Notes under the pieces: model-generated
Database searches by the model: none
Told to the model about the DNA's origin: nothing
What the model saw: only the letters and a program-made list of their open reading frames with translations
Program-made: the position numbers and the translations under genes
In this document: positions 1 through 64,000 of the stretch, piece by piece
Numbering within the stretch: position 1 is the first letter of the stretch
Layout of the letters: every line of letters starts with the position of its first letter
Origin: Victivallales bacterium
GTDB lineage: Bacteria; Verrucomicrobiota; Lentisphaeria; Victivallales; GWF2-38-69
Direction: 5' to 3'
Length of the DNA stretch: 64,000 bases
Assembly (NCBI GenBank): GCA_965228125.1
Contig: OZ245791.1
Location: 2,378,240-2,442,239, forward strand

Positions 1-1123
1 TCTGGCACTTGATGAAACAGGATGTTCCTTTTCCGCATTGTGTTTTTAGTTCCTGGTTCACAAATATTTCAGTTACTGTGAATGCTTCCCCTTCTTCTCC
101 GCTCTGAGGTTGAACCCTTACTCTGTCACCGATGTGAATAAAACTTGTGATTAAAGCTCTGAATCCACCATTTTTAGGTTCGATCACCCTGCCGCATTCT
201 TTGCCTGCGATCCCGAGGGCATTTGGTTCAATCATATCCTTAAATGCATCTCTGGTGTTGAATCCTTCAACCCATTTTCTGCCCAATGCGCCCTGAAGAA
301 TTTGTTTTGATTTTGAGAGCACCGAGGGCGAATCTGAATCAAGGACTGCCCTGTAAGCTGAAACGACAGTTTTTATGTAGTCGGGTTTTCTAAGGCGGCC
401 CTCAATCTTTAGTGAAGTTATTCCTATTTGTTTGTATATAGAAATGTTGTCTATTGCGCACAAATCTTTAGTAGACAGAGCGTAAATAGTTCCTGTGTCG
501 GATGTATACGGCTTTCTGCAAGGCTGTTTGCATTTGCCTCTATTGCCGCTGTAACCGCCTGTCCATGATGACAAGATACAGCTTCCTGAGATGGAACAGC
601 AGAGAGCGCCGTGAATGAAAACTTCCAGTTCGAGCGAAGAATTCCTTTTGATCTCCCTGATCTCGTCCAAAGTGATTTGGCGCTCAAGGACTACTCGTTT
701 GATACCGAGTTTTTTTGCAAAATTCACTCCGGCACTGTTGTGGATGCCCATCTGGGTCGAGGCATGGATATTCAGTGACGGGAAATAGTTTTTTATTAGG
801 TGAAGGATACCGAGATCCTGAACTATTACCGCATCTGGTTTCAGCTTTGATACTTCAAATAAACTTCTGGCTGCTTCTTCAACCTCGGATTCTTTAATCA
901 GAGTGTTAAATGTCAGATAGACTTTCTTCGAGAATTTGTGGGCGTAGGCTATCATTTTAGACATTTCTTCGAGCGTAAAATTCTCTGTTCGTTCTCTGGC
1001 GTTAAACTTTGCTAAGCCTCCATAAACGGCATCGGCTCCATAATCAATGGCTGTTATTCCTGCGGCCAGGCTTCCTGCCGGTGCGAGAAGTTCGGGTTTC
1101 TTTTTTTGAAAGGGTTTGGTCAT
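1..1123 (-). CDS. Peptidase U32 family protein (collagenase-like); 3' end lies outside the window
   Basis: Manual minus-strand translation from the ATG at 1123-1121 stays open to position 1 (MTKPFQKKKPELLAPAGSLAAGITAIDYGADAVYGG...LKIEGRLRKPDY...), which looks like a U32 protein. The start overlaps the upstream stop (TAATG). It is absent from the ORF track because it has no stop inside the window. Confidence 0.8.
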   Translation of the reverse strand, partial: MTKPFQKKKPELLAPAGSLAAGITAIDYGADAVYGGLAKFNARERTENFTLEEMSKMIAYAHKFSKKVYLTFNTLIKESEVEEAARSLFEVSKLKPDAVIVQDLGILHLIKNYFPSLNIHASTQMGIHNSAGVNFAKKLGIKRVVLERQITLDEIREIKRNSSLELEVFIHGALCCSISGSCILSSWTGGYSGNRGKCKQPCRKPYTSDTGTIYALSTKDLCAIDNISIYKQIGITSLKIEGRLRKPDYIKTVVSAYRAVLDSDSPSVLSKSKQILQGALGRKWVEGFNTRDAFKDMIEPNALGIAGKECGRVIEPKNGGFRALITSFIHIGDRVRVQPQSGEEGEAFTVTEIFVNQELKTQCGKGTSCFIKCQ

Positions 1124-2061
1124 TATATTAGTTCCTTTGATTTACACTTTGCGGTTTCCATCTGGAGGGTAGTATGAGTTATACCAAAATCCTCCTTTAG
1201 GATTTTCTCTGCATCATGAAGTAGTTTGTCAGTGTCTGAATTAATGGCGTTTATTGTCTCAATATGAGCTTCGAAATGAACGAGTTTATCAGTAAGCATC
1301 CAGAGATGGCAATGATGGATGTTGGATATTTGCGGGAGGGATTCAAGAGCTGTTTTGATGTCGTTTAAAGAGATATTATCAGGTTTGCCCATCATAAGGA
1401 TGATGAGTGCATGTTTTAGAATTTTAAAAGACTCGGCAGCGATGTAAATTGATATGGCGATAGTCAGAAGAGGGTCTAGCCAATAAATACTCCAATAATG
1501 GATGCAGACAGCCCCGAGAAGAACAGCCATGCTTGTGACCGCATCACTAAAGAGGTGAAGATAAGCAGATTTAAGGTTTAGGCTGTTTTTGGATTCAGGC
1601 CTTAGCAGTAACGCTCCGGCAATATTAGCAACAAGCCCAATAAGAGCTACGATGAACATTACTTTAGCGCCGATGGTATTTGGATGGTAAAACCTCTCGA
1701 CAGCTTCTAAAATCAGAAAAAAACTTATAATAAGCAGTGCTGAAGCATTAATTAAAGCCGCCAGGATTTCGGCTCGTTTGAATCCGAATGTAAACTCTTC
1801 TGTTTTAGATATTTTGCTTATTTTTATAGCAATATAAGATATGATGATGGCTACTGCGTCCGAGAAGTTATGAAGCGCATCGGAAATGAGTGACAAACTT
1901 CCTGAGATCAAACCTCCTATGACTTCAGCTAATCCGATTATCAGATTAAGGATGATAGTGAACCCCACTTTAAAACTGGAAGTACTTTCATCTATATGTG
2001 AATGTGTGTGGCCCTTATGGTTGTGATTGTGTTCATGGTCGTGTTGATCGTTGCAAGGCAT
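1123..2061 (-). CDS. Cation diffusion facilitator (CzcD/ZitB-like) metal efflux transporter
   Basis: His-rich N-terminus (HDHEHNHNHKGHTHSH). TM region with SLISDALHNFSDAV and HLFSDAVTS motifs typical of the CDF family. Confidence 0.85.
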   Translation of the reverse strand: MPCNDQHDHEHNHNHKGHTHSHIDESTSSFKVGFTIILNLIIGLAEVIGGLISGSLSLISDALHNFSDAVAIIISYIAIKISKISKTEEFTFGFKRAEILAALINASALLIISFFLILEAVERFYHPNTIGAKVMFIVALIGLVANIAGALLLRPESKNSLNLKSAYLHLFSDAVTSMAVLLGAVCIHYWSIYWLDPLLTIAISIYIAAESFKILKHALIILMMGKPDNISLNDIKTALESLPQISNIHHCHLWMLTDKLVHFEAHIETINAINSDTDKLLHDAEKILKEDFGITHTTLQMETAKCKSKELI

Positions 2062-2066
2062 AGTTC

Positions 2067-3833
2067 TTAATGGGTATTTTTTACGTATTTATTGATAAGT
2101 TTAATAAGTCTATCAGCTTTTATTTCACCTGCGATGGTTGCATCGTCGATTTGGTTTCCTTTGTCGTCAAGAAATACGAAGTATGGTGGAGCAAATACAT
2201 TATACTTGGCTTTCAATGCAGAGGAAGCTGCATCATTTTTTGTTATATCTGCCCTTATTGCGACAAAAGACTTAAGTTCATTTCTGACATCTAAATCCTT
2301 GAAAGTAGTTCCATCCATTTCCCTGCACGCTGTACACCAGGTAGCATAATAGTCTATGAGTACGGGTTTTTTATCTTTGATTGCCTGGTCAATGAATCCT
2401 TGAAGCTCGGATGTGCTTGTAACGACATGAAATATATCGTCTTTTTGCGGTTGAGCTACTGAAGATGGTTCTTCTAAATTTGGTTCAATCGGAACTCTTT
2501 GTCCAATTATGAAAACATTTAGGATTATAATTATTCCAGAAAGCATAACGAGGAAAGCCAGATACTTTCTGAACTTCTCCCATGCCGAACCCTTTTTGAT
2601 AGGTTCAATAGCGCCCATATAAAAACCGGCACCGATTAGAAGAATTGCCCACAAGGTATTTGTCACAGTTATAGAAACGACTCTGGAAATCAGCCATATT
2701 GCCATTGCCAGCATAATGATTCCGATAAAATAGCGAACATACACCATCCATATTCCGGCTTTGAGAAAGAGTTTTCCTCCTGTTACTCCGGCGACTATCA
2801 GAAGCACGCCCATTCCGAGGGAAAGAAAGAAGAGGGCACTTCCGCCAAGGAGTATATTACCTGTGGATGCTATGTATATGAGCGATGCTGCGAGTGGTGC
2901 GCTTATGCACGGAGAAACGACCAGGCTGCTTATTGCGCCCATAAGAAATACCCCTATATAAGTGCCTTTCTTTGTTTTTTGGGAAGCTTTGTTGAGTTTG
3001 TTCATTATTGACGATGGCAATCGGAGTTCATATAAACCGAACAAACTTAATGAAAGCAGTACGAAAATCAGACTGCACCCAAGGATTATCCAAAAGTTCT
3101 GCAATATAGACTGGACACTGTTTCCGAGCATCGCCGTGATGACCCCTGCCATGGTGTATGTAATTGCCATGCCCATAACATAGAATATTGAAAGGATTAA
3201 GGCCTTTAGTGTCTTTATATCTTTTTGCCCCATAATGATGCTGACGAGTATCGGTATCATAGGCAGTACGCAAGGGGTCAACGAAAGGAAAATCCCGAAG
3301 ACAAAAAAGCCTGCGAGAATGAGCACTATGTTGTCGCTTTCAAGCAGATTCTGAACAGAAGACAGAGTCGGAGAAGAGATTGATTTTAGTTTAGAGTCAT
3401 GAGGCGGGGCAATAGAGATGGTTTTTGTTACTGGCGGATAACAAACTGATGATTCTTTGCATCCCTGATAGTTAAACACAATATCCGTGTCGTTTTTGCC
3501 CCAGTGTTCAACGGGGATATCTACTGTCAGTTTATTTTTATAGATATCATAATTGCCTAGAACATCGCTGTGTTCAGGTATGCCTTTTGGAAGGTTTATT
3601 TTTCCTAATACCGTCCCATTGCCGTTTCCCAACGAAATAGAAATCTCGCTCTTGTACAGATGGTATCCGTCGGCAATATTCCACTGCGCCTGAATGGTTG
3701 AGCCGTTTAGCCTCCGGGCAGTAAGCTTAAATGCTTCGTCTGCAGGCAGCGGTGCGGCAGATAGAATTCCATTTAGTAAAGTGACGGCAGCCAGCAGCAA
3801 TAAAAAAGATAAATATTTTTGATTCTTAAACAT
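2067..3833 (-). CDS. dsbD: Thiol:disulfide interchange protein DsbD
   Basis: Signal peptide, N-terminal DsbD-alpha-like domain, multi-TM core with CVLPMIP, and a C-terminal thioredoxin fold with WCTAC. Confidence 0.85.
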   Translation of the reverse strand: MFKNQKYLSFLLLLAAVTLLNGILSAAPLPADEAFKLTARRLNGSTIQAQWNIADGYHLYKSEISISLGNGNGTVLGKINLPKGIPEHSDVLGNYDIYKNKLTVDIPVEHWGKNDTDIVFNYQGCKESSVCYPPVTKTISIAPPHDSKLKSISSPTLSSVQNLLESDNIVLILAGFFVFGIFLSLTPCVLPMIPILVSIIMGQKDIKTLKALILSIFYVMGMAITYTMAGVITAMLGNSVQSILQNFWIILGCSLIFVLLSLSLFGLYELRLPSSIMNKLNKASQKTKKGTYIGVFLMGAISSLVVSPCISAPLAASLIYIASTGNILLGGSALFFLSLGMGVLLIVAGVTGGKLFLKAGIWMVYVRYFIGIIMLAMAIWLISRVVSITVTNTLWAILLIGAGFYMGAIEPIKKGSAWEKFRKYLAFLVMLSGIIIILNVFIIGQRVPIEPNLEEPSSVAQPQKDDIFHVVTSTSELQGFIDQAIKDKKPVLIDYYATWCTACREMDGTTFKDLDVRNELKSFVAIRADITKNDAASSALKAKYNVFAPPYFVFLDDKGNQIDDATIAGEIKADRLIKLINKYVKNTH

Positions 3834-4017
3834 ATCGACTTTTTATAAAAAACATGAGAATAAAGCAAAAAGTTTCTTCATCTAGGATATGTCACAAGCG
3901 TAAAAAGTAAATCAAACGAAGGAATTTTGAACTTATATTCGTTCTGCGGTCTGTTAGTTTTTTGCATTATCAAATATAATTATCCAATTAAATGTTTAAG
4001 ATTAAATAAGGATTCTG

Positions 4018-5211
4018 ATGCTTAAAAAGGCTTATTTTGTATTCTCGATGTCGTTCATGATAGTAGGTACCTGTATCGGGGTAGGGTTGCTTGGTTTGCC
4101 TCTGGAAGCAGGGAAGGCAGGTTTTATTTTTTCCTTGATTGGCCTTGCTCTGTGTTGGTTCCTGATGGTTTCGACCGGATGGATAATGATTTACAGGTTG
4201 ATTAATGGCAATGCAGTAATTACTGATATGGCAAATGTTTATGACCGCGACCTTGGGGGATGGGCCAAACACCTGAACACTCTCGGATATGTACTTACGT
4301 TTTACGGGCTTATTGTTGCTCATCTATGTGGAGCTTCAATGATTTTAATAACTATCTTTCCGGGGTTGAACAGTATCCCAAACATAATGGAAATAATTAC
4401 CGTAACTTATTTTATCGTTAGCACCTTCATAGTTTTTTGCGGGATGAAGACGGTCAGCAAATTTAATTCCCTTTTTGCCGTAATGCTGTTTTTCCTTTTC
4501 TTTATGATGGTTTTCAAGGTTATACCCCATGTGTCATCAGGAAACCTTGCGCATTTTAGCATTAAGGAGTTTCCGCTTGAACTTCCTATCCTGATTACCG
4601 CATTGGGTTTTCAGCCTGTTCTACCGTCAATTTGTGCTCATTGCAAACAGGTTGGATTTGGGAAAAAGGGCTTGATTTTGATATATGCAGCGGGCACCAT
4701 TTTTATTTTTTTGGTTAACTTTATATGGCTTTTTGCAGTAATCGGCACTCTTCCGCTTACCTCTCCTGACCATGTTTCGATTATTGATGCCTTCAAACAG
4801 GGGTTGCCTGTCACTGTCCCTTTGTCCAAAGTGATAGGTTCCAACATAATAACTTTTCTCGCGATGTTTTTTAGTTTTTTTGTGATAACTACTTCTTATT
4901 TCGGCCTTGGAATTGGTTTCTTGAATTACATGAAGGATCTGTCATCCAAGTATATTAAAAGGAATATTTTTACTGACTTCATGATAACCTTCTTTATTCC
5001 TCTTCTGGTTGCTTTAATATATCCTGATGCTTTTCTTAAAATGCTGGACGTTGTGGGAGGTTTCGGTGTAGTGTTGATATTTGGTTTTCTTCCCGGGTTT
5101 CTGGCTATTAAGCGATGCAATCCTTCTTACATCAGGAAGCTTGGGGTATTTGCTATTATTGTAAGTGCAATTATCTTTTCAATAGAATTCTATCTTACCT
5201 TCATCAAATAG
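4018..5211 (+). CDS. Aromatic/hydroxy amino acid permease (HAAAP family, TyrP/Mtr/TnaB-like)
   Basis: About 11 TM segments. The N-terminal GTCIGVGLLGLPLEAGKAGF motif is typical of HAAAP transporters. Confidence 0.65.
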   Translation: MLKKAYFVFSMSFMIVGTCIGVGLLGLPLEAGKAGFIFSLIGLALCWFLMVSTGWIMIYRLINGNAVITDMANVYDRDLGGWAKHLNTLGYVLTFYGLIVAHLCGASMILITIFPGLNSIPNIMEIITVTYFIVSTFIVFCGMKTVSKFNSLFAVMLFFLFFMMVFKVIPHVSSGNLAHFSIKEFPLELPILITALGFQPVLPSICAHCKQVGFGKKGLILIYAAGTIFIFLVNFIWLFAVIGTLPLTSPDHVSIIDAFKQGLPVTVPLSKVIGSNIITFLAMFFSFFVITTSYFGLGIGFLNYMKDLSSKYIKRNIFTDFMITFFIPLLVALIYPDAFLKMLDVVGGFGVVLIFGFLPGFLAIKRCNPSYIRKLGVFAIIVSAIIFSIEFYLTFIK

Positions 5212-5243
5212 TTCTTTATATATTTAAATCCTCTTAATATTTT

Positions 5244-6239
5244 ATGACAGTGTATTCAGATGATGCCGTTATTCTTGCGCCGCTTGCCGGTTATACGGAC
5301 GTCCCTTACAGGTTATCAGCAAGAAGGCACGGTTGCTTTTATGCCTTTACGGAAATGGTTGATGTTTCATCCTTGGTTCATTCTCTTAAGAGAAGCGTGA
5401 AATTCCTAAAGAGGGATGACACTGAGAAATGGCTTGGCATTCAGTTGGTGGGCAGGAAAATTGATGAAATGTACAAGGCTGTGGAGATTGTCAACGAATA
5501 TAATTTCGATGTTCTTGATCTTAACATGGGATGTCCGACGCCAAAAGTTGCCAAGAGAGGCAAAGGGGCCGGCCTTGCCAAAGAAATAGACTTGGCCATG
5601 AGGCTTATTGATATAATGGTTAAACATTCGAAGTTTCCAGTCACGGCCAAAATCAGAATACAAGATACGGTTTGTCCCGAAAGCACTGTTTATCTGGCTA
5701 AACAGCTGGAATCGGCGGGAATTCAGGCATTAACCATCCATGGGAGGATGTATGAGGCTATTTATTCCGGACCATGTTATCCTCAGATTATTTCTGCGGT
5801 TAGAGAAAACTTAAAGATTCAGGTGATAGCAAATGGCGGGGTATTTAACAAAGAAACCTACGATGCTTTAAGAAGAGACTCAGGTTGCGGGGCTGTGATG
5901 GTTGCCAGAGGAGCTATGGGCAATCCATGGCTTTTTGAGGAAGCCAAAGGGATAGGCGACGGCTTTATAGAAACAGACGAGTTTGTTGACGAGATGCATA
6001 AACATATCTCTGATGTGGCCTCATATCACGGAGAGAAATTCGGAATGAGAATAGCCAGAAAAATTATTCTTGACTATCTTAAAGGAAGAGGCTATAGCGG
6101 AGAACTGAAATCAAGAGCATCAAAGATATCAACCATGGATGAATTTGAAATTTATCTTGATGAAGTCAGGAAGGGGCCTTCAGAGCGGTTTGTGAAACAG
6201 TACACTTTGTGGAGAACTGGCAGGGCTGTCGTCCCTTGA
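5244..6239 (+). CDS. dus: tRNA-dihydrouridine synthase
   Basis: LAPLAGYTDVPYR, DLNMGCPTPKV (catalytic Cys) and TIHGR motifs of the Dus family. Confidence 0.85.
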   Translation: MTVYSDDAVILAPLAGYTDVPYRLSARRHGCFYAFTEMVDVSSLVHSLKRSVKFLKRDDTEKWLGIQLVGRKIDEMYKAVEIVNEYNFDVLDLNMGCPTPKVAKRGKGAGLAKEIDLAMRLIDIMVKHSKFPVTAKIRIQDTVCPESTVYLAKQLESAGIQALTIHGRMYEAIYSGPCYPQIISAVRENLKIQVIANGGVFNKETYDALRRDSGCGAVMVARGAMGNPWLFEEAKGIGDGFIETDEFVDEMHKHISDVASYHGEKFGMRIARKIILDYLKGRGYSGELKSRASKISTMDEFEIYLDEVRKGPSERFVKQYTLWRTGRAVVP

Positions 6240-6443
6240 ATTTTTTCTTGAGAGTGGGTAAAAGCCCTATTTCGAGCAAAGTAGGTATCCCATATCAATC
6301 GTCACCTTGAAAATTCAGAAAAATGATGGATTTTAAGATTCAGTGTCTGATTAAGTCTGGCTCAGTCTTGGATTGAGGTTGCATCAACCAAAAGTGTTTT
6401 TATCTTTTCCGGATAATTATTATAAATTGAAAGATTATTTGTT

Positions 6444-8273
6444 TTGGCTATAGAACTTCACAATAAAGAAGAATCGCTGTACAAGGGCGCATTTAAGTCT
6501 CTTGGAGTCGTATTTGGAGATATAGGAACGAGTCCTATTTACACTCTTTCGGTTATTTTCATGCTTCTTAAACCTACTGAAGATAACATAATATCCATTT
6601 TGTCTCTGATAGTCTGGACGCTACTTACTGTCGTTACGATGAAGTATGTCTGGCTGGCTATGAGTTTGAGCAGAAGAGGAGAGGGAGGGATAGTGGTACT
6701 GCTGGACATACTCTCCTCCTATATCAAAAAAGGGCGGACACTTACATTTATTTCATTCTTGGCTTATATCGGGATTTCTTTGATGATAGGTGATGGGATT
6801 ATCACACCTGCTATTTCTATCCTTAGTGCCGTAGAGGGTATAAAGCTCATTCCAGGCGTAGCGAACATTCATCAGAGCATACTTATTTTCCTGGCGGCGG
6901 TTATAGCTATTGTTTTATTGTCATATCAGAGAAAAGGAACGGATAAGGTCGCTAAAACTTTTTCTCCGATAATGATGGTATGGTTTACGTCTTTGCTCCT
7001 TTATGGTTTGTTTCATCTTATTCAGGCTCCATGGGTTTTGAAAGCTATCAATCCTTGGTATGGAGTCTCATTCCTGTTCAATCACGGGTTTTTAGGCTTC
7101 TTTACTTTATCCGAAGTAATACTTTGCGCGACTGGCGGCGAGGCTCTTTATGCCGATATGGGACACCTGGGTAGGAAGCCGATTACTGTAGCGTGGAGCT
7201 TTGTTATGGTAGCTTTGGTGATTAACTACATGGGACAGGGAGCTTATATGCTTAAGTATCATGTTTCGCAGAATTTGCTTTTCGGAATGGTTTTCCATGA
7301 AACCAGCTTTTTATATATACCGTTTCTTGTTCTAAGTATATTAGCCACGGTTATAGCATCCCAGGCTATGATCAGCGGAATATTCTCAATAGTGTATCAG
7401 GCTATAAATCTGAGAATACTGCCGTTGATGAGAATAGATTTCACTTCTGCAAAAATTAAGGGGCAGATTTATATTTCTTCGGTCAACTGGTTTCTTCTCT
7501 TTTTTATAGTCATAATAATGCTTGAGTTTAAGGACTCGTCCAATCTTGCGGCAGCATACGGTTTAGCTGTTACAGGGGCTATGTTTCTTGCCGGTATTAT
7601 GATGGCTATGATATTCTTTATACGAAAACAGTATGTTAAACTTATATGTACGATATTTGTTACTTTTATAGTAGGCGTATTTTTGGCTTCGACCACGATG
7701 AAGATCCCTTATGGCGGGTATTGGTCAATTCTCTTGGGATGCATACCTTTAGGCATAATTATAATTTACATGAAAGGGCAGAAAAGGTTATTCAAGGTAA
7801 TGAACCCTATTCCTCTTGATAGATTCCTGATATGCTACAATGAGGCTTACAAGGAACTCTCAAAAATTAAAGGTACAGCTATTTTTCTGGTCAGGGATGA
7901 AAAGATTATTCCGCCGTACGTACTCCATACAATGATAAAAAACCAGATCATTTATGAGGATAATATTTTTGTTTCAATCGAAAGGAAAGAGGGCCCCTGG
8001 GGAATTTCATACGGTTTCAAAGATACTCTTTCTGAAGGTTTGAGGGTTTTTGAAATTAAGATGGGGTATATGGAAATAGAAGATATTGAGAAAATATTCA
8101 GAGTTTCCTGGATCAAGGAAAAGGCTATATTTTACGGCATAGAAGACATATACTCCATGAACCCTGTATGGAGAATTTTCGCAATAATGAAGATGCTTCT
8201 TCCTTCGTATGTGAGGTTTTACAATCTCCCTGCTTCAGAACTTCATGGAGTTACTACTAAAATCGATATGTGA
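6444..8273 (+). CDS. kup: KUP/HAK/KT potassium uptake transporter
   Basis: GVVFGDIGTSPIYT signature, 12 TM segments and a cytoplasmic C-terminal domain. TTG start as given in the ORF track. Confidence 0.9.
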   Translation: MAIELHNKEESLYKGAFKSLGVVFGDIGTSPIYTLSVIFMLLKPTEDNIISILSLIVWTLLTVVTMKYVWLAMSLSRRGEGGIVVLLDILSSYIKKGRTLTFISFLAYIGISLMIGDGIITPAISILSAVEGIKLIPGVANIHQSILIFLAAVIAIVLLSYQRKGTDKVAKTFSPIMMVWFTSLLLYGLFHLIQAPWVLKAINPWYGVSFLFNHGFLGFFTLSEVILCATGGEALYADMGHLGRKPITVAWSFVMVALVINYMGQGAYMLKYHVSQNLLFGMVFHETSFLYIPFLVLSILATVIASQAMISGIFSIVYQAINLRILPLMRIDFTSAKIKGQIYISSVNWFLLFFIVIIMLEFKDSSNLAAAYGLAVTGAMFLAGIMMAMIFFIRKQYVKLICTIFVTFIVGVFLASTTMKIPYGGYWSILLGCIPLGIIIIYMKGQKRLFKVMNPIPLDRFLICYNEAYKELSKIKGTAIFLVRDEKIIPPYVLHTMIKNQIIYEDNIFVSIERKEGPWGISYGFKDTLSEGLRVFEIKMGYMEIEDIEKIFRVSWIKEKAIFYGIEDIYSMNPVWRIFAIMKMLLPSYVRFYNLPASELHGVTTKIDM

Positions 8274-8316
8274 TTTTAGTATTCGTGCATGAAAAGCCGA
8301 ACAGTATTGCTTTTAT

Positions 8317-8388
8317 GTTTAACAATATGTCCACCCATCTTGTTTGAGCGGAGCGTTTTCCAGATTAAGCGCACCTGCCCTGTTAGCT
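8317..8388 (-). repeat. attC site (cassette 17, distal end of the array)
   Basis: Plus strand reads GTTTAAC (R' GTTAAAC on the minus strand) ... GAGCGGAGCGTTTTCCAGATTAAGCGCA ... GTTAGCT. It belongs to the same subfamily as the attCs at 8852 and 9206. Confidence 0.8.
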
Positions 8389-8389
8389 T

Positions 8390-8845
8390 TTATTTTATTG
8401 ATTTTTTAAATGCTTTATATTCGTTTGTCTTGTATCCCAGAGATAGATAGAATTTGTGGGCATTTGGTCTATCAGTATCTGTAATGAGCATGATATACGA
8501 GCAATTTAATTGTTCTGCTATTTCCTCAATTTTATTCATCAATGCTTTACCAATACCCAAACGACGAAATTTACTACTGACAACGACATCCTCAACAATC
8601 ATAAAAGATTTACATTTCCCAAATAACATCTGACACGAAACGCCTAATAGTGTTCCTGCAAGGATTCCATCAACTCTAGCTCCTAATAGTACATGGTTGG
8701 AATCATCTTTGACTTTTAAAAGAGTTTTCCTCATCTTATCTATTGAAGCTTCATTGTCCTGAAGTTCCTGATATAAACTTGCTAATTCCTTTAGATCGTC
8801 TTCTTTTATTTTTGCTATTTTGATTTTGTTTGATTGGTCATTCAT
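8390..8845 (-). CDS. GNAT family N-acetyltransferase (cassette 17)
   Basis: Acetyl-CoA binding motif FRRLGIGKALM and overall GNAT fold pattern. Confidence 0.8.
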   Translation of the reverse strand: MNDQSNKIKIAKIKEDDLKELASLYQELQDNEASIDKMRKTLLKVKDDSNHVLLGARVDGILAGTLLGVSCQMLFGKCKSFMIVEDVVVSSKFRRLGIGKALMNKIEEIAEQLNCSYIMLITDTDRPNAHKFYLSLGYKTNEYKAFKKSIK

Positions 8846-8851
8846 TTTTTA

Positions 8852-8923
8852 AGCTAACATTTAAGTCTCTTGTCTGGAAAAGAGCGGAGCGATTTCCATG
8901 TTAAGTGCATCTACAAGTTAATT
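8852..8923 (-). repeat. attC site (cassette 16)
   Basis: AGCTAAC ... GAGCGGAGCGATTTCCATGTTAAGTGCATCT ... GTTAATT. The left box is the exact reverse complement of GTTAGCT at 8382-8388. Confidence 0.8.
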
Positions 8924-9195
8924 CAATCTTTATGTTTCTTTAATGAGCTTTCAACCAAAGCTTCTTTATCAAAGCTTTTCCAAAATTCCTTATCTGGTCT
9001 TTGTTCTTCGGTTTTCAACTCTACCATCCTGGACAAACTTTCAATATCTTTCCTAAGTAGATTTTGAATACATTCTGGAATATGTCGTTTATGTACAATA
9101 TGGTTTTGTATGCAAAGAACACAATTGCCTCTTATGGGGCATTCTTTTTGACTACAAGGACAATTTTTATTATGAGATATATTAAAATCTTTCAT
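8923..9195 (-). CDS. Small Cys-rich protein, possibly DUF6485-like (cassette 16)
   Basis: NCPCSQKECPIRGNCVLCIQNHIVHKRHIPEC cysteine pattern. The start was moved to the internal ATG at 9195 because the longer ORF (to 9246) runs into the upstream attC. Confidence 0.45.
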   Translation of the reverse strand: MKDFNISHNKNCPCSQKECPIRGNCVLCIQNHIVHKRHIPECIQNLLRKDIESLSRMVELKTEEQRPDKEFWKSFDKEALVESSLKKHKD

Positions 9196-9205
9196 ATTAT
9201 TTTCT

Positions 9206-9276
9206 TTATAACAATTATGATTTCTTATATTTTCGCAGCGGAGCAAGAAAATATTAAGAGCATCTACTGGTTATGA
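9206..9276 (-). repeat. attC site (cassette 15)
   Basis: TTATAAC ... GCAGCGGAGCAAGAAAATATTAAGAGCATCT ... GTTATGA. Same subfamily as 8317 and 8852. Confidence 0.7.
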
Positions 9277-9280
9277 GTTT

Positions 9281-9646
9281 TTATTTAGTATGTTCCACGT
9301 ATTCAACAATTATACCGTCTGGGTGTTGGACTCGCATTTTTATTCCTTTTCGTGGTACGTCAACCGGGTTTTCTAAAATTGTAATTTTTTCGCTTAGGAA
9401 ATGATAATAGTATTCTTTTACACTATCTACTAAAAAAGTTATTTTTGTCTTTTTAAATATTTCTAAATCCTTTTCTGTGCCTGCTAATAATAAAATTGAT
9501 CCAACCATTGCCAGTTTAAGATTGATTTCAACGTAATCGAATTTCATGCTGCATTTTTCATTAAATATATTCTCGTAGAACTTGATTGTTTCATCTAACT
9601 CTGACTGGCTTATGAATATTCTTGTAAGAGATTTTATGATTTTCAT
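9281..9646 (-). CDS. VOC (glyoxalase/bleomycin-resistance fold) family protein (cassette 15)
   Basis: About 120 aa with the beta-alpha-beta-beta-beta pattern and a typical N-terminal 'I.V.DLDE.I.FYE..F' region. The assignment rests on recollection of the family only. Confidence 0.5.
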   Translation of the reverse strand: MKIIKSLTRIFISQSELDETIKFYENIFNEKCSMKFDYVEINLKLAMVGSILLLAGTEKDLEIFKKTKITFLVDSVKEYYYHFLSEKITILENPVDVPRKGIKMRVQHPDGIIVEYVEHTK

Positions 9647-9661
9647 TTATTTTATTTTTTC

Positions 9662-9718
9662 TTCTAAGATCGAATTCAGCTGCGATTAACTTTTCTGGAA
9701 ATACTTATTTTCTTAATT
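9662..9718 (-). repeat. Degenerate attC site (cassette 14)
   Basis: TTCTAAG-ATCGAATTCAGCTGCGATTAAC...CTGGAAAT...CTTAATT. It matches the AATTCAGCGG...CGCTGAAAT consensus, but both outer boxes are mutated. Confidence 0.5.
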
Positions 9719-9817
9719 TTACCAATACCATTGCATAAGAAACTCAGGCGTTTTTGCCCATGTTATCAAGTTTTGATAATCTTTGGATTTAAATTCTTTT
9801 ACTATTAAGTTCATCAT
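9719..9817 (-). pseudogene. 32-codon ORF resembling the N-terminus of a GNAT acetyltransferase (truncated cassette 14)
   Basis: Manual translation gives MMNLIVKEFKSKDYQNLITWAKTPEFLMQWYW*. It resembles GNAT N-termini (..W..d.e...qW..) but stops just before the degenerate attC. It is below the ORF-track length cutoff. Confidence 0.35.
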
Positions 9818-9829
9818 AATTTCTTTACC

Positions 9830-9885
9830 TAATAATATTAAAATTCAGCGGTATTGCTTTAGGTTTAGTGAAGTGATTGTTAGGG
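9830..9885 (-). repeat. attC site (cassette 13)
   Basis: TAATAAT-ATTAAAATTCAGCGG...GTGAAGTGATTGTTAGGG. The right box GTTAGGG overlaps the stop codon of the OsmC ORF. Confidence 0.65.
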
Positions 9886-10260
9886 TTCCATTTTAAAAGT
9901 AATCCGTGATGAAAGTGTTTTGCGTACCGGGCAATTTCTTGCTACTTCCAAAATGTCATTTCTTTCACTTTCTGATAAATTGCCATCTAATTTTACATTG
10001 TAATCAAAGCAAACTTCATTAGGCTGGCTGCGATCAAGGTTTACAGTTGTTGAAATCGTTTTTAATTGCAATGATTTTTTGTCTGCGTACATTCTGATTG
10101 ACATGTTTACACAGCATGCCAGCGCGGATTCAAGTAATTCGTGAGGTCTGAATCCATCTCCGCTACCTCCTTTATTTAACGCTACGTCGCTATAGGAAAT
10201 AACAGTTCCGTTTGTGAATTTTGTTTTATATGGCTGCTGTTCATTATTGGCTTTGATCAT
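9880..10260 (-). CDS. OsmC/Ohr family peroxiredoxin-like protein (cassette 13)
   Basis: About 125 aa with the two conserved Cys contexts (ALACCVNMS and ARNCPV) typical of OsmC family proteins. Confidence 0.75.
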   Translation of the reverse strand: MIKANNEQQPYKTKFTNGTVISYSDVALNKGGSGDGFRPHELLESALACCVNMSIRMYADKKSLQLKTISTTVNLDRSQPNEVCFDYNVKLDGNLSESERNDILEVARNCPVRKTLSSRITFKMEP

Positions 10261-10337
10261 ATCTAAGCTCTTACTTATTGTTTATTTTAAATAAAATTCA
10301 ACTGTTTGCGATTAACACGTCCTCTGGAGAATTGTCA
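10261..10337 (-). repeat. Degenerate attC site (cassette 12)
   Basis: ATCTAAG...AAAATTCAACTGTTTGCGATTAAC...CTGGAGAATTGTCA. It is recognisably related to the consensus, but the boxes are mutated and the left boundary is uncertain. Confidence 0.4.
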
Positions 10338-10874
10338 TTTAAATTTATAATTTGTTTTATAGTCGTTATATTTAATTTTCGCATAGTCTGATTCCGAAAT
10401 GATTTTATCAGCTTTTGACTCTGCTGGATAGCCGACAGCAAGCATCATTTCGACCCTTAAATAATCAGGAATATCGAGTAATTGCTTAATGTATTCTTCT
10501 GATAATAATTGTTCATTGGCATATCTTTTTCTTATTTGGATCCAGCACGAACCCAGTCCTAAAGATTCGGATGTAAAATGTAGTATTGTTGCAGCAATTG
10601 AAGAGTCTTCTATCCAGACATCTGTTTTTCTTTCATCAGCAAGAACAATAATGAGGATGTTTGAGTCTTTTATAAAGTCAGCGGAATTTGTTTTTGCTTT
10701 TGATAACCTGGCTATTAGTTCTTTATTATCAACGATTATAAACTCCCAGGGTTTAATATTATTCCCTGATGGGGAATACAATGCCGACTTTATAAGAGCT
10801 TCTATGGTTTCTCTTGGTATTTTGTCTTTCTTATATTTTCTTATGCTTCTTCTTGTCTTTAGTAAATCTATCAT
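10335..10874 (-). CDS. Nitroreductase family protein (cassette 12)
   Basis: MIDLLKTRRSIRKYK N-terminus, PSGNNIKPW motif and a length of about 180 aa. Confidence 0.85.
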   Translation of the reverse strand: MIDLLKTRRSIRKYKKDKIPRETIEALIKSALYSPSGNNIKPWEFIIVDNKELIARLSKAKTNSADFIKDSNILIIVLADERKTDVWIEDSSIAATILHFTSESLGLGSCWIQIRKRYANEQLLSEEYIKQLLDIPDYLRVEMMLAVGYPAESKADKIISESDYAKIKYNDYKTNYKFK

Positions 10875-10887
10875 TTCTACCTCTTCA

Positions 10888-10935
10888 ATAGTTACTATAC
10901 AATACCGCGACTAGTGTATCGTGTATAGTAACTAT
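10888..10935 (-). promoter_or_regulatory. Perfect 14-bp inverted repeat (ATAGTTACTATACA / TGTATAGTAACTAT) with a 20-nt spacer, upstream of the nitroreductase start
   Basis: The arms at 10888-10901 and 10922-10935 were read directly. The element lies between attC 10953 and the ORF start at 10874. Confidence 0.4.
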
Positions 10936-10952
10936 TCAAAGATAGTTTTTAT

Positions 10953-11011
10953 TGATAACATAGAGTTCAGCTACCGAGCTTAGCGAGGTTCGCTGGACTG
11001 ACAAGTTATCG
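10953..11011 (-). repeat. attC site (cassette 11)
   Basis: TGATAAC-ATAGAGTTCAGCTACCGAGCTTAGCGAGGTTCGCTGGACTGACAA-GTTATCG. Confidence 0.8.
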
Positions 11012-11012
11012 T

Positions 11013-11843
11013 TTACCATAATTCTATTTTTTTGCCCTTTAGTATGAAATGTAGTGTAAAACCAACTGCAACCATTGTAATACATCCCATTGCAGTTGCT
11101 TCTGCTCCGGTAAACTGTGATACTCTTTGTCCGTTTAATGTAACATGGAAGAAATCCATGCCATAAACAATGCCTAAAAAATAATTCCAACCAACATGTA
11201 TCCCTGCAGGAATCCAAACGGATTTAGTTTTGAAGTAAGCATAACTTGCTGCCCACCCCATGAATGTAGCATTCAATGAAGAGAAAATTGTATATTTCGG
11301 ATTAAAAATAAAATGAAGTAAGCCGAATATTAGCCCTACTAAAATAATTGCTATTATTGGTGAAAAAACTTTCCCAAGTTTTTTTAATATCCATGTTCTC
11401 AGCACAATCTCTTCCATTGTACCCTGAAAAAGACTTGCAGGAAAAAGCAATGCTATTAATGCTATAAACTTAAATGTACTTTGAGTTACTGTAGAATAAT
11501 CTGGGTTGTGTATTAACAAAAAAGTAATCCAGGTTATCAAAGCTGCAATTATAGCTAAAATAAGGCCTATGCCAAATAGATTAACAGAGTTTCTATTGAA
11601 TGATATGCCTACATCTGCTAATGATTCTTTATCTGCGACTTTGGCAAAAATATAGACAATCATTATCATTTCAATAAAAATTATAAATTGAATTCCTATG
11701 ATTGCAATTAGCTGTAGATACTGGTTTGATATTTCTCTTATGTAAGTATGAAATCCTAACAATGAATAGGAGCCTAGCATTACAAATGTTGAAATAGTTA
11801 AGAATATTAAAATTAAAACTACTGATATGATTTTCTTTTTCAT
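11013..11843 (-). CDS. CPBP family intramembrane glutamic endopeptidase (CAAX protease/Abi-like) (cassette 11)
   Basis: Multi-TM protein with EEIVLRTW (EExxxR) and FGLLH motifs. Confidence 0.8.
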   Translation of the reverse strand: MKKKIISVVLILIFLTISTFVMLGSYSLLGFHTYIREISNQYLQLIAIIGIQFIIFIEMIMIVYIFAKVADKESLADVGISFNRNSVNLFGIGLILAIIAALITWITFLLIHNPDYSTVTQSTFKFIALIALLFPASLFQGTMEEIVLRTWILKKLGKVFSPIIAIILVGLIFGLLHFIFNPKYTIFSSLNATFMGWAASYAYFKTKSVWIPAGIHVGWNYFLGIVYGMDFFHVTLNGQRVSQFTGAEATAMGCITMVAVGFTLHFILKGKKIELW

Positions 11844-11863
11844 CTCTCTTTCTCTTTTTTTGT

Positions 11864-11923
11864 CGATGACAATTTGATCACCTGCCGAGCGGAAGCGAGG
11901 TTAGATGAAGCGACTTGTTACAA
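11864..11923 (-). repeat. attC site (cassette 10)
   Basis: CGATGAC...CCGAGCGGAAGCGAGGTTAGATGAAGCGACTT-GTTACAA. The right box is the exact reverse complement of TTGTAAC at 12379-12385. Confidence 0.65.
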
Positions 11924-11967
11924 TTATATTTTTTTTTATCACACGGAGGCGCCAAGCCACAAAGAAA

Positions 11968-12387
11968 TTATATGATATTACCATTGATGACTCTTGAAAT
12001 ACCATCTTTCATAAGTGCCTCTCCAAAATTCAACAAATAACCCAACTTACAATTTTTTAATCTAAGATATGTCAACAATTGTTTTTTGTGTACTTTGGAA
12101 ACAGATTCTACAGATTTTAATTCAATAATGACTTTGTCCTCGACAATAATATCTGCTCTAAACCCTTCATCAAACTTAATTCCCTTAAAACATATGGGAA
12201 TAGATTTCTGTCTTTCTACTTTTAGATTATGTGCTTGAAGTTCATTGTATAGAATTACCTCATATACTGTTTTAAGTAATCCCTGCCCAAGCTCTTTATG
12301 AATATTAACGGCACAATCTACTATAATTTTACCTATTTCATTTTCTTTGTGTCTCTGAGGCTTTGTGTGATTTTTTATTTGTAACAT
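11968..12387 (-). CDS. GxxExxY protein (PD-(D/E)XK nuclease-fold family) (cassette 10)
   Basis: ELGQGLLKTVYEVILYNEL (GxxExxY) followed by the DIIVEDKVIIELK core. The start ATG abuts the GTT of the R' box. Confidence 0.8.
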   Translation of the reverse strand: MLQIKNHTKPQRHKENEIGKIIVDCAVNIHKELGQGLLKTVYEVILYNELQAHNLKVERQKSIPICFKGIKFDEGFRADIIVEDKVIIELKSVESVSKVHKKQLLTYLRLKNCKLGYLLNFGEALMKDGISRVINGNII

Positions 12388-12440
12388 TAGAATTCAGCGG
12401 CGCGCGATTAGCGCATTAGGTGGAATGATTTAGTTAGGAT
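12379..12440 (-). repeat. attC site (cassette 9)
   Basis: TTGTAAC-ATTAGAATTCAGCGGCGCGCGATTAGCGCATTAGGTGGAATGATTTA-GTTAGGA. Confidence 0.8.
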
Positions 12441-12861
12441 TTGAATTTGTTTTAATGGTTATGGGAGTGTCCTCTGTCCCGGCATAGAAAACTATGATTT
12501 CTGCAACTCCATTTCCTTCATTTTTTCCATAGTGCCCTTTATTAACAAGTTCGATGATTGAATCTCCAGCTTTTAGATGTAATAGCTCTCCATTTTCTTT
12601 TACAACAGTTAGTTCCCCTTTCAATAGCACGCCTGCATTAATTACTGGATGTTTATGTAGCGGCAACTGTGTCTTTGGAGGAATTAAGATTTTTAAGATA
12701 GTTATTTTCGGTTTACCTTTTGGGTAATTTGGTAATGGCTCACCATCCCAACTTGAACCAGATTGGGCTAATACATCAACCTTAATAGTGGCAACTTCAT
12801 CAGCTGCAATATAGTTTGATAGTATTAAAGACAGGAATATTCCCAAAAATATTTTTTTCAC
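12430..12861 (-). CDS. Cupin domain protein with signal peptide (cassette 9)
   Basis: N-terminal signal-like MKKIFLGIFLSLILSNYIAA. Cupin motifs LPLHKHPVINAGVLLKGELTV and GHYGKNEG. GTG start. Confidence 0.7.
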   Translation of the reverse strand: MKKIFLGIFLSLILSNYIAADEVATIKVDVLAQSGSSWDGEPLPNYPKGKPKITILKILIPPKTQLPLHKHPVINAGVLLKGELTVVKENGELLHLKAGDSIIELVNKGHYGKNEGNGVAEIIVFYAGTEDTPITIKTNSNPN

Positions 12862-12875
12862 TCTTCTCCTTTTCT

Positions 12876-12934
12876 TTATAACATTGAGTTCAGTGGCGCG
12901 CGATTAGCGCGTTCGCTGCAACGGCTGGTTACCA
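12876..12934 (-). repeat. attC site (cassette 8)
   Basis: TTATAAC-ATTGAGTTCAGTGGCGCGCGATTAGCGCGTTCGCTGCAACGGCTG-GTTACCA. It overlaps the last ~10 codons of the toxin ORF. Confidence 0.8.
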
Positions 12935-13248
12935 GTTTCCTTTTTTATTCTATTTTTGAATTTGGGATAAAGTAATTGCCGTCCATGGACAACTGCAAGA
13001 ATATATACAATAGAATCAGCTATCTCATAAATAATTCTGTAACTGTAAACGAAATGTTCTCTTACTTTTTCGTTGTCTTCTTCGGGAACCACTCTCCCGG
13101 AATGTGGAAAGATTGATAAATTCCTGGTTATTTCTAGAATCTTAGTAACTACACTGGATGCATAAAGGTGAGAATCTTTTTCAATATACTCCGCTATCCC
13201 TTCAATGTCTTTTAAAGCATCATCAGACCAGATTACTTTATAATCCAT
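12904..13248 (-). CDS. RelE/ParE family type II toxin (cassette 8)
   Basis: The MDYKVIWSDDALKDIEGIAEYI...YRIIYEI...IVYILAVVHGRQ pattern is typical of ParE/RelE toxins. It overlaps the upstream small ORF by 16 nt. Confidence 0.8.
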   Translation of the reverse strand: MDYKVIWSDDALKDIEGIAEYIEKDSHLYASSVVTKILEITRNLSIFPHSGRVVPEEDNEKVREHFVYSYRIIYEIADSIVYILAVVHGRQLLYPKFKNRIKKETGNQPLQRTR

Positions 13249-13424
13249 TTTTCTAACCTTTTTTCTACTTCATCCTGAGTATGAATTTTGCCTTGATTTA
13301 TCTGTTCTCTGGATTTAGATAATTTTTCAGCAATGTAAAGATGATATTGTATATCCTCAAAAGTAGAATTGTCAGGTAGATTTTTGATTATTTTTTCTGC
13401 TTCATTTTTGGCTGTCAACAACAT
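13233..13424 (-). CDS. Putative antitoxin of the ParE/RelE module (cassette 8)
   Basis: 63-aa ORF immediately upstream of the toxin and overlapping it, preceded by GGAGG. The C-terminal ...HTQDEVEKRLEKW is reminiscent of small antitoxins. The assignment is by context. Confidence 0.6.
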   Translation of the reverse strand: MLLTAKNEAEKIIKNLPDNSTFEDIQYHLYIAEKLSKSREQINQGKIHTQDEVEKRLEKWIIK

Positions 13425-13431
13425 GGTATAC

Positions 13432-13478
13432 CTCCATAACTTGTTATATGGATATTATATCTTCATTTTGTCATTATA
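13432..13478 (-). promoter_or_regulatory. Candidate cassette-internal promoter and operator for the TA pair
   Basis: On the minus strand there are two TATAAT hexamers (reverse complement of 13473-13478 and 13454-13459) and a near-palindrome CCATATAACAAGTTATGG (13433-13450) next to the GGAGG RBS. Confidence 0.4.
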
Positions 13479-13502
13479 GCAATTTGTATCTGATTTCTAT
13501 TT

Positions 13503-13560
13503 GGGTAACATTGAATTCAGCGGCGCACGATTAGTTCATTTGTCTGAATGTGCATTAAAA
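13503..13560 (-). repeat. attC site (cassette 7)
   Basis: GGGTAAC-ATTGAATTCAGCGGCGCACGATTAGTTCATTTGTCTGAATGTGC-ATTAAAA. The right box has G>A relative to the GTTAAAA predicted from 14026-14032. Confidence 0.7.
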
Positions 13561-13561
13561 G

Positions 13562-14026
13562 CTACCACTTATAGTGCTTGCCTCTTTTGTTTATCCAATC
13601 ATCTATGCCATTCTTTTTAATGGCCTCAAGATTTTTTAATAAATCCGGATGAAATGCTGAATGCTTGAGGATTAGTTCACACCTTTTAAAATCTTTGCAA
13701 TTCCAACAACCTTCAATTTCTTTGTCTAAAATGCACTTTCTGATTTTGCAAGCTTTTGTACAGCCCAGTTCTGAATATGGTCCTTCTACACAAGAACCTG
13801 TACATTCTAATTTTTTTAGCTCTTTTAGGACTTCAATAAAATCAGGAAACTTTTTAAACACGGGATTTTTATTAGCTTTAAAATCTGCGTATTTATCTAG
13901 CCTTGTTTCTACTGCAACCTGCTCAAGTTTTTTTATTGTATCGAATAATTCTTTGTTTCCAGGAATACAGTCTTTACAATAAAGCCCACAATATGCAGTG
14001 TATTTTCTTATTTCATTCTTTTTCAT
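13562..14026 (-). CDS. Cys-rich DUF3795-like protein (cassette 7)
   Basis: YCGLYCKDC N-terminal motif plus further CxxC-type clusters (CTGSC, CKIRKC, CWNC). Confidence 0.5.
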   Translation of the reverse strand: MKKNEIRKYTAYCGLYCKDCIPGNKELFDTIKKLEQVAVETRLDKYADFKANKNPVFKKFPDFIEVLKELKKLECTGSCVEGPYSELGCTKACKIRKCILDKEIEGCWNCKDFKRCELILKHSAFHPDLLKNLEAIKKNGIDDWINKRGKHYKW

Positions 14027-14086
14027 TTTAACGTTAAAATTCAGCAGCGCGCGATTACGGTCGTTCGCTGAAATGATTGGTTATAG
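14026..14086 (-). repeat. attC site (cassette 6)
   Basis: TTTTAAC-GTTAAAATTCAGCAGCGCGCGATTACGGTCGTTCGCTGAAATGATTG-GTTATAG. Confidence 0.8.
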
Positions 14087-14668
14087 TTTTCTTTTTTCTT
14101 TTATTTCCTTTCCTGCATGAAACCCAAATCCCAGGAAGTTTCCCATAGACCAGTACTCGCGGGCTTTTGCGCAATAAATAAGAGGATCGATTTTTGAAAT
14201 ATCTATTCCGGCTCTTTTTGATTCATCTGCTTTGTCTGTATCAACATGTGTTTCTATTATCTCCCCTAATATTAGAACCCAATCACCAAGGATGATATCA
14301 TGACTAACTTTACATTCGATATTATATGGACACTCTTTGATGATCGGAGGTTTGATTTTCGAACTCTTAATAGGTGTAAAACCAGTATCCTCGAACTTAT
14401 TATTTTTTAGTCCGGTTGTTATCCCGCAATAATCTACTTCTTTAAAGAAAGATGCCTTCGGGATATTTACTGAAAACTCTTTGCAATCTTTTACTAGTTC
14501 CAGAGAATACCGGGTCTTTTTAAGAGAAATGCCGATAGTTGGAGGAGTTGAGCTTGCAATTCCAATCCATGCTAAAGTGATGATATTAGCCTTATTACCT
14601 GTGCCGCTTACGATTAATGCAGAAGGTACCGGAAATATTGCGTCTGATGGACCAAGCTGTTTTTTCAT
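14081..14668 (-). CDS. Flavin reductase family protein (FMN-binding split barrel) (cassette 6, distal gene)
   Basis: The PVPSALIVSGTG.KANIITLAWIG pattern is typical of flavin reductase-like domain proteins. Confidence 0.7.
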   Translation of the reverse strand: MKKQLGPSDAIFPVPSALIVSGTGNKANIITLAWIGIASSTPPTIGISLKKTRYSLELVKDCKEFSVNIPKASFFKEVDYCGITTGLKNNKFEDTGFTPIKSSKIKPPIIKECPYNIECKVSHDIILGDWVLILGEIIETHVDTDKADESKRAGIDISKIDPLIYCAKAREYWSMGNFLGFGFHAGKEIKEKRKL

Positions 14669-15409
14669 TTATTTTACTTCTTTAATTTTTTTTAAGTATT
14701 CTGGTTCTTCAATATCATGAAAATATTTTTTATAAATATATTCATCGAGTTCAATCGCATTATCTGAAAGGTAATAGCTATCAAGATTAAAAGTTCCTTT
14801 AGATTCAGAATACGCATTTCCACCATTGATATAATAATCAAATTTACTTACCTTCTCAAAGGCCATATAAACATTGCAAACAGAATCCGTCAAGGATTCA
14901 TGCAATTTAGCTCTCCAACGTTCTTTGCAGTCAGGATTTAAATAATATTTTCTTGGAATAGCACCCACAAAATTTTTTATATTATTGGAAAAGAGCATAT
15001 CTTTTCTTTTGCTTGCACAAGGTAACGATATTCTACAATCAAATTTTCTAAATATGTCTGGAATAAAAATTGCTTGATTGTTTATGCTTATTTTAAGGGG
15101 GCTTTCATCATCCACTTCTGTTATCTTTATCTCATTATCAATAAAGTAATCTAATAAACCAATTATTCTTAAGTTCTCTTTTAAATATCCATCTGCACTT
15201 TCAACTATATTAATGAAGCAGTTTTTTTCTAAAAAGTATTCAACTACTTTTTTTAGTAATATTGCATCTGTTCTTGGATGATTTTCTTTTGGTGGCCGCG
15301 CTAAATTAATTTTGATTAGAATCTTTTTGCTGTTTATGTGATTAGATTCTAGTTTTGTATCTACAAAGAGTTTTGAAATTTCCTGATTTTGACTTATAGA
15401 TTGAATCAT
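14669..15409 (-). CDS. DUF362-like protein (cassette 6, proximal gene)
   Basis: KILIKINLARP...HPRTD resembles the DUF362 'vliKpNl...tTdP' N-terminal motif. Its stop abuts the start of the flavin reductase, with no attC between them. Confidence 0.4.
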   Translation of the reverse strand: MIQSISQNQEISKLFVDTKLESNHINSKKILIKINLARPPKENHPRTDAILLKKVVEYFLEKNCFINIVESADGYLKENLRIIGLLDYFIDNEIKITEVDDESPLKISINNQAIFIPDIFRKFDCRISLPCASKRKDMLFSNNIKNFVGAIPRKYYLNPDCKERWRAKLHESLTDSVCNVYMAFEKVSKFDYYINGGNAYSESKGTFNLDSYYLSDNAIELDEYIYKKYFHDIEEPEYLKKIKEVK

Positions 15410-15418
15410 TTTTTATTA

Positions 15419-15478
15419 TTGTAACGTTGAAATTCAGCGGCCGACCAACGGGAGGTTCGCTGAAATGATTGGTTATAA
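15419..15478 (-). repeat. attC site (cassette 5)
   Basis: TTGTAAC-GTTGAAATTCAGCGGCCGACCAACGGGAGGTTCGCTGAAATGATTG-GTTATAA. It is nearly identical to the attC at 16028. Confidence 0.85.
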
Positions 15479-15485
15479 TCTTTCT

Positions 15486-16028
15486 TTAATAATTTTCATA
15501 TTTAACTGTCAAAGTTAAAGCTTTTCTTTCCGTTTTGTGCCTTTCTGGGCTAAGGAAGCCATTTATTGGATAACCTAAAAAAATTAAAGCTGTAGGTTCA
15601 ATGTAATCGGGTATATTAAATTCCTTACGTATAATGTTCGGGTCAAATAACCCAACCATAACACTTCCTATGTTTTTTTCTCTGGCTGCAAGCATGATAT
15701 GGTCACATACAATTCCAATATCAAGGTCTCCAGAACACTTATTATCAAAAGGGCTTATTAAAGGCTCTGATTTATCTTGCGAAACAATAAGAACGCACTG
15801 CGAATTAAAAGTTTGATATGCTTCTTGAATTTTTAAAATGTTTTTTGGGTTTTGAACAACAATAATTCTTTGTGGTTGCTTATTACATGCACTGGGGGCA
15901 ACACGGCTAGCGGCTAAGATATAGCCAAGATCAGATTTTTTTATTGGTTGATCATTAAAGCCTCGCGTAGTACATCGTTTTTTTGCTAATTCAAGAAAAT
16001 CCATATATTCCCTTTTTCCATGCCACAT
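15486..16028 (-). CDS. Nitroreductase family protein (cassette 5)
   Basis: FLELAKKRCTTRGF, APSACNKQPQR and a length of about 175 aa. The true start may be the internal ATG at 16004 (MDFLEL...). Confidence 0.8.
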   Translation of the reverse strand: MWHGKREYMDFLELAKKRCTTRGFNDQPIKKSDLGYILAASRVAPSACNKQPQRIIVVQNPKNILKIQEAYQTFNSQCVLIVSQDKSEPLISPFDNKCSGDLDIGIVCDHIMLAAREKNIGSVMVGLFDPNIIRKEFNIPDYIEPTALIFLGYPINGFLSPERHKTERKALTLTVKYENY

Positions 16029-16087
16029 TATAACATTAAAGATCAGCGGCTGACCAACGGGAGGTTCGCTGAAATGACTGGTTAAAT
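16028..16087 (-). repeat. attC site (cassette 4)
   Basis: TTATAAC-ATTAAAGATCAGCGGCTGACCAACGGGAGGTTCGCTGAAATGACTG-GTTAAAT. Confidence 0.85.
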
Positions 16088-16563
16088 TACCATTTTTTTC
16101 TTTCTTCTTTTAACTCTTGCTTCATATCGTGAATCATGTTTTCCCCAATAAACATGTTTCTACTGTTAATAAGCCCATCACAGATTTTATGACCGTTGAA
16201 TTCTAAGATTGCAGTATCTATAACAATCCAATCTGGAAGTAATTCTTCCAATGGTGTTGTTAGACATTTAACACAATGCCAGTTGTTGTTTTTATCTTTT
16301 AATGCATATCCTTGTTTATATTTTTTCCCATAAATAAAAGTCCCATATATTCCATTTTGGACTGCAGATATAAATAACTTGTCATATCTGTCATCGAAAG
16401 AATAAATAAGATTAATCTCTTTTTCATATAATTTATCTCGTGCATGTGTAAAGTCTTTTAAGCTTATGAGTTCTTTTCCTGTTACTTCTGATAACAAAAG
16501 CTTGTATTGTGCAAGAAAACTTGCGGCTAAATCCGGTTCTATTAGTGTCATTTTTCTTTCCAT
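16087..16563 (-). CDS. Hypothetical protein (cassette 4)
   Basis: 158-aa ORF that exactly fills the interval between two attC sites. I recognise no motif. Confidence 0.55.
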   Translation of the reverse strand: MERKMTLIEPDLAASFLAQYKLLLSEVTGKELISLKDFTHARDKLYEKEINLIYSFDDRYDKLFISAVQNGIYGTFIYGKKYKQGYALKDKNNNWHCVKCLTTPLEELLPDWIVIDTAILEFNGHKICDGLINSRNMFIGENMIHDMKQELKEERKKW

Positions 16564-16620
16564 TTAACATTGAATTCAGCGGTCGAGCTTTGCGAGGTTC
16601 GCTGGAATGTTTGGTTATGG
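16562..16620 (-). repeat. attC site (cassette 3)
   Basis: ATTTAAC-ATTGAATTCAGCGGTCGAGCTTTGCGAGGTTCGCTGGAATGTTTG-GTTATGG. Confidence 0.85.
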
Positions 16621-16633
16621 TTTTCTTATTTTT

Positions 16634-17188
16634 TTATCTTGCCTCATAAATATCATCTGGATATGGCAAATTAAAACTTCGAATGAATTCATTATATAGT
16701 TTCACATATATTTTAAATTCTTCAAAGTCTCCAATTTCCCTATCTTTGAATGCATGTATTGCATTTCTTCTTTTTTGTATGAAATCAATAAAGTCAATCC
16801 ATTTTTTAGTAAGAAGGTTATTCCTTACAAAAAATTGTTTTAATTTTTCTAAAGCTAAACTATCAGGTTCAATCAATTTTCCTTTTTTACCTTTGATCGC
16901 ATTAATATCTTTTTTGTAATCATTGAAATATACTGATAAAAACAATTTTAGATTTCCTTCTACTAAACACCCTAAATTTGTCCAAGCCAAAATTAACTTT
17001 CCATCATCCAAATTATCAGATTCAAACCAAAGTTTTAGACACTTAGAAAGATCAACTTGTCTATCAAGTCTTGATTTACTCATCAAATCAGCAGCTTCGA
17101 CTGGAGCCCAGCCATGCGATTTACTCCAAAATTTTGCTAATTGAGAATTGTAGCTGATTATTTTGTCTATTGTTTTGTTTATATCCAT
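16634..17188 (-). CDS. Hypothetical protein with an HEPN-like Rx4H motif (cassette 3)
   Basis: 184-aa, predicted mostly helical ORF with ...FIQKRRNAIHAFKD... (R-x4-H, RNxxH-like) near the C-terminus, as in HEPN-domain proteins. The start ATG lies inside the R' box (GTTATGG). Confidence 0.5.
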   Translation of the reverse strand: MDINKTIDKIISYNSQLAKFWSKSHGWAPVEAADLMSKSRLDRQVDLSKCLKLWFESDNLDDGKLILAWTNLGCLVEGNLKLFLSVYFNDYKKDINAIKGKKGKLIEPDSLALEKLKQFFVRNNLLTKKWIDFIDFIQKRRNAIHAFKDREIGDFEEFKIYVKLYNEFIRSFNLPYPDDIYEAR

Positions 17189-17244
17189 AACGTTTGAACT
17201 CTCCGGCTGGCGATTAGCCGGTTCGGATCAGTGAGTTGTTATAA
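17185..17244 (-). repeat. attC site (cassette 2)
   Basis: CCATAAC-GTTTGAACTCTCCGGCTGGCGATTAGCCGGTTCGGATCAGTGAGTT-GTTATAA. It has an internal CCGGCTGG/CCGG stem. Confidence 0.8.
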
Positions 17245-17697
17245 GCTTTTATTTTTATTATTGTACTTACATAAAAGTAAAGTTTTTGATTCATAATAAC
17301 TATTGCACCATTGCCATTTTTCATAAATCTCTTTAGGTGCTTCTGATTTATCGTTAATAATAATAAAACCAAATTGTTTATAAAAATTTTCTAAGCATTC
17401 AAATGGAAGACAGTATATTTGGCAGTAAATATTGGAATTTTCAAGTAAAGCACAAACCATCCTCCGCGCAATGCCTAATTTTCTAAATTCTTTGAATACA
17501 TATATGCCACCTAATTCAGATGTAGTTTCATCAATTTTTTGAAGCCTACCGATACCTGCTTTATTGCCATTGAATTCTGCTATTACTATATATTCGTTGC
17601 TGTAATTTGAGTGTTTGAATTTAATTTCATCATATTTTTTATTTATCCACTCTATTTCTTCTTGAAGACATTTTCTTATATTTATTTTTCCGTTCAT
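17239..17697 (-). CDS. GNAT family N-acetyltransferase (cassette 2)
   Basis: FRKLGIARRMV acetyl-CoA-binding motif and a length of about 150 aa. Confidence 0.75.
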   Translation of the reverse strand: MNGKINIRKCLQEEIEWINKKYDEIKFKHSNYSNEYIVIAEFNGNKAGIGRLQKIDETTSELGGIYVFKEFRKLGIARRMVCALLENSNIYCQIYCLPFECLENFYKQFGFIIINDKSEAPKEIYEKWQWCNSYYESKTLLLCKYNNKNKSL

Positions 17698-17705
17698 TTT
17701 TCTCC

Positions 17706-17779
17706 CTATAACAAAAAGCTCACCTATCAGTGCAAAAGCGACAGCGTTTCACTGATTAGGTGGAGCGACCTCGTTAGAC
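17706..17779 (-). repeat. attC site (cassette 1)
   Basis: CTATAAC...CACCTATCAGTG-CAAAAGCGACAGCGTT-TCACTGATTAGGTGG...GTTAGAC. The long stem has a bulged base, and the site overlaps the last ~10 codons of the cassette 1 ORF. Confidence 0.8.
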
Positions 17780-18267
17780 TTCTTTTTATTTATTTTTTCT
17801 TTCTCAGCCGGTAATATTACTGCAAGTTCGTCACTTATATCTAAACCAAATGCAGAAGTAATTATGGCAACTCTTAATCCTATCGCAGCTCTCAATACTC
17901 CCAAAGAACTGAAGAAAGTCCATTCTTCTATACTACCACATAATGGTCTATGGTTTATTCTATGAGTTTGTACCGTATCGAGAAATTTTCTACACTCTGC
18001 TCTAATAATATTTAAATGTTCAGTCAAATTTTCAATATCATCCCATTCCATTAGCTTATCTGTAAGAAATTGTCTTATATACATTATTGAATGAATACAA
18101 TGTTCTGGGACTTCTATAGAATAGTCGTTGTAGAGAACTCTTTTATCTTCTAAAAAAGTTATTATTTGCTTTGCTTTTGTTCGGGAAGTTTTATCTGGAT
18201 TCCAAGATATACCAAAGAAAGGACAACTTATTCCATTAATTCTTTTGAAGATAGATTTAAATTTCAT
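17749..18267 (-). CDS. Hypothetical protein (cassette 1, integrase-proximal)
   Basis: 172-aa ORF preceded by AAAGGAG. I identify no catalytic motif. The C-terminal tail (...NEVAPPNQ) is encoded by the attC. Confidence 0.6.
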   Translation of the reverse strand: MKFKSIFKRINGISCPFFGISWNPDKTSRTKAKQIITFLEDKRVLYNDYSIEVPEHCIHSIMYIRQFLTDKLMEWDDIENLTEHLNIIRAECRKFLDTVQTHRINHRPLCGSIEEWTFFSSLGVLRAAIGLRVAIITSAFGLDISDELAVILPAEKEKINKKKSNEVAPPNQ

Positions 18268-18282
18268 ATTATCTCCTTTCAG

Positions 18283-18289
18283 TCTAACA
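18283..18289 (-). other. Cassette 1 boundary box GTTAGAC (R' core; former attI x attC junction)
   Basis: The minus strand reads GTTAGAC, a perfect GTTRRRY and the exact reverse complement of the R'' box of cassette 1's own attC (plus-strand GTTAGAC at 17773-17779). Confidence 0.7.
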
Positions 18290-18309
18290 TTAATTCTATT
18301 GATTTGTTA

Positions 18310-18317
18310 ATTATACA
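18310..18317 (-). promoter_or_regulatory. Candidate Pc-like promoter: extended -10 TGTATAAT reading into the cassette array
   Basis: The reverse complement of 18310-18317 is TGTATAAT (TGnTATAAT). It lies about 20 nt upstream of the cassette 1 boundary. There is no convincing -35. Confidence 0.4.
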
Positions 18318-18354
18318 CCCTTCAGGTTAACGGAAAAATATTTTTCCAGGAATT

Positions 18355-18785
18355 TTACTCAATCTGTATCAGGCATTTAACGATTTGCTATTTGTTTATA
18401 GAAATGTCCTTCACAGAGATCCGGGAGATTTATCGCAGACGCTAAGAGCCAAGAAACATGAAAACATTCCTGTGATAATGACTAAGAATGAGTGTTTAAA
18501 AGTAATTGAGAATCTCGATGATATATATAAATTGATGTCAAAGGCCATATACGGTGGGGGATTGTGCCTTACGGAATGTATCAGGTTAAGGATTCAGGAT
18601 GTGGATTTTGAACGGCAGGTCCTGACTATACGTGGAGGCAAAGGAAATAAAGACAGGGAAACTTTATTTCCGTCTATTTCAATTGAAGAGTTAAAATTTC
18701 ATATTGAAACAATAAAGGAATTTTATGAACTTGACAGGAGTAATGAAACAAGCTTGGAGTAAGAAGCCCGTTGGATCTACTTTAG
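18355..18785 (+). pseudogene. intI: Integron integrase (IntI) remnant, truncated and internally deleted
   Basis: The frame containing 18385-18762 reads ...NLYQAFNDLLFVYRNVL...PVIMTKNECLKV...AIYGGGLCLTECIRLRIQDVDFERQVLTIRGGKGNKDRETLFP.... This aligns with IntI residues of about 85-205 as I remember IntI1. An in-frame stop at 18328 removes the N-terminus. After the stop at 18760, another frame (18756-18785) reads GVRSPLDLL*, the conserved IntI C-terminal end. Confidence 0.8.
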
Positions 18786-18863
18786 ATTTTTGGGATATTT
18801 AGCATCCCTTTTTCGGCAATGTATATATCAGCGTTTTTAGACTGGTAAAAAACAATGTCAAAG

Positions 18864-20012
18864 TTAAGCTTTTGCCAGAACTTCCTTAATGGCATCAACG
18901 ACATCATCGACGTCCTGTTCTGTCATGTCAGGGAATAGGGGAATGGTGCAGATTCTTTCAGAGTTATAATCTGTATTCGGGAGAACTCCCGGAGCGATGT
19001 TCATTGTTTCACGGTAGTATTTTTGGACATGTGCTGCAAGGAAGTGAAGCCCTGTGCCGATATTGAGTTTTTTCAGTTCTTCCATAAATTGATTACGGTT
19101 AATCTTGTCTGAAACTACCCTGACGATAAAAATATTCCAGGCATGAGTAAAGTTGTAGTTAGGATCGCTTAAGGGAAGAACTCCTGTTACATTTTTAAGT
19201 TTCTCTCTGTAAAGCATTGCCAGTTTTGTACGTTTTTCATTCATTTCCGCAAGCCTTGCAAGCTGTCTTACTCCAAGCACGGCAGCTATATCAGTGAGGT
19301 TGTACTTGTATCCGGGTTCTACTACCTGGGCCTGTGGTGAACGGCCCTGCTGTTTCCTGTCGAAAGCGTCAACCCCCAGTCCGTGGAATTTAAGTTTTCT
19401 TAGTTTATCTATCAATTCCGGATCATTTGTAGTAACCATTCCGCCTTCACCAGTTGTGATATTCTTAATAGGATGGAATGAGTAAATCGCGGTATTGTCA
19501 CAGCCGACATGTTTGCCTTTATAGAAAGTTCCTATTGCGTGAGCGGCATCCTCTATGACTGTAATACCATGTTTTTTTGCCAAGGCATTGATTGCGTCCA
19601 GATCTACAGGAGCGCCGGCATAATGAACAGGGATAATGAGTTTTGTTTTGGGCGTAATACATTTCTTGATAGTTTCTGCTGTGACCAGCAATGTATCACG
19701 GTCAACATCGGCAAAAACAGGAGTGGCTCCTGCAAGGACAATCATATTTACGGTGGAAACCCAAGTCAATGACGGAGTGATAACTTCATCGCCGGGGCCG
19801 ATATTTAAAGCTTTGAGTACGATGTGCATTCCGGCGGTAGCGGAGGTTAGAGCAACTGCGTACTTGGCTGTAGTATATTCGCATAGATTTTTTTCGAAAT
19901 CGGCATTCCATACACCGGTTGTAATCCAGCTTGATAGCAGGACTTTGCTTACGGCTTCAGTATCTTCTTTAGTAATAGATGGTTTGCAGAAAGGTAGAAA
20001 TTCTTGTCTCAT
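18864..20012 (-). CDS. DegT/DnrJ/EryC1/StrS family sugar aminotransferase (ArnB-like)
   Basis: MRQEFLPFCKPSITKEDTEAV start and SFHPIKNITTGEGG (PLP lysine). The 29-codon N-terminal extension in the ORF track was rejected. Confidence 0.85.
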   Translation of the reverse strand: MRQEFLPFCKPSITKEDTEAVSKVLLSSWITTGVWNADFEKNLCEYTTAKYAVALTSATAGMHIVLKALNIGPGDEVITPSLTWVSTVNMIVLAGATPVFADVDRDTLLVTAETIKKCITPKTKLIIPVHYAGAPVDLDAINALAKKHGITVIEDAAHAIGTFYKGKHVGCDNTAIYSFHPIKNITTGEGGMVTTNDPELIDKLRKLKFHGLGVDAFDRKQQGRSPQAQVVEPGYKYNLTDIAAVLGVRQLARLAEMNEKRTKLAMLYREKLKNVTGVLPLSDPNYNFTHAWNIFIVRVVSDKINRNQFMEELKKLNIGTGLHFLAAHVQKYYRETMNIAPGVLPNTDYNSERICTIPLFPDMTEQDVDDVVDAIKEVLAKA

Positions 20013-20202
20013 AAAAACCCCCTTAATATCTGAAATAAAGTAAATTGAAAAACATTTAGAGCTAAACAGAATATTCCAAAATGAAGATAAATCAAACATA
20101 GCATGGAGAAAACTTTGTTTTCATAAGCAAAATTTATAACCTTGTCATACAAACATAATGATATAAAATTAGTGATTATCTTTTCTGTTAAACTCAAGAA
20201 TT

Positions 20203-21450
20203 TTGGAAGTTATGAACACAGTTAATCGCCTTACATGGTTGTCTTACCTGATTTTTATGTTCCTGGGATGTGAATTTATTTCTCAGGGAGTGCTTATATT
20301 ATTTGTGTCAAAAACTTATGGAATAAGTCTTGCCCACGTGGGGTATCTGCTTTTTATTCCGTCTCTTATACAGGCGGTGGTGACATATTTTAACGGATAT
20401 TTTTTAGAGAAGACTGACCTCAAACATCAGATACACATCGGGCTGGGCGCAATTTCCTTGAGCTTGATCTGTCTCATAAGCAGTTATTACCCTATTTTCC
20501 TAATAGGCCTCTTTGTACTTGGATTTGGGAATGGGATACTTATTTCAGTTCCTAACTATCTGATAGTTACTTTGCACAACGAAAATAAATTTCAAAAATT
20601 AAACATAATAAATTTCTTTTTCAGCGTAGGCGGAATTATCGGCCCGTTTTTACTTGGGCAGCTATTGGAGATAAGCTGTCCCTGGCAATTAGCTGTAGCC
20701 ATATCTTTTGTTTTTCTGGGTTTGCTCTTTTGGCTTAATAAAGCTATAGAGTATTCGAAATTTGCATCAGATGAACCAGAAGAAGAAGATGCAGAAAAGA
20801 AGATAACGTGGCATTTAAGCATTTACCTGATAGCGGCGGCTCTTTTTTTCTATGTTCTTTCTGAGTGTATTTTCTCCGCGTGGATAGTTTCGTATTTCAA
20901 AATTGTCTATAATTTTTCTATAGCCAAGGCCACTCTCGGGCTTACGATCTACTGGATGTTTATCACCTTCGGGCGATTCGGGGCAGATAAAATCGGTAAA
21001 TATATGAGGATTTACCAGTTTATACTCCTTTCGAGTTCTCTTGCTTTTTTGGCGTACCTGATGATCTTCCTAAATAAAAACACCACTTTTGACCTGATTA
21101 TGATAGCGTTGATGGGGCTTGGTTATGCAGGGCTTTACGCTTCCATCCTTTCCTATGGAATAGACCAGCTCCCTTATAACTGCCCGAAACTTATGAGTTT
21201 TATGGTTTTGGCAGGAACCATCGGAGGAGTTCTGGCATTGCCGTTTTCAAGCTTCTTTGTAAACCGTTTTAGTATTTTAACAGCACTGGCGCTTGGGCTT
21301 GGGATCCTGTTTATGGTTATAGTATGCATTTATTTTACCATCAAAGACAAGAATAATCCTGTAAAGGATGAAAAAGGTTCAAAGAACTTAAAGAACGTTG
21401 TGAGAATTTCCCGTTTCTTCATTAGAAAATTCTGGCACAAAATAATTTAA
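20203..21450 (+). CDS. MFS-type transporter
   Basis: 12 predicted TM segments in two halves with a charged central loop and a GRFGADKIGK-like MFS motif. Confidence 0.6.
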   Translation: MEVMNTVNRLTWLSYLIFMFLGCEFISQGVLILFVSKTYGISLAHVGYLLFIPSLIQAVVTYFNGYFLEKTDLKHQIHIGLGAISLSLICLISSYYPIFLIGLFVLGFGNGILISVPNYLIVTLHNENKFQKLNIINFFFSVGGIIGPFLLGQLLEISCPWQLAVAISFVFLGLLFWLNKAIEYSKFASDEPEEEDAEKKITWHLSIYLIAAALFFYVLSECIFSAWIVSYFKIVYNFSIAKATLGLTIYWMFITFGRFGADKIGKYMRIYQFILLSSSLAFLAYLMIFLNKNTTFDLIMIALMGLGYAGLYASILSYGIDQLPYNCPKLMSFMVLAGTIGGVLALPFSSFFVNRFSILTALALGLGILFMVIVCIYFTIKDKNNPVKDEKGSKNLKNVVRISRFFIRKFWHKII

Positions 21451-21607
21451 TTATAATAAAGTTACATCTAACAAAAGACTTATTTGCGGGTATGTTATTT
21501 CGTTTTTAGCAAGAAACTCTAGGGAAATGACAGAGTTCCTCATCGGTAGTCGTGTCTCATTGTGTCGTGCTAGCGTTATCAATAACGATTATTAAACAAT
21601 TCCAAGA

Positions 21608-22984
21608 ATGGTTGTATCCATGAGAGTCGCTTTAGTTGAACTTTCCAGCCGTGACCGCCTTAATATTTATGCGTTAATCAAGATGGCGAGGGGTATTCCT
21701 TTGTTGGCTGCTATTTTGAAACCGTTGGGGCACAGCGTCGATTGTTTCGTTGAAACTATTCAAAAAATCGATTGGAGAGAATTGCTTGACTATGATTTGG
21801 TCGGTTTCAGCATTATCTCCTGCACTGCCAATCCGACTTATGTTATGATCAAAGAGCTTAGAAAAGCGGGTTATAAGGGGAAGATTTTGGTTGGCGGCCC
21901 ACATGCTACAGTTCTGCCTAATGAATCATTGGAAGCTGGTGCTGATGCGGTCGTCAGGCACGAAGGCGATAAGACTTTTCCTGCTCTTCTTCAAGCGATA
22001 GAACTGAACAGTTGTTGGGAAAATGTTCTTGGTATTAGTTGGAAAACTCAGACTGATGTCTATTTGCATAACCCAGATCGGGAGTTATTGACAAGAAAGG
22101 AGCTTTCTGATTTGCCGCTGCCCGCGTTTGAAACTATTCGGGGGCACCAAAAGATACACCAGCTTCCTCTGATGTTCAGCAGAGGCTGCCCGTATGATTG
22201 TGTTTTTTGCGCGGTGAGAAGCTTTTTTGGTACGTATCGTTTTACAACGGCCGATTCGCGCATTCAGCAGCTTAGGACATTAAGAGATATATATCCTTGG
22301 TTTTGGGAAAACTGTACTATCTTTTTTGCCGATGATAATTTTTTTGGCACTCAAGAAAGCCAGCTTATAACCAAAGAGATGCTGAGACGTATGAAAGCAG
22401 AAAATCTTATACCGCCAAAGGGTTGGGTCTGCCAAATGCGGGTAGCTGATGCTGATTTGGGAAATGCTCAGTTATTGAAAAACGCCGGCTGTATTGTTGT
22501 TTGTCTAGGTATTGAGTCAATCGATGCCATCGCACTTAAATCTATACACAAAGGACAAACGCAAGAGGATATCCGTAAGGGACTGGCTAATCTGCATAGA
22601 CAAGGCATTGATACATTGGCTATGACTATTGCCGGCATTGACACTGATACTTTCTGGTCGTTTTTCAGAGGAATTCGTAAATTACGCGAATGGGGCATTA
22701 CCTATCTTCAAATCCTTGCGATGGTGCCATTGCCTGGTACAAAAATGACAAATCAGTTATTAGAGAAGAAAGTAAAATTTTCCCGTAACTATGACCACTA
22801 CAACGGAATGCATGTTCTTATAAAACCCGCACGAATGTCCATGTTTAGCGTCTGGATGTCAGTTTATTTCGTGACTATCTGGTTTTACTTTTTTACTACT
22901 CACGGCCTAAAACTTTTCACAAAACGGTCTAAATATTATTTGAAGATGATGTTTATTATGTTTCGCCAAACCTACAAAATATAA
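21608..22984 (+). CDS. B12-binding domain radical SAM protein
   Basis: N-terminal Rossmann-like B12-binding region (DLVGFSIIS...ILVGGPHAT) followed by SRGCPYDCVFC (Cx3Cx2C). The C-terminus is hydrophobic. Confidence 0.8.
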   Translation: MVVSMRVALVELSSRDRLNIYALIKMARGIPLLAAILKPLGHSVDCFVETIQKIDWRELLDYDLVGFSIISCTANPTYVMIKELRKAGYKGKILVGGPHATVLPNESLEAGADAVVRHEGDKTFPALLQAIELNSCWENVLGISWKTQTDVYLHNPDRELLTRKELSDLPLPAFETIRGHQKIHQLPLMFSRGCPYDCVFCAVRSFFGTYRFTTADSRIQQLRTLRDIYPWFWENCTIFFADDNFFGTQESQLITKEMLRRMKAENLIPPKGWVCQMRVADADLGNAQLLKNAGCIVVCLGIESIDAIALKSIHKGQTQEDIRKGLANLHRQGIDTLAMTIAGIDTDTFWSFFRGIRKLREWGITYLQILAMVPLPGTKMTNQLLEKKVKFSRNYDHYNGMHVLIKPARMSMFSVWMSVYFVTIWFYFFTTHGLKLFTKRSKYYLKMMFIMFRQTYKI

Positions 22985-22991
22985 GATACTT

Positions 22992-24035
22992 ATGACTGAC
23001 AACGGCATTGTTAAAAAACGCAGAGTGCGGTACAAGGGGACGCATCCCCGGCATTTTGAAGAAAAATACAAGGAGTTGAACCCTCAACTTTATGCCGACG
23101 AAGTGAAGAAGGTCATAGATCACGGAAAAACCCCCGCAGGAATGCATCGCCCCATTCTTGTCAAAGAGGTTCTTGATGTTCTTGATCCAAAACCCGGGAT
23201 GGTGGGACTTGATGCGACTCTTGGTTTTGGCGGGCATGCACAGGAGTTGTTGAGGTTAATTGTGCCAGGAGGGCGGCTTATTGGCATAGATGTAGATCCA
23301 TTAGAGTTGCCCAGAGCTGAAGCTCGTTTGCGAAGACTTGGCTTTTCAGAGGATGTCCTAATCGTTCGACGGATGAACTTTGCGGGTTTGCCTCAACTTT
23401 TGCCGGAAGCCGGCGGTGCATTTGATTTTGTGCTTGCAGATCTTGGCGTTTCGTCAATGCAGTTGGATAATCCGGCTCGGGGGTTTTCTTTTAAAATCAA
23501 TGCTCAGTTGGATCTTCGCCTCAACCCTGGCAAGGGCCAAAGTGCATCGACACTCCTTAAGTCAATAACTCAGGAAGGATTGACAGAGCTCCTTATCTCA
23601 AATGCCGATGAACCCCACGCATCAACAATTGCAAAAGTGATATTTGACAATAAACATCAGATTGATTCGACAAAACAATTGGCGGATATTATAGCTTTGG
23701 CTTTAAGGCGCCTTCCGGAAAAAACACGGAAAGATGAGACTAAAAAATCACTGCAGCGGACATTTCAGGCTTTGCGAATAGCGGTCAATGACGAGTTGAC
23801 CGTGCTTGATCAGTTTCTCAGTCTGCTGCCAGGAAGTCTTAGAGCAGGCGGACGCATTGCAATTCTAACATTTCATTCCGGCGAAGACCGCCGTGTGAAA
23901 AAGTCTTTTCTAGAAGGGTATCGTTCCGGCATCTACTCCAAAATTACCCGTGAAGTTATTCGGCCTTCGCCGGAGGAGCGCTATGCTAATCCAAGGGCGG
24001 CATGCGCAAAGCTCCGTTGGGCAGTAAAAAGTTAG
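22992..24035 (+). CDS. rsmH: RsmH (MraW)-like SAM-dependent rRNA cytosine-N4 methyltransferase homolog, outside a dcw context
   Basis: HRPILVKEVLDVL..G..LDATLGFGGHA, DLGVSSMQLD, RTFQALRIAVNDEL, FHSGEDRRVK and NPRA..AKLR motifs match RsmH. It carries a ~50-aa basic N-terminal extension. Confidence 0.75.
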   Translation: MTDNGIVKKRRVRYKGTHPRHFEEKYKELNPQLYADEVKKVIDHGKTPAGMHRPILVKEVLDVLDPKPGMVGLDATLGFGGHAQELLRLIVPGGRLIGIDVDPLELPRAEARLRRLGFSEDVLIVRRMNFAGLPQLLPEAGGAFDFVLADLGVSSMQLDNPARGFSFKINAQLDLRLNPGKGQSASTLLKSITQEGLTELLISNADEPHASTIAKVIFDNKHQIDSTKQLADIIALALRRLPEKTRKDETKKSLQRTFQALRIAVNDELTVLDQFLSLLPGSLRAGGRIAILTFHSGEDRRVKKSFLEGYRSGIYSKITREVIRPSPEERYANPRAACAKLRWAVKS

Positions 24036-24205
24036 TTCTTTGCAGAATTTTAGCCACAGCCTGTTAATCGCATCTAAATTTCAAGCAAGTCCATCTTTCT
24101 TTTAACAGCAAGGTCGCTTATACCGTCAGCTGCCCTATAATTCAGATAATATAGAGTCGGTATTTAAACTAGAATAACCCCAAACAAGGTTAAAGGAGTT
24201 ACAAA

Positions 24206-24319
24206 ATGGGCGACAAAGGCGGGAAAAAGAATATAAGCAAGAACCAGAAACAAGCTGCAACCAAAAAAAATCAGGAAACCAAAAAAAAGCAGGATAAGCA
24301 GAAGAAGAAAACTCCTTAA
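24206..24319 (+). CDS. 37-aa lysine-rich small protein
   Basis: Manual translation gives MGDKGGKKNISKNQKQAATKKNQETKKKQDKQKKKTP*. AAAGGAG sits 7 nt upstream. It is below the ORF-track cutoff. Confidence 0.4.
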   Translation: MGDKGGKKNISKNQKQAATKKNQETKKKQDKQKKKTP

Positions 24320-24383
24320 GTGTGCTAAGCTCTAGGACAAAGATAAAGAATCAATAGATGAGTGCGGATTATGGAGGGCGATG

Positions 24384-25976
24384 TCACATTCCTCTTGCTT
24401 GGACGAATGCGCGGTGGGCCATGAGATACTGTGCGTAACTCCATGTGTAGTTATGGGCAGAGGTTTGTTTTCCTGTGTTTCTGTCTATTTGTTCTGACAT
24501 CATGTATGCCTTGCCTGATTGATTTTCTTCGCCTTTCATGAACTGGAAAATTAACTCCATCTGTTTGTTTCCCATTTCGGTATAGCCCGGTTTTTTGAGT
24601 TCATAAGCTAAAGTGTAATAGTATTGGGCAAGAGCTAAAGATGTGATAAACCAGGGATTGCCTTTGTTCAAAGGGTCATCCCAAGTGACCCCATTATAAA
24701 TATCTCCCGGATAACGTCCTATAAGGTTGATTCCTTTTTGGCGATTTTTATTTACTCTGTAGGGATCTAATCCTTTTTCAGAGAAAGCCTCATCAGCAAG
24801 AAGCTTTGCTGTCCTTAAAACTTCCAGCGAAGCAGGAGAGAGATTTTTTTGTGATTCCTGAATGACGGCATCGAATTTCCCGGCTATTAGTTTGTCTTTT
24901 GTAAGGCTTTTGTAAACCCAGGAATCCGGCAGCGAGTATTCGTACAAATTTCCAAGAAGAGAGCCAAGAATTATTGATGAATCCAGAGACATTCCCCTGT
25001 ATTTGTCAAAGTCATTATTTTTGTACTTAGGAAGTACAGGGAATTTTAAATTGACGGGAATATCCGAGCCTTCGCAGTAGGCTTTGAATTTTTCTTTGCC
25101 ATACGTAAACGTCTGGTAGTGTTCTACAGCAAGATATGAGATATTTTCCGCAGTTCCGATATATTTGGATGCAAGGGAAAGGTTATCAAATTGGACAGAA
25201 AGAGCAGCCCCGGCAGTCAATGCCTTAATTTCTATCATCATTGTGAAAAAATTTAATGCTACACAGGATTCCCATAGGCAATAACATTCTTCCCTGGAGT
25301 TATCTACTATGTAGGATAGGTTTTGGTTAATCAATCCTTTTCCGTTTGTGCCAAAGAGGTATTTTTCAACGAAATTCCTATCAAGAACGATTCCGTTTAC
25401 TTCTAAAGGTTTTTTTTGTGACATGATCAGGTTTGAAAATTCGGCGAAGAGCAATGCAGTAAAGGCGGGGCCGTCATTTTGCGGGTTCATCCAGTCTGTA
25501 ACTCCTTCGCCCGAAAGATAGAATTTACCTATTCCCGGGTAGTATCCATCCTGCTTTGAAGCGTAATCAAAAAACTTTACATAGTTGAATAACATCTCTG
25601 TATATTTTTCTATGGTTTCTGTGTCGTTTGCAGAGAGAGCATTTTCGAGTTCGCCTTCAATCGCCAGCATAGCTATACCTCCGTCTCTTTGCCAGAGGTA
25701 TGTATAATTATCTCCATTAGTACATTCTCCTTCAATTTTCTTTTCATATGGAGCGGCTGCTATACTTCCATTCAAAGCTTTTCTTTTGGTAGTATTTTCG
25801 GGGTAAACTGCTTCGGGGAAGGTGTTTGAATCCGAAGCAATATTTTCCTCCAGGTTAGCTTTTATATGCCAGATCACCTCATTGGAAAAGCACGGCATGT
25901 CAGACGGCATGGAAAAATAAGAGAAATTCAAAAATAGCAACAGCGTCAAAAGAAATATTTTTTTCATCAGAACCAT
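24384..25976 (-). CDS. GH15 glucoamylase/glucodextranase-like glycoside hydrolase, secreted
   Basis: Signal peptide. YLWQRDGGIAMLAI (W.RD motif) and MSEQIDRNTGKQTSAHNYTWSYAQYL (catalytic E.. / TWS.A) match GH15 catalytic-domain signatures. The start may be ATG 25967. Confidence 0.7.
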   Translation of the reverse strand: MVLMKKIFLLTLLLFLNFSYFSMPSDMPCFSNEVIWHIKANLEENIASDSNTFPEAVYPENTTKRKALNGSIAAAPYEKKIEGECTNGDNYTYLWQRDGGIAMLAIEGELENALSANDTETIEKYTEMLFNYVKFFDYASKQDGYYPGIGKFYLSGEGVTDWMNPQNDGPAFTALLFAEFSNLIMSQKKPLEVNGIVLDRNFVEKYLFGTNGKGLINQNLSYIVDNSREECYCLWESCVALNFFTMMIEIKALTAGAALSVQFDNLSLASKYIGTAENISYLAVEHYQTFTYGKEKFKAYCEGSDIPVNLKFPVLPKYKNNDFDKYRGMSLDSSIILGSLLGNLYEYSLPDSWVYKSLTKDKLIAGKFDAVIQESQKNLSPASLEVLRTAKLLADEAFSEKGLDPYRVNKNRQKGINLIGRYPGDIYNGVTWDDPLNKGNPWFITSLALAQYYYTLAYELKKPGYTEMGNKQMELIFQFMKGEENQSGKAYMMSEQIDRNTGKQTSAHNYTWSYAQYLMAHRAFVQARGM

Positions 25977-26005
25977 TCTTGTGAGTTAATGTTTAAATTG
26001 TGTAT

Positions 26006-27889
26006 TTATTTAAGTAATTCTAAAATGCCCAAACTGAGCCATGGTATATAAGTAACCAAAAGTACGACCATAAGAATGACTATTAAAAAGGGGAGGGCAT
26101 ATCTGGCAATACTCATTAATGGTTTATTAAACCGAAAGGCTGAAAGGAAGAGATTCATCCCGACGGGGGGTGTCAGATATCCCATCTGTAAATTGACTAT
26201 GAAAATTATACCCAGATGAATGGGATTAACTCCGAAGGCATCCGCCATAGGCAAAATTAAAGGTACCACTATTATGATTGCAGAAAAAATATCCATGAAG
26301 CATCCGACAAGCAACAGCGCAAAGTTGAGAGCGAGTAAAAACTCCCATCTAGGCCATGACTGGTCAATAGCCCATTGTGCTGTAAGAGCAGGTATTTGGG
26401 CATCCACGAGATAACTTGTTAAGCCCATAGACACTCCAAGAACTATCAAAACTCCACCGACAAGAACAGAGCATTTCACCAGTAATTCATACAATTTATA
26501 AAATCCTAAATCGCGATAAACCAACATTTCTATAAATAGCGTATAAACGACAGTTAGAGCCGCTGCTTCAACAATAGTGCAGAATCCTCCGAATATCCCA
26601 ATAAGCGCTACCACAGGAATGAACAGTTCCCATTTGGCAAGCCATATAGACTTGAAGACTTCTTTAAGTTTAAATTTCTCGCAGGCATTGTTTTTTTTTC
26701 TGCCCTGCCACACGCACATTATGCAAATCGGCAATACCAGAAGTACCCCTGGTAAAAGTCCTGCTTTGAACATATCAAATATCGATACTTTGGCTATAAC
26801 AGCGTAAAGAATTACCACTAAACTTGGCGGGAACAGCAAACCTATGCTTCCTGTGGCAGTCAACAAACCAACGGAAAATTTCTCACTTGAACCGCTGCTT
26901 AAAAGTACTGGCAGAAGTAAACCGCCGAGTGCCAGAATCGTAATTCCTGATGCTCCTGTAAAAGTTGTAAAAAAGGCACAAAGCAATGTAACAGCTACTG
27001 CTACGCCTCCAGGAAACCATCCAAAAAGAGAGTGGAACACCTTAACAAACCTTTCACTAGCTCTGCTTTCCGATAAAATAAAGCCCGCTAAAGTAAATAA
27101 TGGGATAGTAGGAAATACAGGAGAGACGACTATGCGGTACATTTCAGTGGGGATAGCCGATGTAGTTACTCCGTCTGACCAGAAAAGAAGGAGAGCTGCA
27201 CCTCCAATAAATACAAATATCGGAGCGCCAAGAATTGCTGATATAATCAAAATGCTAAGCCCGACCCAGACAGAACCTGGTGGCGCTACTGGAAAGATTA
27301 TTGATAGAATTATGACAGTAGGCAGGCTCAAAGCTATTAGCAATTTTGAGAGAATGCTTTTGTTTGAGAAGCGGAGAATAAAACCAATAGCCATAGCGCC
27401 AAACCCGATAGGCAAAATACTTTCAGCTATCCATTGAGGAATCAATCCTCCTATTTTTAATGTTCCAGCCGATTGAAAAAGTCCAAAGGGTTCGAGCCAG
27501 TTAATAATAAAAGAGGGGAGCATATGACCAAGACTTTCAGGTATTGCAGGGGCCTCTGCGACTACCAATTGAATGCTTGCTCCACATAGAGCCCAGCAGA
27601 CAGAAGCAGCAATAAAGTATGACCAGAAAGCGGCGAAAATTTTCAAAGGGCCGGGAAGCCAGCCGTAAGAACCTACGATTTTGAGGTGTTTGTCATCGCG
27701 AACAGCAAGTATGCCTCCGAAAAGCCCTACCCATAAGGTCAGATGTTGAAGAAAATCTGTAGCGCCATTTATTCCAATGCCGAAAAGCTGTCGGCCTATG
27801 AGCTCTATACAAGGTATCAACGCCATCAATAGAAGAAGGAATGAGGCAAGAGAGTTTCCAATCCAGTTGCTAATTCTAAATAGCTTCAA
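26006..27889 (-). CDS. TRAP transporter fused small/large permease (DctQM)
   Basis: 627-aa polytopic protein with a DctQ-like N-terminal 4-TM portion fused to a DctM-like domain. Confidence 0.8.
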   Translation of the reverse strand: MKLFRISNWIGNSLASFLLLLMALIPCIELIGRQLFGIGINGATDFLQHLTLWVGLFGGILAVRDDKHLKIVGSYGWLPGPLKIFAAFWSYFIAASVCWALCGASIQLVVAEAPAIPESLGHMLPSFIINWLEPFGLFQSAGTLKIGGLIPQWIAESILPIGFGAMAIGFILRFSNKSILSKLLIALSLPTVIILSIIFPVAPPGSVWVGLSILIISAILGAPIFVFIGGAALLLFWSDGVTTSAIPTEMYRIVVSPVFPTIPLFTLAGFILSESRASERFVKVFHSLFGWFPGGVAVAVTLLCAFFTTFTGASGITILALGGLLLPVLLSSGSSEKFSVGLLTATGSIGLLFPPSLVVILYAVIAKVSIFDMFKAGLLPGVLLVLPICIMCVWQGRKKNNACEKFKLKEVFKSIWLAKWELFIPVVALIGIFGGFCTIVEAAALTVVYTLFIEMLVYRDLGFYKLYELLVKCSVLVGGVLIVLGVSMGLTSYLVDAQIPALTAQWAIDQSWPRWEFLLALNFALLLVGCFMDIFSAIIIVVPLILPMADAFGVNPIHLGIIFIVNLQMGYLTPPVGMNLFLSAFRFNKPLMSIARYALPFLIVILMVVLLVTYIPWLSLGILELLK

Positions 27890-27899
27890 ACCGTATTCC

Positions 27900-28922
27900 T
27901 TAGTTATTGTCTTTGTTCTGTGCTCTATATTCTTTCAGCGCAGCTTGTACTTTGTCAAAGGATTCTTTTGAAAAACGGCGTCCCATAAATACAGGCAAAC
28001 CCACTTCGGTTATCATCTTTTCCCATTCAGCAGTAGCCTTAGGAGTCAAAGGATTGACTTTGAGGCCGTGCTTTTCCATCACCAGTATTGCATCGTTGTC
28101 AAGTTTTATGACACTTTCCCAGACTCTTGCACCGAATTTAGCCGCGCTTTTTTGAAGGGCCGGGCGTAATTTTTCGGGAATCTTTTCCCATGTTTTGCCA
28201 GTGATGACTATTACCCCCGGAAGAGGCTGCCACCGCAAAGCGCACATGTTAGGAGCTTGTGAATACCATTGGAAAGCCAAAGCTGCCTGTGGCGGAGAGG
28301 CAAAGGCAGTAACAAGCCCTGTTTGCAGACTTGTAAGAAGGTCAGTGACGCTCAGCGGGACCGGATTAAACCCAGTTTTTTTGAGCAGTTCGAAATATAT
28401 TGGCTCATTACCCCAGAAGAAGAGTTTTTGTTCTTTCATATCATCTGGAGTCGTAACAGGGTCTTTCGAGAAGAAATGAACCCATCCGGCGTTTGTCCAG
28501 CATAGGATTTTGAAACCTTTTTTGTAAATTTCGTCTTCATAAGAAGGCCCGACCTTGCTTATGACAAACTTTAATTCATCATCTGTTTTTATGTTATCAG
28601 GAAAAGTTAGCGCGGTAATGTCTGAGCAAATATATGCTATTCCTGAAGTCGCCAGCGCCGCGCCCTGCATTTGTCCGATGCGCATTTTTCTTATCAGATC
28701 GGGGTCGTCGCCTGCGACTCCACCGGGATAAATCTGGATAACTATTTCTCCGTTGCTGATATCTCTCCATTCCTGAGCCATTTCCATAAGGGCTTTGTGC
28801 CACTGAGAGCCATCAGGAGCGACAGTTCCGATTTTAATTACTTGGGTGAAAGCGTTATAAGAAAAAAGAAACAGAAAAAACGAAATAATCAGGAAAAGCT
28901 TTTTAGTTTGAACATTTATCAT
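27900..28922 (-). CDS. TRAP transporter substrate-binding protein (DctP/TatP-like)
   Basis: Signal peptide plus a DctP-family pattern. The start was set at ATG 28922, which forms an ATGA overlap with the upstream stop. The longer track ORF was rejected. Confidence 0.8.
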   Translation of the reverse strand: MINVQTKKLFLIISFFLFLFSYNAFTQVIKIGTVAPDGSQWHKALMEMAQEWRDISNGEIVIQIYPGGVAGDDPDLIRKMRIGQMQGAALATSGIAYICSDITALTFPDNIKTDDELKFVISKVGPSYEDEIYKKGFKILCWTNAGWVHFFSKDPVTTPDDMKEQKLFFWGNEPIYFELLKKTGFNPVPLSVTDLLTSLQTGLVTAFASPPQAALAFQWYSQAPNMCALRWQPLPGVIVITGKTWEKIPEKLRPALQKSAAKFGARVWESVIKLDNDAILVMEKHGLKVNPLTPKATAEWEKMITEVGLPVFMGRRFSKESFDKVQAALKEYRAQNKDNN

Positions 28923-29866
28923 TCTTTTACTTCCTCGTAGTCCGCAAATAGCCTGGGGATTTGAGTTTTTAGCCATGCTGCTCTCTCCTGAGCTATTGTG
29001 TTATTAAGACGCCACTCTTTAACCTCATTTGGATCAACGGCCAACGCTTTATCAAGCATCTCATTAAATAATGCCAAATCCTGTTTCTTAACAGCTATCG
29101 ATTCGGCGAAAATTACATAAGGATAAGCTTTTTTGCCGTTAGTATATGCAACAACTTTATCAAAGTGCATTCGGGCTTTTTCCATGCTTTCTTTGTTGCT
29201 GTTGGGTTGTTTAGCCTCGTAAGCAATAAAAAATTCATGAATAGCACCGTCATTGTAATATTCATTGAGCTCCATGGCTCTGGACATCATGGCTACAGCG
29301 ACGGGCATTTCTGCCATGTTTTCCATATCGCTTTTGTTTGCCACTATAGCTCCCATCCATCCGGCGGCTGCCCAATAAAGGGCGGGAACATCCTCAGCTG
29401 TCATTTTGGCAAGTGTTGTTTTAGTATCTGTTCGCACATTTTTGCTGAACCCAGGATATTTTGAGTCTAGAACAGACAAGGCATAGTCTCTGCCTCTAAG
29501 GCTTAAATTATAGGTTCTGTACCATAAGTGTTTTGATCTACTGTAATCGGAGTATTCTATCATTTGAGCCTGTTGAGCAAGATCTCCATATGCATACTGT
29601 ATATACCCATTTGCCAACGCCAACTGCAGATTTGCATTTGAAGGATCCTGTGCCAACATCACTTCCATAGTCTTGAGTGCAAACGGCATTGAATCCCATA
29701 TTAGTTCAGGGTCGTTGTCTGAAGTTATTACTAACATAGTATTTTTGCTGGAAAGTGTGCTTCCGATTTGTTTAACAGCGGCGTTACGCATCGTACTGCA
29801 TCCGCTAAATACAATAAGGGTAATGATTCCAACTAAATAAACTTTTAGATTAAAATTGTATTTCAT
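28919..29866 (-). CDS. TatT-like TPR lipoprotein associated with the TRAP transporter
   Basis: Lipobox (VFSGC). DNDPELIWDSMPFALKTMEVMLAQDP and helical repeats resemble the TatT component of TPR-protein-associated TRAP transporters. It is translationally coupled to the binding protein. Confidence 0.65.
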   Translation of the reverse strand: MKYNFNLKVYLVGIITLIVFSGCSTMRNAAVKQIGSTLSSKNTMLVITSDNDPELIWDSMPFALKTMEVMLAQDPSNANLQLALANGYIQYAYGDLAQQAQMIEYSDYSRSKHLWYRTYNLSLRGRDYALSVLDSKYPGFSKNVRTDTKTTLAKMTAEDVPALYWAAAGWMGAIVANKSDMENMAEMPVAVAMMSRAMELNEYYNDGAIHEFFIAYEAKQPNSNKESMEKARMHFDKVVAYTNGKKAYPYVIFAESIAVKKQDLALFNEMLDKALAVDPNEVKEWRLNNTIAQERAAWLKTQIPRLFADYEEVKE

Positions 29867-30127
29867 ATATTATTTTGAACTTTCTAGATTGCTAAACTTT
29901 AAGCTATATAATTATAGGCCTTTAAAATTCACTGGGCAACAATGTTTTACTATTGACTTATAAAAAGAAATCTAATCAGAGAATTGTAAATAAAACTTTT
30001 TTCTATTTTGCTTATTATATAATGAGACATAACAACAATAACATGAAAGAGTGTAGCAATTACGACTGTCGTCGGCCCGCTTGGCGTGTTGGAGAAAACT
30101 AATAGCAGTCCCAAGTCCGCCGGATGG

Positions 30128-30868
30128 TCAAAGTTCAAAATCTAAAATTATCGGCATATGGTCGGATAGCCTTACCTCAGGAATTGTAAAGTTAATTACG
30201 TTAACATCGTTTGAACATAATAAAAAATCTAATTGGTGTTTTGGTGCCCAGGAAGGAAAAGTAGGGCAGTTATTTGCATTAGGATTTCTTAAATTGAGCT
30301 CTTTGCATATAGACTCTATCTCTTTTGTTCCACCGAAAGTATTGAAATCCCCTCCGATAATTACAGGCCTGTTTTTATTCGTATGAAGTAGGTTTGCAAT
30401 GTGGTTAAGTTGTATTTGTCTTACTCTTTTTGAGAGAGAGAGATGAAGCAAAAAAAATCTATAAGATCCCATATCCATCTCAATAATGAGCCTCTTGAAA
30501 CCGCTCGGGAAGTAGTGATATATACTGTTTGACGTTTCATCTTTCGTTAGAACTGCATTGCCCTGTTTGCTTAATATGGGAAGCATTCTTCCTGTGAAAC
30601 TGTCTCCGTATTTAGTTGTGGAGTGGTGAAAATTGCTTAGATGTTTGCTTATTCTGGCAGCTTGATTTACGTTCGACGATCTATAGGAACCAGTGTCCAC
30701 TTCTATGAGGCCTATAACATCCGCCTTTTGTGAGTTTATAAAACGGCTGATTTTATTAAGATTTCGTCTTGTCGGCATAAGATAGCGGGAAATATTGAGT
30801 ATGCTGTCAGGAAGGCTTTTCGGAGCGCCGGTTGCATAAGCCATATTGTATATTAAAACACGATGCAC
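30128..30868 (-). CDS. Endonuclease/exonuclease/phosphatase (EEP) family protein
   Basis: VIGLIEVD, GGDFN and SDHMPI motifs. Confidence 0.8.
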   Translation of the reverse strand: MHRVLIYNMAYATGAPKSLPDSILNISRYLMPTRRNLNKISRFINSQKADVIGLIEVDTGSYRSSNVNQAARISKHLSNFHHSTTKYGDSFTGRMLPILSKQGNAVLTKDETSNSIYHYFPSGFKRLIIEMDMGSYRFFLLHLSLSKRVRQIQLNHIANLLHTNKNRPVIIGGDFNTFGGTKEIESICKELNLRNPNANNCPTFPSWAPKHQLDFLLCSNDVNVINFTIPEVRLSDHMPIILDFEL

Positions 30869-30989
30869 TATAATCTCTCCGTGTGTTAGTTATTTTTCTA
30901 GAACCGCCTGTACTAGGAACAATGTTAGCGAATATTACCCTAATTTTCAATATAAAGTTATGATTATTGATTTCTTCTTTTCTAGTGAC

Positions 30990-32459
30990 ATGTCTTTTGA
31001 AACATGGATTGTTTTTGCGACTTTAGTGCTTTTATTGGACATTTTTACAATACTTCATATCTTGGCGAATAAATATGATGAGCCTGCAAGTGCAATACTC
31101 TGGATTTTTATTGTTTTAGACCTTCCCTTTGCAGGCATTTTTATCTATTTGATTCTTGGCATAAATCGTATCAAAACAACAGGGGCGAAAATAGACAAGG
31201 CCAGCAAAAACATGCATAAAGCCAAACTCGGCATGGAAGGTGCATTTCTTACGTATCTTTCGGGCGTAATGAAGTTTAACTTCAAACCATCCGAACCAGG
31301 CTATATGACTATGCTGGACAAACTTCTACCTCTTACTTTTCCTACTTTAGGCAATAACGTTTCTCTTTTGGAAGACGGAACCAGTGCATATCCAAAAATG
31401 CTTGAAGCTATAGAGAATGCAAAAAAACACATTCATCTTCAGTCTTTTATTATTAACGACGACGAAGTCGGGAATATGATATTTGACGCTTTGGGAAGAA
31501 AATCAAAACAGGACGGAGTCAAAGTAAAAGTTCTTTTCGACAGGTTGGGTAGTTCTCGTGCTTATTCAAGGCATTTTTTCAGAAAATGGAGCAGGGGGAA
31601 TAAGAATTTTGAGGTCAAGGCTTTTTCTAAATTTAATCTTCTTGTACCATACCGGATTCAACTTAGAAACCATCGTAAACTTCTAATTTGCGATGGGAAA
31701 GATGCCTTTATAGGCGGAATCAATATCAGTGCGGAAAACGATGCCACTCTTAAGACCAAATACATACATGACTTACACTGCCACATCAAAGGCCCGGCTG
31801 TCGGAGAATTGCAATTCTCCTTCTTAAAGGACTGGTCATTTGCTACCAACACTAATCCTGAAATTCTTTTGGAGCAAGGAGACTATTTCGTAACTCCCGA
31901 AGATATGGGAGAATCTGTAATTAGAACCATACCGTCAGGGCCGGGACAGGCTTATGAAGCTTCAAAAAAACTTTTTATGTCGGCTGTTTCTATGGCTAAA
32001 AAGTCTTTGTGGATTATTACTCCGTACTTTGTTCCTGATAAATCTTTCATAGAGGGATTGTGTCTGGCTTCAGCCAGAAATGTGGATATTAGAATAATAA
32101 TTCCTCAGAACAACAATCACTGGTATGTAAGATGTGCTTCAAGAAGTATATACAATACTCTAATTCATTCCAATATACGCGTTTATGAAAAGAAAGGCAT
32201 GTTTTCCCATGCCAAAGCTGCTCTTATTGATGGAGAATGGGCTATTATGGGTTCAAGTAATTGTGATATGAGAAGTTTTAGACTCAATTATGAACTTGAT
32301 TTTACGGTTGAAGGCGGAGATTTTGTTTATATACTGCATCAACAGTTTTCAAAAGAATTAGAAGAGTCTCAGGAAATTACTTATTCAAGCAGAATGAATA
32401 GAACCCGGATTCAAGAGTTGATAGAAAATTTCTGCTCTCTGTTTACCCCTGTTTTATAG
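30990..32459 (+). CDS. cls: Cardiolipin synthase (PLD superfamily, two HKD motifs)
   Basis: N-terminal TM pair, then HRKLLICDG and HAKAALIDGE HKD motifs. The start was set at ATG 30990 (MSFETWIVFATL...) and the longer ORF was rejected. Confidence 0.85.
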   Translation: MSFETWIVFATLVLLLDIFTILHILANKYDEPASAILWIFIVLDLPFAGIFIYLILGINRIKTTGAKIDKASKNMHKAKLGMEGAFLTYLSGVMKFNFKPSEPGYMTMLDKLLPLTFPTLGNNVSLLEDGTSAYPKMLEAIENAKKHIHLQSFIINDDEVGNMIFDALGRKSKQDGVKVKVLFDRLGSSRAYSRHFFRKWSRGNKNFEVKAFSKFNLLVPYRIQLRNHRKLLICDGKDAFIGGINISAENDATLKTKYIHDLHCHIKGPAVGELQFSFLKDWSFATNTNPEILLEQGDYFVTPEDMGESVIRTIPSGPGQAYEASKKLFMSAVSMAKKSLWIITPYFVPDKSFIEGLCLASARNVDIRIIIPQNNNHWYVRCASRSIYNTLIHSNIRVYEKKGMFSHAKAALIDGEWAIMGSSNCDMRSFRLNYELDFTVEGGDFVYILHQQFSKELEESQEITYSSRMNRTRIQELIENFCSLFTPVL

Positions 32460-33059
32460 TTTTATTCTTCCTTCTATCGCAGCTGAAAGGGTAGCTGAGT
32501 TTGCAAAAGAAATATCAGCGCCTGCTGGGATTCCTCTGGCAAGAGTTGTTATTTTAATGTCGTATTTATTAAGAAGGTTTGCCAAATAGATTGAAGTGGC
32601 CTGCCCCTCTATGTCCTGACTTATTGCTATTATTACCTCTCTAACTTTTTGGTCTTCGGTAATTCGTTTTGTCAGTTTGGAAAGTTTTAAAGAGTCTGGA
32701 GTAATTCCGTCTAGTGGTGATAACTTCCCATCCAGCACAAAGTACATGCCTTTGTAATGTGCTGATTCTAAAAGAGGAATTTGAGTAAAATCTTCAACGA
32801 TGCATAAAATCGAATTGTCTCTATTATAAGAAGAACATATATTGCAAATCTCGTTTTCTGAGATATTTGAACAAATCGAACAGCGTTTTATCTTGTTTGG
32901 GATAGAAGCTATTTCATTCCCGAACAAGATCAGTTTTTCGGGTGGCCATTTTAAAAGGGCGAAAACCATACGCTCGGCTCCCTTTCGTCCTATTCCTGGT
33001 ATTTCTTTAAGGAGAGAGATAATATTTTCTATTTCCTGAGGAAATGGCCCTGTTTTCAT
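32454..33059 (-). CDS. recR: Recombination protein RecR
   Basis: PGIGRKGAERM helix-hairpin-helix, a CxxC..CxxC zinc finger and a Toprim domain. Confidence 0.95.
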   Translation of the reverse strand: MKTGPFPQEIENIISLLKEIPGIGRKGAERMVFALLKWPPEKLILFGNEIASIPNKIKRCSICSNISENEICNICSSYNRDNSILCIVEDFTQIPLLESAHYKGMYFVLDGKLSPLDGITPDSLKLSKLTKRITEDQKVREVIIAISQDIEGQATSIYLANLLNKYDIKITTLARGIPAGADISFANSATLSAAIEGRIKL

Positions 33060-33064
33060 AAATT

Positions 33065-33385
33065 TTAGAAGAGCCCTGGAATATTTAGGCCGCCTGTTAT
33101 TACCGACATCTTGCTTTGAGCTAGTTTTTGAGCTTCATCTATGGCATTGTTCACGGCTATAAGCACCATATCTTCGACCTTTTCGGTATTCCCTTCCTTG
33201 ATTGTTTCAGGAGCTATTTTAATGGATTTGATTTTCATGGCTCCTGTGGCTATTACTTCTACAGAAGTTCCAAAAACACCTTTCACCTCAATATTGGTGA
33301 GTTCTTCTTTGATGTTTTCCATTTCCTTTTTCATCTCGTAAACTTTTTTGAGCATTCCGCCCATATCGCCTATTTTTCCAAACAT
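33065..33385 (-). CDS. ybaB: YbaB/EbfC nucleoid-associated protein
   Basis: 106 aa with an MGGMLKK..EMK pattern. Conserved dnaX-ybaB-recR synteny. Confidence 0.9.
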   Translation of the reverse strand: MFGKIGDMGGMLKKVYEMKKEMENIKEELTNIEVKGVFGTSVEVIATGAMKIKSIKIAPETIKEGNTEKVEDMVLIAVNNAIDEAQKLAQSKMSVITGGLNIPGLF

Positions 33386-33415
33386 TATTAATCACCTTGT
33401 ATTTTTTATTAAAAA

Positions 33416-33895
33416 TTAGTTGAGATACAAATTCATATAGTTATCAACTTTTTTATAACCAACAGATTCATAGATAGGCTTACCTGCGTCGCTGGCCTTA
33501 AGGGAAATTTCTCCGATGCCATTTTCTTTGCAGTAATTTTCGACTTCTTTTAAAAGGAGCTTAGCCATGCTTTTGCCTCTAAACTCCTTAGTGACATAAA
33601 CACTGTGCAGGTAAGCAGTAATATAATTTAATTTGATAGGTGTTGGTGTCATCGATGTTAGTGTAATTGCACCGCTTCCGGCTATTTTTCCGTTTTCTTC
33701 CATAATCCATGCTACGCATATTCCTCTGGGAATCTCATCGGATAATTTTTTTATACTTGCATCGTACATCGAACTAAGCAATGATGAGGCTAATTCATTA
33801 CCTTTTAAAGAACTAATTTCCTTAAACATCAGGTTATGATGTGTTGCCAATGTGTCAATGTCTTTGACTCCGGCTTTTCTTATGTTAGCTGTCAT
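33416..33895 (-). CDS. GNAT family N-acetyltransferase
   Basis: FRGKSMAKLLL acetyl-CoA motif and a GNAT-sized protein. Confidence 0.7.
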   Translation of the reverse strand: MTANIRKAGVKDIDTLATHHNLMFKEISSLKGNELASSLLSSMYDASIKKLSDEIPRGICVAWIMEENGKIAGSGAITLTSMTPTPIKLNYITAYLHSVYVTKEFRGKSMAKLLLKEVENYCKENGIGEISLKASDAGKPIYESVGYKKVDNYMNLYLN

Positions 33896-33898
33896 GTT

Positions 33899-35623
33899 TT
33901 ATCCTCTGTAATCAACTATTGTGCCATCAAAAAGGTCAATAGTCCTATGAATAAATTTATTGTTTTGAATTTTATCTTTAACATCTTCGATATCTTTAGG
34001 TTTAGGTAAAGAAGCAGGAGATATTAGGCCTTTGACAGTTTTTATTTCCAGAAGTGCATTTTGTATTCCTGTTATTTGTACAATGCACTTTTGCAGAAGT
34101 GGTTTTTCTTCCTTAACTCTTTGGGCATGTACATCATTAAATTCCTCGTCATAGCAGACAGTAAGTGTATTATCTTTAAATGAAATTGGTTTGCCTTCCT
34201 GCATCCAGAATTTAAGCTGGGGCTTATTTATATGATCTGAACTCATCTCAAGTATTACTTTATGCCAGAGTTTTTCCGGAGAAATTTCCCTATGCGGAGG
34301 TGCTGGGTGTTTTTCTTTTGCTTCGACTGTCATTTGTTGCTTGCTCTCGGAACTTTTCTCTGTCAGGGGTTTTGCCTGAACGATAGCTGGTTCTGGTGTT
34401 CTTTGGGCTATGTGGTCTCTTTTGGATTCGTGTTTTTGTCCGTGTGTTGATTCTTCCTGATTGAATGATTCAGAATTTTTGATTTGGTTGAGCCTTTTGA
34501 TAATATCATTAAGCTTAGTTGATGAGGAATATCTCATGGCCTTCATCAGGGCTGTTTCTATAATAACGTGCTTATTTATCGCATCATGAAGCAATTTTCC
34601 TGCCGTGGAAAGCGATTCTAAAATAAGCTGGACTTTTTCCAATGTTGTGTATTGTGAAAGGTTTTTATATATTTGCACTATATCAGCTCCGACCTCCAGT
34701 ATTTCATCCGGGTCTTTCAGCAGAATAGATATTTCAATGCCTCTGATAAAATCTACGATATCATAAAAAAGCTGTTCTAGATTTTTTCCTTGCTGGGCTA
34801 ATCTATTAAGTTCAAAAATAAGTGTCTGGTAATCGTTAGTCATTATCGATTTGACTAATTTTTCTTTCTGTGTCGATGAAATAATTCCAAATATTGCCAG
34901 GACTTCATTTTCACTTATTTCTTCCGAATCTTCAGAGCTATGAAAAGCAATCATTTGATCAGTTAGAGATAAAGCATCCCTCATGCCGCCATCGGCTGAC
35001 TGGGCTATTGCTCTGATGGCTTCCTTGCCTATTTTTACGCCTTCAGAAAGGGAAATTTTTTCAAGTTGCTTAATTATAAGGTTCAGTGGTATTTTTCTAA
35101 GGTCGAACCTTTGACACCTTGAGATAGCCGTGGGCGGTATTTTGTGGGGTTCGGTTGTCGCGAAAATGAATTTTACATGAGCCGGAGGTTCTTCAAGTAT
35201 TTTAAGCAAGGCATTCCATGCCGAAGTAGATAGCATATGCACTTCGTCTATGATATAAACTTTATATTTTGAATTTACCGGTGCATATAGGGCTTCTTCC
35301 CTGAGATTTCTGACATTGTCAACGCCATTATTGCTTGCACCGTCAATTTCTATTATGTCTATGCTGCTTCCGTTATTGATGTTTTTACAGGATATGCATT
35401 CATCGCATGGTTCTTTGACGGGGGCATTTTTACAGTTTAAGGCTTTAGCCAAAATTCTTGCTATGGTGGTTTTGCCTATCCCTCTAGGTCCGACAAATAG
35501 ATAAGCATGCGCTAATTTGTTTTTAAGCAGGGCATTTTGAATGGTCTTAGTAATATGTTCCTGTCCAATCATATCGCTGAAGATTCTAGGTCTCCATTTT
35601 CTTGCCAGAACTTGATATTCCAT
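33899..35623 (-). CDS. dnaX: DNA polymerase III subunit gamma/tau
   Basis: YQVLARKWRP, GPRGIGKTT (Walker A), a Zn module (CxxC..C..C), DEVHML and SRC motifs. The start was set at MEYQVL (35623). Confidence 0.95.
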   Translation of the reverse strand: MEYQVLARKWRPRIFSDMIGQEHITKTIQNALLKNKLAHAYLFVGPRGIGKTTIARILAKALNCKNAPVKEPCDECISCKNINNGSSIDIIEIDGASNNGVDNVRNLREEALYAPVNSKYKVYIIDEVHMLSTSAWNALLKILEEPPAHVKFIFATTEPHKIPPTAISRCQRFDLRKIPLNLIIKQLEKISLSEGVKIGKEAIRAIAQSADGGMRDALSLTDQMIAFHSSEDSEEISENEVLAIFGIISSTQKEKLVKSIMTNDYQTLIFELNRLAQQGKNLEQLFYDIVDFIRGIEISILLKDPDEILEVGADIVQIYKNLSQYTTLEKVQLILESLSTAGKLLHDAINKHVIIETALMKAMRYSSSTKLNDIIKRLNQIKNSESFNQEESTHGQKHESKRDHIAQRTPEPAIVQAKPLTEKSSESKQQMTVEAKEKHPAPPHREISPEKLWHKVILEMSSDHINKPQLKFWMQEGKPISFKDNTLTVCYDEEFNDVHAQRVKEEKPLLQKCIVQITGIQNALLEIKTVKGLISPASLPKPKDIEDVKDKIQNNKFIHRTIDLFDGTIVDYRG

Positions 35624-35654
35624 AAAATTACTCCCTGTGGACAGGCTTAAAAAC

Positions 35655-35769
35655 ATCGCCGATTACCAGATGCACCTACGGCACTTGTCTTCAGCATGTA
35701 GGGCTGCTTGATTCCTCATCTGACCCGGTTGACGCAAATCCAATGCATAGGGTCCGAATAATCGGCGAT
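35655..35769 (-). ncRNA. ffs: Signal recognition particle RNA (small/4.5S type)
   Basis: 11-bp closing stem ATCGCCGATTA/TAATCGGCGAT. The minus strand contains ...GGGTCAGATGAGGAATCAAGCAGCCC..., resembling the conserved helix 8 (GUCAG...GGAA...AAGCAGCC) of E. coli 4.5S RNA. It sits immediately upstream of dnaX, as in many bacteria. Confidence 0.7.
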
Positions 35770-35811
35770 TAAGTAAATTACATTAAGTTTGATAAATTCA
35801 AAACCAGTTTA

Positions 35812-36717
35812 TTAAGCTTTCTTCTTTTTAGCTGGTGTATTGGGTTTTGAATTTTTGACAGGGGACAGGTATTCGAGCATCAATCCTATTTCTTTTCTTA
35901 GTTCGGATCTTGGTATGACTCTGTCTATCAATCCTTTTTTAAGGACGAATTCAGACGTCTGAAACCCTTCTGGGAGAGTAGCTTGAGTGGTATCTTTAAT
36001 TACTCTGGGGCCAGCAAAACCAATGAGTGCCTGTGGTTCAGCTACTATAACGCTTCCCAGTGAAGCATAACTTGCCGTAACGCCTGCGGTGGTAGGGTTA
36101 GTCATTATAACTATATAAGGCAGTTTTCTCTCTTTGTGTCTTTCGAGAGCACCACTTGTTTTTGCCATCTGCATCAAACTGAACATCCCTTCATACATTC
36201 TTGCTCCGCCGCTTGCGGTAACTATTACCAGCGGGATTCCTTTTTCCGTAGCCAGTTCTGTAATTCTTGTAATTTTTTCGCCGACAACCGATCCCATGCT
36301 TGCCCCGAGAAAATTAAAATCCATGACGGACAGGGCAAACTCAATGCCGTTTAGTTTGGCTGTTCCGCAAACAACAGCGTCGTTAAGCCCTGTTTTTATT
36401 TTGTTCTGTTCTAGTTTTGCTGCGTAGGAAGCTACTCCTTCAAACTTGAGAATATCGATTGAGGAAAGGCTTGAATCCACTTCGCGAAAGGTTCCTTCAT
36501 CAGTCAGGAGTTCAACTCTTCTGGTGGAAGTTAAAGTCTTATGGTAACCACATTCAGGGCATACTTCGAGATTCTTTTTCCATTCATCTTTATGAAAGCT
36601 CTCCTCACAGTTTTTACACTTTTCGAATATACCGACAGGTATCTTTACATTCTTATTTTCAGACACCTCGTCGGTTCTAATGTTTGTTGCATATTTTGGT
36701 TTGCCAAAAAGCGACAT
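35812..36717 (-). CDS. accD: Acetyl-CoA carboxylase carboxyltransferase subunit beta
   Basis: N-terminal CxxC...CxxC zinc finger followed by the carboxyltransferase domain (GGARMYEG). Confidence 0.95.
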   Translation of the reverse strand: MSLFGKPKYATNIRTDEVSENKNVKIPVGIFEKCKNCEESFHKDEWKKNLEVCPECGYHKTLTSTRRVELLTDEGTFREVDSSLSSIDILKFEGVASYAAKLEQNKIKTGLNDAVVCGTAKLNGIEFALSVMDFNFLGASMGSVVGEKITRITELATEKGIPLVIVTASGGARMYEGMFSLMQMAKTSGALERHKERKLPYIVIMTNPTTAGVTASYASLGSVIVAEPQALIGFAGPRVIKDTTQATLPEGFQTSEFVLKKGLIDRVIPRSELRKEIGLMLEYLSPVKNSKPNTPAKKKKA

Positions 36718-36723
36718 AAATTT

Positions 36724-37428
36724 CTATCTCCTTGCTAAAACTAAAATAGTTATCTTCTTGGCTCCTGCGTCAATCAATGCTTTGCTAGCTGACCTCAAAG
36801 TGGAACCGGTAGTAAAAATATCATCGACCAATAGTATATCTTTGTTTTCAACAATGGCTCGTTTTTTTGCTAAAAAAACATTTTGAAGATTTTTTCTCCT
36901 TTTTGCTCCTGAAAGGCTGGTTTGAGTTTTTGTATATTTCTTTCGTATTAATGTTGTGCAGTAAGGGGTGTTTGTTAATTTTGATACTTTCTTCGCCAAC
37001 AGCACGGATTGGTTGTACCCTCTGAGAAGGTATTTTGCAAAATGGAGTGGCACAGCGGTGATAAGATCAAACTTTAACTTATCATTTTGTATTTTTTCTG
37101 TTATCTTTTGAGCTAAAAATGGAAAGAGTTCAATCTGGTTTTTGTATTTGAAATTAAGAATAGCGTCATGAATGGCATTATTCATTGAGAAAATACATAT
37201 TGAAGAGTGCCATGGATGAGGAGCTTCTTTTATGCACTTGGAACAGATATCCAAAACTAAGTCTAAACGACTGCCGCAACATGAACAAACTTTACCATCA
37301 CTGGAGACAAACTTATCAGCGCATTCCCCGCATAAGACATTCTTTCCGGATAATTCCTTTTTGCAAACAGGACACATTTTAGGGAAAAAATAATCAAGCG
37401 AATTCTCCAATAAGGAAAAGACTTTCAA
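36724..37428 (-). CDS. comF: ComF family protein (phosphoribosyltransferase with N-terminal zinc finger)
   Basis: CPVC...CGEC zinc ribbon and ILLVDDIFTTGST PRTase motif. Confidence 0.85.
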   Translation of the reverse strand: MKVFSLLENSLDYFFPKMCPVCKKELSGKNVLCGECADKFVSSDGKVCSCCGSRLDLVLDICSKCIKEAPHPWHSSICIFSMNNAIHDAILNFKYKNQIELFPFLAQKITEKIQNDKLKFDLITAVPLHFAKYLLRGYNQSVLLAKKVSKLTNTPYCTTLIRKKYTKTQTSLSGAKRRKNLQNVFLAKKRAIVENKDILLVDDIFTTGSTLRSASKALIDAGAKKITILVLARR

Positions 37429-37430
37429 TG

Positions 37431-38795
37431 TTACCTGTAATTTCTTCTTGACATTATTTTTCCATTCTTAAGAAAACCATCATAGTTTCTTGTTATCAGA
37501 TGGGACTCAAGTTGGCTCAATGCATCTAATGTTACGCCTACCATGATTAGCAAACTTGTGCCTCCGAAGAAACTGTCAATAATATATGGAAGGTTGAGGT
37601 TCTTATTAAGAATCATTGGAAAAACTGCAATAGCCAAAAGGAAAATAGAACCGGCTAAAGTGATTTTTGTCATAGTAGAGTCCAAGTATTCAGCTGTAGG
37701 TTTTCCTGGCCTGATTCCGGGAATGAAAGCACTGTCTCTTTTTAGGTTATCTGATATTTGAACGGGGTTAAACTGGTTAGCAACCCAGAAGAATGCAAAG
37801 AACATAAGAAGCAAGCCATAAATTATCATGTATGAGAAACTTCCATAGTTAAAATATGCGGCTATCCATCTGGTAGCGGGTATCCATCTGAATAACATTT
37901 CCGGTACTATTAAAATAGAACCTGCCAAAATTATCGGCATTACCCCTGAGAAGTTCACTCTTAAAGGAATGAACGAATTGCCTCCAAGCATTCTTTTGCC
38001 GACTGTTTTTTTAGCGTACTGTATAGGTATTTTCCTTTGGCCTTGAGTAAGTATAACAGTAGCGGCAGTAACCAAAACAAAAAGCAGTGCCAGAAGGAAG
38101 AGATGGACAGGCCTGATGGAAGTCCCGTTTGATCCTCCTGATATAACAAGTTCGTAGAGGCTGTAAAGAGCGCTTGGCATCCTTGAAACAATACCGATTG
38201 TAATAATAATAGAAGCGCCGTTTCCTATTCCATTATCGGTAATTCTTTCCCCGAGCCACATCATAAGCATAGTTCCGCATGTGAGGACTATGACTGTCAT
38301 AATAACAAAACTAGATCCGCTTGTTATTACTAGCGGAGATGTAGGAACAGGTAGTCCGATGGTTTGAGGCCTCTGCATAGCATAAGCCGCCATTGCTCCC
38401 TGAATAACACAGATAATGAGAGTGAGGAATCTTGTGTACTGGTTGAATTTCTGCCTTCCTGCATCTCCTCCTTCTCTGACCATTTTTTCAAATTGGGGGA
38501 TCACCGGCTGCAACATCTGCATAATGATCGATGCTGATATGTATGGCATTATCCCGAGCGTTGCTATAGCAAACTTATGGATAGCTCCGCCAGTGAACAT
38601 ATCAAATAAGCCAAAGAAAGCGGTGGTGCTGCTTGATTGGCTGAATTGATCGAAGTAGATATTCAGAGCATGTGTATCTACTCCAGGGCAGGGGATATTT
38701 GACATAACTCTGCAAAGTGCGACTACTGCAAAAGTAAAGAAAATTTTATCTCTTACTTCTTTGATTTTAAAAGCATTGATAAAAGCAGAAAACAT
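37431..38795 (-). CDS. secY: Preprotein translocase subunit SecY
   Basis: Full-length SecY-like 10-TM protein, located downstream of rplO. Confidence 0.95.
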   Translation of the reverse strand: MFSAFINAFKIKEVRDKIFFTFAVVALCRVMSNIPCPGVDTHALNIYFDQFSQSSSTTAFFGLFDMFTGGAIHKFAIATLGIMPYISASIIMQMLQPVIPQFEKMVREGGDAGRQKFNQYTRFLTLIICVIQGAMAAYAMQRPQTIGLPVPTSPLVITSGSSFVIMTVIVLTCGTMLMMWLGERITDNGIGNGASIIITIGIVSRMPSALYSLYELVISGGSNGTSIRPVHLFLLALLFVLVTAATVILTQGQRKIPIQYAKKTVGKRMLGGNSFIPLRVNFSGVMPIILAGSILIVPEMLFRWIPATRWIAAYFNYGSFSYMIIYGLLLMFFAFFWVANQFNPVQISDNLKRDSAFIPGIRPGKPTAEYLDSTMTKITLAGSIFLLAIAVFPMILNKNLNLPYIIDSFFGGTSLLIMVGVTLDALSQLESHLITRNYDGFLKNGKIMSRRNYR

Positions 38796-38817
38796 ATCAG
38801 ACCTTATTATATTTCAA

Positions 38818-38843
38818 AAGAGTTAACTAAATGGCTAACTCTT
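38818..38843 (-). promoter_or_regulatory. Stem-loop between rplO and secY
   Basis: 8-bp arms AAGAGTTA (38818-38825) and TAACTCTT (38836-38843). On the minus strand the hairpin is followed by TTTGAAAT. Confidence 0.3.
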
Positions 38844-38857
38844 TTGTTCTATTGTTA

Positions 38858-39304
38858 TTATTCAACAACCTCACACTTTCCGCCTGCGGCCTCAATTTTA
38901 GATTTCGCAGAGACCGAGAAAAAGTTAGCTTTGACTGTGAGAGACTTAGTAATATCCCCGTTGCCAAGTATTTTTAAACCAAGGTTTTTCTTTGGAATAA
39001 GGTTCTTAGCATTGAGTGCAGCTTTGTCTACAACATCATTGGCATTAAAAGATTCTTCCAGAGAAGATATATTTATAACTGTATATACCTTGGGATTCAA
39101 ACTTTTAAACCCTCTTTTGGGCAGTCTTCTAAAAAGTGTAATCTGACCGCCTTCAAAATATGGACGGAATCCAGAGCCGCTTCTGGAACTTTGTCCTTTA
39201 TCTCCACGTCCAGCGGTTTTTCCCCAACCCGAAGCATCGCCTCTGCCGACACGTTTACGCCTTTTCTTGGCGCCTTCTACATTTTTAAGTGAATGTAATT
39301 TCAT
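38858..39304 (-). CDS. rplO: 50S ribosomal protein L15
   Basis: KRVGRGDASGWGKTAGRG motif and operon position. Confidence 0.95.
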   Translation of the reverse strand: MKLHSLKNVEGAKKRRKRVGRGDASGWGKTAGRGDKGQSSRSGSGFRPYFEGGQITLFRRLPKRGFKSLNPKVYTVINISSLEESFNANDVVDKAALNAKNLIPKKNLGLKILGNGDITKSLTVKANFFSVSAKSKIEAAGGKCEVVE

Positions 39305-39323
39305 TGTTTAACCTTAATTTTAA

Positions 39324-39821
39324 CTAGTTAGCTAAGCGTTTTGCCTGATAATCGTTCTTTGAACTAATAGATTTTATAGCTTCAATTGTAGCTTTAACCA
39401 TATTAACAGGGTTGCTTGATCCAAGAGATTTAGTCAAAATATCTCTTACTCCTGCTAAATCCAGAACAGCTCTGACTCCGCCGCCCGCGATTAATCCAGT
39501 ACCTGGCCCAGCCGGTTTCATCATTACTTTAGCTGCGCCAAACTTAGAGTGAACTTCATGCGCTATTGTCTGGTTATGCATAGGAACTGTGATTAGGTTC
39601 TTTCGTGCTATTTCTCCGCCTTTTCTGATAGCATCAGATACTTCATTGGCTTTGCCTAATCCTATTCCTACGAGGCCCTTTTTGTTCCCAACAACTACAA
39701 GAGCACTGAAACTAAAGTTACGACCGCCTTTTACGACTTTTGAACACCTGTTTACACTAACTACTCTTTCCTCGAATTCACTAACTTCTTTCTCTGCGAA
39801 ATGTTTTCTTCCGGTAACCAT
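39324..39821 (-). CDS. rpsE: 30S ribosomal protein S5
   Basis: [28 protein letters not shown] motif. Confidence 0.95.
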
Positions 39822-39833
39822 ATTAGCCCTCTG

Positions 39834-40196
39834 TTAAATTTTAAGTCCGTTTTTACGAGCGGCATCTGCTAGTGCTTTGAGTTTTCCATGGAAGGAAAAT
39901 CCGCCGCGGTCAAATACAACTTCGCTAATACCGGCGGCTTTTGCCTGTGCAGCAGCTAAAATTCCGAGAGCTTCAGCACCCTTGGCATTAACTTTTTCAC
40001 CGGTCTTTTTGAATTCTTCAGAAACAGTTGATGTGCTGGCCAAAGTTTTTCCTGCATTGTCATCAATGAACTGAACATAAATGTGCTTGCATGAAGCAAA
40101 TACTGACATTCTGGGACGATCAGCTGTTCCTGCAATTTTTTGGCGCAAACGCATATGTCTGCGTTTACGAGCATCAAACTTATTTAATTTACTCAT
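39834..40196 (-). CDS. rplR: 50S ribosomal protein L18
   Basis: RLRQKIAGTADRPRMSVF...VFDRGGF.FHGK motifs. Confidence 0.95.
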   Translation of the reverse strand: MSKLNKFDARKRRHMRLRQKIAGTADRPRMSVFASCKHIYVQFIDDNAGKTLASTSTVSEEFKKTGEKVNAKGAEALGILAAAQAKAAGISEVVFDRGGFSFHGKLKALADAARKNGLKI

Positions 40197-40235
40197 TTTA
40201 TAAAATCTCCATAAAGTTTAGCTATTTAACAGCTA

Positions 40236-40772
40236 TTATCCTACAGATTTGCCTTCTTTAATAGTTATGTGTTCGCCAGCATATCTGATACCTTTGCCTT
40301 TGTAAGGTTCAGGTTTCTTAAATCTTCTGATAGTGGCGGCGACTTCTCCAACAATCTGTTTATCTGCTCCTTCAACACTGATTTTTGTGGTATCAGTTAC
40401 AGTTACTTTAACTTCTTGAGGAATAGGGTAGATAACCGGATGAGAAAAACCGAGAGCCAGCTCAAGGTTGTTCCCTGTCATTTTCGCTCTATATCCTACG
40501 CCGACCAGTTCCAAATTCTTTTTAAAGCCTTTGGTAACTCCTTCGATCATTCCGGCAAGCAGACTTCTCGTAAGGCCCTGCATTGCGCTAGATGTTTTTG
40601 AGTCTCTTGGAATGTTTACTAATATTTCTGATCCGTTTACTGCTATATCTACTTCAGGGGGAATATGTTTTACGAGCGTGGCTTGAGCACCTTGGACGGT
40701 CATGTTGCCATTAGCGATTGTAACTTTTACTCCTGACGGTATAGCGATTGGCCTTTTACCTATTCTAGACAT
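40236..40772 (-). CDS. rplF: 50S ribosomal protein L6
   Basis: MSRIGKRPIAIPSGV start and PEPYKGKGIRY motif. Confidence 0.95.
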   Translation of the reverse strand: MSRIGKRPIAIPSGVKVTIANGNMTVQGAQATLVKHIPPEVDIAVNGSEILVNIPRDSKTSSAMQGLTRSLLAGMIEGVTKGFKKNLELVGVGYRAKMTGNNLELALGFSHPVIYPIPQEVKVTVTDTTKISVEGADKQIVGEVAATIRRFKKPEPYKGKGIRYAGEHITIKEGKSVG

Positions 40773-40787
40773 GGTTTACCTCACTAT

Positions 40788-41183
40788 TTACCAGACATAA
40801 CAAATTATTTCTCCGCCGACATTAAGTTCAGCTGCTTTTTTGCCGCTGATAACGCCCTGAGGAGTAGAAAGTATCACCAAACCAAGCCCGTTCTTCACTT
40901 TAGGAATTTGCGTGCTTCCGCAGTAAACTCTACATGAAGGCTTACTTATTCTTTTGATACCTTCAATAACAGGTTGTTTTTTGTGATATTTCAATTGGAT
41001 TGCGAATTCTTTCTTTACACCTTCGCCTCTTTCAGCAAAGTCTGCAATGAAACCTTCTTCTTTCAAAATGGCTGCTACAGCCTTCTTCAGATTTGAAGAA
41101 GGTATTGAAACTTCTTTCAAAGAAGCCATTCCTGCATTGCGAATTCTTGTGAGCATATCGCTCAATGGATCTTGCATACTCAT
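40788..41183 (-). CDS. rpsH: 30S ribosomal protein S8
   Basis: DPLSDMLTRIRNA motif. Confidence 0.95.
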   Translation of the reverse strand: MSMQDPLSDMLTRIRNAGMASLKEVSIPSSNLKKAVAAILKEEGFIADFAERGEGVKKEFAIQLKYHKKQPVIEGIKRISKPSCRVYCGSTQIPKVKNGLGLVILSTPQGVISGKKAAELNVGGEIICYVW

Positions 41184-41201
41184 TATATTTTGGCTCCTTT
41201 C

Positions 41202-41387
41202 TTACCAGCTTGCTTTGATTACCCCTGGAATTTGTCCTGATGAAGCAAGCTCCCTGAAACAAATTCTGCAGAGTTGATATTTTCTGATGTAAGCGCGTGG
41301 ACGACCACATCTTTTGCAGCGATTATAGTTACGCACTTTGAACTTAGCTTGGCGTTCGCTTTTTGCTACTAAACTTTTCTTTGCCAT
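41202..41387 (-). CDS. rpsN: 30S ribosomal protein S14 (61-aa zinc-binding type Z)
   Basis: [10 protein letters not shown]...CRICFRE motifs. Confidence 0.95.
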
Positions 41388-41389
41388 AA

Positions 41390-41941
41390 TTACTTACTCC
41401 CTGATTCCTTTGCAAAAGGCATTTCGAAGAAAGTCAGAAGGTCTCTGGCTTCATCATCGGTTTTTGCTGTCGTTACCATGCAAATGTTTATGCCCATCGG
41501 GCGTTTTAGCTTGTCAAGGTCAATCTCAGTGAATACGCTGATGTCAGACATACCCATGTTGTAATTGCCCTTACCATCGAAACCTTTAGGACTGATTCCT
41601 CTGAAGTCGCGGACTTGGGGCAGAACAGTATGAACGAGTCTGTCGAGAAATTCGTACATTCTCTTGTTTCTCAGTGTTACCACTACTCCAACTGGCATTC
41701 CTTTACGGAGTTTAAAGTTAGAGATGTTCTTTTTCGATTTGCTGATAACTGCTGCTTGTCCGGTAACCATTGTAATATTTTTCTTGGCTTCTGCAAAAGC
41801 GTCTTTATCAAAAGCGGAGCCGATACCGGTTGAGATTATTATCTTGGAGAGCTTTGGAATCTCCATTGGATTTGCATAGCCTCTCTTCTCCTTGAGTTGG
41901 GGTGCTATGCTTTCTTTGTACAATTTAAGCATGTCAGGCAT
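41390..41941 (-). CDS. rplE: 50S ribosomal protein L5
   Basis: L5 pattern ([20 protein letters not shown]) and operon position. Confidence 0.95.
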
Positions 41942-41962
41942 ATTTAAATTTTCTCCGTTGTT

Positions 41963-42229
41963 TTATTCAGTTTTTGCGTTTTTTAGTTTTACATTGGAGA
42001 TATGTACTGAAACTGATCTCTCAATAATCCCACCTTTTGGATTTTGTTGGGATTTTTTAACTGTTTTAACGCCGAGTTGCTTTTTCTTTTCAGGAGAAAG
42101 CCCTGTAAATTCCAAAACTACGCGATCTTTATCTTTAAGGTTAGCCTTAATCTTGGCTTCTTCCCCTTTCCATTTTCCTGTAAGGACTTTAACTTCATCG
42201 CCAGTTTTTACATGTGTTTTCTTCTGCAT
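41963..42229 (-). CDS. rplX: 50S ribosomal protein L24
   Basis: KTGDEVKVLTGKWKG KOW motif and operon position. Confidence 0.9.
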   Translation of the reverse strand: MQKKTHVKTGDEVKVLTGKWKGEEAKIKANLKDKDRVVLEFTGLSPEKKKQLGVKTVKKSQQNPKGGIIERSVSVHISNVKLKNAKTE

Positions 42230-42594
42230 TATAAGACCTCCGGAGCTAAAGAAATAATTTTCATAAAGTTCCTTTCACGAAGTTCGCGGGCTACAGGTCC
42301 GAATATGCGTGTACCTTTCGGATTGTTCTGTGCATCGATTATAACGGCTGCGCTGTTATCAAATCTCAGATATGAGCCATCCTGTCTTCTGATTTTAGTA
42401 GCAGTTCTTACTATAACAGCCTTAACGACTTCGCCTTTTTTTATTGCGCCATTTGGAATGGCTTCTTTAACCGAAGCGGTAACAATATCGCCGATTCTTG
42501 CATATTTTCTTTTCTGTCCGAGGACAGTAATGGCAACAATCCTTTTTGCTCCGCTGTTATCAGCCACTTCAAGGCTGGTTTGCATTTGTATCAT
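42229..42594 (-). CDS. rplN: 50S ribosomal protein L14
   Basis: [17 protein letters not shown] start. Confidence 0.95.
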
Positions 42595-42630
42595 GATTTA
42601 TACCCAATCTTATATAAGTTTAAATAGTAA

Positions 42631-42906
42631 TTAAGATTGCTGTCCGTGAACTGTAACAAGTCTCCAGCGTTTTAATTTGCTTAGAGGTCTTGTTTCCACG
42701 ATAGTAACCTTATCGCCAACCTTAGCTTTGTTTTCTTCGTCATGGGCATAATACTTCTTAGACGACTTTACGACTTTTTTGTAAAGTGGATGAGAAGTAC
42801 GCCTTGTGACTTCGACGACGATAGTCTTATTTTGGCAATTACTTACCACAATACCTTCGCGTTCTTTGCGGAGGTTTCTTGATATATCTTTTGTTTCGTT
42901 TTCCAT
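42631..42906 (-). CDS. rpsQ: 30S ribosomal protein S17
   Basis: K.YYAHDE.N.AKVGD.V.I.E.RPLSK.KRW pattern. Confidence 0.95.
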
Positions 42907-42923
42907 AATTCTTGGCTATCCTC

Positions 42924-43130
42924 TTACTTGCCGGCGCTCTTGCGTCTTGTTTCTTCTGTTTTTATCATGGCAATTTCTTTCTTAACCTGTCCGATTCTGG
43001 CGCTTTTTTCGAGCTGACCGGTTTTTGCCTGCATTTTGAGGTTATATTTTTCCTTAGCCAGCTCGCTTACAGCGCTCTTGAGCTCAGGATCACTCATTTC
43101 TTTTATTTGAGCCATTTTTTTCATATTCAA
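42924..43130 (-). CDS. rpmC: 50S ribosomal protein L29
   Basis: 68 aa with a helical L29 pattern, located between rplP and rpsQ. Confidence 0.9.
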   Translation of the reverse strand: MNMKKMAQIKEMSDPELKSAVSELAKEKYNLKMQAKTGQLEKSARIGQVKKEIAMIKTEETRRKSAGK

Positions 43131-43139
43131 ACCTTCCTC

Positions 43140-43550
43140 TTATTGACGTTTTAGAAACTTGGTTTTGACAGAGATTTTGGCGGCAGCTCTGCATAGAGCT
43201 TCTCTAGCTGTAATTTCTGTGCATCCGCTTATCTCAAAGAGGATTCTTCCGGGAAGAACTACGGAAACCCAACCTTCTACGTTTCCTTTTCCTTTACCCA
43301 TTCTAACTTCAAGAGGTTTGCATGTGAACGGTCTGTCAGGAAAAAACCTTATCCAGACTCTTCCTCTTCTATTTAAATATCTGTTAATTGCAACACGGGC
43401 AGATTCGATTTCCACATTTCTTACCCAGCCTCTGTCTAGTGACATAAGAGCGTAATCGCCGAAATCTATTTTGTTGCCGCTTTGAGCCAGACCAGCCATG
43501 TTGCCGCGTTGTACTTTTCTATATTTTGTCCTTTTGGGCATCAGAGCCAT
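43140..43550 (-). CDS. rplP: 50S ribosomal protein L16
   Basis: MPKRTKYRK...RMGKGKG motifs. Confidence 0.95.
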   Translation of the reverse strand: MALMPKRTKYRKVQRGNMAGLAQSGNKIDFGDYALMSLDRGWVRNVEIESARVAINRYLNRRGRVWIRFFPDRPFTCKPLEVRMGKGKGNVEGWVSVVLPGRILFEISGCTEITAREALCRAAAKISVKTKFLKRQ

Positions 43551-43553
43551 AAT

Positions 43554-44189
43554 TTAGTTCTCCTTGCTTACTTCTGGGTTACAGATCCAGACTTTTACGC
43601 CAATTTTTCCAGTAGCAGTCATAGCTTCGTAAAAACCGTACTCGATATTGGCCCTGATGGTATGAAGTGGAACTTTGCCTTCCTTGTATTGTTCAGTTCT
43701 GGCAAGTTCTGCTCCGCCAAGTCGGCCTGAGGCCATTATCTTAATTCCCAAAGCGCCGCTGTCCATTGCTAACTGGATGGATTTTTTCATAGCACGTCTG
43801 AAAGCTATTCTTCTTTGAAGTTGAAGAGCTACATTTTCAGAAACGAGCTGAGCGTTTCTTTCAGGATTTTTTACTTCATGAATATCAATTTTGATTTCAT
43901 GACCATCTGCCATTTTCTGCAAGCCTGTCTGGAGTCTTTCGAAATCTCCTTTTCTGCTAGCGAGGATTCCAGGGCGGGCTGTGTATATATCGACAGCTAT
44001 TCTGTTGGATGCTCTGTGTATTACCACTCTAGCTATTGCAGCATGAGCGAATTCTTTCTTTATATAATCACGAATTTTGAGGTCTTCATTAAGCCAGGTG
44101 CCGAAAGAATTCTTTCTGGCGAACCATTTTGAATCCCAGTCTTTTGTAGCCGTGACTCTAAAGCATATTGGATTTACTTTTTGTCCCAC
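43554..44189 (-). CDS. rpsC: 30S ribosomal protein S3
   Basis: MGQKVNPI start and KH domain pattern. Confidence 0.95.
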   Translation of the reverse strand: MGQKVNPICFRVTATKDWDSKWFARKNSFGTWLNEDLKIRDYIKKEFAHAAIARVVIHRASNRIAVDIYTARPGILASRKGDFERLQTGLQKMADGHEIKIDIHEVKNPERNAQLVSENVALQLQRRIAFRRAMKKSIQLAMDSGALGIKIMASGRLGGAELARTEQYKEGKVPLHTIRANIEYGFYEAMTATGKIGVKVWICNPEVSKEN

Positions 44190-44204
44190 GATTCTTTCCT
44201 TTCG

Positions 44205-44540
44205 TTAATTGCCGTTTGATAGAACAATTGTAAAATGACTTGTTCTTTTGCGGATTCTGCCCGCCATACCTCTAGCTTTTGGTCTAAAGCGCCTCATTGT
44301 AGGAGCCGGACCAACAACTGCTTCTTTCACGACCAGACTGTTTTTGTCCAGGTCAAAATTATTCTCAGCATTTGCTACTGCCGAGCGTAAGGTCTTGGCC
44401 ATCAAGCGAGCCGCCTTTCTTGGAATAAGGTCGACTGTGCTTAGAGCCTCGATCGCGCTTTTTCCCTGAAGAAGCCTGGCTACCTGCCTGGCTTTATCGG
44501 GAGCGATCTTTACATACTTAGTAATTGCTCTTACTTCCAT
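44205..44540 (-). CDS. rplV: 50S ribosomal protein L22
   Basis: L22 pattern (ISP.KARQVARLL.GK...A) and position upstream of rpsC. Confidence 0.95.
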   Translation of the reverse strand: MEVRAITKYVKIAPDKARQVARLLQGKSAIEALSTVDLIPRKAARLMAKTLRSAVANAENNFDLDKNSLVVKEAVVGPAPTMRRFRPKARGMAGRIRKRTSHFTIVLSNGN

Positions 44541-44558
44541 AAAATTTGTTATCCGTTT

Positions 44559-45287
44559 CTAATTGCTATTTGTTAAATGTTTTGCTTTCATTCCCGATGA
44601 TATTTTGCTGAAATCGCCTTTTGTGACAATAGCGGCAGAAGCGTAAGGTCTTACTGCTATAACTTTCACTATGGCATTATCGGCATCTGGTATCACCCAA
44701 ACTGTTCCGGCTTTTGATTTGTCAAGGAACCCAGTTCCCAAAACAACGACCTGAAGGTTGCTGTTTGATTCAAGGATAGCGCACTCTGTAACATTTTGAG
44801 CAGCGCTTTGTCCTTTTAGAGTCATGCCGTATTCACCGGCATCTTCTCTTAACTCGTCCAGCCGTAACTTTATTTTCAGTTTCTCCTCGTAAGTTATCGG
44901 CATGTCATTGATCTTGCCGTCCAGATATTTGCATAGGTCAAATACTCTGTTTACCAGGAATAAACCATTTCTGGAGTTTTCTTCGAGATCTTCAATAGTG
45001 TCGAGATATCTATCGCTTAAGTCGGTATCGGTTATACCCGAAACGGCATCGGCGAGAAACATATTGTACTTGAGGAAGTCTCGTCTCTCCTTCTCTGCTT
45101 TTAAAAGAGCATCTGCCAACGCGACAATGGAAGAATCAGAAGCCTGGTTCTTCGAAATTCGGTTAAGCGTATCAAGAGAAACTGAGTTATTATCGCTTTT
45201 AGCGTGCAGAAAATCCGCATAGACAAACGAGGCGTAAAACATAACCAAGAGAAGAACACATTTCCAACTCGCTTTTAAAAAAAACAT
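44559..45287 (-). CDS. Hypothetical secreted protein
   Basis: 242-aa ORF with a signal-peptide-like N-terminus (VLLLVMFYASFVYA). It ends 18 nt upstream of the rplV start. I recognise no family. Confidence 0.6.
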   Translation of the reverse strand: MFFLKASWKCVLLLVMFYASFVYADFLHAKSDNNSVSLDTLNRISKNQASDSSIVALADALLKAEKERRDFLKYNMFLADAVSGITDTDLSDRYLDTIEDLEENSRNGLFLVNRVFDLCKYLDGKINDMPITYEEKLKIKLRLDELREDAGEYGMTLKGQSAAQNVTECAILESNSNLQVVVLGTGFLDKSKAGTVWVIPDADNAIVKVIAVRPYASAAIVTKGDFSKISSGMKAKHLTNSN

Positions 45288-45304
45288 AAAAATCTTTTAA
45301 AAAC

Positions 45305-47830
45305 CTATTGATTGTATTTTTGGGCAAGCTTTTCCAGTGCGTGTAACTGTTTTGCACTTAAGCTCTTTTTTGAGGTAAACTGTTTCTTAAGAGAAGAATA
45401 AAAATCATAATCTTTGATTTTTCTTTTCTTATCCTCGTTCCATTGCGAAACTTTATCCAGTTTTTCAAAAAGGGCTTCTATTTCCTTATCTTTTTCAGGA
45501 GTAGACATGCTTTTTTGCTCCTTTTCTTCCAAATCCTTATCTGTAATATTTAAAACAGAAGAGATTTCATCAAACGGGTAAATTCTGTCTTTGTTTTTGA
45601 CAGCGATTCTTTTTAATACATAGATTTGTTTAGAGGAGAGATATCTTCCACTTTGAACCTGTTCATTCAGGGAATTCACGAAACTATTTTCATCGAATCC
45701 TCCTTCGGGAGATTGGATTAGATCGGAATTCTTTATTATGCCTACAATAGTTTTGAATTCTTTAAGGTTTTCAGCTTTTTCGCTGTTGAGCTTTTCACGT
45801 TCTTCGCTTTCTGTTTGTATTTGAGACACTGTTTGGTCAAAATCAGTTTTGAGTTTGAACTTTGTAATGTAATTGTCAAAATCTTTGATCTTTGAGGAAT
45901 ACTTGGTCAATATTCTTAGTATTGCTCCAAACTGTTTTGCAGTTAGCGCTTTGTTTTTCTTGTATTGTCTTAAAACTGAAGAAAAGAATTTCTTGTCATC
46001 AAAAACACGTCCTGTTTTTTTCTCAGGTGTTTCCCATTCGGAAAATTCTTCAAGGAGTTTGATGGCTGCCTCTGCTTTGTCTTCGGGAGGGGCAGCTTCG
46101 TATTTTGCGTTATTAAGCCAAGCTTGAAGGTTTTTATAGAAATCTTTTATCATAGTAGTCCAATTGACGCCGCCTGTCTCAATACTATCGAGCTTTTCTT
46201 CCATTTCTGCCGTGAAGCTTATATTGAGCAAGTCAGGGAACGTTGATACAAGGAAGTCATTTACTTTAAACCCGAGTTCATGTGGGATAAGCTTGCCTTC
46301 TTTCTTTTCAACATATTTTCTGTTTTGGATGGTGTTTACTATTGTGGCGTATGTAGATGGCCTGCCGATTCCATTGGATTCCAACTCTTTGATAAGGGAT
46401 GGTTCGGTATATCTTGGCGGCGGTTCCGTGAATTTCTGTTCTTTTGTGAGTTCATCTAGTGTGCAAACATCATTTTCTTTCACTAACTGGAGGAAGTTAT
46501 ATAAATTTTCCTTTTCGTCAGCTTCTTCTGAGTCTTTGTCAGAATAGACCACTCCATACCCTTGGAATATTGTAATCGTGGCAATAGTTCGGAATGTATA
46601 TTCGGACTTCCCCCCTTTGCTGTTCGTATCAATAGTTGTTCTGGACAGCTCAGCCTGAGACATTTGGCTTGCAACAAACCTTTTCCAAATAAGCCTATAC
46701 AAATTCAGTTGATCCCTTGAGAGAAATTTGGACATCTCTTCAGGCGTGTTATTGACATCGGTTGGCCTTATGGCCTCGTGGGCTTCTTGAGCGGAAGATT
46801 TATTTTTATAATAATTTGGTTTGGCGGGTATGAATTTCTCGCCGTACTTCGAGATTATGAAATCCCTGCAATTGTTCTGAGCATCCTTGGATATTGTGAA
46901 GGAGTCTGTCCTCATATAAGTGATCAAACCTGATTGTTCTCCTGAATCATTTTGAATGCCTTCATATAACTGTTGGGCTATTTGCATAGTTTTAGTCGCA
47001 GAGAATCTGAGGGAAGAGCCTGCCGACTGTTGGAGGGAACTGGTGATAAATGGCGGAGGCGCAGATTTTCTTACAGGCTCGGTTTTGGCAGAAGATATTC
47101 GGTGGTTATTAGAATTTATTATTTCATCATAGGCAGCTTGAGCGTCTTGAGTATTTGAAATGTCTAACTTTTTACCGTTTATCTGAAACAGTTTTGCTTC
47201 GTAAATCCTTTCGGCTTTATTGTCGTGGATAAACTTTGCGCCAAAATCCCAATATTCTTTAGGCTTAAAATTCTGAATCTCTCTTTCTCGCTCGCAAACT
47301 ATTCTTAGCGCAACTGATTGAACTCTTCCTGCGCTGATATTTTTTTCTATTCTGGACCATAGCAAGGGGCTTACCTGATATCCTACAAGCCTGTCAAGGA
47401 CTCTCCTTGCCTGTTGTGAATCCACCAAGTCCTGATTAACTTCTCTTGTTTCTTCGAAAGCCTTCTTTATAGCGCCTCTGGTGATTTCATGAAATTCGAC
47501 CCTATGAAAAGGGGCCTTGGTTTTTTTTGAAAGAATTTCTTTGATGTGCCAGGATATAGCTTCTCCTTCGCGGTCCGGGTCAGTAGCCAGATAGATATTA
47601 GCGGCGTTTTCTGCCGCAGAAGTCAGAGCCTTGACAGTTGAAGTCTTCGAGGTTACGTACTCTGGTTTGAAGTTATTTTTGATGTTGATTCCCAGAGAGC
47701 TTTTAGGAAGGTCTCTGATATGTCCCATGGACGCTATTAAAGTGTAATCTTTTCCAAGCATCGGAGCGATTGTTCTGGCTTTTGTGGGGGATTCGACTAT
47801 TACAAGATTCTTGTCTTTCGGGCTTGTCAT
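45305..47830 (-). CDS. topA: DNA topoisomerase I (type IA) with a Cys-free repeat C-terminal region
   Basis: Toprim start LVIVESPTKA, the DPDREGE motif and a catalytic-Tyr region YITYMRTDS. The start was set at MTSPKDKNL (47830). The C-terminal ~250 aa lack any Cys. Confidence 0.95.
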   Translation of the reverse strand: MTSPKDKNLVIVESPTKARTIAPMLGKDYTLIASMGHIRDLPKSSLGINIKNNFKPEYVTSKTSTVKALTSAAENAANIYLATDPDREGEAISWHIKEILSKKTKAPFHRVEFHEITRGAIKKAFEETREVNQDLVDSQQARRVLDRLVGYQVSPLLWSRIEKNISAGRVQSVALRIVCEREREIQNFKPKEYWDFGAKFIHDNKAERIYEAKLFQINGKKLDISNTQDAQAAYDEIINSNNHRISSAKTEPVRKSAPPPFITSSLQQSAGSSLRFSATKTMQIAQQLYEGIQNDSGEQSGLITYMRTDSFTISKDAQNNCRDFIISKYGEKFIPAKPNYYKNKSSAQEAHEAIRPTDVNNTPEEMSKFLSRDQLNLYRLIWKRFVASQMSQAELSRTTIDTNSKGGKSEYTFRTIATITIFQGYGVVYSDKDSEEADEKENLYNFLQLVKENDVCTLDELTKEQKFTEPPPRYTEPSLIKELESNGIGRPSTYATIVNTIQNRKYVEKKEGKLIPHELGFKVNDFLVSTFPDLLNISFTAEMEEKLDSIETGGVNWTTMIKDFYKNLQAWLNNAKYEAAPPEDKAEAAIKLLEEFSEWETPEKKTGRVFDDKKFFSSVLRQYKKNKALTAKQFGAILRILTKYSSKIKDFDNYITKFKLKTDFDQTVSQIQTESEEREKLNSEKAENLKEFKTIVGIIKNSDLIQSPEGGFDENSFVNSLNEQVQSGRYLSSKQIYVLKRIAVKNKDRIYPFDEISSVLNITDKDLEEKEQKSMSTPEKDKEIEALFEKLDKVSQWNEDKKRKIKDYDFYSSLKKQFTSKKSLSAKQLHALEKLAQKYNQ

Positions 47831-48038
47831 GATTTGCTCGAACCTTTTTGGTTTTTTGAAAAAATTTAAGTTTATAAAAATTTTACAATTCGCATAACTG
47901 TATTGTTTTGTCAAACTGTTTATAACTAAAAAAAATATTCTTTCGCATTAATCGGGGTGATATTTCTAAATAAAACATTTATACTAAGCAGGGTTTTTAT
48001 CAATTAATAAAACTTCTATATACCAATAAGGAGAACTA

Positions 48039-49085
48039 ATGGCTAACAAAAGTTATAAGATTGCTGTAATTCCCGGTGATGGAATTGGTCCTGAAGTTAC
48101 TAATGTAGCTTTTGAAGTGCTTCAGAAAGTCTCAAAAAGACATAGTGTTACGTATTTGGAAAGAGTATTTCCTTTTGGCGGCGAGCATTATTTAAGAACA
48201 GGTGAAGTGCTGTCAGATAATTCAATAAATGAGCTTAAGAAATATGATGTTATTTATATGGGAGCTATCGGTTCTCCGAAAGTTAAGCCAGGCATATTGG
48301 AGAAAGGTATACTTCTTAATATCAGGTTTACTCTGGATCAGTATATAAATCTACGCCCTGTCAAACTCTATCCTGGTGTTGATACTCCTATCAAAGATAA
48401 GGGGCCAGCGGATATAGATTTTGTAGTAGTAAGAGAAAACTCCGGCGGAATTTATTCTGGAATCGGAGGGGTTATGATGAAAGGCACCAAGGACGAAGTA
48501 GCTATCAATTCTATGGTTTATAACCACAAACAGGTAGAAAGGTGTGTAAGATATGCCTTTGAAATAGCCAAGAACAGGCCAAGAAAGCTAATAGCCCTGA
48601 TCGGAAAGACCAATGTCCTTACTTATGTGTTTGATCTTTGGGAGAGGATATATAACGAAATTGGCAATGCGGAATATCCTGATATAAAAAGGGAATACTA
48701 TCATGTAGATGCTGCATGCATGCACATGATAAAGAATCCGGAAAAATTTGATGTAATGGTGACCACCAATATGTTTGGCGATGTTATCACAGATATTGGC
48801 GCAGTGATCCAGGGCGGGATGGGAATGGCAGCCAGCGGCAACCTTAATCCTACTAAAATTGCTCCGTCTATGTTTGAACCTGTTCACGGCTCAGCTCCTG
48901 ATATAGCAGGGCAAAACAAAGCCAATCCCATAGCAGCAATAATGAGTATGAAAATGATGCTTGAATTTCTAGGGGAGAATGCGGCAGGTAATGACATAGA
49001 CAAGGCTTTGAGTGAAGTCACTCCAATGAATCTGGAAAGAATGTCAACCAGGGATATAGCCAAAGCTGTATTGGATAACATTTAA
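48039..49085 (+). CDS. Isopropylmalate/tartrate dehydrogenase family oxidoreductase
   Basis: KIAVIPGDGIGPEV, NLRP and NMFGDVITD motifs. AAGGAG RBS. The substrate cannot be assigned from sequence alone. Confidence 0.8.
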   Translation: MANKSYKIAVIPGDGIGPEVTNVAFEVLQKVSKRHSVTYLERVFPFGGEHYLRTGEVLSDNSINELKKYDVIYMGAIGSPKVKPGILEKGILLNIRFTLDQYINLRPVKLYPGVDTPIKDKGPADIDFVVVRENSGGIYSGIGGVMMKGTKDEVAINSMVYNHKQVERCVRYAFEIAKNRPRKLIALIGKTNVLTYVFDLWERIYNEIGNAEYPDIKREYYHVDAACMHMIKNPEKFDVMVTTNMFGDVITDIGAVIQGGMGMAASGNLNPTKIAPSMFEPVHGSAPDIAGQNKANPIAAIMSMKMMLEFLGENAAGNDIDKALSEVTPMNLERMSTRDIAKAVLDNI

Positions 49086-49228
49086 AATCCTCAGGTAAAA
49101 ACCAAGAGGGGCTATATGAATCAACGTGCGGCAAAACTTTGGAAGAATTACCGTTGAGTTATTTGTGAACTCTGCTTTTCAGTTTGTAAAGCTTGAAATC
49201 TCAAAGAAAGTTTAAGTCAATAGCTTTC

Positions 49229-49786
49229 TTAAATTAGCGCTTCTTTATTTGTAAGGGAAAAATTCTTGAAAGAGTTTTTCCCTATCTCGTTTTCGAGCAG
49301 ATATAGTTTTAATTTTACGCCAGATCCGAAGTTTCCAAGTGATAAGTCCGATCTAATTACCCTGTGACAAGGAATTACAAGAGGGAATTGATTGGATGCC
49401 ATAGCTGTCCCTACAGCTCTAGAAGCTTTAGGATTTCCAGTTAGCTCTGCTAATTTGTGGTAGGTAATGACTTTTCCGTGTTTGACTTTGTCGAACAAAG
49501 TTTCAAGAACTTTCCTGTAGTAAGTTGGGATTTGTTCTAGAGACAAAATACTTTTATCTATATCCAAAGGAGTTCCATCTGCGAAATATTTTTTGATCTT
49601 GTTTTCTATCGAGTCTAAAAAGTAGTTTACGGGGATGCTTTCATTATTTTTGTTGGCGATAAGAGGTGTTTTTTCCAGCTTGCTATTCATGCAAATTCCC
49701 AGGATTTTAAAAGAAGGTTTATCTTTATATTCAATCTTAATCTCACAAACTTCTGTTTGGATAATTCTGCAGATAGTGTTGCTCAT
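49229..49786 (-). CDS. ogt: Methylated-DNA--protein-cysteine methyltransferase
   Basis: IPCHRVI active-site motif with the preceding helix-turn-helix region (TYHKLAELTGNPKASRAVG). Confidence 0.85.
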   Translation of the reverse strand: MSNTICRIIQTEVCEIKIEYKDKPSFKILGICMNSKLEKTPLIANKNNESIPVNYFLDSIENKIKKYFADGTPLDIDKSILSLEQIPTYYRKVLETLFDKVKHGKVITYHKLAELTGNPKASRAVGTAMASNQFPLVIPCHRVIRSDLSLGNFGSGVKLKLYLLENEIGKNSFKNFSLTNKEALI

Positions 49787-49881
49787 AAAACTAGCCTATA
49801 ATTAAAGATAATATTGTTTTTAAAACTAAACTAAAGAATATGTTAAATTCTCTAATTATTCAAAATCTTTAAAAATAAGAT

Positions 49882-50211
49882 GTGAAAATTATGAAAAAAT
49901 ATTTAAGGATAGATTTTTACGTTCCATTATCGCATTTGGAGATAGTGAAGAAGTCGCTGTTTGATGCCGGCGCCGGAAAATTGGGTAAGTACGATAACTG
50001 TTCTTGGGAGACTTTGGGCAGAGGGCAATTCCGGCCTTTACAAGGAAGCGATCCTTTTATAGGTAAGGAAGGGGTTGTTGAATATGTCGAAGAATATAAA
50101 GTTGAAATGATCTTTCCTGCCGATTTGAAGGAAAAAGTAATAACAGCTCTTAAGAGTTCTCATCCTTACGAAGAGGTGGCTTTTCAGATCATAGAGATAT
50201 TTGCGAATTGA
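49882..50211 (+). CDS. Nif3-insert/YqfO C-terminal-like small protein (COG3323-like)
   Basis: The ~105-aa pattern FYVP..H.E.V...L...GAG..G.Y..CS....G.G.F.P..G..PFIG resembles the PII-like domain of YqfO/Nif3 relatives. The start may be ATG 49891. Confidence 0.5.
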   Translation: MKIMKKYLRIDFYVPLSHLEIVKKSLFDAGAGKLGKYDNCSWETLGRGQFRPLQGSDPFIGKEGVVEYVEEYKVEMIFPADLKEKVITALKSSHPYEEVAFQIIEIFAN

Positions 50212-50223
50212 GGTTTCTGATTT

Positions 50224-51690
50224 ATGGAGAAGCTAATATTAATATTTTCGATACTTATCATATTGAGCGTCTTTTCGGCCAAGGTTTCCAAAAAGTTTAA
50301 CATTCCTTTGCTTGTTATTTTTATATTTATCGGAATGTTGGCTGGTTCTGATGGAATAGGGTGGATCAATTACGATGATCCCCATTCTGCATTTTTTATA
50401 GCGACTATTTCTTTGTGTATCATTCTTTTTGCAGGTGGGCTTGAAACAGATGTAAGAGGAATTAAACCAGTTATTAAAGAGGGTCTGGCATTATCTATCC
50501 TAGGAGTCTTTCTTAGTGTAATCTTTTTTGCTATTCCCATCCATTTTTTGACTGATCTGGGATGGAAACTATCATTTCTTGCTTCTGCTACCGTGGCTTC
50601 TACTGATGCGGCAGCAGTGTTTTCGTTATTGAAATTCAGCGGGTTAAATATCAAACCGAAAGTGAAAAATATAATAGAGTTTGAATCGGGAAGCAATGAT
50701 CCTATAGCATATGTAATGGTGATATTGTTTATCGCACTAGTTAAAGGTGATGATGGATCATTATGGCATTATGTCTATTATTTCCTCAAAGAGTTGATTA
50801 TTGGTGGACTTATGGGACTCATTCTGGGATACGTTGCCGAAAAATTTTTAGAAAAGCTAAACTTAGATATAGAGGCCTTATACCCTATTCTTCTGTTAGG
50901 AGCACTGGGGGTTACGTATTCTGCCACAGAGCTTGTCCAAGGGAATGGTTTTCTTGCGATATACATTCTCGGATTGTTTATAAGTTCCAAAAAATTTGTA
51001 CATAAAAACAATAGTATCAGATTTTTTTCAGTTTTGTCATGGACGATGCAGATTTTCTTATTCCTGTGTCTGGGGTTGCTTGTGTTTCCAAACCAATTAA
51101 TTGACTTCGCCTGGATAGGTTTACTTCTAGCTGTGTTTATGGTTTTTGTTGTGCGGCCACTAAGTGTTTTTCTTTCTATGTCGTTTTTTAGGGATAAACA
51201 CTCTAATAAAAGTAAGTTATTTATTTCACTTGGAGGATTCAAGGGAGCAGTAGCTATTGTTTTTGCTATTTTCACTATGGTGGAAGGTGTGCCCCACGCA
51301 GAGACAATTTTTAATCTTATATTCTTCATCGTTCTGGTCTCTGTAGTAATACAGGGCAGCAGTCTTAAATATCTGGCAGAAAAATTAGGGGTAAAAGTAG
51401 ATAAAAAGTCATCTATTAAAGAGGGAGCAAATACCGTAGATCTTGACTATTTAGAGAATAATATGTTTGAAATGACTATTACAGAATCTTCGCCTTTTGT
51501 CAACAAAACAGTTTCTGAATTGGTTATGCCATATGAAATTCTGGTTACATTGATTAAAAGTAATGGTTTATACATCCATCCTAAAGGAAATACACTTTTA
51601 AAACTAGGCGATCAGATTACGATAATGTGCAGAGAGAAAGAGAATCTGCTTAAATATATTTCCAAGAGAGACCCAAGCGCTCTGACGTAA
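50224..51690 (+). CDS. K+/H+ (cation/proton) antiporter, NhaP2/CvrA-like, with C-terminal TrkA-C domain
   Basis: CPA1-type 12-13 TM core followed by a soluble C-terminal RCK_C-like domain (V.EL.MP.EILVTLIK..G....P.G.T.L..GD.I). Confidence 0.8.
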   Translation: MEKLILIFSILIILSVFSAKVSKKFNIPLLVIFIFIGMLAGSDGIGWINYDDPHSAFFIATISLCIILFAGGLETDVRGIKPVIKEGLALSILGVFLSVIFFAIPIHFLTDLGWKLSFLASATVASTDAAAVFSLLKFSGLNIKPKVKNIIEFESGSNDPIAYVMVILFIALVKGDDGSLWHYVYYFLKELIIGGLMGLILGYVAEKFLEKLNLDIEALYPILLLGALGVTYSATELVQGNGFLAIYILGLFISSKKFVHKNNSIRFFSVLSWTMQIFLFLCLGLLVFPNQLIDFAWIGLLLAVFMVFVVRPLSVFLSMSFFRDKHSNKSKLFISLGGFKGAVAIVFAIFTMVEGVPHAETIFNLIFFIVLVSVVIQGSSLKYLAEKLGVKVDKKSSIKEGANTVDLDYLENNMFEMTITESSPFVNKTVSELVMPYEILVTLIKSNGLYIHPKGNTLLKLGDQITIMCREKENLLKYISKRDPSALT

Positions 51691-51717
51691 CATAAAATTC
51701 TTTATTAGGAGATAATC

Positions 51718-52356
51718 ATGCTGTTTTGTCAATTATTATTCACTAACCCAAAATTTTATCTGTTATGGATACTGCTTGTTCTTTTTTCCATATGGGTACA
51801 CGAATCTGCGCATGCATTGACGGCTTTGCGTCAGGGTGATGATACAGCCTATAGAAATGGCTATCTGGTTCCAAACCCCTTAAAATTGATGGGGATTCCG
51901 GCACTAATAGCATTATTGTTGGTCGGAATAACATGGGGTAGCGTACCTGTCGATTACAGAAGACTTAAAAAGGGAAGGATGAGTCCCTTTCTTGTGGCTG
52001 TCTCCGGACCTGTTTCTAATCTAGTATTATTTCTAACCTTCTCGTTTGCCGGCACTTTGGTTTTTAAGGCAACCGGTGGCAATGTGGACAGCATCGTATT
52101 TCAGGCAATGATTATTGGGGCTGTTCTTAACATCGTGTTATTTGTTGTCAATCTGGTGCCTGTCCCTCCTCTTGATGGATGGATAATCGCTATCTGTCTA
52201 TTCCCGTCTATCGTTAAAATTAATCAGGAACTCAGAAATGGCATAATGTTTGGACTATTTGCTTTGGTGTTTCTGTCTTTTAGCTATCTGTTTGTGTATG
52301 GTCAGTATATTGTGGTATTTACCATGAAGATATTTGCGTCAATGATAGGCTTTTAA
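51718..52356 (+). CDS. Site-2 protease (M50) family membrane metalloprotease
   Basis: HESAH (HExxH) in the first TM region and NLVPVPPLDG (the second conserved M50 motif). Confidence 0.8.
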   Translation: MLFCQLLFTNPKFYLLWILLVLFSIWVHESAHALTALRQGDDTAYRNGYLVPNPLKLMGIPALIALLLVGITWGSVPVDYRRLKKGRMSPFLVAVSGPVSNLVLFLTFSFAGTLVFKATGGNVDSIVFQAMIIGAVLNIVLFVVNLVPVPPLDGWIIAICLFPSIVKINQELRNGIMFGLFALVFLSFSYLFVYGQYIVVFTMKIFASMIGF

Positions 52357-52371
52357 TTAAATAGAAAAAAA

Positions 52372-52399
52372 AAGGACAGCCAGAATTCTGGCTGTCCTT
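52372..52399. terminator. Bidirectional intrinsic terminator hairpin
   Basis: Perfect palindrome AAGGACAGCCAGAATTCTGGCTGTCCTT preceded by an A-run, between convergent genes. Confidence 0.75.
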
Positions 52400-52415
52400 A
52401 GTAGTCAATATAAAA

Positions 52416-52619
52416 CTACTTTGCGAGATATGCTTCTCTCTTAGTTTCAAGCATAGCACCGACTTGGTCAAAGTCGATAGGAGTATATCCTTTTTCGGTC
52501 AGATAATCACAGAAATCTGTCCATCCCTGATGATCCCATACCCCATTGTTCTTTTTGATGAAGTTCATGATGATATTTGTACGGGACAACTTTTTGAGGT
52601 TTTCAGCTTTTTTATCCAT
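52416..52619 (-). CDS. Hypothetical small protein (67 aa)
   Basis: ORF with a plausible start and a terminator downstream. No family recognised. Confidence 0.45.
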   Translation of the reverse strand: MDKKAENLKKLSRTNIIMNFIKKNNGVWDHQGWTDFCDYLTEKGYTPIDFDQVGAMLETKREAYLAK

Positions 52620-52771
52620 GTGTTATTTCTCCTTATTGTATTTCACATAGGTCATTTATCCAGAAAAACTCAACCACTTTTTTAATGGACAAACAACCAA
52701 ACTTTCGTGAATATAGCATCTCCCCTAGCATTGTCAAGGATGTGATTATTATGCCTTTGCTTTCAGAAAAA

Positions 52772-54073
52772 TTATTCTCCGCTGAAATCAGGTCTTACAG
52801 GTTTCGGAAGCTTGGTCCTGCATTTCTTTTTATCCACGACAGTCAGCCATGTTCCCTTTTCCGTGTCAAGGTCTACAACAGTGTATTTTGCCTCATCTTC
52901 CTTTCTGTTGAAACCTATCATTGTATGCGGAGGAATTTCGTTGTGTTTATCTATGATTGCATTTCTGATTTTGCAATGTTCTCCGATTACTACTCCGTCT
53001 ACCAGCAGCGAGTTATGGACTGTAGCATAACTGTGGACTTTAACTAAGCCGAAGAGAATTGAATCAACCACTGTTCCGCCGGATATTATGCATCCGCCCG
53101 ACACTAATGAATTGATAGCTTTACCGATTCTAGGAACTCCGGCAGCACCTATTTCTTCATTATGAACGAATTTGGCAGGAGGCAGGCTCTTGTTGTAATT
53201 ATAGATAGGCCATTTTTCATTATAGAGGTCAAGAGCAGGAGTTGCTTCTCTTAGGTCCATATTAGCTTCGAAGAATGCTTTCAGGCAGCCTACATCTTTC
53301 CAGTACGGTGTGCCTGACAGGCCTTCTATCACATTTGTGTGGAAGTTGTAAGCAAACAGTTTGCCGCCTCCAACCAATGATGGAAGAATGTTCTTTCCGA
53401 AGTCGTGACTGCTGTTTTTTTCCTTAGCATCTTTTTTAAGTAAAAGAACCAAGTCTCTTGAGTTGAAAATATAGTTACCCATGGAAGCCAAAGCCATTTT
53501 TGGATTACCCGGGATTGGTTGTGGGTTCTTTGGTTTTTCCTGGAATCCAATTATCCTCCAGTTTTCATCCACTTGAATGACGCCGAACTCACTTGCTTCT
53601 TCTAGAGGCACAGGAATTGCAGCTACAGTGGCTATAGCTCCTTTTTCTTCGTGGAAGTCTACCATTTGGCTCATATCCATTCTGTAGATATGGTCGCCGC
53701 CGAATATTGCGACTAGATCTGGAGAAAAGTCTTCAATGAGATGGATGTTCTGATATATAGCATCAGCTGTACCTACATACCAGTGCCTGTCTTCTGTTTG
53801 CATTTGAGCAGGAACTGGAACCACAAACTGAGAACCGAATTTGGAAGAAGTATTCCATCCATTGATGATGTGCTCGGTCAAACTTTGTGATTTAAATTGT
53901 GTGATTACGAAAACTGCGCCGATTCCGCTGTTTATGAAATTGCTAAGCACGAAGTCAATGATTCTGTACTTTCCCCCAAATGGTACAGCCGGTTTAGCTC
54001 TTTCTTTTGTTAGTGGGAAAAGCCTTGTGCCTTCTCCGCCAGCCATTATCATCCCTAGTACAGTTTTACGCAT
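52772..54073 (-). CDS. glgC: Glucose-1-phosphate adenylyltransferase
   Basis: GMIMAGGEGTRLFPLTKERAKPAVPFGGKYRIIDF N-terminus and a left-handed beta-helix C-terminus. Confidence 0.95.
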   Translation of the reverse strand: MRKTVLGMIMAGGEGTRLFPLTKERAKPAVPFGGKYRIIDFVLSNFINSGIGAVFVITQFKSQSLTEHIINGWNTSSKFGSQFVVPVPAQMQTEDRHWYVGTADAIYQNIHLIEDFSPDLVAIFGGDHIYRMDMSQMVDFHEEKGAIATVAAIPVPLEEASEFGVIQVDENWRIIGFQEKPKNPQPIPGNPKMALASMGNYIFNSRDLVLLLKKDAKEKNSSHDFGKNILPSLVGGGKLFAYNFHTNVIEGLSGTPYWKDVGCLKAFFEANMDLREATPALDLYNEKWPIYNYNKSLPPAKFVHNEEIGAAGVPRIGKAINSLVSGGCIISGGTVVDSILFGLVKVHSYATVHNSLLVDGVVIGEHCKIRNAIIDKHNEIPPHTMIGFNRKEDEAKYTVVDLDTEKGTWLTVVDKKKCRTKLPKPVRPDFSGE

Positions 54074-54228
54074 ATGTAGCCTCCTTTGTTTGTTGATTTA
54101 GTGATTTGAAATATTTTCAAACAAGCTCTTTAAAACACGAGTATATTGTTTTATAATTCCTTTTCAACGATGCTAAACCAAAAAAAATATAACATTAGAG
54201 AAACAACCAAAAACAAAGGTGACACATT

Positions 54229-55695
54229 ATGAATATTGTTTGGGTTACAAGTGAAGCAGCTCCATACGCTAAAACAGGTGGGCTTGCTGATGTATCTTCA
54301 GCTCTTCCGATTGCTCTGGCAGAACGTGGGCATAAAGTATCAGTAATTATGCCTTACTATCCTCAGGTGATGAAAGAGTTGACAGCCTTGACTACTGTTA
54401 AAAAAGAACTTCTCGGAGTTCCTTTTGGCTTTAGTGATGAATGGGCTCAAATTAGAGAACACAAAGTCAATGACAATCTAGCCTTTTATTTTATAGAATA
54501 TAACCAATATTTTGACAGGCCAAGCCTTTATGATTTCAAAGGAGTAGAGTACGGGGACAATGCATCAAGATTCATCTTCTTTTCAAGAGCTGCTATGCAG
54601 GCCGTTCTTGCTTTGGAGTTGACTCCTGATATTCTACATACAAATGATTGGACTAGTGCATTGTGTGCTGTTTACTTGAAGACCCCACTTTATTGGAATT
54701 TCGAAAATTTTAAAAACTGCAAGTCTGTAATCACAATTCACAATATTGGTTACCAAGGCGTGTTTAATAAGAATAACCTTTTCCTGTCTGGATTAGGATG
54801 GGAATATTTTAACCAGACTTGTCTGGAATACCATGATCAGTTGAATTTTATGAAAGCTGGGATCATGACAGCAGATATGGTCAATGCCGTAAGCCCGACA
54901 TATGCTAAGGAAATTCTGACTTCTGAATACGGCTTTACTCTTGATCCTGTTTTGCAGCATGTTAGCTGGAGAGGAAAGCTCAGAGGTATTATTAACGGTA
55001 TAGATGATAAAGAATGGAATCCGGCAACCGACAAGTTTCTTCCCGCTAAATATGATAAAGACAATATGGAAGGAAAAAAAGTTTGTAAAGAAGCTCTACA
55101 GAAAGAGTTTGGTCTTCCGGTTAAACCCAATGTGCCTATTTTGGGTATAGTTTCAAGATTAGCATCACAGAAAGGAATAGATGTTTTCGGGAATGCTATT
55201 GAAGATTTGCTTTACCATGATGATATACAGGTAGTCATACTGGGAACAGGTGATAAAGCCCTTGAGGCACAACTCTCATATTTGAACGGAAAATATCCGG
55301 AAAAATTCTCTGTTTACCTCGGATTTAGTAATAAACTCTCTCATCTCGTAGAGGCCGGAAGCGATTTCTTCGTGATGCCATCAAGATATGAGCCTTGTGG
55401 GCTTAACCAAATGTACAGTATGAGGTATGGCACTGCTCCAATCGTAAGAGGAACGGGCGGGCTGGAAGATACAGTAATTAACTACGATTCTGCGACTTTA
55501 GATAAATCCACAGGATTTAAATTTAGTGTACTGTCCGAAGAATCGCTTAGAAACACATTCAGATGGGCTGCCGGAATATACAGAAATGAGCCTGAAAATT
55601 TCAAGAAGATTGTTTATAACGGAATGGCTACGGACTTCTCCTGGGGAAGAACCGCCTCAGAATATGAAGCAATGTATGCAGATGCCGCTAAATAA
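54229..55695 (+). CDS. glgA: Glycogen synthase (ADP-glucose type)
   Basis: MNIVWVTSEAAPYAKTGGLADV start and GT5 pattern. Confidence 0.95.
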   Translation: MNIVWVTSEAAPYAKTGGLADVSSALPIALAERGHKVSVIMPYYPQVMKELTALTTVKKELLGVPFGFSDEWAQIREHKVNDNLAFYFIEYNQYFDRPSLYDFKGVEYGDNASRFIFFSRAAMQAVLALELTPDILHTNDWTSALCAVYLKTPLYWNFENFKNCKSVITIHNIGYQGVFNKNNLFLSGLGWEYFNQTCLEYHDQLNFMKAGIMTADMVNAVSPTYAKEILTSEYGFTLDPVLQHVSWRGKLRGIINGIDDKEWNPATDKFLPAKYDKDNMEGKKVCKEALQKEFGLPVKPNVPILGIVSRLASQKGIDVFGNAIEDLLYHDDIQVVILGTGDKALEAQLSYLNGKYPEKFSVYLGFSNKLSHLVEAGSDFFVMPSRYEPCGLNQMYSMRYGTAPIVRGTGGLEDTVINYDSATLDKSTGFKFSVLSEESLRNTFRWAAGIYRNEPENFKKIVYNGMATDFSWGRTASEYEAMYADAAK

Positions 55696-55710
55696 TTAAT
55701 TTTAAGAATT

Positions 55711-55746
55711 GAGCTCGTTCAGTTTTTTGCTGAGCGAGCTTTTTTT
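55711..55746 (+). terminator. Rho-independent terminator after glgA
   Basis: GAGCTCGTTCAG-TTTTTTG-CTGAGCGAGCT stem-loop followed by TTTTTT. Confidence 0.8.
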
Positions 55747-55980
55747 ACGAAATATTACTATTCACTTATTTTGCCAAATGCGTACAGTTATTAATCTTAC
55801 AAATAGGTAAATATTAGTTTACTTATCTGTGTATTTACTGACATTATTAATGAAAATTATTTAAAAGATTACTATTTTACTTTAATTTTAAGATGTAGAG
55901 AAGTTTCAGGTGCTTGCAATATAAATTATAGCGAAAAAGTCTGTGCAGTTAAAAGTTAAACATAAATTAATGGAGGACTT

Positions 55981-57426
55981 ATGGGGGTGAATTTACCTAA
56001 GAAACTATTAGTGTGCATCATATTTATGGTGTTTTCGCTAAATGCCTTGTTTGCGGCAAAAACCATTACGGCAAATGTTATGGCGCCGCTCCATTTGGAT
56101 TTAAACAATTCTGGAGAAGTGAATGCTTTTCAGTATCAGCTTGCTGCATGTAAGAATTTGGGGGTCAATGCCGTAAGCGTTGATGTCTGGTGGGGGCTTG
56201 TAGAAGGAAAAGCAGACCAGCAATTTGATTGGAGTTACTACGATGCGCTCTTTAAAATGATTACAGACGCAGGGTTACAGATCCAGCCTATTATGTCCTT
56301 TCATCAATGCGGGGGGAATGTAGGAGATACATACGATATGCCTATTCCTTCCTGGATTTGGGCTATTGCAGGAAATGGGGGAAAATATATTAGTGAACAA
56401 TATGACCCGGGAAACCCTGAAGTAGTTTCGCTTTGGGCTGCAAATAATCAGAAGGTCCTTCAGGAGTATCAGGAGTTTATGGATGCTTTTGAGCAGCATT
56501 TTGCAGGATATGTCAATAATATTCAATCTGTTAATATAAGCTGCGGGCCTGCAGGTGAGCTTCGTTACCCTTCATATAACCCTTATTCAGCAAATGGCCG
56601 CAATTGGGGCAGAGGGTATCCTACAAGAGGCTATATGGAATGTTACTCCAATGAAGCTAAAGACTCTTTCAGGAATGCTATGGCAAAGAAGTATGGTGAT
56701 ATTTCAAAACTAAATAACGCATGGAAAACCGGACTTGGATCGTTTAGCGATATAAATCCACCCGGAGACGGAGATAATTTTTTTCAGATATATAATCCTA
56801 GTGCTTATATAAATGCTAAATACGGAAAGGATTTTATCGAATGGTACAACAACGAGTTAGTGAGACATGGCCGGGAAATGCTTACTGCAGCAACAAAAGC
56901 TTTCAATGGACCTTTTTCGAAAACCGAACTAGAGATAAAAATTCCCGGAGTTCACTGGGAAATGTCTGATCCGAATATGCCGAGAAGCGCTGAAGTTTGC
57001 GCAGGTTTGGTTTCTAATAATTTCTATATTTACGGCAAACAGAGCAATCCTCCGGGAGGAACAGGTTATCTTCCTATCTTGAATATGGTTAAAAGCTTTG
57101 ATGGTGTCTCTGGCAGGCATGTGATTGCATACTTTACGTGCTTAGAGATGTCCAACGGAGATTTATACAACTCTCCTTACTCTCAGGCTAGTGCACTTGT
57201 TTTTTGGGTTGGAGATCAGGCTGGAAAGATTAAACTTACAATTAAAGGAGAAAATGCGCTTGCCCCTAATGGTGGTTCGACATGGGCTCAAGGTGGTTTC
57301 TGGTGGAATATAAACAACGCAATTACATATTCTTCTTATACAGGGATTACTATTCTCAGGATCAGCGATGTTGCTTATGGAGACCAGTATTACAACTTCC
57401 AGAGACTAATTAACAAGTATAGATAA
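55981..57426 (+). CDS. Beta-amylase (GH14), secreted
   Basis: Signal peptide. VMAPL, GVNAVSVDVWWGLVE, MSFHQCGGNVGD and ELRYPSY motifs are characteristic of GH14 beta-amylases. Confidence 0.85.
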   Translation: MGVNLPKKLLVCIIFMVFSLNALFAAKTITANVMAPLHLDLNNSGEVNAFQYQLAACKNLGVNAVSVDVWWGLVEGKADQQFDWSYYDALFKMITDAGLQIQPIMSFHQCGGNVGDTYDMPIPSWIWAIAGNGGKYISEQYDPGNPEVVSLWAANNQKVLQEYQEFMDAFEQHFAGYVNNIQSVNISCGPAGELRYPSYNPYSANGRNWGRGYPTRGYMECYSNEAKDSFRNAMAKKYGDISKLNNAWKTGLGSFSDINPPGDGDNFFQIYNPSAYINAKYGKDFIEWYNNELVRHGREMLTAATKAFNGPFSKTELEIKIPGVHWEMSDPNMPRSAEVCAGLVSNNFYIYGKQSNPPGGTGYLPILNMVKSFDGVSGRHVIAYFTCLEMSNGDLYNSPYSQASALVFWVGDQAGKIKLTIKGENALAPNGGSTWAQGGFWWNINNAITYSSYTGITILRISDVAYGDQYYNFQRLINKYR

Positions 57427-57450
57427 AAATCTATTTCAATTGTCTATTGA

Positions 57451-57487
57451 GCTAGCGCTGTTGACTAAAACAGCGTTAGCTTTTTTT
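57451..57487 (+). terminator. Rho-independent terminator after the beta-amylase gene
   Basis: GCTAGCGCTGTT-GACTAA-AACAGCGTTAGC stem-loop followed by TTTTTTT. Confidence 0.8.
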
Positions 57488-57570
57488 ATGCATTGAATTG
57501 AAGAAACACCTAGGTTATAAATTCTTAATCATAATCAAAACATAAAACTATAATCTTTAATTTATAAGTT

Positions 57571-58086
57571 ATGTGCAACTCCTGTTCAAAAGAGAGCGTC
57601 ATTGAAAAATATCCCGACAAGACAGCGGCACTCAATGAGTTTATTGATTCTCTGCCTTTAGGGGCGGATATAAAGAATAACCGTGGATTACTGATAAATT
57701 GCCTGCATAAGGCTCAAGGGATATTTGGTTATCTTCCAGAAGAAGTACAATTGTTTATAGCTGAAAAGCTCAGGCTCAATCTTAGCGACGTTAACGGTGT
57801 AGTCTCATTTTATTCTTTTTTTACTACTCAACCTCCTGGAAAATATAAAATAAATGTTTGTATGGGCACAGCGTGTTTTGTTAAAGGAGCGGATAAAATT
57901 TTAACAGAATTCGAAAAGCACCTTGGAATCAAGGATGGACAAACTACAGAAGACTTGAAATTTTCTTTTGGTGCTTTGAGATGCGTGGGAGCATGCAGTC
58001 TAGCCCCTGTTGTAACTGTTAATGACAAAGTGTATGCCAAAATGACGCCCAAAAGGGTAGGGGAAATAATAGAAAATTGTAAATAA
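57571..58086 (+). CDS. NuoE/HydC-like [2Fe-2S] thioredoxin-fold subunit
   Basis: The C..C...C.AC pattern (VCMGTACFVKG ... CVGACSLAP) is typical of NuoE/HndA. Confidence 0.85.
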   Translation: MCNSCSKESVIEKYPDKTAALNEFIDSLPLGADIKNNRGLLINCLHKAQGIFGYLPEEVQLFIAEKLRLNLSDVNGVVSFYSFFTTQPPGKYKINVCMGTACFVKGADKILTEFEKHLGIKDGQTTEDLKFSFGALRCVGACSLAPVVTVNDKVYAKMTPKRVGEIIENCK

Positions 58087-58103
58087 CTTTTGGGAAAGAT
58101 ATC

Positions 58104-59954
58104 ATGATAAGCAGTTTTAAAGAGTTTACTTTATTCGCAGATACTGTTAAGCAGAAGTATTCGATGAAACCTGATATTAGCATTTTAGTATCTTTGGGAA
58201 CATGCGGAATAGCTGCAGGAGCGCTTCCTGTACATGAAAATTTAATAGAGGAAATTCAGACTAATAAGCTTGATTGCAAAGTTGAGATTATTGAGGTCGG
58301 ATGCATGGGGCTTTGCTTCTGTGAACCAAATGTTGAAGTTTTATACAAAAGGACTAATAGAAGTGTTATTTATGGTAATGTAAGAAAAGATGATGTGCCA
58401 AGGATAATTCAGAGCCTTGCTGACAATGAGCCCAAAGGCATTGATGTTATTGAAAAGTCATGGTATTACCCTGAAATAGAGGAAAAGCCACAAGGTGTTT
58501 ATCAGGCTAAGATCGCATTGAGAAATACTGGGCGGATTAATCCTGAACTTCTTGAAGAGTACATAAATAACTCGGGATATATGGCATTGGCTAAAGTCCT
58601 TAGTTCTATGTCTGCTCAAGAGGTAATTAAAGAAATAACTATCTCGGGATTGAGAGGAAGGGGTGGTGGCGGATTTCCAACAGGCAAGAAATGGGATTTT
58701 GCGGCGACGCAGAAAAATGATATTAAATATGTTATATGCAATGCTGATGAAGGCGATCCTGGAGCGTTCATGGACAGGGCGGTACTAGAAGGCGATCCAC
58801 ACTCGATTCTTGAGGCTATGGCTATTGCCGGATATGCGATTTCATCTAATAAGGGTTATATCTACATAAGAGCAGAGTATCCGTTAGCTATAAAGAGGCT
58901 TCAGATAGCTATAGAGCAAGCATCGAATATCGGTTTGCTCGGGAAAAATATTATGGGGTCGGGTTTTGATTTTGAAGTTGAACTTCGTTATGGTGCCGGT
59001 GCATTTGTCTGTGGAGAAGAGACAGCGTTGATTCATTCGATAGAAGGCCTAAGAGGAATGCCGACAAATAAGCCTCCGTTTCCTGCTGTAGAAGGGGTGT
59101 GGGCTAGGCCGACAATAGTCAATAATGTAGAGACATTTGCCAATGTATGCCCGATAATCAGGAAAGGCGCATTGTGGTATAAAAAAATAGGAACGGAAGG
59201 TTCATCTGGAACTAAAGTTTTTGCCCTTGCCGGAAAGATATCCAAAGTTGGACTCATTGAAGTGCCCATGGGTACGAAATTAAGAGATATTATTTACAAT
59301 GTGGGCGGAGGAATTATGGACGGCAAAGAGTTTAAAGCCGTTCAAACTGGTGGGCCGTCAGGTGGCTGCATAACAAAAGACTATTTGGATACACCAATAG
59401 ACTATGAGACGCTCAAAGCTTTAGGCTCAATGATGGGGTCAGGCGGTATGATAGTCATGGATGAGGATGACTGTATGGTTGATATAGCCAAGTTCTTTCT
59501 TGACTTTACCGTAGATGAATCATGCGGAAAATGTACTCCATGCAGAATCGGGGGCAAGCACATGTATGCCATCCTTGAAAAAATCACCAGAGGAAGAGCA
59601 TCGGAAGACGATCTAAAACTTCTTAAAGAATTGAGTGAAACCGTAAAATCTTCATCACTCTGCGGTCTGGGTATGACTTGTCCCAACCCCATTCTTTCAA
59701 CAATGAAATATTTCGAGCACGAATACAAAGAGCATATCCATGATAAGAGATGCAGGGCTCACAAATGTCCCGATTTGATTGCCTATACAATAGTCGATTA
59801 CAAGTGTATTGGTTGTACAGTCTGTGCAAGGAAATGTCCTGTTCAGTGCATATCGGGAAGTATCAAAGGGCCTCACTTTATTGACCAGTCCAGATGTGTT
59901 AAATGCGGCGAGTGCTTCAAATTCTGCAAGTTTAATGCTATAACGAGAACTTAG
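58104..59954 (+). CDS. NuoF/HydB-like NAD(H)-binding flavoprotein subunit with extra Fe-S domains
   Basis: N-terminal thioredoxin-like 2Fe-2S region, GLRGRGGGGFPTGKKW (FMN/NADH site), ESCGKCTPCR (N3 cluster) and two C-terminal CxxCxxCxxxCP ferredoxin motifs. Confidence 0.9.
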   Translation: MISSFKEFTLFADTVKQKYSMKPDISILVSLGTCGIAAGALPVHENLIEEIQTNKLDCKVEIIEVGCMGLCFCEPNVEVLYKRTNRSVIYGNVRKDDVPRIIQSLADNEPKGIDVIEKSWYYPEIEEKPQGVYQAKIALRNTGRINPELLEEYINNSGYMALAKVLSSMSAQEVIKEITISGLRGRGGGGFPTGKKWDFAATQKNDIKYVICNADEGDPGAFMDRAVLEGDPHSILEAMAIAGYAISSNKGYIYIRAEYPLAIKRLQIAIEQASNIGLLGKNIMGSGFDFEVELRYGAGAFVCGEETALIHSIEGLRGMPTNKPPFPAVEGVWARPTIVNNVETFANVCPIIRKGALWYKKIGTEGSSGTKVFALAGKISKVGLIEVPMGTKLRDIIYNVGGGIMDGKEFKAVQTGGPSGGCITKDYLDTPIDYETLKALGSMMGSGGMIVMDEDDCMVDIAKFFLDFTVDESCGKCTPCRIGGKHMYAILEKITRGRASEDDLKLLKELSETVKSSSLCGLGMTCPNPILSTMKYFEHEYKEHIHDKRCRAHKCPDLIAYTIVDYKCIGCTVCARKCPVQCISGSIKGPHFIDQSRCVKCGECFKFCKFNAITRT

Positions 59955-59990
59955 GTTCAAAACCAGGGCTATCTAATAGGAAAATCTGCA

Positions 59991-62723
59991 ATGAACGAGA
60001 CTCTTAAGATTACGATTGACGGCGTTGATATAGAAGCATACAAAGGCGAAACTATTCTCGACTCTGCTTTAAGGAATGGGATAAGTATTCCTAATTTATG
60101 TTATCATAATAAACTTTCATGCACAGGATCGTGTCGTATTTGTATAGTAGGATTGGAAGGCAGGCCAAATAATGTTCCGGCGTGTTCTACTAAAGTCGAA
60201 GAAGGAATGAAGATAACAGCTTTTAGCGAGAAGATAGAATCGGAAAGGAAAATTCTTCTTGACCTGATACTCTCTATGCATAATGATGACTGTATAAATT
60301 GTGTTCAGGACGGGAAATGTGACTTGCAGGATCTTGCGTTTAAATATGATTTGGGGAGGGGTAATAGAAAGTTTCCTGAGATGTGGAAAGGAATGGAAGA
60401 ATTTTCTGATGATTCATCTCAAGTTTTGGATTATGATGCCACAAAATGTATCCAATGCCAGAAGTGTGTTAAAGCATGTCAGGAGATACAGGGGAAAGGC
60501 ATCCTGACCCTTAAAAACCGCGGAATAGCAACAGTGGTTTCGACTGGATATGGTAAATGGGCACAATCCAAATGCGATGGGTGCGGAGAGTGTGTACAAG
60601 TTTGTCCTGTAGGTGCTCTTACTATGAAGTTTGTATATACTGATGGGCAGCGTTTCAGAGATAAAGATATAACCAATGTCACAAGGACCACTTGTCCGTA
60701 TTGCGGAGTAGGGTGCCAACTTGATATATTTACTTCAGGAGAAGGCGGAATTGTAAAAGTTGAAGGATCTCTAGATGCTCCGAATTATGGTTCTACATGT
60801 GTGAAAGGGCGTTTCGGGCTTGACTTTGCAACGCATAAAGAGCGGCTTACAGTTCCGATGATAAGAAAAGGGGGTAAGCTTGTCGAGTGTTCATGGAACG
60901 AAGCTCTAACATATGCAGCTAGCAAACTGAAGGATATTTTGGCTAAAGAAGGTGGAGCTGATATGATAGGCGGCATGTCGTCGGCAAGATGTACCAATGA
61001 GGATAATTATGTTTTTCAGAAGTTTATGCGTGCAGTTATTGGCACAAATAATGTGGACCATTGTGCTAGAATCTGCCATGGTTCTACCGTAGCAAGTATG
61101 CTTACCTCACTTGGCTCGGGCGCTATGACTAACCCAATAGTTGATTTTGAAAAAGCAGAAGTGATTTTAGTAACGGGTTCTAATACCACAGAAACTCATC
61201 CGGTGATATCTACGTACATTAAACGGGCTGTTCTGAAGAATAATGCAAAACTGATTGTTGTTGATCCCAGAAAAATAGACCTTACGAGGTACGCAGTTCT
61301 TTGGCTCAGACAGAAAAACGGGACAGATATTGCGTGGATTAACGGTATGATCCATGTGATTATAAAAGAAGGTTTGCAAAAAAAAGATTTTATTTGCGAC
61401 AGGGTAGAGGGGTATGAGAAACTTTGGCCGTCTGTGGAAAAATACACTCCTGAATATGTTCAGTCCATAACAGGCATCTCAGGAGAGAAACTGATCGAGG
61501 CTGCCAGAATCTATGCGAAAGCTAATGTGGCCAGTATAGCATGGACTATGGGTATAACCCAGCATGCGCATGGGACGGATAATGTGACAGCTCTTTCTAA
61601 TCTTGCTCTTATTACGGGCAACTTTGGTAAGGAGGGAACGGGACTTAACCCGTTGCGAGGACAGAACAACGTGCAGGGTGCCTGTGATATGGGGGCTCAA
61701 TTTGATACCTATCCAGGCTATATGCGAGTGGACGATGAAGACTGTAGGAGAAGATTTGAAAAACTATGGCATGCAAACCTATCGCCTAACATCGGGCTTC
61801 CTCTCACCGAACTGATGGATGCGGCTCTGGGTGACAAAATAAAAGCCTTATACATAATGGGAGAAAATCCGGCTGTTTCAGAACCAGACAGCAATCATGT
61901 AATTGCCGCTCTTAAATCCTTGGAACTTCTTATAGTCCAAGACATTTTTCTTACAGAAACGGCTAAATACGCCCATGTTGTTTTTCCCGCTACATCGGCG
62001 ATAGAAAAAAATGGGACTTTTACCAATACGGAAAGAAGAGTTTTGCCCGTTAGAAAGGTCATTGAACCTAAAGGCGAGGCCAAAGATGACTGGTATATAA
62101 TTCAGAAACTAGCAATAGCTATGGGTACATATTGGGATTACCAAAATTGGGAAGATGTTATGAAAGAAATTAATATCGCTGTCCCACAATATGCTGGGAT
62201 TATTCCTGACAGAATTAAAAACGGCGAGTCTATCCAGTGGCCTTGTCCGAATATTCAGCATCAAGGTACGCCTATTTTACATACTGAAAAATTCACTAGG
62301 GGCAAAGGGTTGATATCAGTTGTTGAACACATTCCGCCTAAAGAGCCGCCATGTGCGGAGTATCCGTTTGTAATGTCGACAGGGAGAATGTTGTATCATT
62401 ACCATACAGGCACAATGACCAGAAAAAGTGTTTCGCTTAATAGTTATGCTGATAAACCTTATTTCGAAATGAATCCTGAAGACATGAAGGAATTAGTAAT
62501 CGCGGACAATGAGGAAGTCAGGGTTTATTCCAGGCGCGGGGAGATAATAGTTCGGGCTAAGGTTTCTGACAGAGTGCTGAAGAAGAATATTTTTGTACCG
62601 TTCCATTTCGCAGAAGCAGCGGCGAACAGACTGACTATTAACGCCCTTGATCCAAAATCTAAAATAGCTGAACTCAAAGTATGCGCCGTGAACATCACAA
62701 AAATCGGTTTAGTACCTCTGTGA
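59991..62723 (+). CDS. fdhA: Formate dehydrogenase catalytic (alpha) subunit, Mo/W-bisPGD type with NuoG-like N-terminus, Cys variant
   Basis: N-terminal 2Fe-2S and 4Fe-4S motifs. TCPYCGVGC, then VDHCARICHGSTV, which aligns to the FdhH ...HARVUHG... site with Cys (TGC at 61074-61076). C-terminal molybdopterin dinucleotide-binding barrel. Confidence 0.85.
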   Translation: MNETLKITIDGVDIEAYKGETILDSALRNGISIPNLCYHNKLSCTGSCRICIVGLEGRPNNVPACSTKVEEGMKITAFSEKIESERKILLDLILSMHNDDCINCVQDGKCDLQDLAFKYDLGRGNRKFPEMWKGMEEFSDDSSQVLDYDATKCIQCQKCVKACQEIQGKGILTLKNRGIATVVSTGYGKWAQSKCDGCGECVQVCPVGALTMKFVYTDGQRFRDKDITNVTRTTCPYCGVGCQLDIFTSGEGGIVKVEGSLDAPNYGSTCVKGRFGLDFATHKERLTVPMIRKGGKLVECSWNEALTYAASKLKDILAKEGGADMIGGMSSARCTNEDNYVFQKFMRAVIGTNNVDHCARICHGSTVASMLTSLGSGAMTNPIVDFEKAEVILVTGSNTTETHPVISTYIKRAVLKNNAKLIVVDPRKIDLTRYAVLWLRQKNGTDIAWINGMIHVIIKEGLQKKDFICDRVEGYEKLWPSVEKYTPEYVQSITGISGEKLIEAARIYAKANVASIAWTMGITQHAHGTDNVTALSNLALITGNFGKEGTGLNPLRGQNNVQGACDMGAQFDTYPGYMRVDDEDCRRRFEKLWHANLSPNIGLPLTELMDAALGDKIKALYIMGENPAVSEPDSNHVIAALKSLELLIVQDIFLTETAKYAHVVFPATSAIEKNGTFTNTERRVLPVRKVIEPKGEAKDDWYIIQKLAIAMGTYWDYQNWEDVMKEINIAVPQYAGIIPDRIKNGESIQWPCPNIQHQGTPILHTEKFTRGKGLISVVEHIPPKEPPCAEYPFVMSTGRMLYHYHTGTMTRKSVSLNSYADKPYFEMNPEDMKELVIADNEEVRVYSRRGEIIVRAKVSDRVLKKNIFVPFHFAEAAANRLTINALDPKSKIAELKVCAVNITKIGLVPL

Positions 62724-62914
62724 AAAATATCTAAACCAGCATCGAGAGCATCTTGATGTTATTGTCATAAAGCTTAAACTTCTGTTTATTGATTCTAGAC
62801 TTAATTATATCTGGGTTGATATAAAGTGGCATTAAAGTATAAGTTTTCTTTGTTTTTGCTGATTATTATAGCGTTCAGTGCGCTAGTAGTCCTGTTTTCC
62901 TTACAGGGGAGTTT

Positions 62915-63583
62915 ATGGGTATGATGGATATGATAAAGAGTATTGACCACTCGCTCGAAGATATTATTGACGAGAGGACTAAAGAACTTAAGCTTTCCCG
63001 GGAAGATACTATTTTAAAGTTTATCGAACTTGCAGAGAAAATGGATAATGACACATGTAATCATACAAAAAGGATAGGGAAATATTCTAGGCTTTTTGCC
63101 TTAAAAAGCGGATTAGATAAATCGGAGGCGAAAATTATAGGGCAGGCCAGTCTGCTGCACGATATAGGTAAAATCGGAATTGACGACCAGATATTGAGAA
63201 AACCCGGACAGCTTGATTTAGAAGAGTTCGAGATTATGAAAACGCATACTACGATTGGTGCCAAAATACTGGGGAACAGCGATACTATACTTTTGAGTAC
63301 GGCTAGAGATATTGCTTGCTACCATCATGAACAATGGTGCGGAAAAGGTTATCCGTATGGATTGTCGGGAGAAGATATACCTTTATCGGCAAGGATAGTT
63401 GCAATTGTAGATACGTTTGACGCATTACTTTCAGAAAGAGTTTATAAGCATTCTTGGACTCTTGATGAAGTTGTTGCTTATTTGGAAAACAATAAAGGTA
63501 TTTTATTCGACCCTAACCTTATAGATGTTTTTATTGGGAACATTGATTTATTCGTAAAAATAGAAAAAAAATACAATTATTAA
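62915..63583 (+). CDS. HD-GYP domain protein (putative cyclic-di-GMP phosphodiesterase)
   Basis: HDIGKIGI and HHEQWCGKGYPYGL motifs. Confidence 0.85.
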   Translation: MGMMDMIKSIDHSLEDIIDERTKELKLSREDTILKFIELAEKMDNDTCNHTKRIGKYSRLFALKSGLDKSEAKIIGQASLLHDIGKIGIDDQILRKPGQLDLEEFEIMKTHTTIGAKILGNSDTILLSTARDIACYHHEQWCGKGYPYGLSGEDIPLSARIVAIVDTFDALLSERVYKHSWTLDEVVAYLENNKGILFDPNLIDVFIGNIDLFVKIEKKYNY

Positions 63584-63653
63584 ATTTTTTATGCTAAAAA
63601 AGGATGAAAAGATTCAAGGATATAAGCAAAGATGTTTTCCCTGAATCGAAACT

Positions 63654-64000
63654 ATGAACACTTTTCAGCTCGCTTCCTACTTCAAAGAAGGGGAAAAGGA
63701 TGTAAAGGATTTTTGTCAGGGATTGGAATGGGAAATTTTTGTAGTAAATAAAGAAACTTTCAAACAGATTTTATATGATGGTGCATATGGAGTATCATTC
63801 ATCCTCAACGAACTAGGTAAAGAGTTAGGTCTTGAGCCCATATATGACAGGGGCAATTCAAATTTAATTGGGCTTAGTAACAACAATTATAGCATTACAC
63901 TTGAACCGGGCGGGCAAATTGAGCTTTCCGGAAGTAAGTTCAGAAATATCAAAGAAGCCGAGAACGAGTGTAAGAATTTTCTTTCTGTTCTAAGAGACAT
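63654..64000 (+). CDS. gshA: Glutamate--cysteine ligase (plant/proteobacterial GCS2 type), 5' part only
   Basis: Manual translation gives MNTFQLASYFKEGEK...ITLEPGGQIELSGS..., matching the conserved LEPGGQ.ELSG motif. It runs off the window. Confidence 0.7.
   Translation, partial: MNTFQLASYFKEGEKDVKDFCQGLEWEIFVVNKETFKQILYDGAYGVSFILNELGKELGLEPIYDRGNSNLIGLSNNNYSITLEPGGQIELSGSKFRNIKEAENECKNFLSVLRD

Follow-up and report, generated by a model that had tools for sequence, protein, structure and literature searches.

The 64-kb stretch of DNA that was analysed (hereafter the window) holds, between the stop codon of kup (8273) and a fragment of an integron integrase gene (intI; 18355..18762, + strand), an array of 17 cassettes (8317..18288, - strand) separated by 17 attC-type sites in a single orientation, which we located by reading the sequence and with a profile made from seven sites. 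All 18 ORFs of the array lie on the - strand, with one ORF in 14 cassettes, two in a further two (a ParE toxin plus a 63-aa ORF, and a DUF362 protein plus a flavin reductase), and none of at least 50 aa in the remaining one (9668-9835). The GC content is 0.30-0.35 in the array versus 0.39-0.43 in its flanks. The attC-bounded cassette array that the initial annotation had described, with co-oriented and mostly single-ORF units on the - strand between kup and an intI remnant, is therefore real in its strand, layout and location. Its count of 17 palindromes also stands, but the sites measure 55-74 nt rather than 56-77 nt, and 14 of them have both outer boxes.

Both outer boxes (NNNNAAC ... GTTNNNN) are found in 14 of the 17 sites, two of which carry a core mutation (AAC to GAC at 11868-11870, and GTT to ATT at 13554-13556). 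Three eroded sites of the same family, at approximately 9662-9715 (AAC to AAG), 9830-9885 (AAC to AAT) and 10285-10344 (AAC to AAA), were matched with weak nhmmer E-values of 0.09-1.2. Sites were scored with two covariance models that contain no window sequence: R1, built from nine class 1/2 attC sites, and R2, built from eleven attC sites that come from class 1 and class 2 integrons and from a single Tenderia plasmid integron. When R2 was run with filters disabled on both strands of the full 64 kb, the eight highest-ranking matches were eight of the proposed sites, each spanning the complete model (positions 1-60), at their exact coordinates and on the + strand, with scores of 39.9 to 15.4 bits (seven with E<0.01 and the eighth with E=0.12, noise beginning at E of about 1). 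The best eight matches of R1 were likewise eight proposed + strand sites, and the attC assignment made in the initial annotation is thereby borne out by models derived from class 1/2 integrons. The other nine sites received no R2 score in the 64-kb search: two look canonical by inspection, two are members of the same sequence family with a mutated AAC or GTT core, two pair poorly in the inner stem and three are badly eroded. Judged by position, box complementarity, family similarity and inspection, these nine are probably attC sites as well; altogether about 10 sites look competent and about 7 of the 17 degenerate.

The cassettes are described here from the intI end to the kup end, all on the - strand, with attC spans in + strand coordinates and with the own-box match given as the number of positions, out of seven, at which the box at the cassette start is complementary to the far box of the attC of that cassette. 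Cassette 1 (17712..18287) encodes a 172-aa DUF6650 protein (ORF 17749-18267; PF20355, E=1.6e-13), and its 74-nt attC (17706-17779), which has no R2 score, has a folding energy of -14.4 kcal/mol (z=-4.5), a T and a G each bulging singly from its 3' arm; GTTAGAC (17773) and GTCTAAC (18282) are perfect reverse complements of each other. Cassette 2 (17191..17711) carries a GNAT acetyltransferase by Pfam (17239-17697, 152 aa; attC 17185-17244, R2 26.1 bits, E=1.7e-4, own-box 6/7), and cassette 3 (16568..17190) a 184-aa protein (16634-17188) with no Pfam match and about 600 homologues, including ones in Vibrio, Pseudomonas and Bacteroidota (attC 16562-16620, R2 31.8 bits, E=5e-6, own-box 7/7). They are followed by cassette 4 (16034..16567), whose 158-aa product (16087-16563) has no Pfam or NCBIfam match (attC 16028-16087, 21.2 bits, E=0.0035, 7/7), and cassette 5 (15425..16033), with a 180-aa nitroreductase (15486-16028, PF00881) and the top-scoring site of the array (15419-15478, 39.9 bits, E=3.5e-8, 7/7). 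Cassette 6 (14032..15424) combines the DUF362 ORF (14669-15409, 246 aa) and the flavin reductase ORF (14081-14668, 195 aa), both by Pfam, with no attC found between them and one at 14026-14086 (36.7 bits, E=2.6e-7). In cassette 7 (13509..14031; DUF3795 by Pfam, 13562-14026, 154 aa) the attC (13503-13560) is the one with the far core changed from GTT to ATT; it has no R2 score, matches the nhmmer family profile at E=3e-7 over its 5' half only, and has an own-box match of 6/7 that is broken by the mutated core base. Cassette 8 (12882..13508) is toxin-antitoxin-like, its 63-aa ORF (13233-13424) overlapping the ParE toxin ORF (12904-13248, 114 aa; PF05016, E=1.7e-18; attC 12876-12934, 32.2 bits, E=4e-6).

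Cassette 9 (12385..12881) encodes a 143-aa cupin (12430-12861, PF07883; attC 12379-12439, 20.8 bits, E=0.0046) and cassette 10 (11870..12384) a 139-aa PD-(D/E)XK nuclease (PDDEXK_3; 11968-12387, PF13366, E=8e-39), the attC of the latter (11864-11923) being the AAC to GAC mutant, with an nhmmer E of 0.037, no R2 score and an own-box match of 7/7 (GTTACAA/TTGTAAC). In cassette 11 (10959..11869), which encodes a 276-aa Rce1-like (CPBP) membrane protease (11013-11843, PF02517), the attC (10953-11011) reaches 15.4 bits (E=0.12 window-wide, 0.019 locally), and the own-box match of 6/7 fails only at the mutated core base. The three cassettes with eroded sites have approximate limits. Cassette 12 (10291..10958) holds a Pfam nitroreductase (10335-10874, 179 aa), preceded by a palindrome at 10884-10939, and both cores of its attC are gone (nhmmer E=1.2, weak); cassette 13 (9836..10290) holds a 126-aa OsmC-like protein (9880-10260, PF02566) and an attC that keeps an intact GTTAGGG (nhmmer E=0.09); and cassette 14 (9668..9835) spans 168 bp, with an attC matched weakly at E=0.67. 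A 32-aa gene call of locus L002 lies in the interval corresponding to this last cassette. The remaining sites are of a second type. Cassette 15 (9212..9667; glyoxalase/bleomycin-resistance fold, 9281-9646, 121 aa, PF00903) has a 71-nt attC (9206-9276) without an R2 score, in which R' (TTATAAC) and R'' (GTTATGA) are set off by spacers of 6 and 5 nt, L' GATTTC pairs by inspection with L'' GAG(C)ATC, and the inner stem covaries with other second-type members. Cassette 16 (8858..9211) encodes a family-less protein of 107 aa from a TTG start (8923-9246; 90 aa in L002), and its 72-nt attC (8852-8923), with a poorly paired L' and no R2 score, matches the 72-nt family profile at E=1e-14 and closely resembles an attC of locus L187. 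Cassette 17 (8323..8857), which adjoins kup, encodes a second GNAT acetyltransferase (8390-8845, 151 aa, PF00583, E=7e-17) and ends in a 72-nt attC (8317-8388) with a degenerate L box, recognised by the family profile and not scored by R2, whose own-box match is 7/7 (GTTAGCT/AGCTAAC). This repertoire of two GNAT proteins, two nitroreductases, a glyoxalase, an OsmC protein and a cupin, along with the ParE toxin pair, several DUFs and three family-less proteins, is typical of environmental integrons.

Across 15 junctions the cassette-start box agreed with the far box of its own attC at a mean of 5.8 of 7 positions, with 6 exact pairs, versus a mean of 4.5 and no exact pair for the two boxes within a single physical palindrome. 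[quoted passage not shown] The three variable outer bases were identical at 31 of 45 positions (8 exact triplets), and none of 200,000 box permutations reached 6 exact 7-mers or the observed outer-triplet values. In three near-miss pairs (CGATGAC/CGATAAC, TTTTAAC/TTTTAAT and CTATAAC/TTATAAC) the mismatch falls only on a mutated core base or the outermost base. All six exact start and end pairs listed in the initial annotation are present, except that GTCTAAC begins at 18282 and not at 18283, and its reading of them as a signature of integron cassettes is supported. Repeats that lie between tightly packed genes, described as convergently packed and co-oriented, and that in some cases fit a crude terminator pattern could also be plain intergenic hairpins (REP-like elements or terminators) with no relation to integrons; we give this next to no probability, since a model of known attC sites finds the repeats specifically, their box complementarity is cassette-specific and a fragment of an integron integrase stands beside them, and neither Rfam families nor tandem repeats were found at them. 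The model matches and the permutation result together effectively refute the ordinary-hairpin explanation.

The 7-mer complementarity is symmetric and would suit either polarity, so that the cassettes could in principle run on the + strand from kup to intI, each with its attC on the right and its ORFs antisense. The covariance models speak to this directly: neither gave a full-length match on the - strand, and on plasmid integrons they match the strand opposite the cassette genes, a relation that is identical in the array. As the models match only the + strand as bottom strand, the cassettes are placed on the - strand, where all 18 ORFs lie. The bulged base of the model sits on the 3' arm, as do the extrahelical bases of the attC bottom strand (PMC5027507). 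On the + strand the sites are rich in G (GC skew +0.15), and with R' swapped for that of the site's own cassette this strand gains about 1 kcal/mol in folding over the - strand (-8.55 vs -7.54), similar tendencies having been described for bottom strands (PMC5027507). Counting against the integron reading, the 59-61-nt family showed no more base-pair covariation than shuffled controls did, its pairs being conserved by sequence identity. One further observation could favour the opposite polarity, namely a homologue of cassette 3 in L187-L190 (88.7% identical over 611 nt), for which blastn homology to L187 (window 16614-17224) extends 34 nt into the right-hand attC. This homologue starts at the identical boundary (G|TTATGG), which speaks for the modularity of the cassettes, and has upstream of it an R2-scored attC of the same family; that attC is 45/60 identical to site 17185 and 45/61 to site 12379, however, and the 34-nt extension thus amounts to family-level similarity only. 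With intI also standing at the wrong end of an array so oriented, we consider opposite polarity extremely unlikely.

The intI remnant consists of a single open frame, some 135 codons long, that corresponds to IntI1 residues 81-208 and points away from the cassettes, the arrangement of classical integrons. Its best family is TIGR02249 ('integron integrase'), with 110.7 bits (E=8.8e-32; positions 71-192 of the 315 in the profile; cut-off 265), versus at most 48.7 bits for the best Xer-type match, in keeping with its earlier assignment to intI, and it covers positions 3-75 of 172 of Pfam PF00589. In tblastn comparisons its identity is 40% with the IntI of Tenderia (residues 83-203) and 29% with IntI1 (residues 81-208). 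Its description as decayed is also correct: this internal piece has Cys in place of the catalytic Arg146 (IntI1 numbering) and lacks the region bearing His277, Arg280, His303 and Tyr312, and tblastn found no further integrase pieces in the 64-kb window. The 66-bp junction (18289..18354) between the recombination point of the first cassette and the start of integrase homology shows no integrase homology in its translations. It is possibly a leftover of attI, and is too short for attI plus the integrase 5' end together; neither attI nor a cassette promoter Pc was identified for the array. Given 135 stop-free codons in AT-rich DNA, the truncation of the remnant may be recent. A recent truncation sits less easily with seven eroded sites.

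In the two closest genomes (L003 and L004, Lentisphaerota MAGs), Kup is 84% and 81% identical and synteny runs up to the kup stop codon, with no attC, cassette or intI within 10 kb downstream of kup. The absence of the array from these genomes, along with its low GC, agrees with its earlier designation as an accessory region. No cassette turnover was seen within the species, where the sole other assembly of the locus is 100% identical. L003 and L004 also differ from one another downstream of kup, so the locus is a general synteny break and offers no clean insertion site. Such a breakpoint would suit an origin of the array by rearrangement or secondary-site insertion, with the integrase fragment having co-arrived or being coincidental, and 95% of clusters of attC sites lacking an integron-integrase (CALIN; IntegronFinder term, Cury et al. 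2016, PMC4889954) lack an intI pseudogene in their vicinity, many being attributed to rearrangements. We nevertheless regard this origin as very unlikely: the fragment, which reads away from the cassettes, occupies the spot expected of intI about 70 bp past the recombination point of the first cassette, and neither the ORF list nor family searches revealed an IS or transposase at 6.4-23 kb. The integron interpretation is supported, and the locus very probably represents the remains of a classical chromosomal integron, in what is probably a Lentisphaerota genome, with 17 cassettes, attC hairpins between them and a dead intI fragment adjoining.

In IntegronFinder terms the array is a large CALIN beside an intI pseudogene, a category already described. 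It shares with CALIN an attC spacing below 4 kb, the lack of a functional integrase, a recognisable intI pseudogene within 10 kb and cassettes largely of unknown or non-resistance function, but differs in its 17 sites (more than 10 occur in only 6.6% of CALIN) and in belonging to the minority with a nearby pseudogene (15/279; PMC4889954). Pseudogene calls in that study used the C-terminal IntI-specific region (PMC4889954), which the remnant lacks, and the same pipeline might therefore label the array a plain CALIN. Class 1/2 plasmid integrons share the site architecture (a 7-nt R' box, 5-6-nt spacer, L' box, loop, L'' box with bulged base, 5-nt spacer and 7-nt R'' box) and the divergence of intI and cassettes, and a model of their attC sites (aadA, qacF, aacA4, dfrA, arr-3, blaIMP) recognises eight sites of the array, which differs in having no resistance genes or transposon/plasmid context and in the low identity of its remnant to IntI1. 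Gillings and colleagues reportedly described, in 2005, Xanthomonas chromosomal integrons downstream of ilvD with an inactivated intI. The same location and inactivation are given by Colombi et al. 2025 (bioRxiv 10.1101/2025.06.18.660453). Those integrons resemble the array in being chromosomal, with a housekeeping-gene neighbour, an inactivated integrase and a stable array of mainly uncharacterised genes; they differ in phylum and in anchor (ilvD, here kup), and the array was inactivated by deletion of both intI ends. The two nearest genomes lack the element, which thus gives no sign of ancient vertical inheritance. With the Vibrio cholerae superintegron and other sedentary chromosomal integrons the array has in common a chromosomal location, homogeneous attC families and a toxin-antitoxin-type cassette (here ParE), a kind proposed to stabilise large arrays (PMC13108822). 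Its 17 sites fall under the >19 threshold for sedentary integrons of Cury et al. (PMC4889954), its repeats are far shorter than those of Vibrio (58-74 nt vs 133 bp for VCR2; PMC5027507), and it has two attC families instead of one and no working integrase.

In a rival reading the array is not frozen, and a second, intact IntI encoded at another position in the 3.08-Mb genome would continue to excise and reshuffle the cassettes in trans, making the local fragment irrelevant. About half of CALIN are in genomes that encode IntI elsewhere (PMC4889954), some 10 sites keep canonical geometry, with seven at E<0.01 under a heterologous model, and the attC families of the array are present with different cassettes in other metagenomic contigs. 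Against this, tblastn found no other integrase in the 64-kb window, the arrays of two independent assemblies are identical, and five sites have lost an AAC/GTT core and the L boxes of another two pair poorly, pointing to relaxed constraint. We consider mobilisation in trans unlikely.

The preferred reading, that of a chromosomal integron that has lost its integrase, suggests the following history, the order of events being inferred. An integrase gene would once have read rightwards from about 18.3 kb, its product inserting promoterless cassettes (one or two ORFs, then their own attC) singly at an adjacent attI, so that the array grew leftwards to kup and the oldest cassettes would be those furthest from intI. 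The bottom strand of each attC, the recombinogenic one and here the + strand, folds into a hairpin. Its R box (AAC/GTT cores) is followed by an unpaired spacer, then by an L box that bulges out one base on the arm opposite AAC, and finally by a variable loop. The integrase would then have been destroyed when both ends of its gene were deleted along with most or all of attI; of the catalytic residues, the lysine alone survives in what is left. Without an integrase the array would be frozen; some seven attC sites appear to have begun eroding, presumably after the integrase was lost, and the cassettes would now be immobile unless another integrase acts on them in trans.

The region between 8317 and 18288, made up of 17 attC sites and 17 minus-strand cassettes, is a genuine integron that is no longer active, and it belongs to a known kind. 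It is flanked on the left by a gene for a Kup potassium transporter (6444-8273, plus strand; Pfam K_trans, E = 5e-149) and on the right by one for an ArnB/DegT-type aminotransferase (18864-20099, minus strand), and the 10 kb between the kup stop codon and the aminotransferase gene have a GC content of 0.30-0.35, against 0.39-0.43 on either side. The array is filled by 18 short minus-strand ORFs, whose products comprise two GNAT acetyltransferases, two nitroreductases, a glyoxalase-fold protein, OsmC, a cupin, an Rce1-like protease, a PDDEXK_3 nuclease, DUF3795 and DUF6650 proteins, a DUF362 and flavin reductase pair, a ParE toxin preceded by a small ORF, and three proteins without any family. 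This is the usual mix of environmental cassettes. A search of the 18 cassette proteins with the PADLOC defence models gave no convincing match, the single marginal one being that of the PDDEXK_3 nuclease to a DRT accessory nuclease (E = 8e-4).

The spacers between the ORFs are imperfect palindromes of 55-74 nt that on the plus strand start with NNNNAAC and end with GTTNNNN. The two ends of an attC bottom strand carry the boxes R' (5'-RYYYAAC-3') and R'' (5'-GTTRRRY-3'; PMC5027507), and the array displays these inverted core boxes: both outer boxes were found in 14 sites, with the AAC and GTT cores both intact in 12 of the 17, one core mutated in two, and the cores lost in three. A sequence profile built from seven sites found further matches within the array region only, and there on the plus strand only, adding two boxed sites at 13503 (E = 3e-7) and 11864 (E = 0.037) as well as three eroded family members near 9662, 9830 and 10285 (E = 0.09-1.2). 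With the boxed sites and these three eroded copies the total reaches the 17 sites counted in the initial annotation.

To obtain a judgement independent of the window we built two attC covariance models, R1 from nine class 1 and class 2 sites and R2 from eleven sites, neither including any window sequence. Clinical plasmids supplied integrons of classes 1 and 2, and one further integron came from an environmental plasmid; together they gave the sites of aadA1, aadA2, qacF, gcuF, aacA4, dfrA12, dfrA27, dfrA1, arr-3 and blaIMP-13 and one Tenderia site, which were delimited between annotated cassette genes, trimmed of long loops and then aligned. TAAC and GTTA are invariant across these 11 known sites, and the modelled structure is the textbook one, with a 7-bp R box, a 6-nt spacer, an 8-bp L box and one bulged base on the 3' arm. 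When the whole 64 kb was searched with R2 on both strands with filters off, the best eight matches were all proposed sites, each full length, on the plus strand and at the proposed coordinates: 15419-15478 (39.9 bits, E = 3.5e-8), 14026-14086 (36.7 bits, E = 2.6e-7), 12876-12934 (32.2 bits, E = 4e-6), 16562-16620 (31.8 bits, E = 5.1e-6), 17185-17244 (26.1 bits, E = 1.7e-4), 16028-16087 (21.2 bits, E = 0.0035), 12379-12439 (20.8 bits, E = 0.0046) and 10953-11011 (15.4 bits, E = 0.12). All remaining matches were short noise (E >= 1), and the narrower R1 returned the same eight sites. The covariance check suggested for these sites came out in favour of eight of them, with our own model in place of that of IntegronFinder. 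In native context and at E <= 1, R1 and R2 missed the long-loop known sites of dfrA1, arr-3 and blaIMP-13, and since both models are narrower than that of IntegronFinder, the nine window sites left unscored are not thereby refuted. Rfam, searched at gathering scores and at E <= 1, returned nothing in the array and, judging by this null search, has no model matching its sites; the sole family above the gathering score lies elsewhere in the window, the bacterial small SRP RNA (RF00169, 35661-35759, minus strand, 55 bits). A structural scanner of our own, requiring AAC...GTT, 7 or more base pairs in the L stem and a 3'-arm bulge, was dropped as far too permissive, with 165 plus-strand and 93 minus-strand matches in the window.

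The nine sites unscored by R2, all on the plus strand, are a heterogeneous set. Site 17706-17779 forms a strong fold (-14.4 kcal/mol, z = -4.5) whose 3' arm bears T and G bulges, and 9206-9276 is canonical by inspection (TTATAAC, 6 nt, GATTTC ... GAG(C)ATC, 5 nt, GTTATGA). The sites at 13503, with ATT for GTT, and at 11864, with GAC for AAC, are clear family members; those at 8852 and 8317 belong to a second, 72-nt attC type and their L boxes pair poorly, and in the copies near 9662, 9830 and 10285 the cores are gone. Hairpin geometry, that is the L box, spacer and extrahelical bases, is accordingly found in eight of the 17 sites by R2 and in 17706 and 9206 by inspection or folding, and the remaining seven fail in this respect or are eroded, so that about ten sites look competent by prediction and about seven degenerate. 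The three most eroded sites are consecutive (9662-10344), with the OsmC cassette and a 168-bp cassette without an ORF lying between them. One other near-perfect palindrome, at 10884-10939 (TTCAATAGTTACTATACA ... TGTATAGTAACTATTCAA; 18-nt arms that are 94% complementary, 20-nt loop), is not an attC; it lies within cassette 12, counting from the integrase end, just upstream of the minus-strand nitroreductase ORF, and could be an operator or a terminator.

Two attC families make up the array. All three cassettes furthest from the integrase (8317-9276) carry the second type, of 71-72 nt, which has a conserved loop (GAGCGGAGCG) and a conserved 3' arm (TTAAG.GCA.CT), and the rest of the array is dominated by a different family of 58-61 nt. 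The 72-nt type is common to 8852, 8317, 9206 and an attC in the metagenomic locus L187, and its inner stem covaries in five of seven predicted pairs. Base-pair covariation within the 59-61-nt family was not above that of shuffled controls, a test that is uninformative here because these sites are too similar in sequence.

Evidence of a different kind comes from the cassette boundaries. Averaged over 15 junctions, the start box of a cassette agrees with the distal box of the same cassette's attC at 5.8 of 7 positions, six pairs being exact; the two boxes of one physical palindrome agree at 4.5 of 7 and are never exact. The six exact 7-mer pairs reported earlier are all present, one coordinate needing correction (GTCTAAC begins at 18282, not 18283). 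Among the three outer bases that vary, identity holds at 31 of 45 positions and for eight whole triplets, and neither figure was reached in any of 200,000 permutations; several of the near-misses differ solely at a core-mutated base (CGATGAC versus CGATAAC, TTTTAAC versus TTTTAAT). The first six bases of a cassette hence complete the R' box of its own attC, as in a circularisable unit, and such a signature is the classical consequence of an integrase cut inside the R' box. The longest ORF for the PDDEXK_3 nuclease opens with an ATG at 12385-12387 that straddles a cassette boundary and shares its G with the R' G|TT upstream; translation probably begins at a later codon, as the Pfam homology starts at residue 17.

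The boundary signature is symmetric, and so reveals which boxes share a cassette and not which strand recombines. In known sites the recombined (bottom) strand has the AAC of R' at its 5' end and extrahelical bases near L'' on the opposite arm (PMC5027507). The asymmetric model fits the plus strand only, from which we infer that the plus strand is the bottom strand, and this in turn implies minus-strand cassettes in which each ORF precedes its own attC, with the integrase end at 18.3 kb. The plasmid controls show the same relation, the models matching the strand opposite the cassette genes, and the G-richness of the plus strand of the sites (GC skew +0.15) agrees with this assignment. Unconstrained minimum free energy folding of each physical site gave mostly unimpressive z-scores (-4.5 to +0.9), as expected where the outer box is part of the adjacent cassette. 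With the own-cassette R' box restored, the plus strand folds at -8.55 kcal/mol and the minus strand at -7.54, a difference of about 1 kcal/mol, and the reconstituted plus strand often forms the full hairpin of R and L boxes. Folding is better in the reconstituted sites than in the physical ones.

Next to the integrase end lies an intI remnant (18355-18762, plus strand), oriented divergently to the cassettes, which is the arrangement of classical integrons. Its best family is TIGR02249 'integron integrase' (110.7 bits, E = 8.8e-32, profile positions 71-192 of 315), ahead of the PRK15417 integron integrase (59.6 bits), XerA (48.7) and XerC (37.7), which places it among the integron integrases and not with XerC/XerD or phage integrases; the score falls below the TIGR02249 cut-off of 265 because the gene is truncated. 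The remnant aligns with residues 81-208 of IntI1 at 29% identity and with residues 83-203 of a Tenderia plasmid IntI at 40%. The catalytic Arg146 of IntI1 (GTGMR) is replaced by Cys (GGGLC), and both the region encoding His277, Arg280, His303 and Tyr312 and the IntI-specific motif ALERKYP...W, starting near IntI1 residue 213, are missing. No frameshifted continuation was found in the three forward frames around it, nor any other integrase fragment in the 64-kb window, and a search for close relatives returned no full-length integrase, only fragments at 35-60% identity and an identical 94-aa copy from another assembly. The decayed integrase first noticed here is an internal piece that has kept, of the catalytic residues, only the lysine. 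As only 66 bp (18289-18354) separate the recombination point of the first cassette from integrase codon ~80, the 5' end of the gene and probably most or all of attI have been deleted; to our knowledge no attI model exists for this lineage. The 3' end has likewise been deleted, the aminotransferase gene beginning about 100 bp past the remnant. The usual Pc region is deleted as well, and a scan for sigma-70-type promoters showed no enrichment (50 sites versus 50.0 in shuffled sequence).

The element is not a complete integron, since it has no functional IntI, that is, one with the Arg-Lys-His-Arg-His-Tyr residues and the IntI-specific extra domain. In IntegronFinder terms it is a CALIN (a cluster of attC sites without an integrase) adjoining an intI pseudogene. 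A CALIN is defined by at least two attC sites within 4 kb of each other and no integron integrase in the cluster; applied to the R2 sites, this describes eight model-supported sites with gaps of at most ~1.4 kb and a non-functional integrase. Sedentary chromosomal integrons have more than 19 attC sites or occur in 100% of a species' genomes (Cury et al. 2016); this element, with no more than 17 sites, stays below the first threshold, and the two nearest species-level genomes lack it. CALIN elements numbered 279 in the survey of Cury et al., and a CALIN beside an intI pseudogene is a category already described (PMC4889954). In biology its nearest counterpart is the integron that Xanthomonas carries downstream of ilvD, where many lineages combine an inactivated intI with stable arrays (bioRxiv 10.1101/2025.06.18.660453). 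Lentisphaera araneosa had been credited with an integron integrase as early as 2011 (PMC3108266). The observation behind the initial annotation of a chromosomal integron is confirmed and its interpretation supported, the element being chromosomal since the window proteins lie on a 3.08-Mb NCBI contig.

The two closest genomes, the Lentisphaerota MAGs L003 (Kup 84% and DusB 84% identical) and L004 (Kup 81%, DusB 69%), are syntenic with the window across 1-8273, up to the kup stop codon, and within 10 kb downstream of kup they contain no attC site, cassette or intI and differ from each other. A second assembly of the locus, L002, has an identical array, and an 8-kb one, L001 (ENA ERZ25074342 ctg15987), reads through dus, kup, GNAT, ORF 8923 and part of ORF 9281 before continuing into the same sequence inverted, a fold-back that is almost certainly an assembly artefact. 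No turnover showed within the species, L002 being identical and L001 an artefact. L002, otherwise identical, has the ArnB-like aminotransferase (10387-11623, against 18864-20099 in the window) split into ORFs of 290 and 132 aa, through either a frameshift difference or an error in sequencing. A metagenome scan with the 3'-arm pattern GTTCGCTGNAAYGNNTGGTTA yielded more than 120 single matches and no intact relative of the window integron; model-supported attC sites occurred in 11 of the 80 loci searched (L067-L146), with the pattern match inside the site in eight of them, and by a rough estimate most other matches are due to chance.

Judged from sequence comparison, cassette mobility appears in homologues of cassette 3 (16568-17190) rather than in within-species turnover. 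Its 184-aa protein (16634-17188, minus strand) has no Pfam family and about 600 homologues at 50-62% identity, including proteins of Vibrio, Photobacterium, Pseudomonas, Halomonas, Bacteroidota, Anammoxibacter and Desulfitobacterium, one UniRef entry reading 'Apea-like HEPN domain-containing'. A copy at 9945-10637 of L187 (also in L188-L190) is 89% identical in amino acids and 88.7% in nucleotides over the ORF to window 16614-17190; both copies begin at the same G|TTATGG, and the one in L187 follows an attC that belongs to the 59-61-nt family of the window (R2 22.6 bits, expected strand). Homology runs through the R'' box (CCATAAC versus CCAAAAC) to its final base and no further; from there on the attC is of the 59-nt family in the window and of the 72-nt type in L187, both types being present in both genomes. 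That the array records attC swapping, the attC body having been exchanged between cassettes at the R'' box, is an improbable reading of this one sequence pair; one route would be a rare top-strand attC x attC recombination, cutting at the AAC of R''. If it were true, ORF modules and attC modules would reassort, which would bear on the open question of how cassettes acquire attC sites. L187 also carries a gene for a group II intron reverse transcriptase/maturase (7885-9237; RVT_1 and GIIM), about 700 bp upstream of the attC preceding the homologous cassette. Some group II introns target attC sites.

The element leaves current understanding unchanged, and adds a well-delimited case, with base-level cassette boundaries, of an integrase-less integron in a poorly sampled phylum (probably Lentisphaerota). 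Its cassettes enlarge the environmental cassette gene pool, three being without a family and one belonging to a 184-aa family widespread across phyla, and with intact attC sites standing beside eroding ones the array could offer a natural series for learning which features decay first after integrase loss.

Follow-up and report, generated by a model that had tools for sequence, protein, structure and literature searches.

Analysis of the window, i.e. the whole 64-kb stretch of DNA under study, revealed a minus-strand array of about 17 gene cassettes and, beside it and transcribed divergently on the plus strand, a fragment (18367-18747) that corresponds to the middle third of an integron integrase (IntI), with the array lying upstream of the fragment. 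The two are bordered by kup, dusB and dsbD on one side and by an arnB-like gene, rsmH, topA, dnaX and an SRP RNA on the other, and given these housekeeping flanks we concluded that the integron is chromosomal. The bacterial small SRP RNA (Rfam RF00169, 55 bits; 35661-35759, minus strand) adjoins dnaX, itself a housekeeping context, and the Rfam scan of the window returned nothing else of relevance. The GC content of the array is 0.31-0.34, compared with 0.38-0.44 in the flanks. The features on which the analysis is based are as follows.

8320-18288, minus strand: cassette array, about 17 cassettes with 19 open reading frames (ORFs).
18282-18312, minus strand: boundary of the first cassette, with the core GTTAGAC at 18282-18288 preceded by AATTAACAAATCA...TTAAT.
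18310-18317, minus strand: extended -10-like element TGTATAAT facing the cassettes, read directly from the sequence.
18328-18366, plus strand: 5' breakpoint zone, an in-frame TAA (18328-18330) and then 12 codons, RKNIFPGILLNL, that carry no IntI homology.
18367-18746, plus strand: surviving middle segment of the intI pseudogene, covering the end of the SAM-like N-terminal domain, the linker and the first half of the catalytic domain.
18565-18567, plus strand: TGC codon, Cys in place of the catalytic Arg of box I.
18746-18747, plus strand: internal deletion junction, at which ...DRSNE is joined directly to NKLGV...; ~340 nt, i.e. 113 codons plus a frameshift.
18747-18785, plus strand: last 12 intI codons and native stop, NKLGVRSPLDLL-TAG, in a different frame from the segment before the junction.
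18792-18808, plus strand: terminator-like hairpin just 3' of the intI stop, a match to the consensus only.

The array is made of short minus-strand ORFs parted by imperfect palindromes of 59-74 nt (..TAAC...CAGCG...CGCTGAA...GTTA..). These have the features of attC sites: R''/R' and L''/L' pair and leave unpaired bulges, and each site is located just downstream of a cassette ORF, all on one strand. Folding yielded the bulged attC hairpin in seven of ten stretches, with z between -1.9 and -4.5, and five of seven further boundaries folded no better than shuffled sequence (z above 0). Boundaries at 8848-8921, 9652-9712, 10262-10334, 11864-11925 and 13501-13562 keep attC-like boxes at z above 0; such non-folding boundaries may reflect erosion of attC after loss of the integrase or may belong to divergent attC types. 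RNAalifold predicted no structure on the raw attC alignment, owing to problems of alignment register, and the covariance model that we used (R1) was built on eight attC sites of the array with a manually supplied structure. R1 gave 13 matches in the array, all on the minus strand; outside the array, no match in the window was convincing. Eight of the 13 are sites on which the model had been trained and which match by construction, and two more (17706-17779, E 0.13, and 9206-9276, E 5.5) lack significance when taken singly.

Minus strand, R1 attC matches: 17706-17779, 17185-17244, 16562-16620, 16028-16087, 15419-15478, 14026-14086, 13503-13560.
Minus strand, R1 attC matches, continued: 12876-12934, 12379-12439, 11864-11923, 10953-11011, 9830-9885, 9206-9276.

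The cassette products include GNAT, DUF6650, nitroreductase, DUF362, flavin reductase, DUF3795, cupin, PDDEXK and OsmC proteins, a CPBP protease and a ParE toxin with its antitoxin. The toxin-antitoxin cassette lies in the middle of the array (12904-13440, minus strand) and encodes the ParE-family toxin and a 63-aa upstream partner. Toxin-antitoxin cassettes are thought to stabilise the arrays of chromosomal integrons (PMC13108822) and, by analogy, the ParE cassette possibly stabilises a static array here. The three cassettes farthest from intI (8320-8388, 8848-8921 and 9206-9276) carry a second attC type, GATGCACTTAA...GCTCCGCTC (family D11), suggesting that they came from a different source. 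At 9647-9879 (minus strand), a 233-nt gap between ORFs contains a tiny ORF, MMNLIVKEFKSKDYQNLITWAKTPEFLMQWYW-stop, along with two attC-like ends, and resembles a truncated cassette gene.

The plus-strand reading frame beside the array opens at 18331, reads RKNIFPGILLNLYQAFNDLLFVYRNVL...YGGGLCLTECIRLRIQDVDF...RGGKGNKDRETL...ELDRSNETSLE and ends at the TAA of 18760-18762. The 143-residue translation matched positions 66-192 of 315 of the NCBIfam integron-integrase model TIGR02249 with 118.3 bits (E 4.2e-34), a score short of the full-length cutoff (265), as two thirds of the protein are missing. It also matched positions 81-199 of 337 of the IntI1 equivalog NF011946 and, among solved structures, was matched best by residues 71-192 of VchIntIA/IntI4 (2a3v); tblastn with intact IntIs aligned 18370-18747 at 43-48% identity. 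The match to IntI is far above chance. A preliminary description of this DNA had placed the homology between about residues 85 and 205 of IntI, the former in IntI1 numbering, and the remnant is indeed an IntI homologue. Searched exhaustively with HMMER, 1.8 billion cluster representatives yielded 12,118 hits, the best full-length ones being 40-50% identical, whereas a word-indexed protein search with the fragment found no match but the fragment itself.

The segment that survives lacks the IntI-specific domain of ~35 residues near patch III, which IntegronFinder models as intI_Cterm and which formally separates IntI from Xer, and the assignment to IntI is made from a segment without that feature. 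The absence of this domain, PF00589 and several Xer models that also match, and the presence of some non-IntI recombinases beside attC sites in the data of Cury et al. (PMC4889954) are what one would invoke to regard the fragment as an Xer- or phage-type tyrosine recombinase that merely adjoins an attC cluster. However, the IntI model scored ~70 bits over the best Xer model (48.6 bits), and PF00589 reached 31.8 bits over positions 3-74 of 172 only (42% of the profile). All full-length hits that we inspected, drawn from the 150 best of the exhaustive search, carry the IntI-specific insertion ALERKYP..W.W.W.FP and the C-terminal SPLD tail, and a C-terminal GVRSPLD tail is common to the locus and to those IntIs. 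Furthermore, the closest relative found (ENA ERZ21869602:ctg74290l, hereafter L060) is a full-length intI beside an array of the same attC type. Given these data we consider an Xer or phage origin extremely unlikely. The IntI-specific domain lies wholly within the internal deletion, so that its absence is an outcome of decay and no evidence for another family; yet the present sequence is no functional IntI.

In the alignments, the IntI homology begins abruptly at QAFN (18367-18370), and the relatives read LAVERRVAASTQ where the fragment has the 12 non-aligning codons. The in-frame TAA reported at 18328-18330 is indeed in the same frame, directly upstream of 18331, and tblastn with intact IntIs detected no N-terminal IntI segment elsewhere in the 64-kb window. 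The nearest IntI relatives are 405-460 aa long and have two Phage_int_SAM_4 stretches, i.e. a duplicated N-terminal SAM-like domain; these long forms (proteins P0006, P0010 and P0015, and L060 5105-6350) exceed classical IntIs by ~95-120 aa, in keeping with the clade "about 120 aa longer" noted previously (PMC2426708). The preliminary description was right that the 5' part is gone, but its size of ~80 codons holds in IntI1 numbering, and in the numbering of the long clade the loss is about 160 codons.

Box I of the fragment reads YGGGLCLTEC and pairs with YGSGLRLMEC of 2a3v, so that Cys stands opposite Arg. Arg occupies this column in 147 of the 149 closest cluster representatives, and L060 has an AGG codon there, confirming that the catalytic Arg has become Cys. 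The change of Arg to Cys alone would be expected to abolish activity. In addition, the Lys of the beta-hairpin (GKGNKDR) is kept, and the remainder of the catalytic set R-K-H-R-H/W-Y is deleted, i.e. the H-x-x-R box, the His/Trp and the Tyr.

These residues, together with the IntI-specific domain near patch III, fall within the internal deletion. In L060 there are 113 residues between DREEN and KLGVKSPLDI, a number close to the 115-130 missing codons of the preliminary description, whose list of missing parts is confirmed; the size of ~340 nt is an estimate, since it is taken from a relative only about 61-64% identical. Downstream of the junction, NKLGVRSPLDLL-stop at 18747-18785 matches the extreme C-terminus of the relatives, for example RNKLGVKSPLDI-stop in L060, as had been claimed for the tail that is read in another frame. 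AGAAA is present at both flanks of the deletion in L060, making a microhomology-mediated deletion at a repeat of the AGAAA type possible. The terminator-like hairpin at 18792-18808 suggests that the original 3' end of intI is intact. Either deletion, 5' or internal, would alone abolish IntI activity. All three lesions of what had been called a triple-hit pseudogene are thus present, but the Cys may be drift that followed inactivation and not an independent hit. Apart from the lesions, 21 of 24 near-invariant positions are retained and no stop interrupts the 143 codons; the remnant appears not to be heavily eroded, which fits an inactivation by deletion in the fairly recent past.

We considered whether the lesions are artefacts, i.e. 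that intI is intact in the actual genome and that misassembly or long-read indel errors produced the deletions and the frameshift. Related long-read ENA contigs do show sporadic indels, among them several 1-2 nt frameshifts in the intI of L060 and one in the ENA metagenome contig ERZ21878172:ctg5754l (L001), which covers 8478-24104 of the window at 99.994% identity. The single indel between L001 and the window in 15.6 kb lies within the arnB-like aminotransferase gene (18864-20099, minus strand), which is intact in the window (411 aa) and split in L001 (10387-11623) into 290 and 132 aa by 1 nt, probably by an assembly error in L001. Over the remnant, however, the two sequences agree exactly. 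L001, which is perhaps from the same or a related sample, carries the same remnant and no intact gene, and a simple assembly error is therefore disfavoured. Moreover, the lesions consist of a gap of ~340 nt, a 5' loss of about 500 nt or more and a base substitution, and include no small indels or homopolymer slips, and the terminator-like hairpin and normal chromosomal genes directly flank the remnant. An artefact is thus very unlikely.

Between the core GTTAGAC of the first cassette (18282-18288) and the onset of IntI homology there are 78 nt, compared with ~390 nt from the first cassette to the intI start in L060. R1 matched the first cassette boundary (18282-18312) with 15.1 bits, E 0.94 window-wide and 0.003 locally; the match covers the R''/R' boxes and spacers only, and the central 35 nt of an attC are absent from it, so that the boundary may be a leftover attI-type site or an attC without its centre. 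The 78-nt junction showed no fold (z +0.57), local alignment gave noise, and comparison of the junction (78-102 nt) with the intI-attI spacer of L060, the rest of the window and all loci yielded nothing above chance save a 16-nt self-palindrome. This perfect palindrome, GGAAAAATATTTTTCC at 18332-18347, lies between the first cassette and the remnant and is expected about by chance in 64 kb of AT-rich DNA. Fold, covariance and similarity searches gave no confident identification of attI, and the 78 nt may represent either a vestige of attI or a lost cassette's tail together with a collapsed attC. The earlier proposal that the cassette boundary replaces attI is plausible, but what remains may still include part of attI. 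The extended -10-like element TGTATAAT is a possible cassette promoter (Pc), as read from its sequence; it was not called by the consensus promoter scan because its -35 is weak. Two routes to the present arrangement were rejected. IntI-mediated deletion between attI and a secondary GTT inside intI is contradicted by the 78 nt of non-intI sequence that part the core from the homology. Insertion of a cassette into intI, with the 5' half moved to the far end of the array, fails on an N-terminal IntI match that is nowhere in the window.

Together, the data leave us highly confident that the remnant is the non-functional leftover of the intI of a chromosomal integron. We propose as its ancestor a gene for a long-form IntI of about 410 aa that was transcribed away from attI and the cassettes. 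A deletion or rearrangement has taken the promoter, the start codon, ~160 N-terminal codons and most or all of the intI-attI spacer; a single-base change has converted the catalytic Arg of box I to Cys; and a clean deletion of ~340 nt has taken the attC-recognition domain, H-x-x-R, His/Trp and Tyr and shifted the frame. The remaining product is unable to cleave or bind DNA as a recombinase, and the array of about 17 cassettes is frozen with respect to its own integrase, a static gene cluster. The earlier claim that the array can no longer be rearranged by its own integrase is supported by the two deletions, each of them disabling, and by the search for other tyrosine recombinases, IntI or Xer-like, which found none in the window at E <= 10; this search covered 64 kb of the genome, and a functional intI may exist elsewhere in it. 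Changes in the array could still arise by ordinary deletion and recombination or through the folding attC sites and an integrase acting in trans, and by analogy with established integron biology the well-folding attC sites would be potential substrates for such an integrase. The proximal cassettes would perhaps be transcribed from the promoter-like TGTATAAT. The integron biology behind these inferences on trans-mobilisation and cassette expression is established (PMC4889954, PMC13108822).

The open frame of 143 codons in AT-rich DNA and the retention of most conserved residues would also suit a remnant that is still in use, either as a protein of 94-125 aa, for which ATG 18478 and TTG 18385 are candidate starts, or as a transcript with a new role such as DNA binding or interference with an incoming integrase. 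However, independent folding is unlikely for a piece that has lost its entire N-terminal DNA-binding domain along with half of its catalytic fold. The exhaustive search revealed no family of short proteins of the remnant's extent, the sole near-identical hit being a single cluster from the same locus, and no convincing promoter or ribosome-binding site was found upstream. Reuse therefore seems to us a most improbable account, and we retain the view that the remnant is non-functional.

The intI of L060 is 61-64% identical to the remnant in amino acids (64% over the best protein match, 61% over 112 codons) and 65-72% in nucleotides (72% over 221 nt), and its array gave R1 matches of 70.8 and 46.4 bits. 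L060 resembles the window in attC type and in the divergent layout of intI and array; it differs in having a full-length intI in which the Arg of box I is kept, a 390-nt spacer between intI and cassettes and different flanking chromosomal genes. Apart from L060, the best named relatives of the remnant are in metagenome-assembled genomes (MAGs) of Spirochaetota and Desulfobacterales (44-49% identity, among GTDB species representatives), and none was found above 49% in genome contigs or 54% in JGI metagenome contigs. In the L060 spacer (4707-5105) a palindromic motif, TTATATGGAT(N)TCCA, occurs three times and could be a binding site of the integrase or of a regulator. The L060 intI (5105-6350) carries at least three frameshifts, near 5140, near 5612 (+1) and near 5860 (+2), which may be due either to long-read indel errors or to a second inactivation, independent of the first. 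For dating the inactivation, dN/dS between the remnant and L060 was uninformative, the synonymous sites being saturated. Because L060, with the same attC type, appears to be inactivated by different lesions, i.e. small frameshifts, loss of the integrase might be recurrent in this sparsely sampled integron lineage, with repeated independent selection against an active integrase in the long-form IntI clade and frozen arrays as a result; we regard this as a tentative reading that is rather doubtful at present. If true, heavily eroded remnants without the intI_Cterm region, of the kind found here, would lie behind some of the CALINs (clusters of attC sites lacking an integron-integrase) in which no pseudogene is recognisable, 95% of the total.

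Records of inactive intI genes beside retained arrays go back to 2008 at the latest. Roughly a third of intI genes are inactive (PMC2426708), and an active integrase is costly to fitness and soon disappears in experiments (PMC3510236). Loss of intI was proposed by Cury et al. in 2016 as an origin of CALINs, their hypothesis (iii), although recognisable pseudogenes were found beside only 15 of 279 (PMC4889954). In that work a CALIN is defined by at least two clustered attC sites and no protein within 4 kb that matches both PF00589 and intI_Cterm, and IntegronFinder calls IntI only if both profiles match (PMC4889954). The locus has a non-functional intI and, as given above, no confidently identified attI, and in this respect differs from a complete integron. 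It has 13 R1 sites (by our own model, eight of them training sites and two with E above 0.1), no second recombinase and no intI_Cterm region, and by IntegronFinder's published rules it is probably already a CALIN, a class that it likely owes to the deletion of the region modelled by intI_Cterm. The preliminary description, which saw the locus as on its way to becoming a CALIN, thus had the direction of decay right but understated how far it has gone. The published pseudogene screen would miss the remnant, because the intI_Cterm region is lost and PF00589 is matched over only 42% of its length, and would register the locus as a CALIN that has no pseudogene.

The locus is a clear and well-resolved example of one proposed route from complete integron to CALIN, the decay of intI in situ, and it adds no new biology beyond a methodological point. 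This point, its only mildly new aspect, is a blind spot: the deletion took exactly the region by which IntI is recognised, and profile screens would report no integrase remnant. Such remnants would be picked up by screens that also cover the N-terminal half of IntI, and the share of CALINs that is explained by loss of the integrase could then rise.

Compared with known systems, the locus is like the pseudo-integrons of Nemergut et al. (2008, PMC2426708), including the Xanthomonas cases cited there, in that intI was inactivated by deletion or frameshift while the array was retained, in its chromosomal location and in the diverse cassette functions unrelated to antibiotic resistance; it differs in a decay that is unusually far along and multiple, with two large deletions and an active-site substitution, whereas a lone stop or frameshift accounts for most cases on record. 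Compared with the integrases VchIntIA/IntI4 (2a3v) and IntI1, the remnant is homologous to VchIntIA 71-192, aligns in box I and at the beta-hairpin Lys and shares the GV(R/T)SPLD tail; unlike them, it is only ~40-45% identical, belongs to the longer clade with two Phage_int_SAM_4 stretches, has Cys for Arg and has lost the rest of the active site. Like the CALINs of Cury et al. (PMC4889954), the array has more than two attC sites and no functional IntI within 4 kb, and it illustrates their origin (iii); its intI remnant lacks the intI_Cterm region entirely, and it would be counted among the 95% without a recognisable pseudogene.
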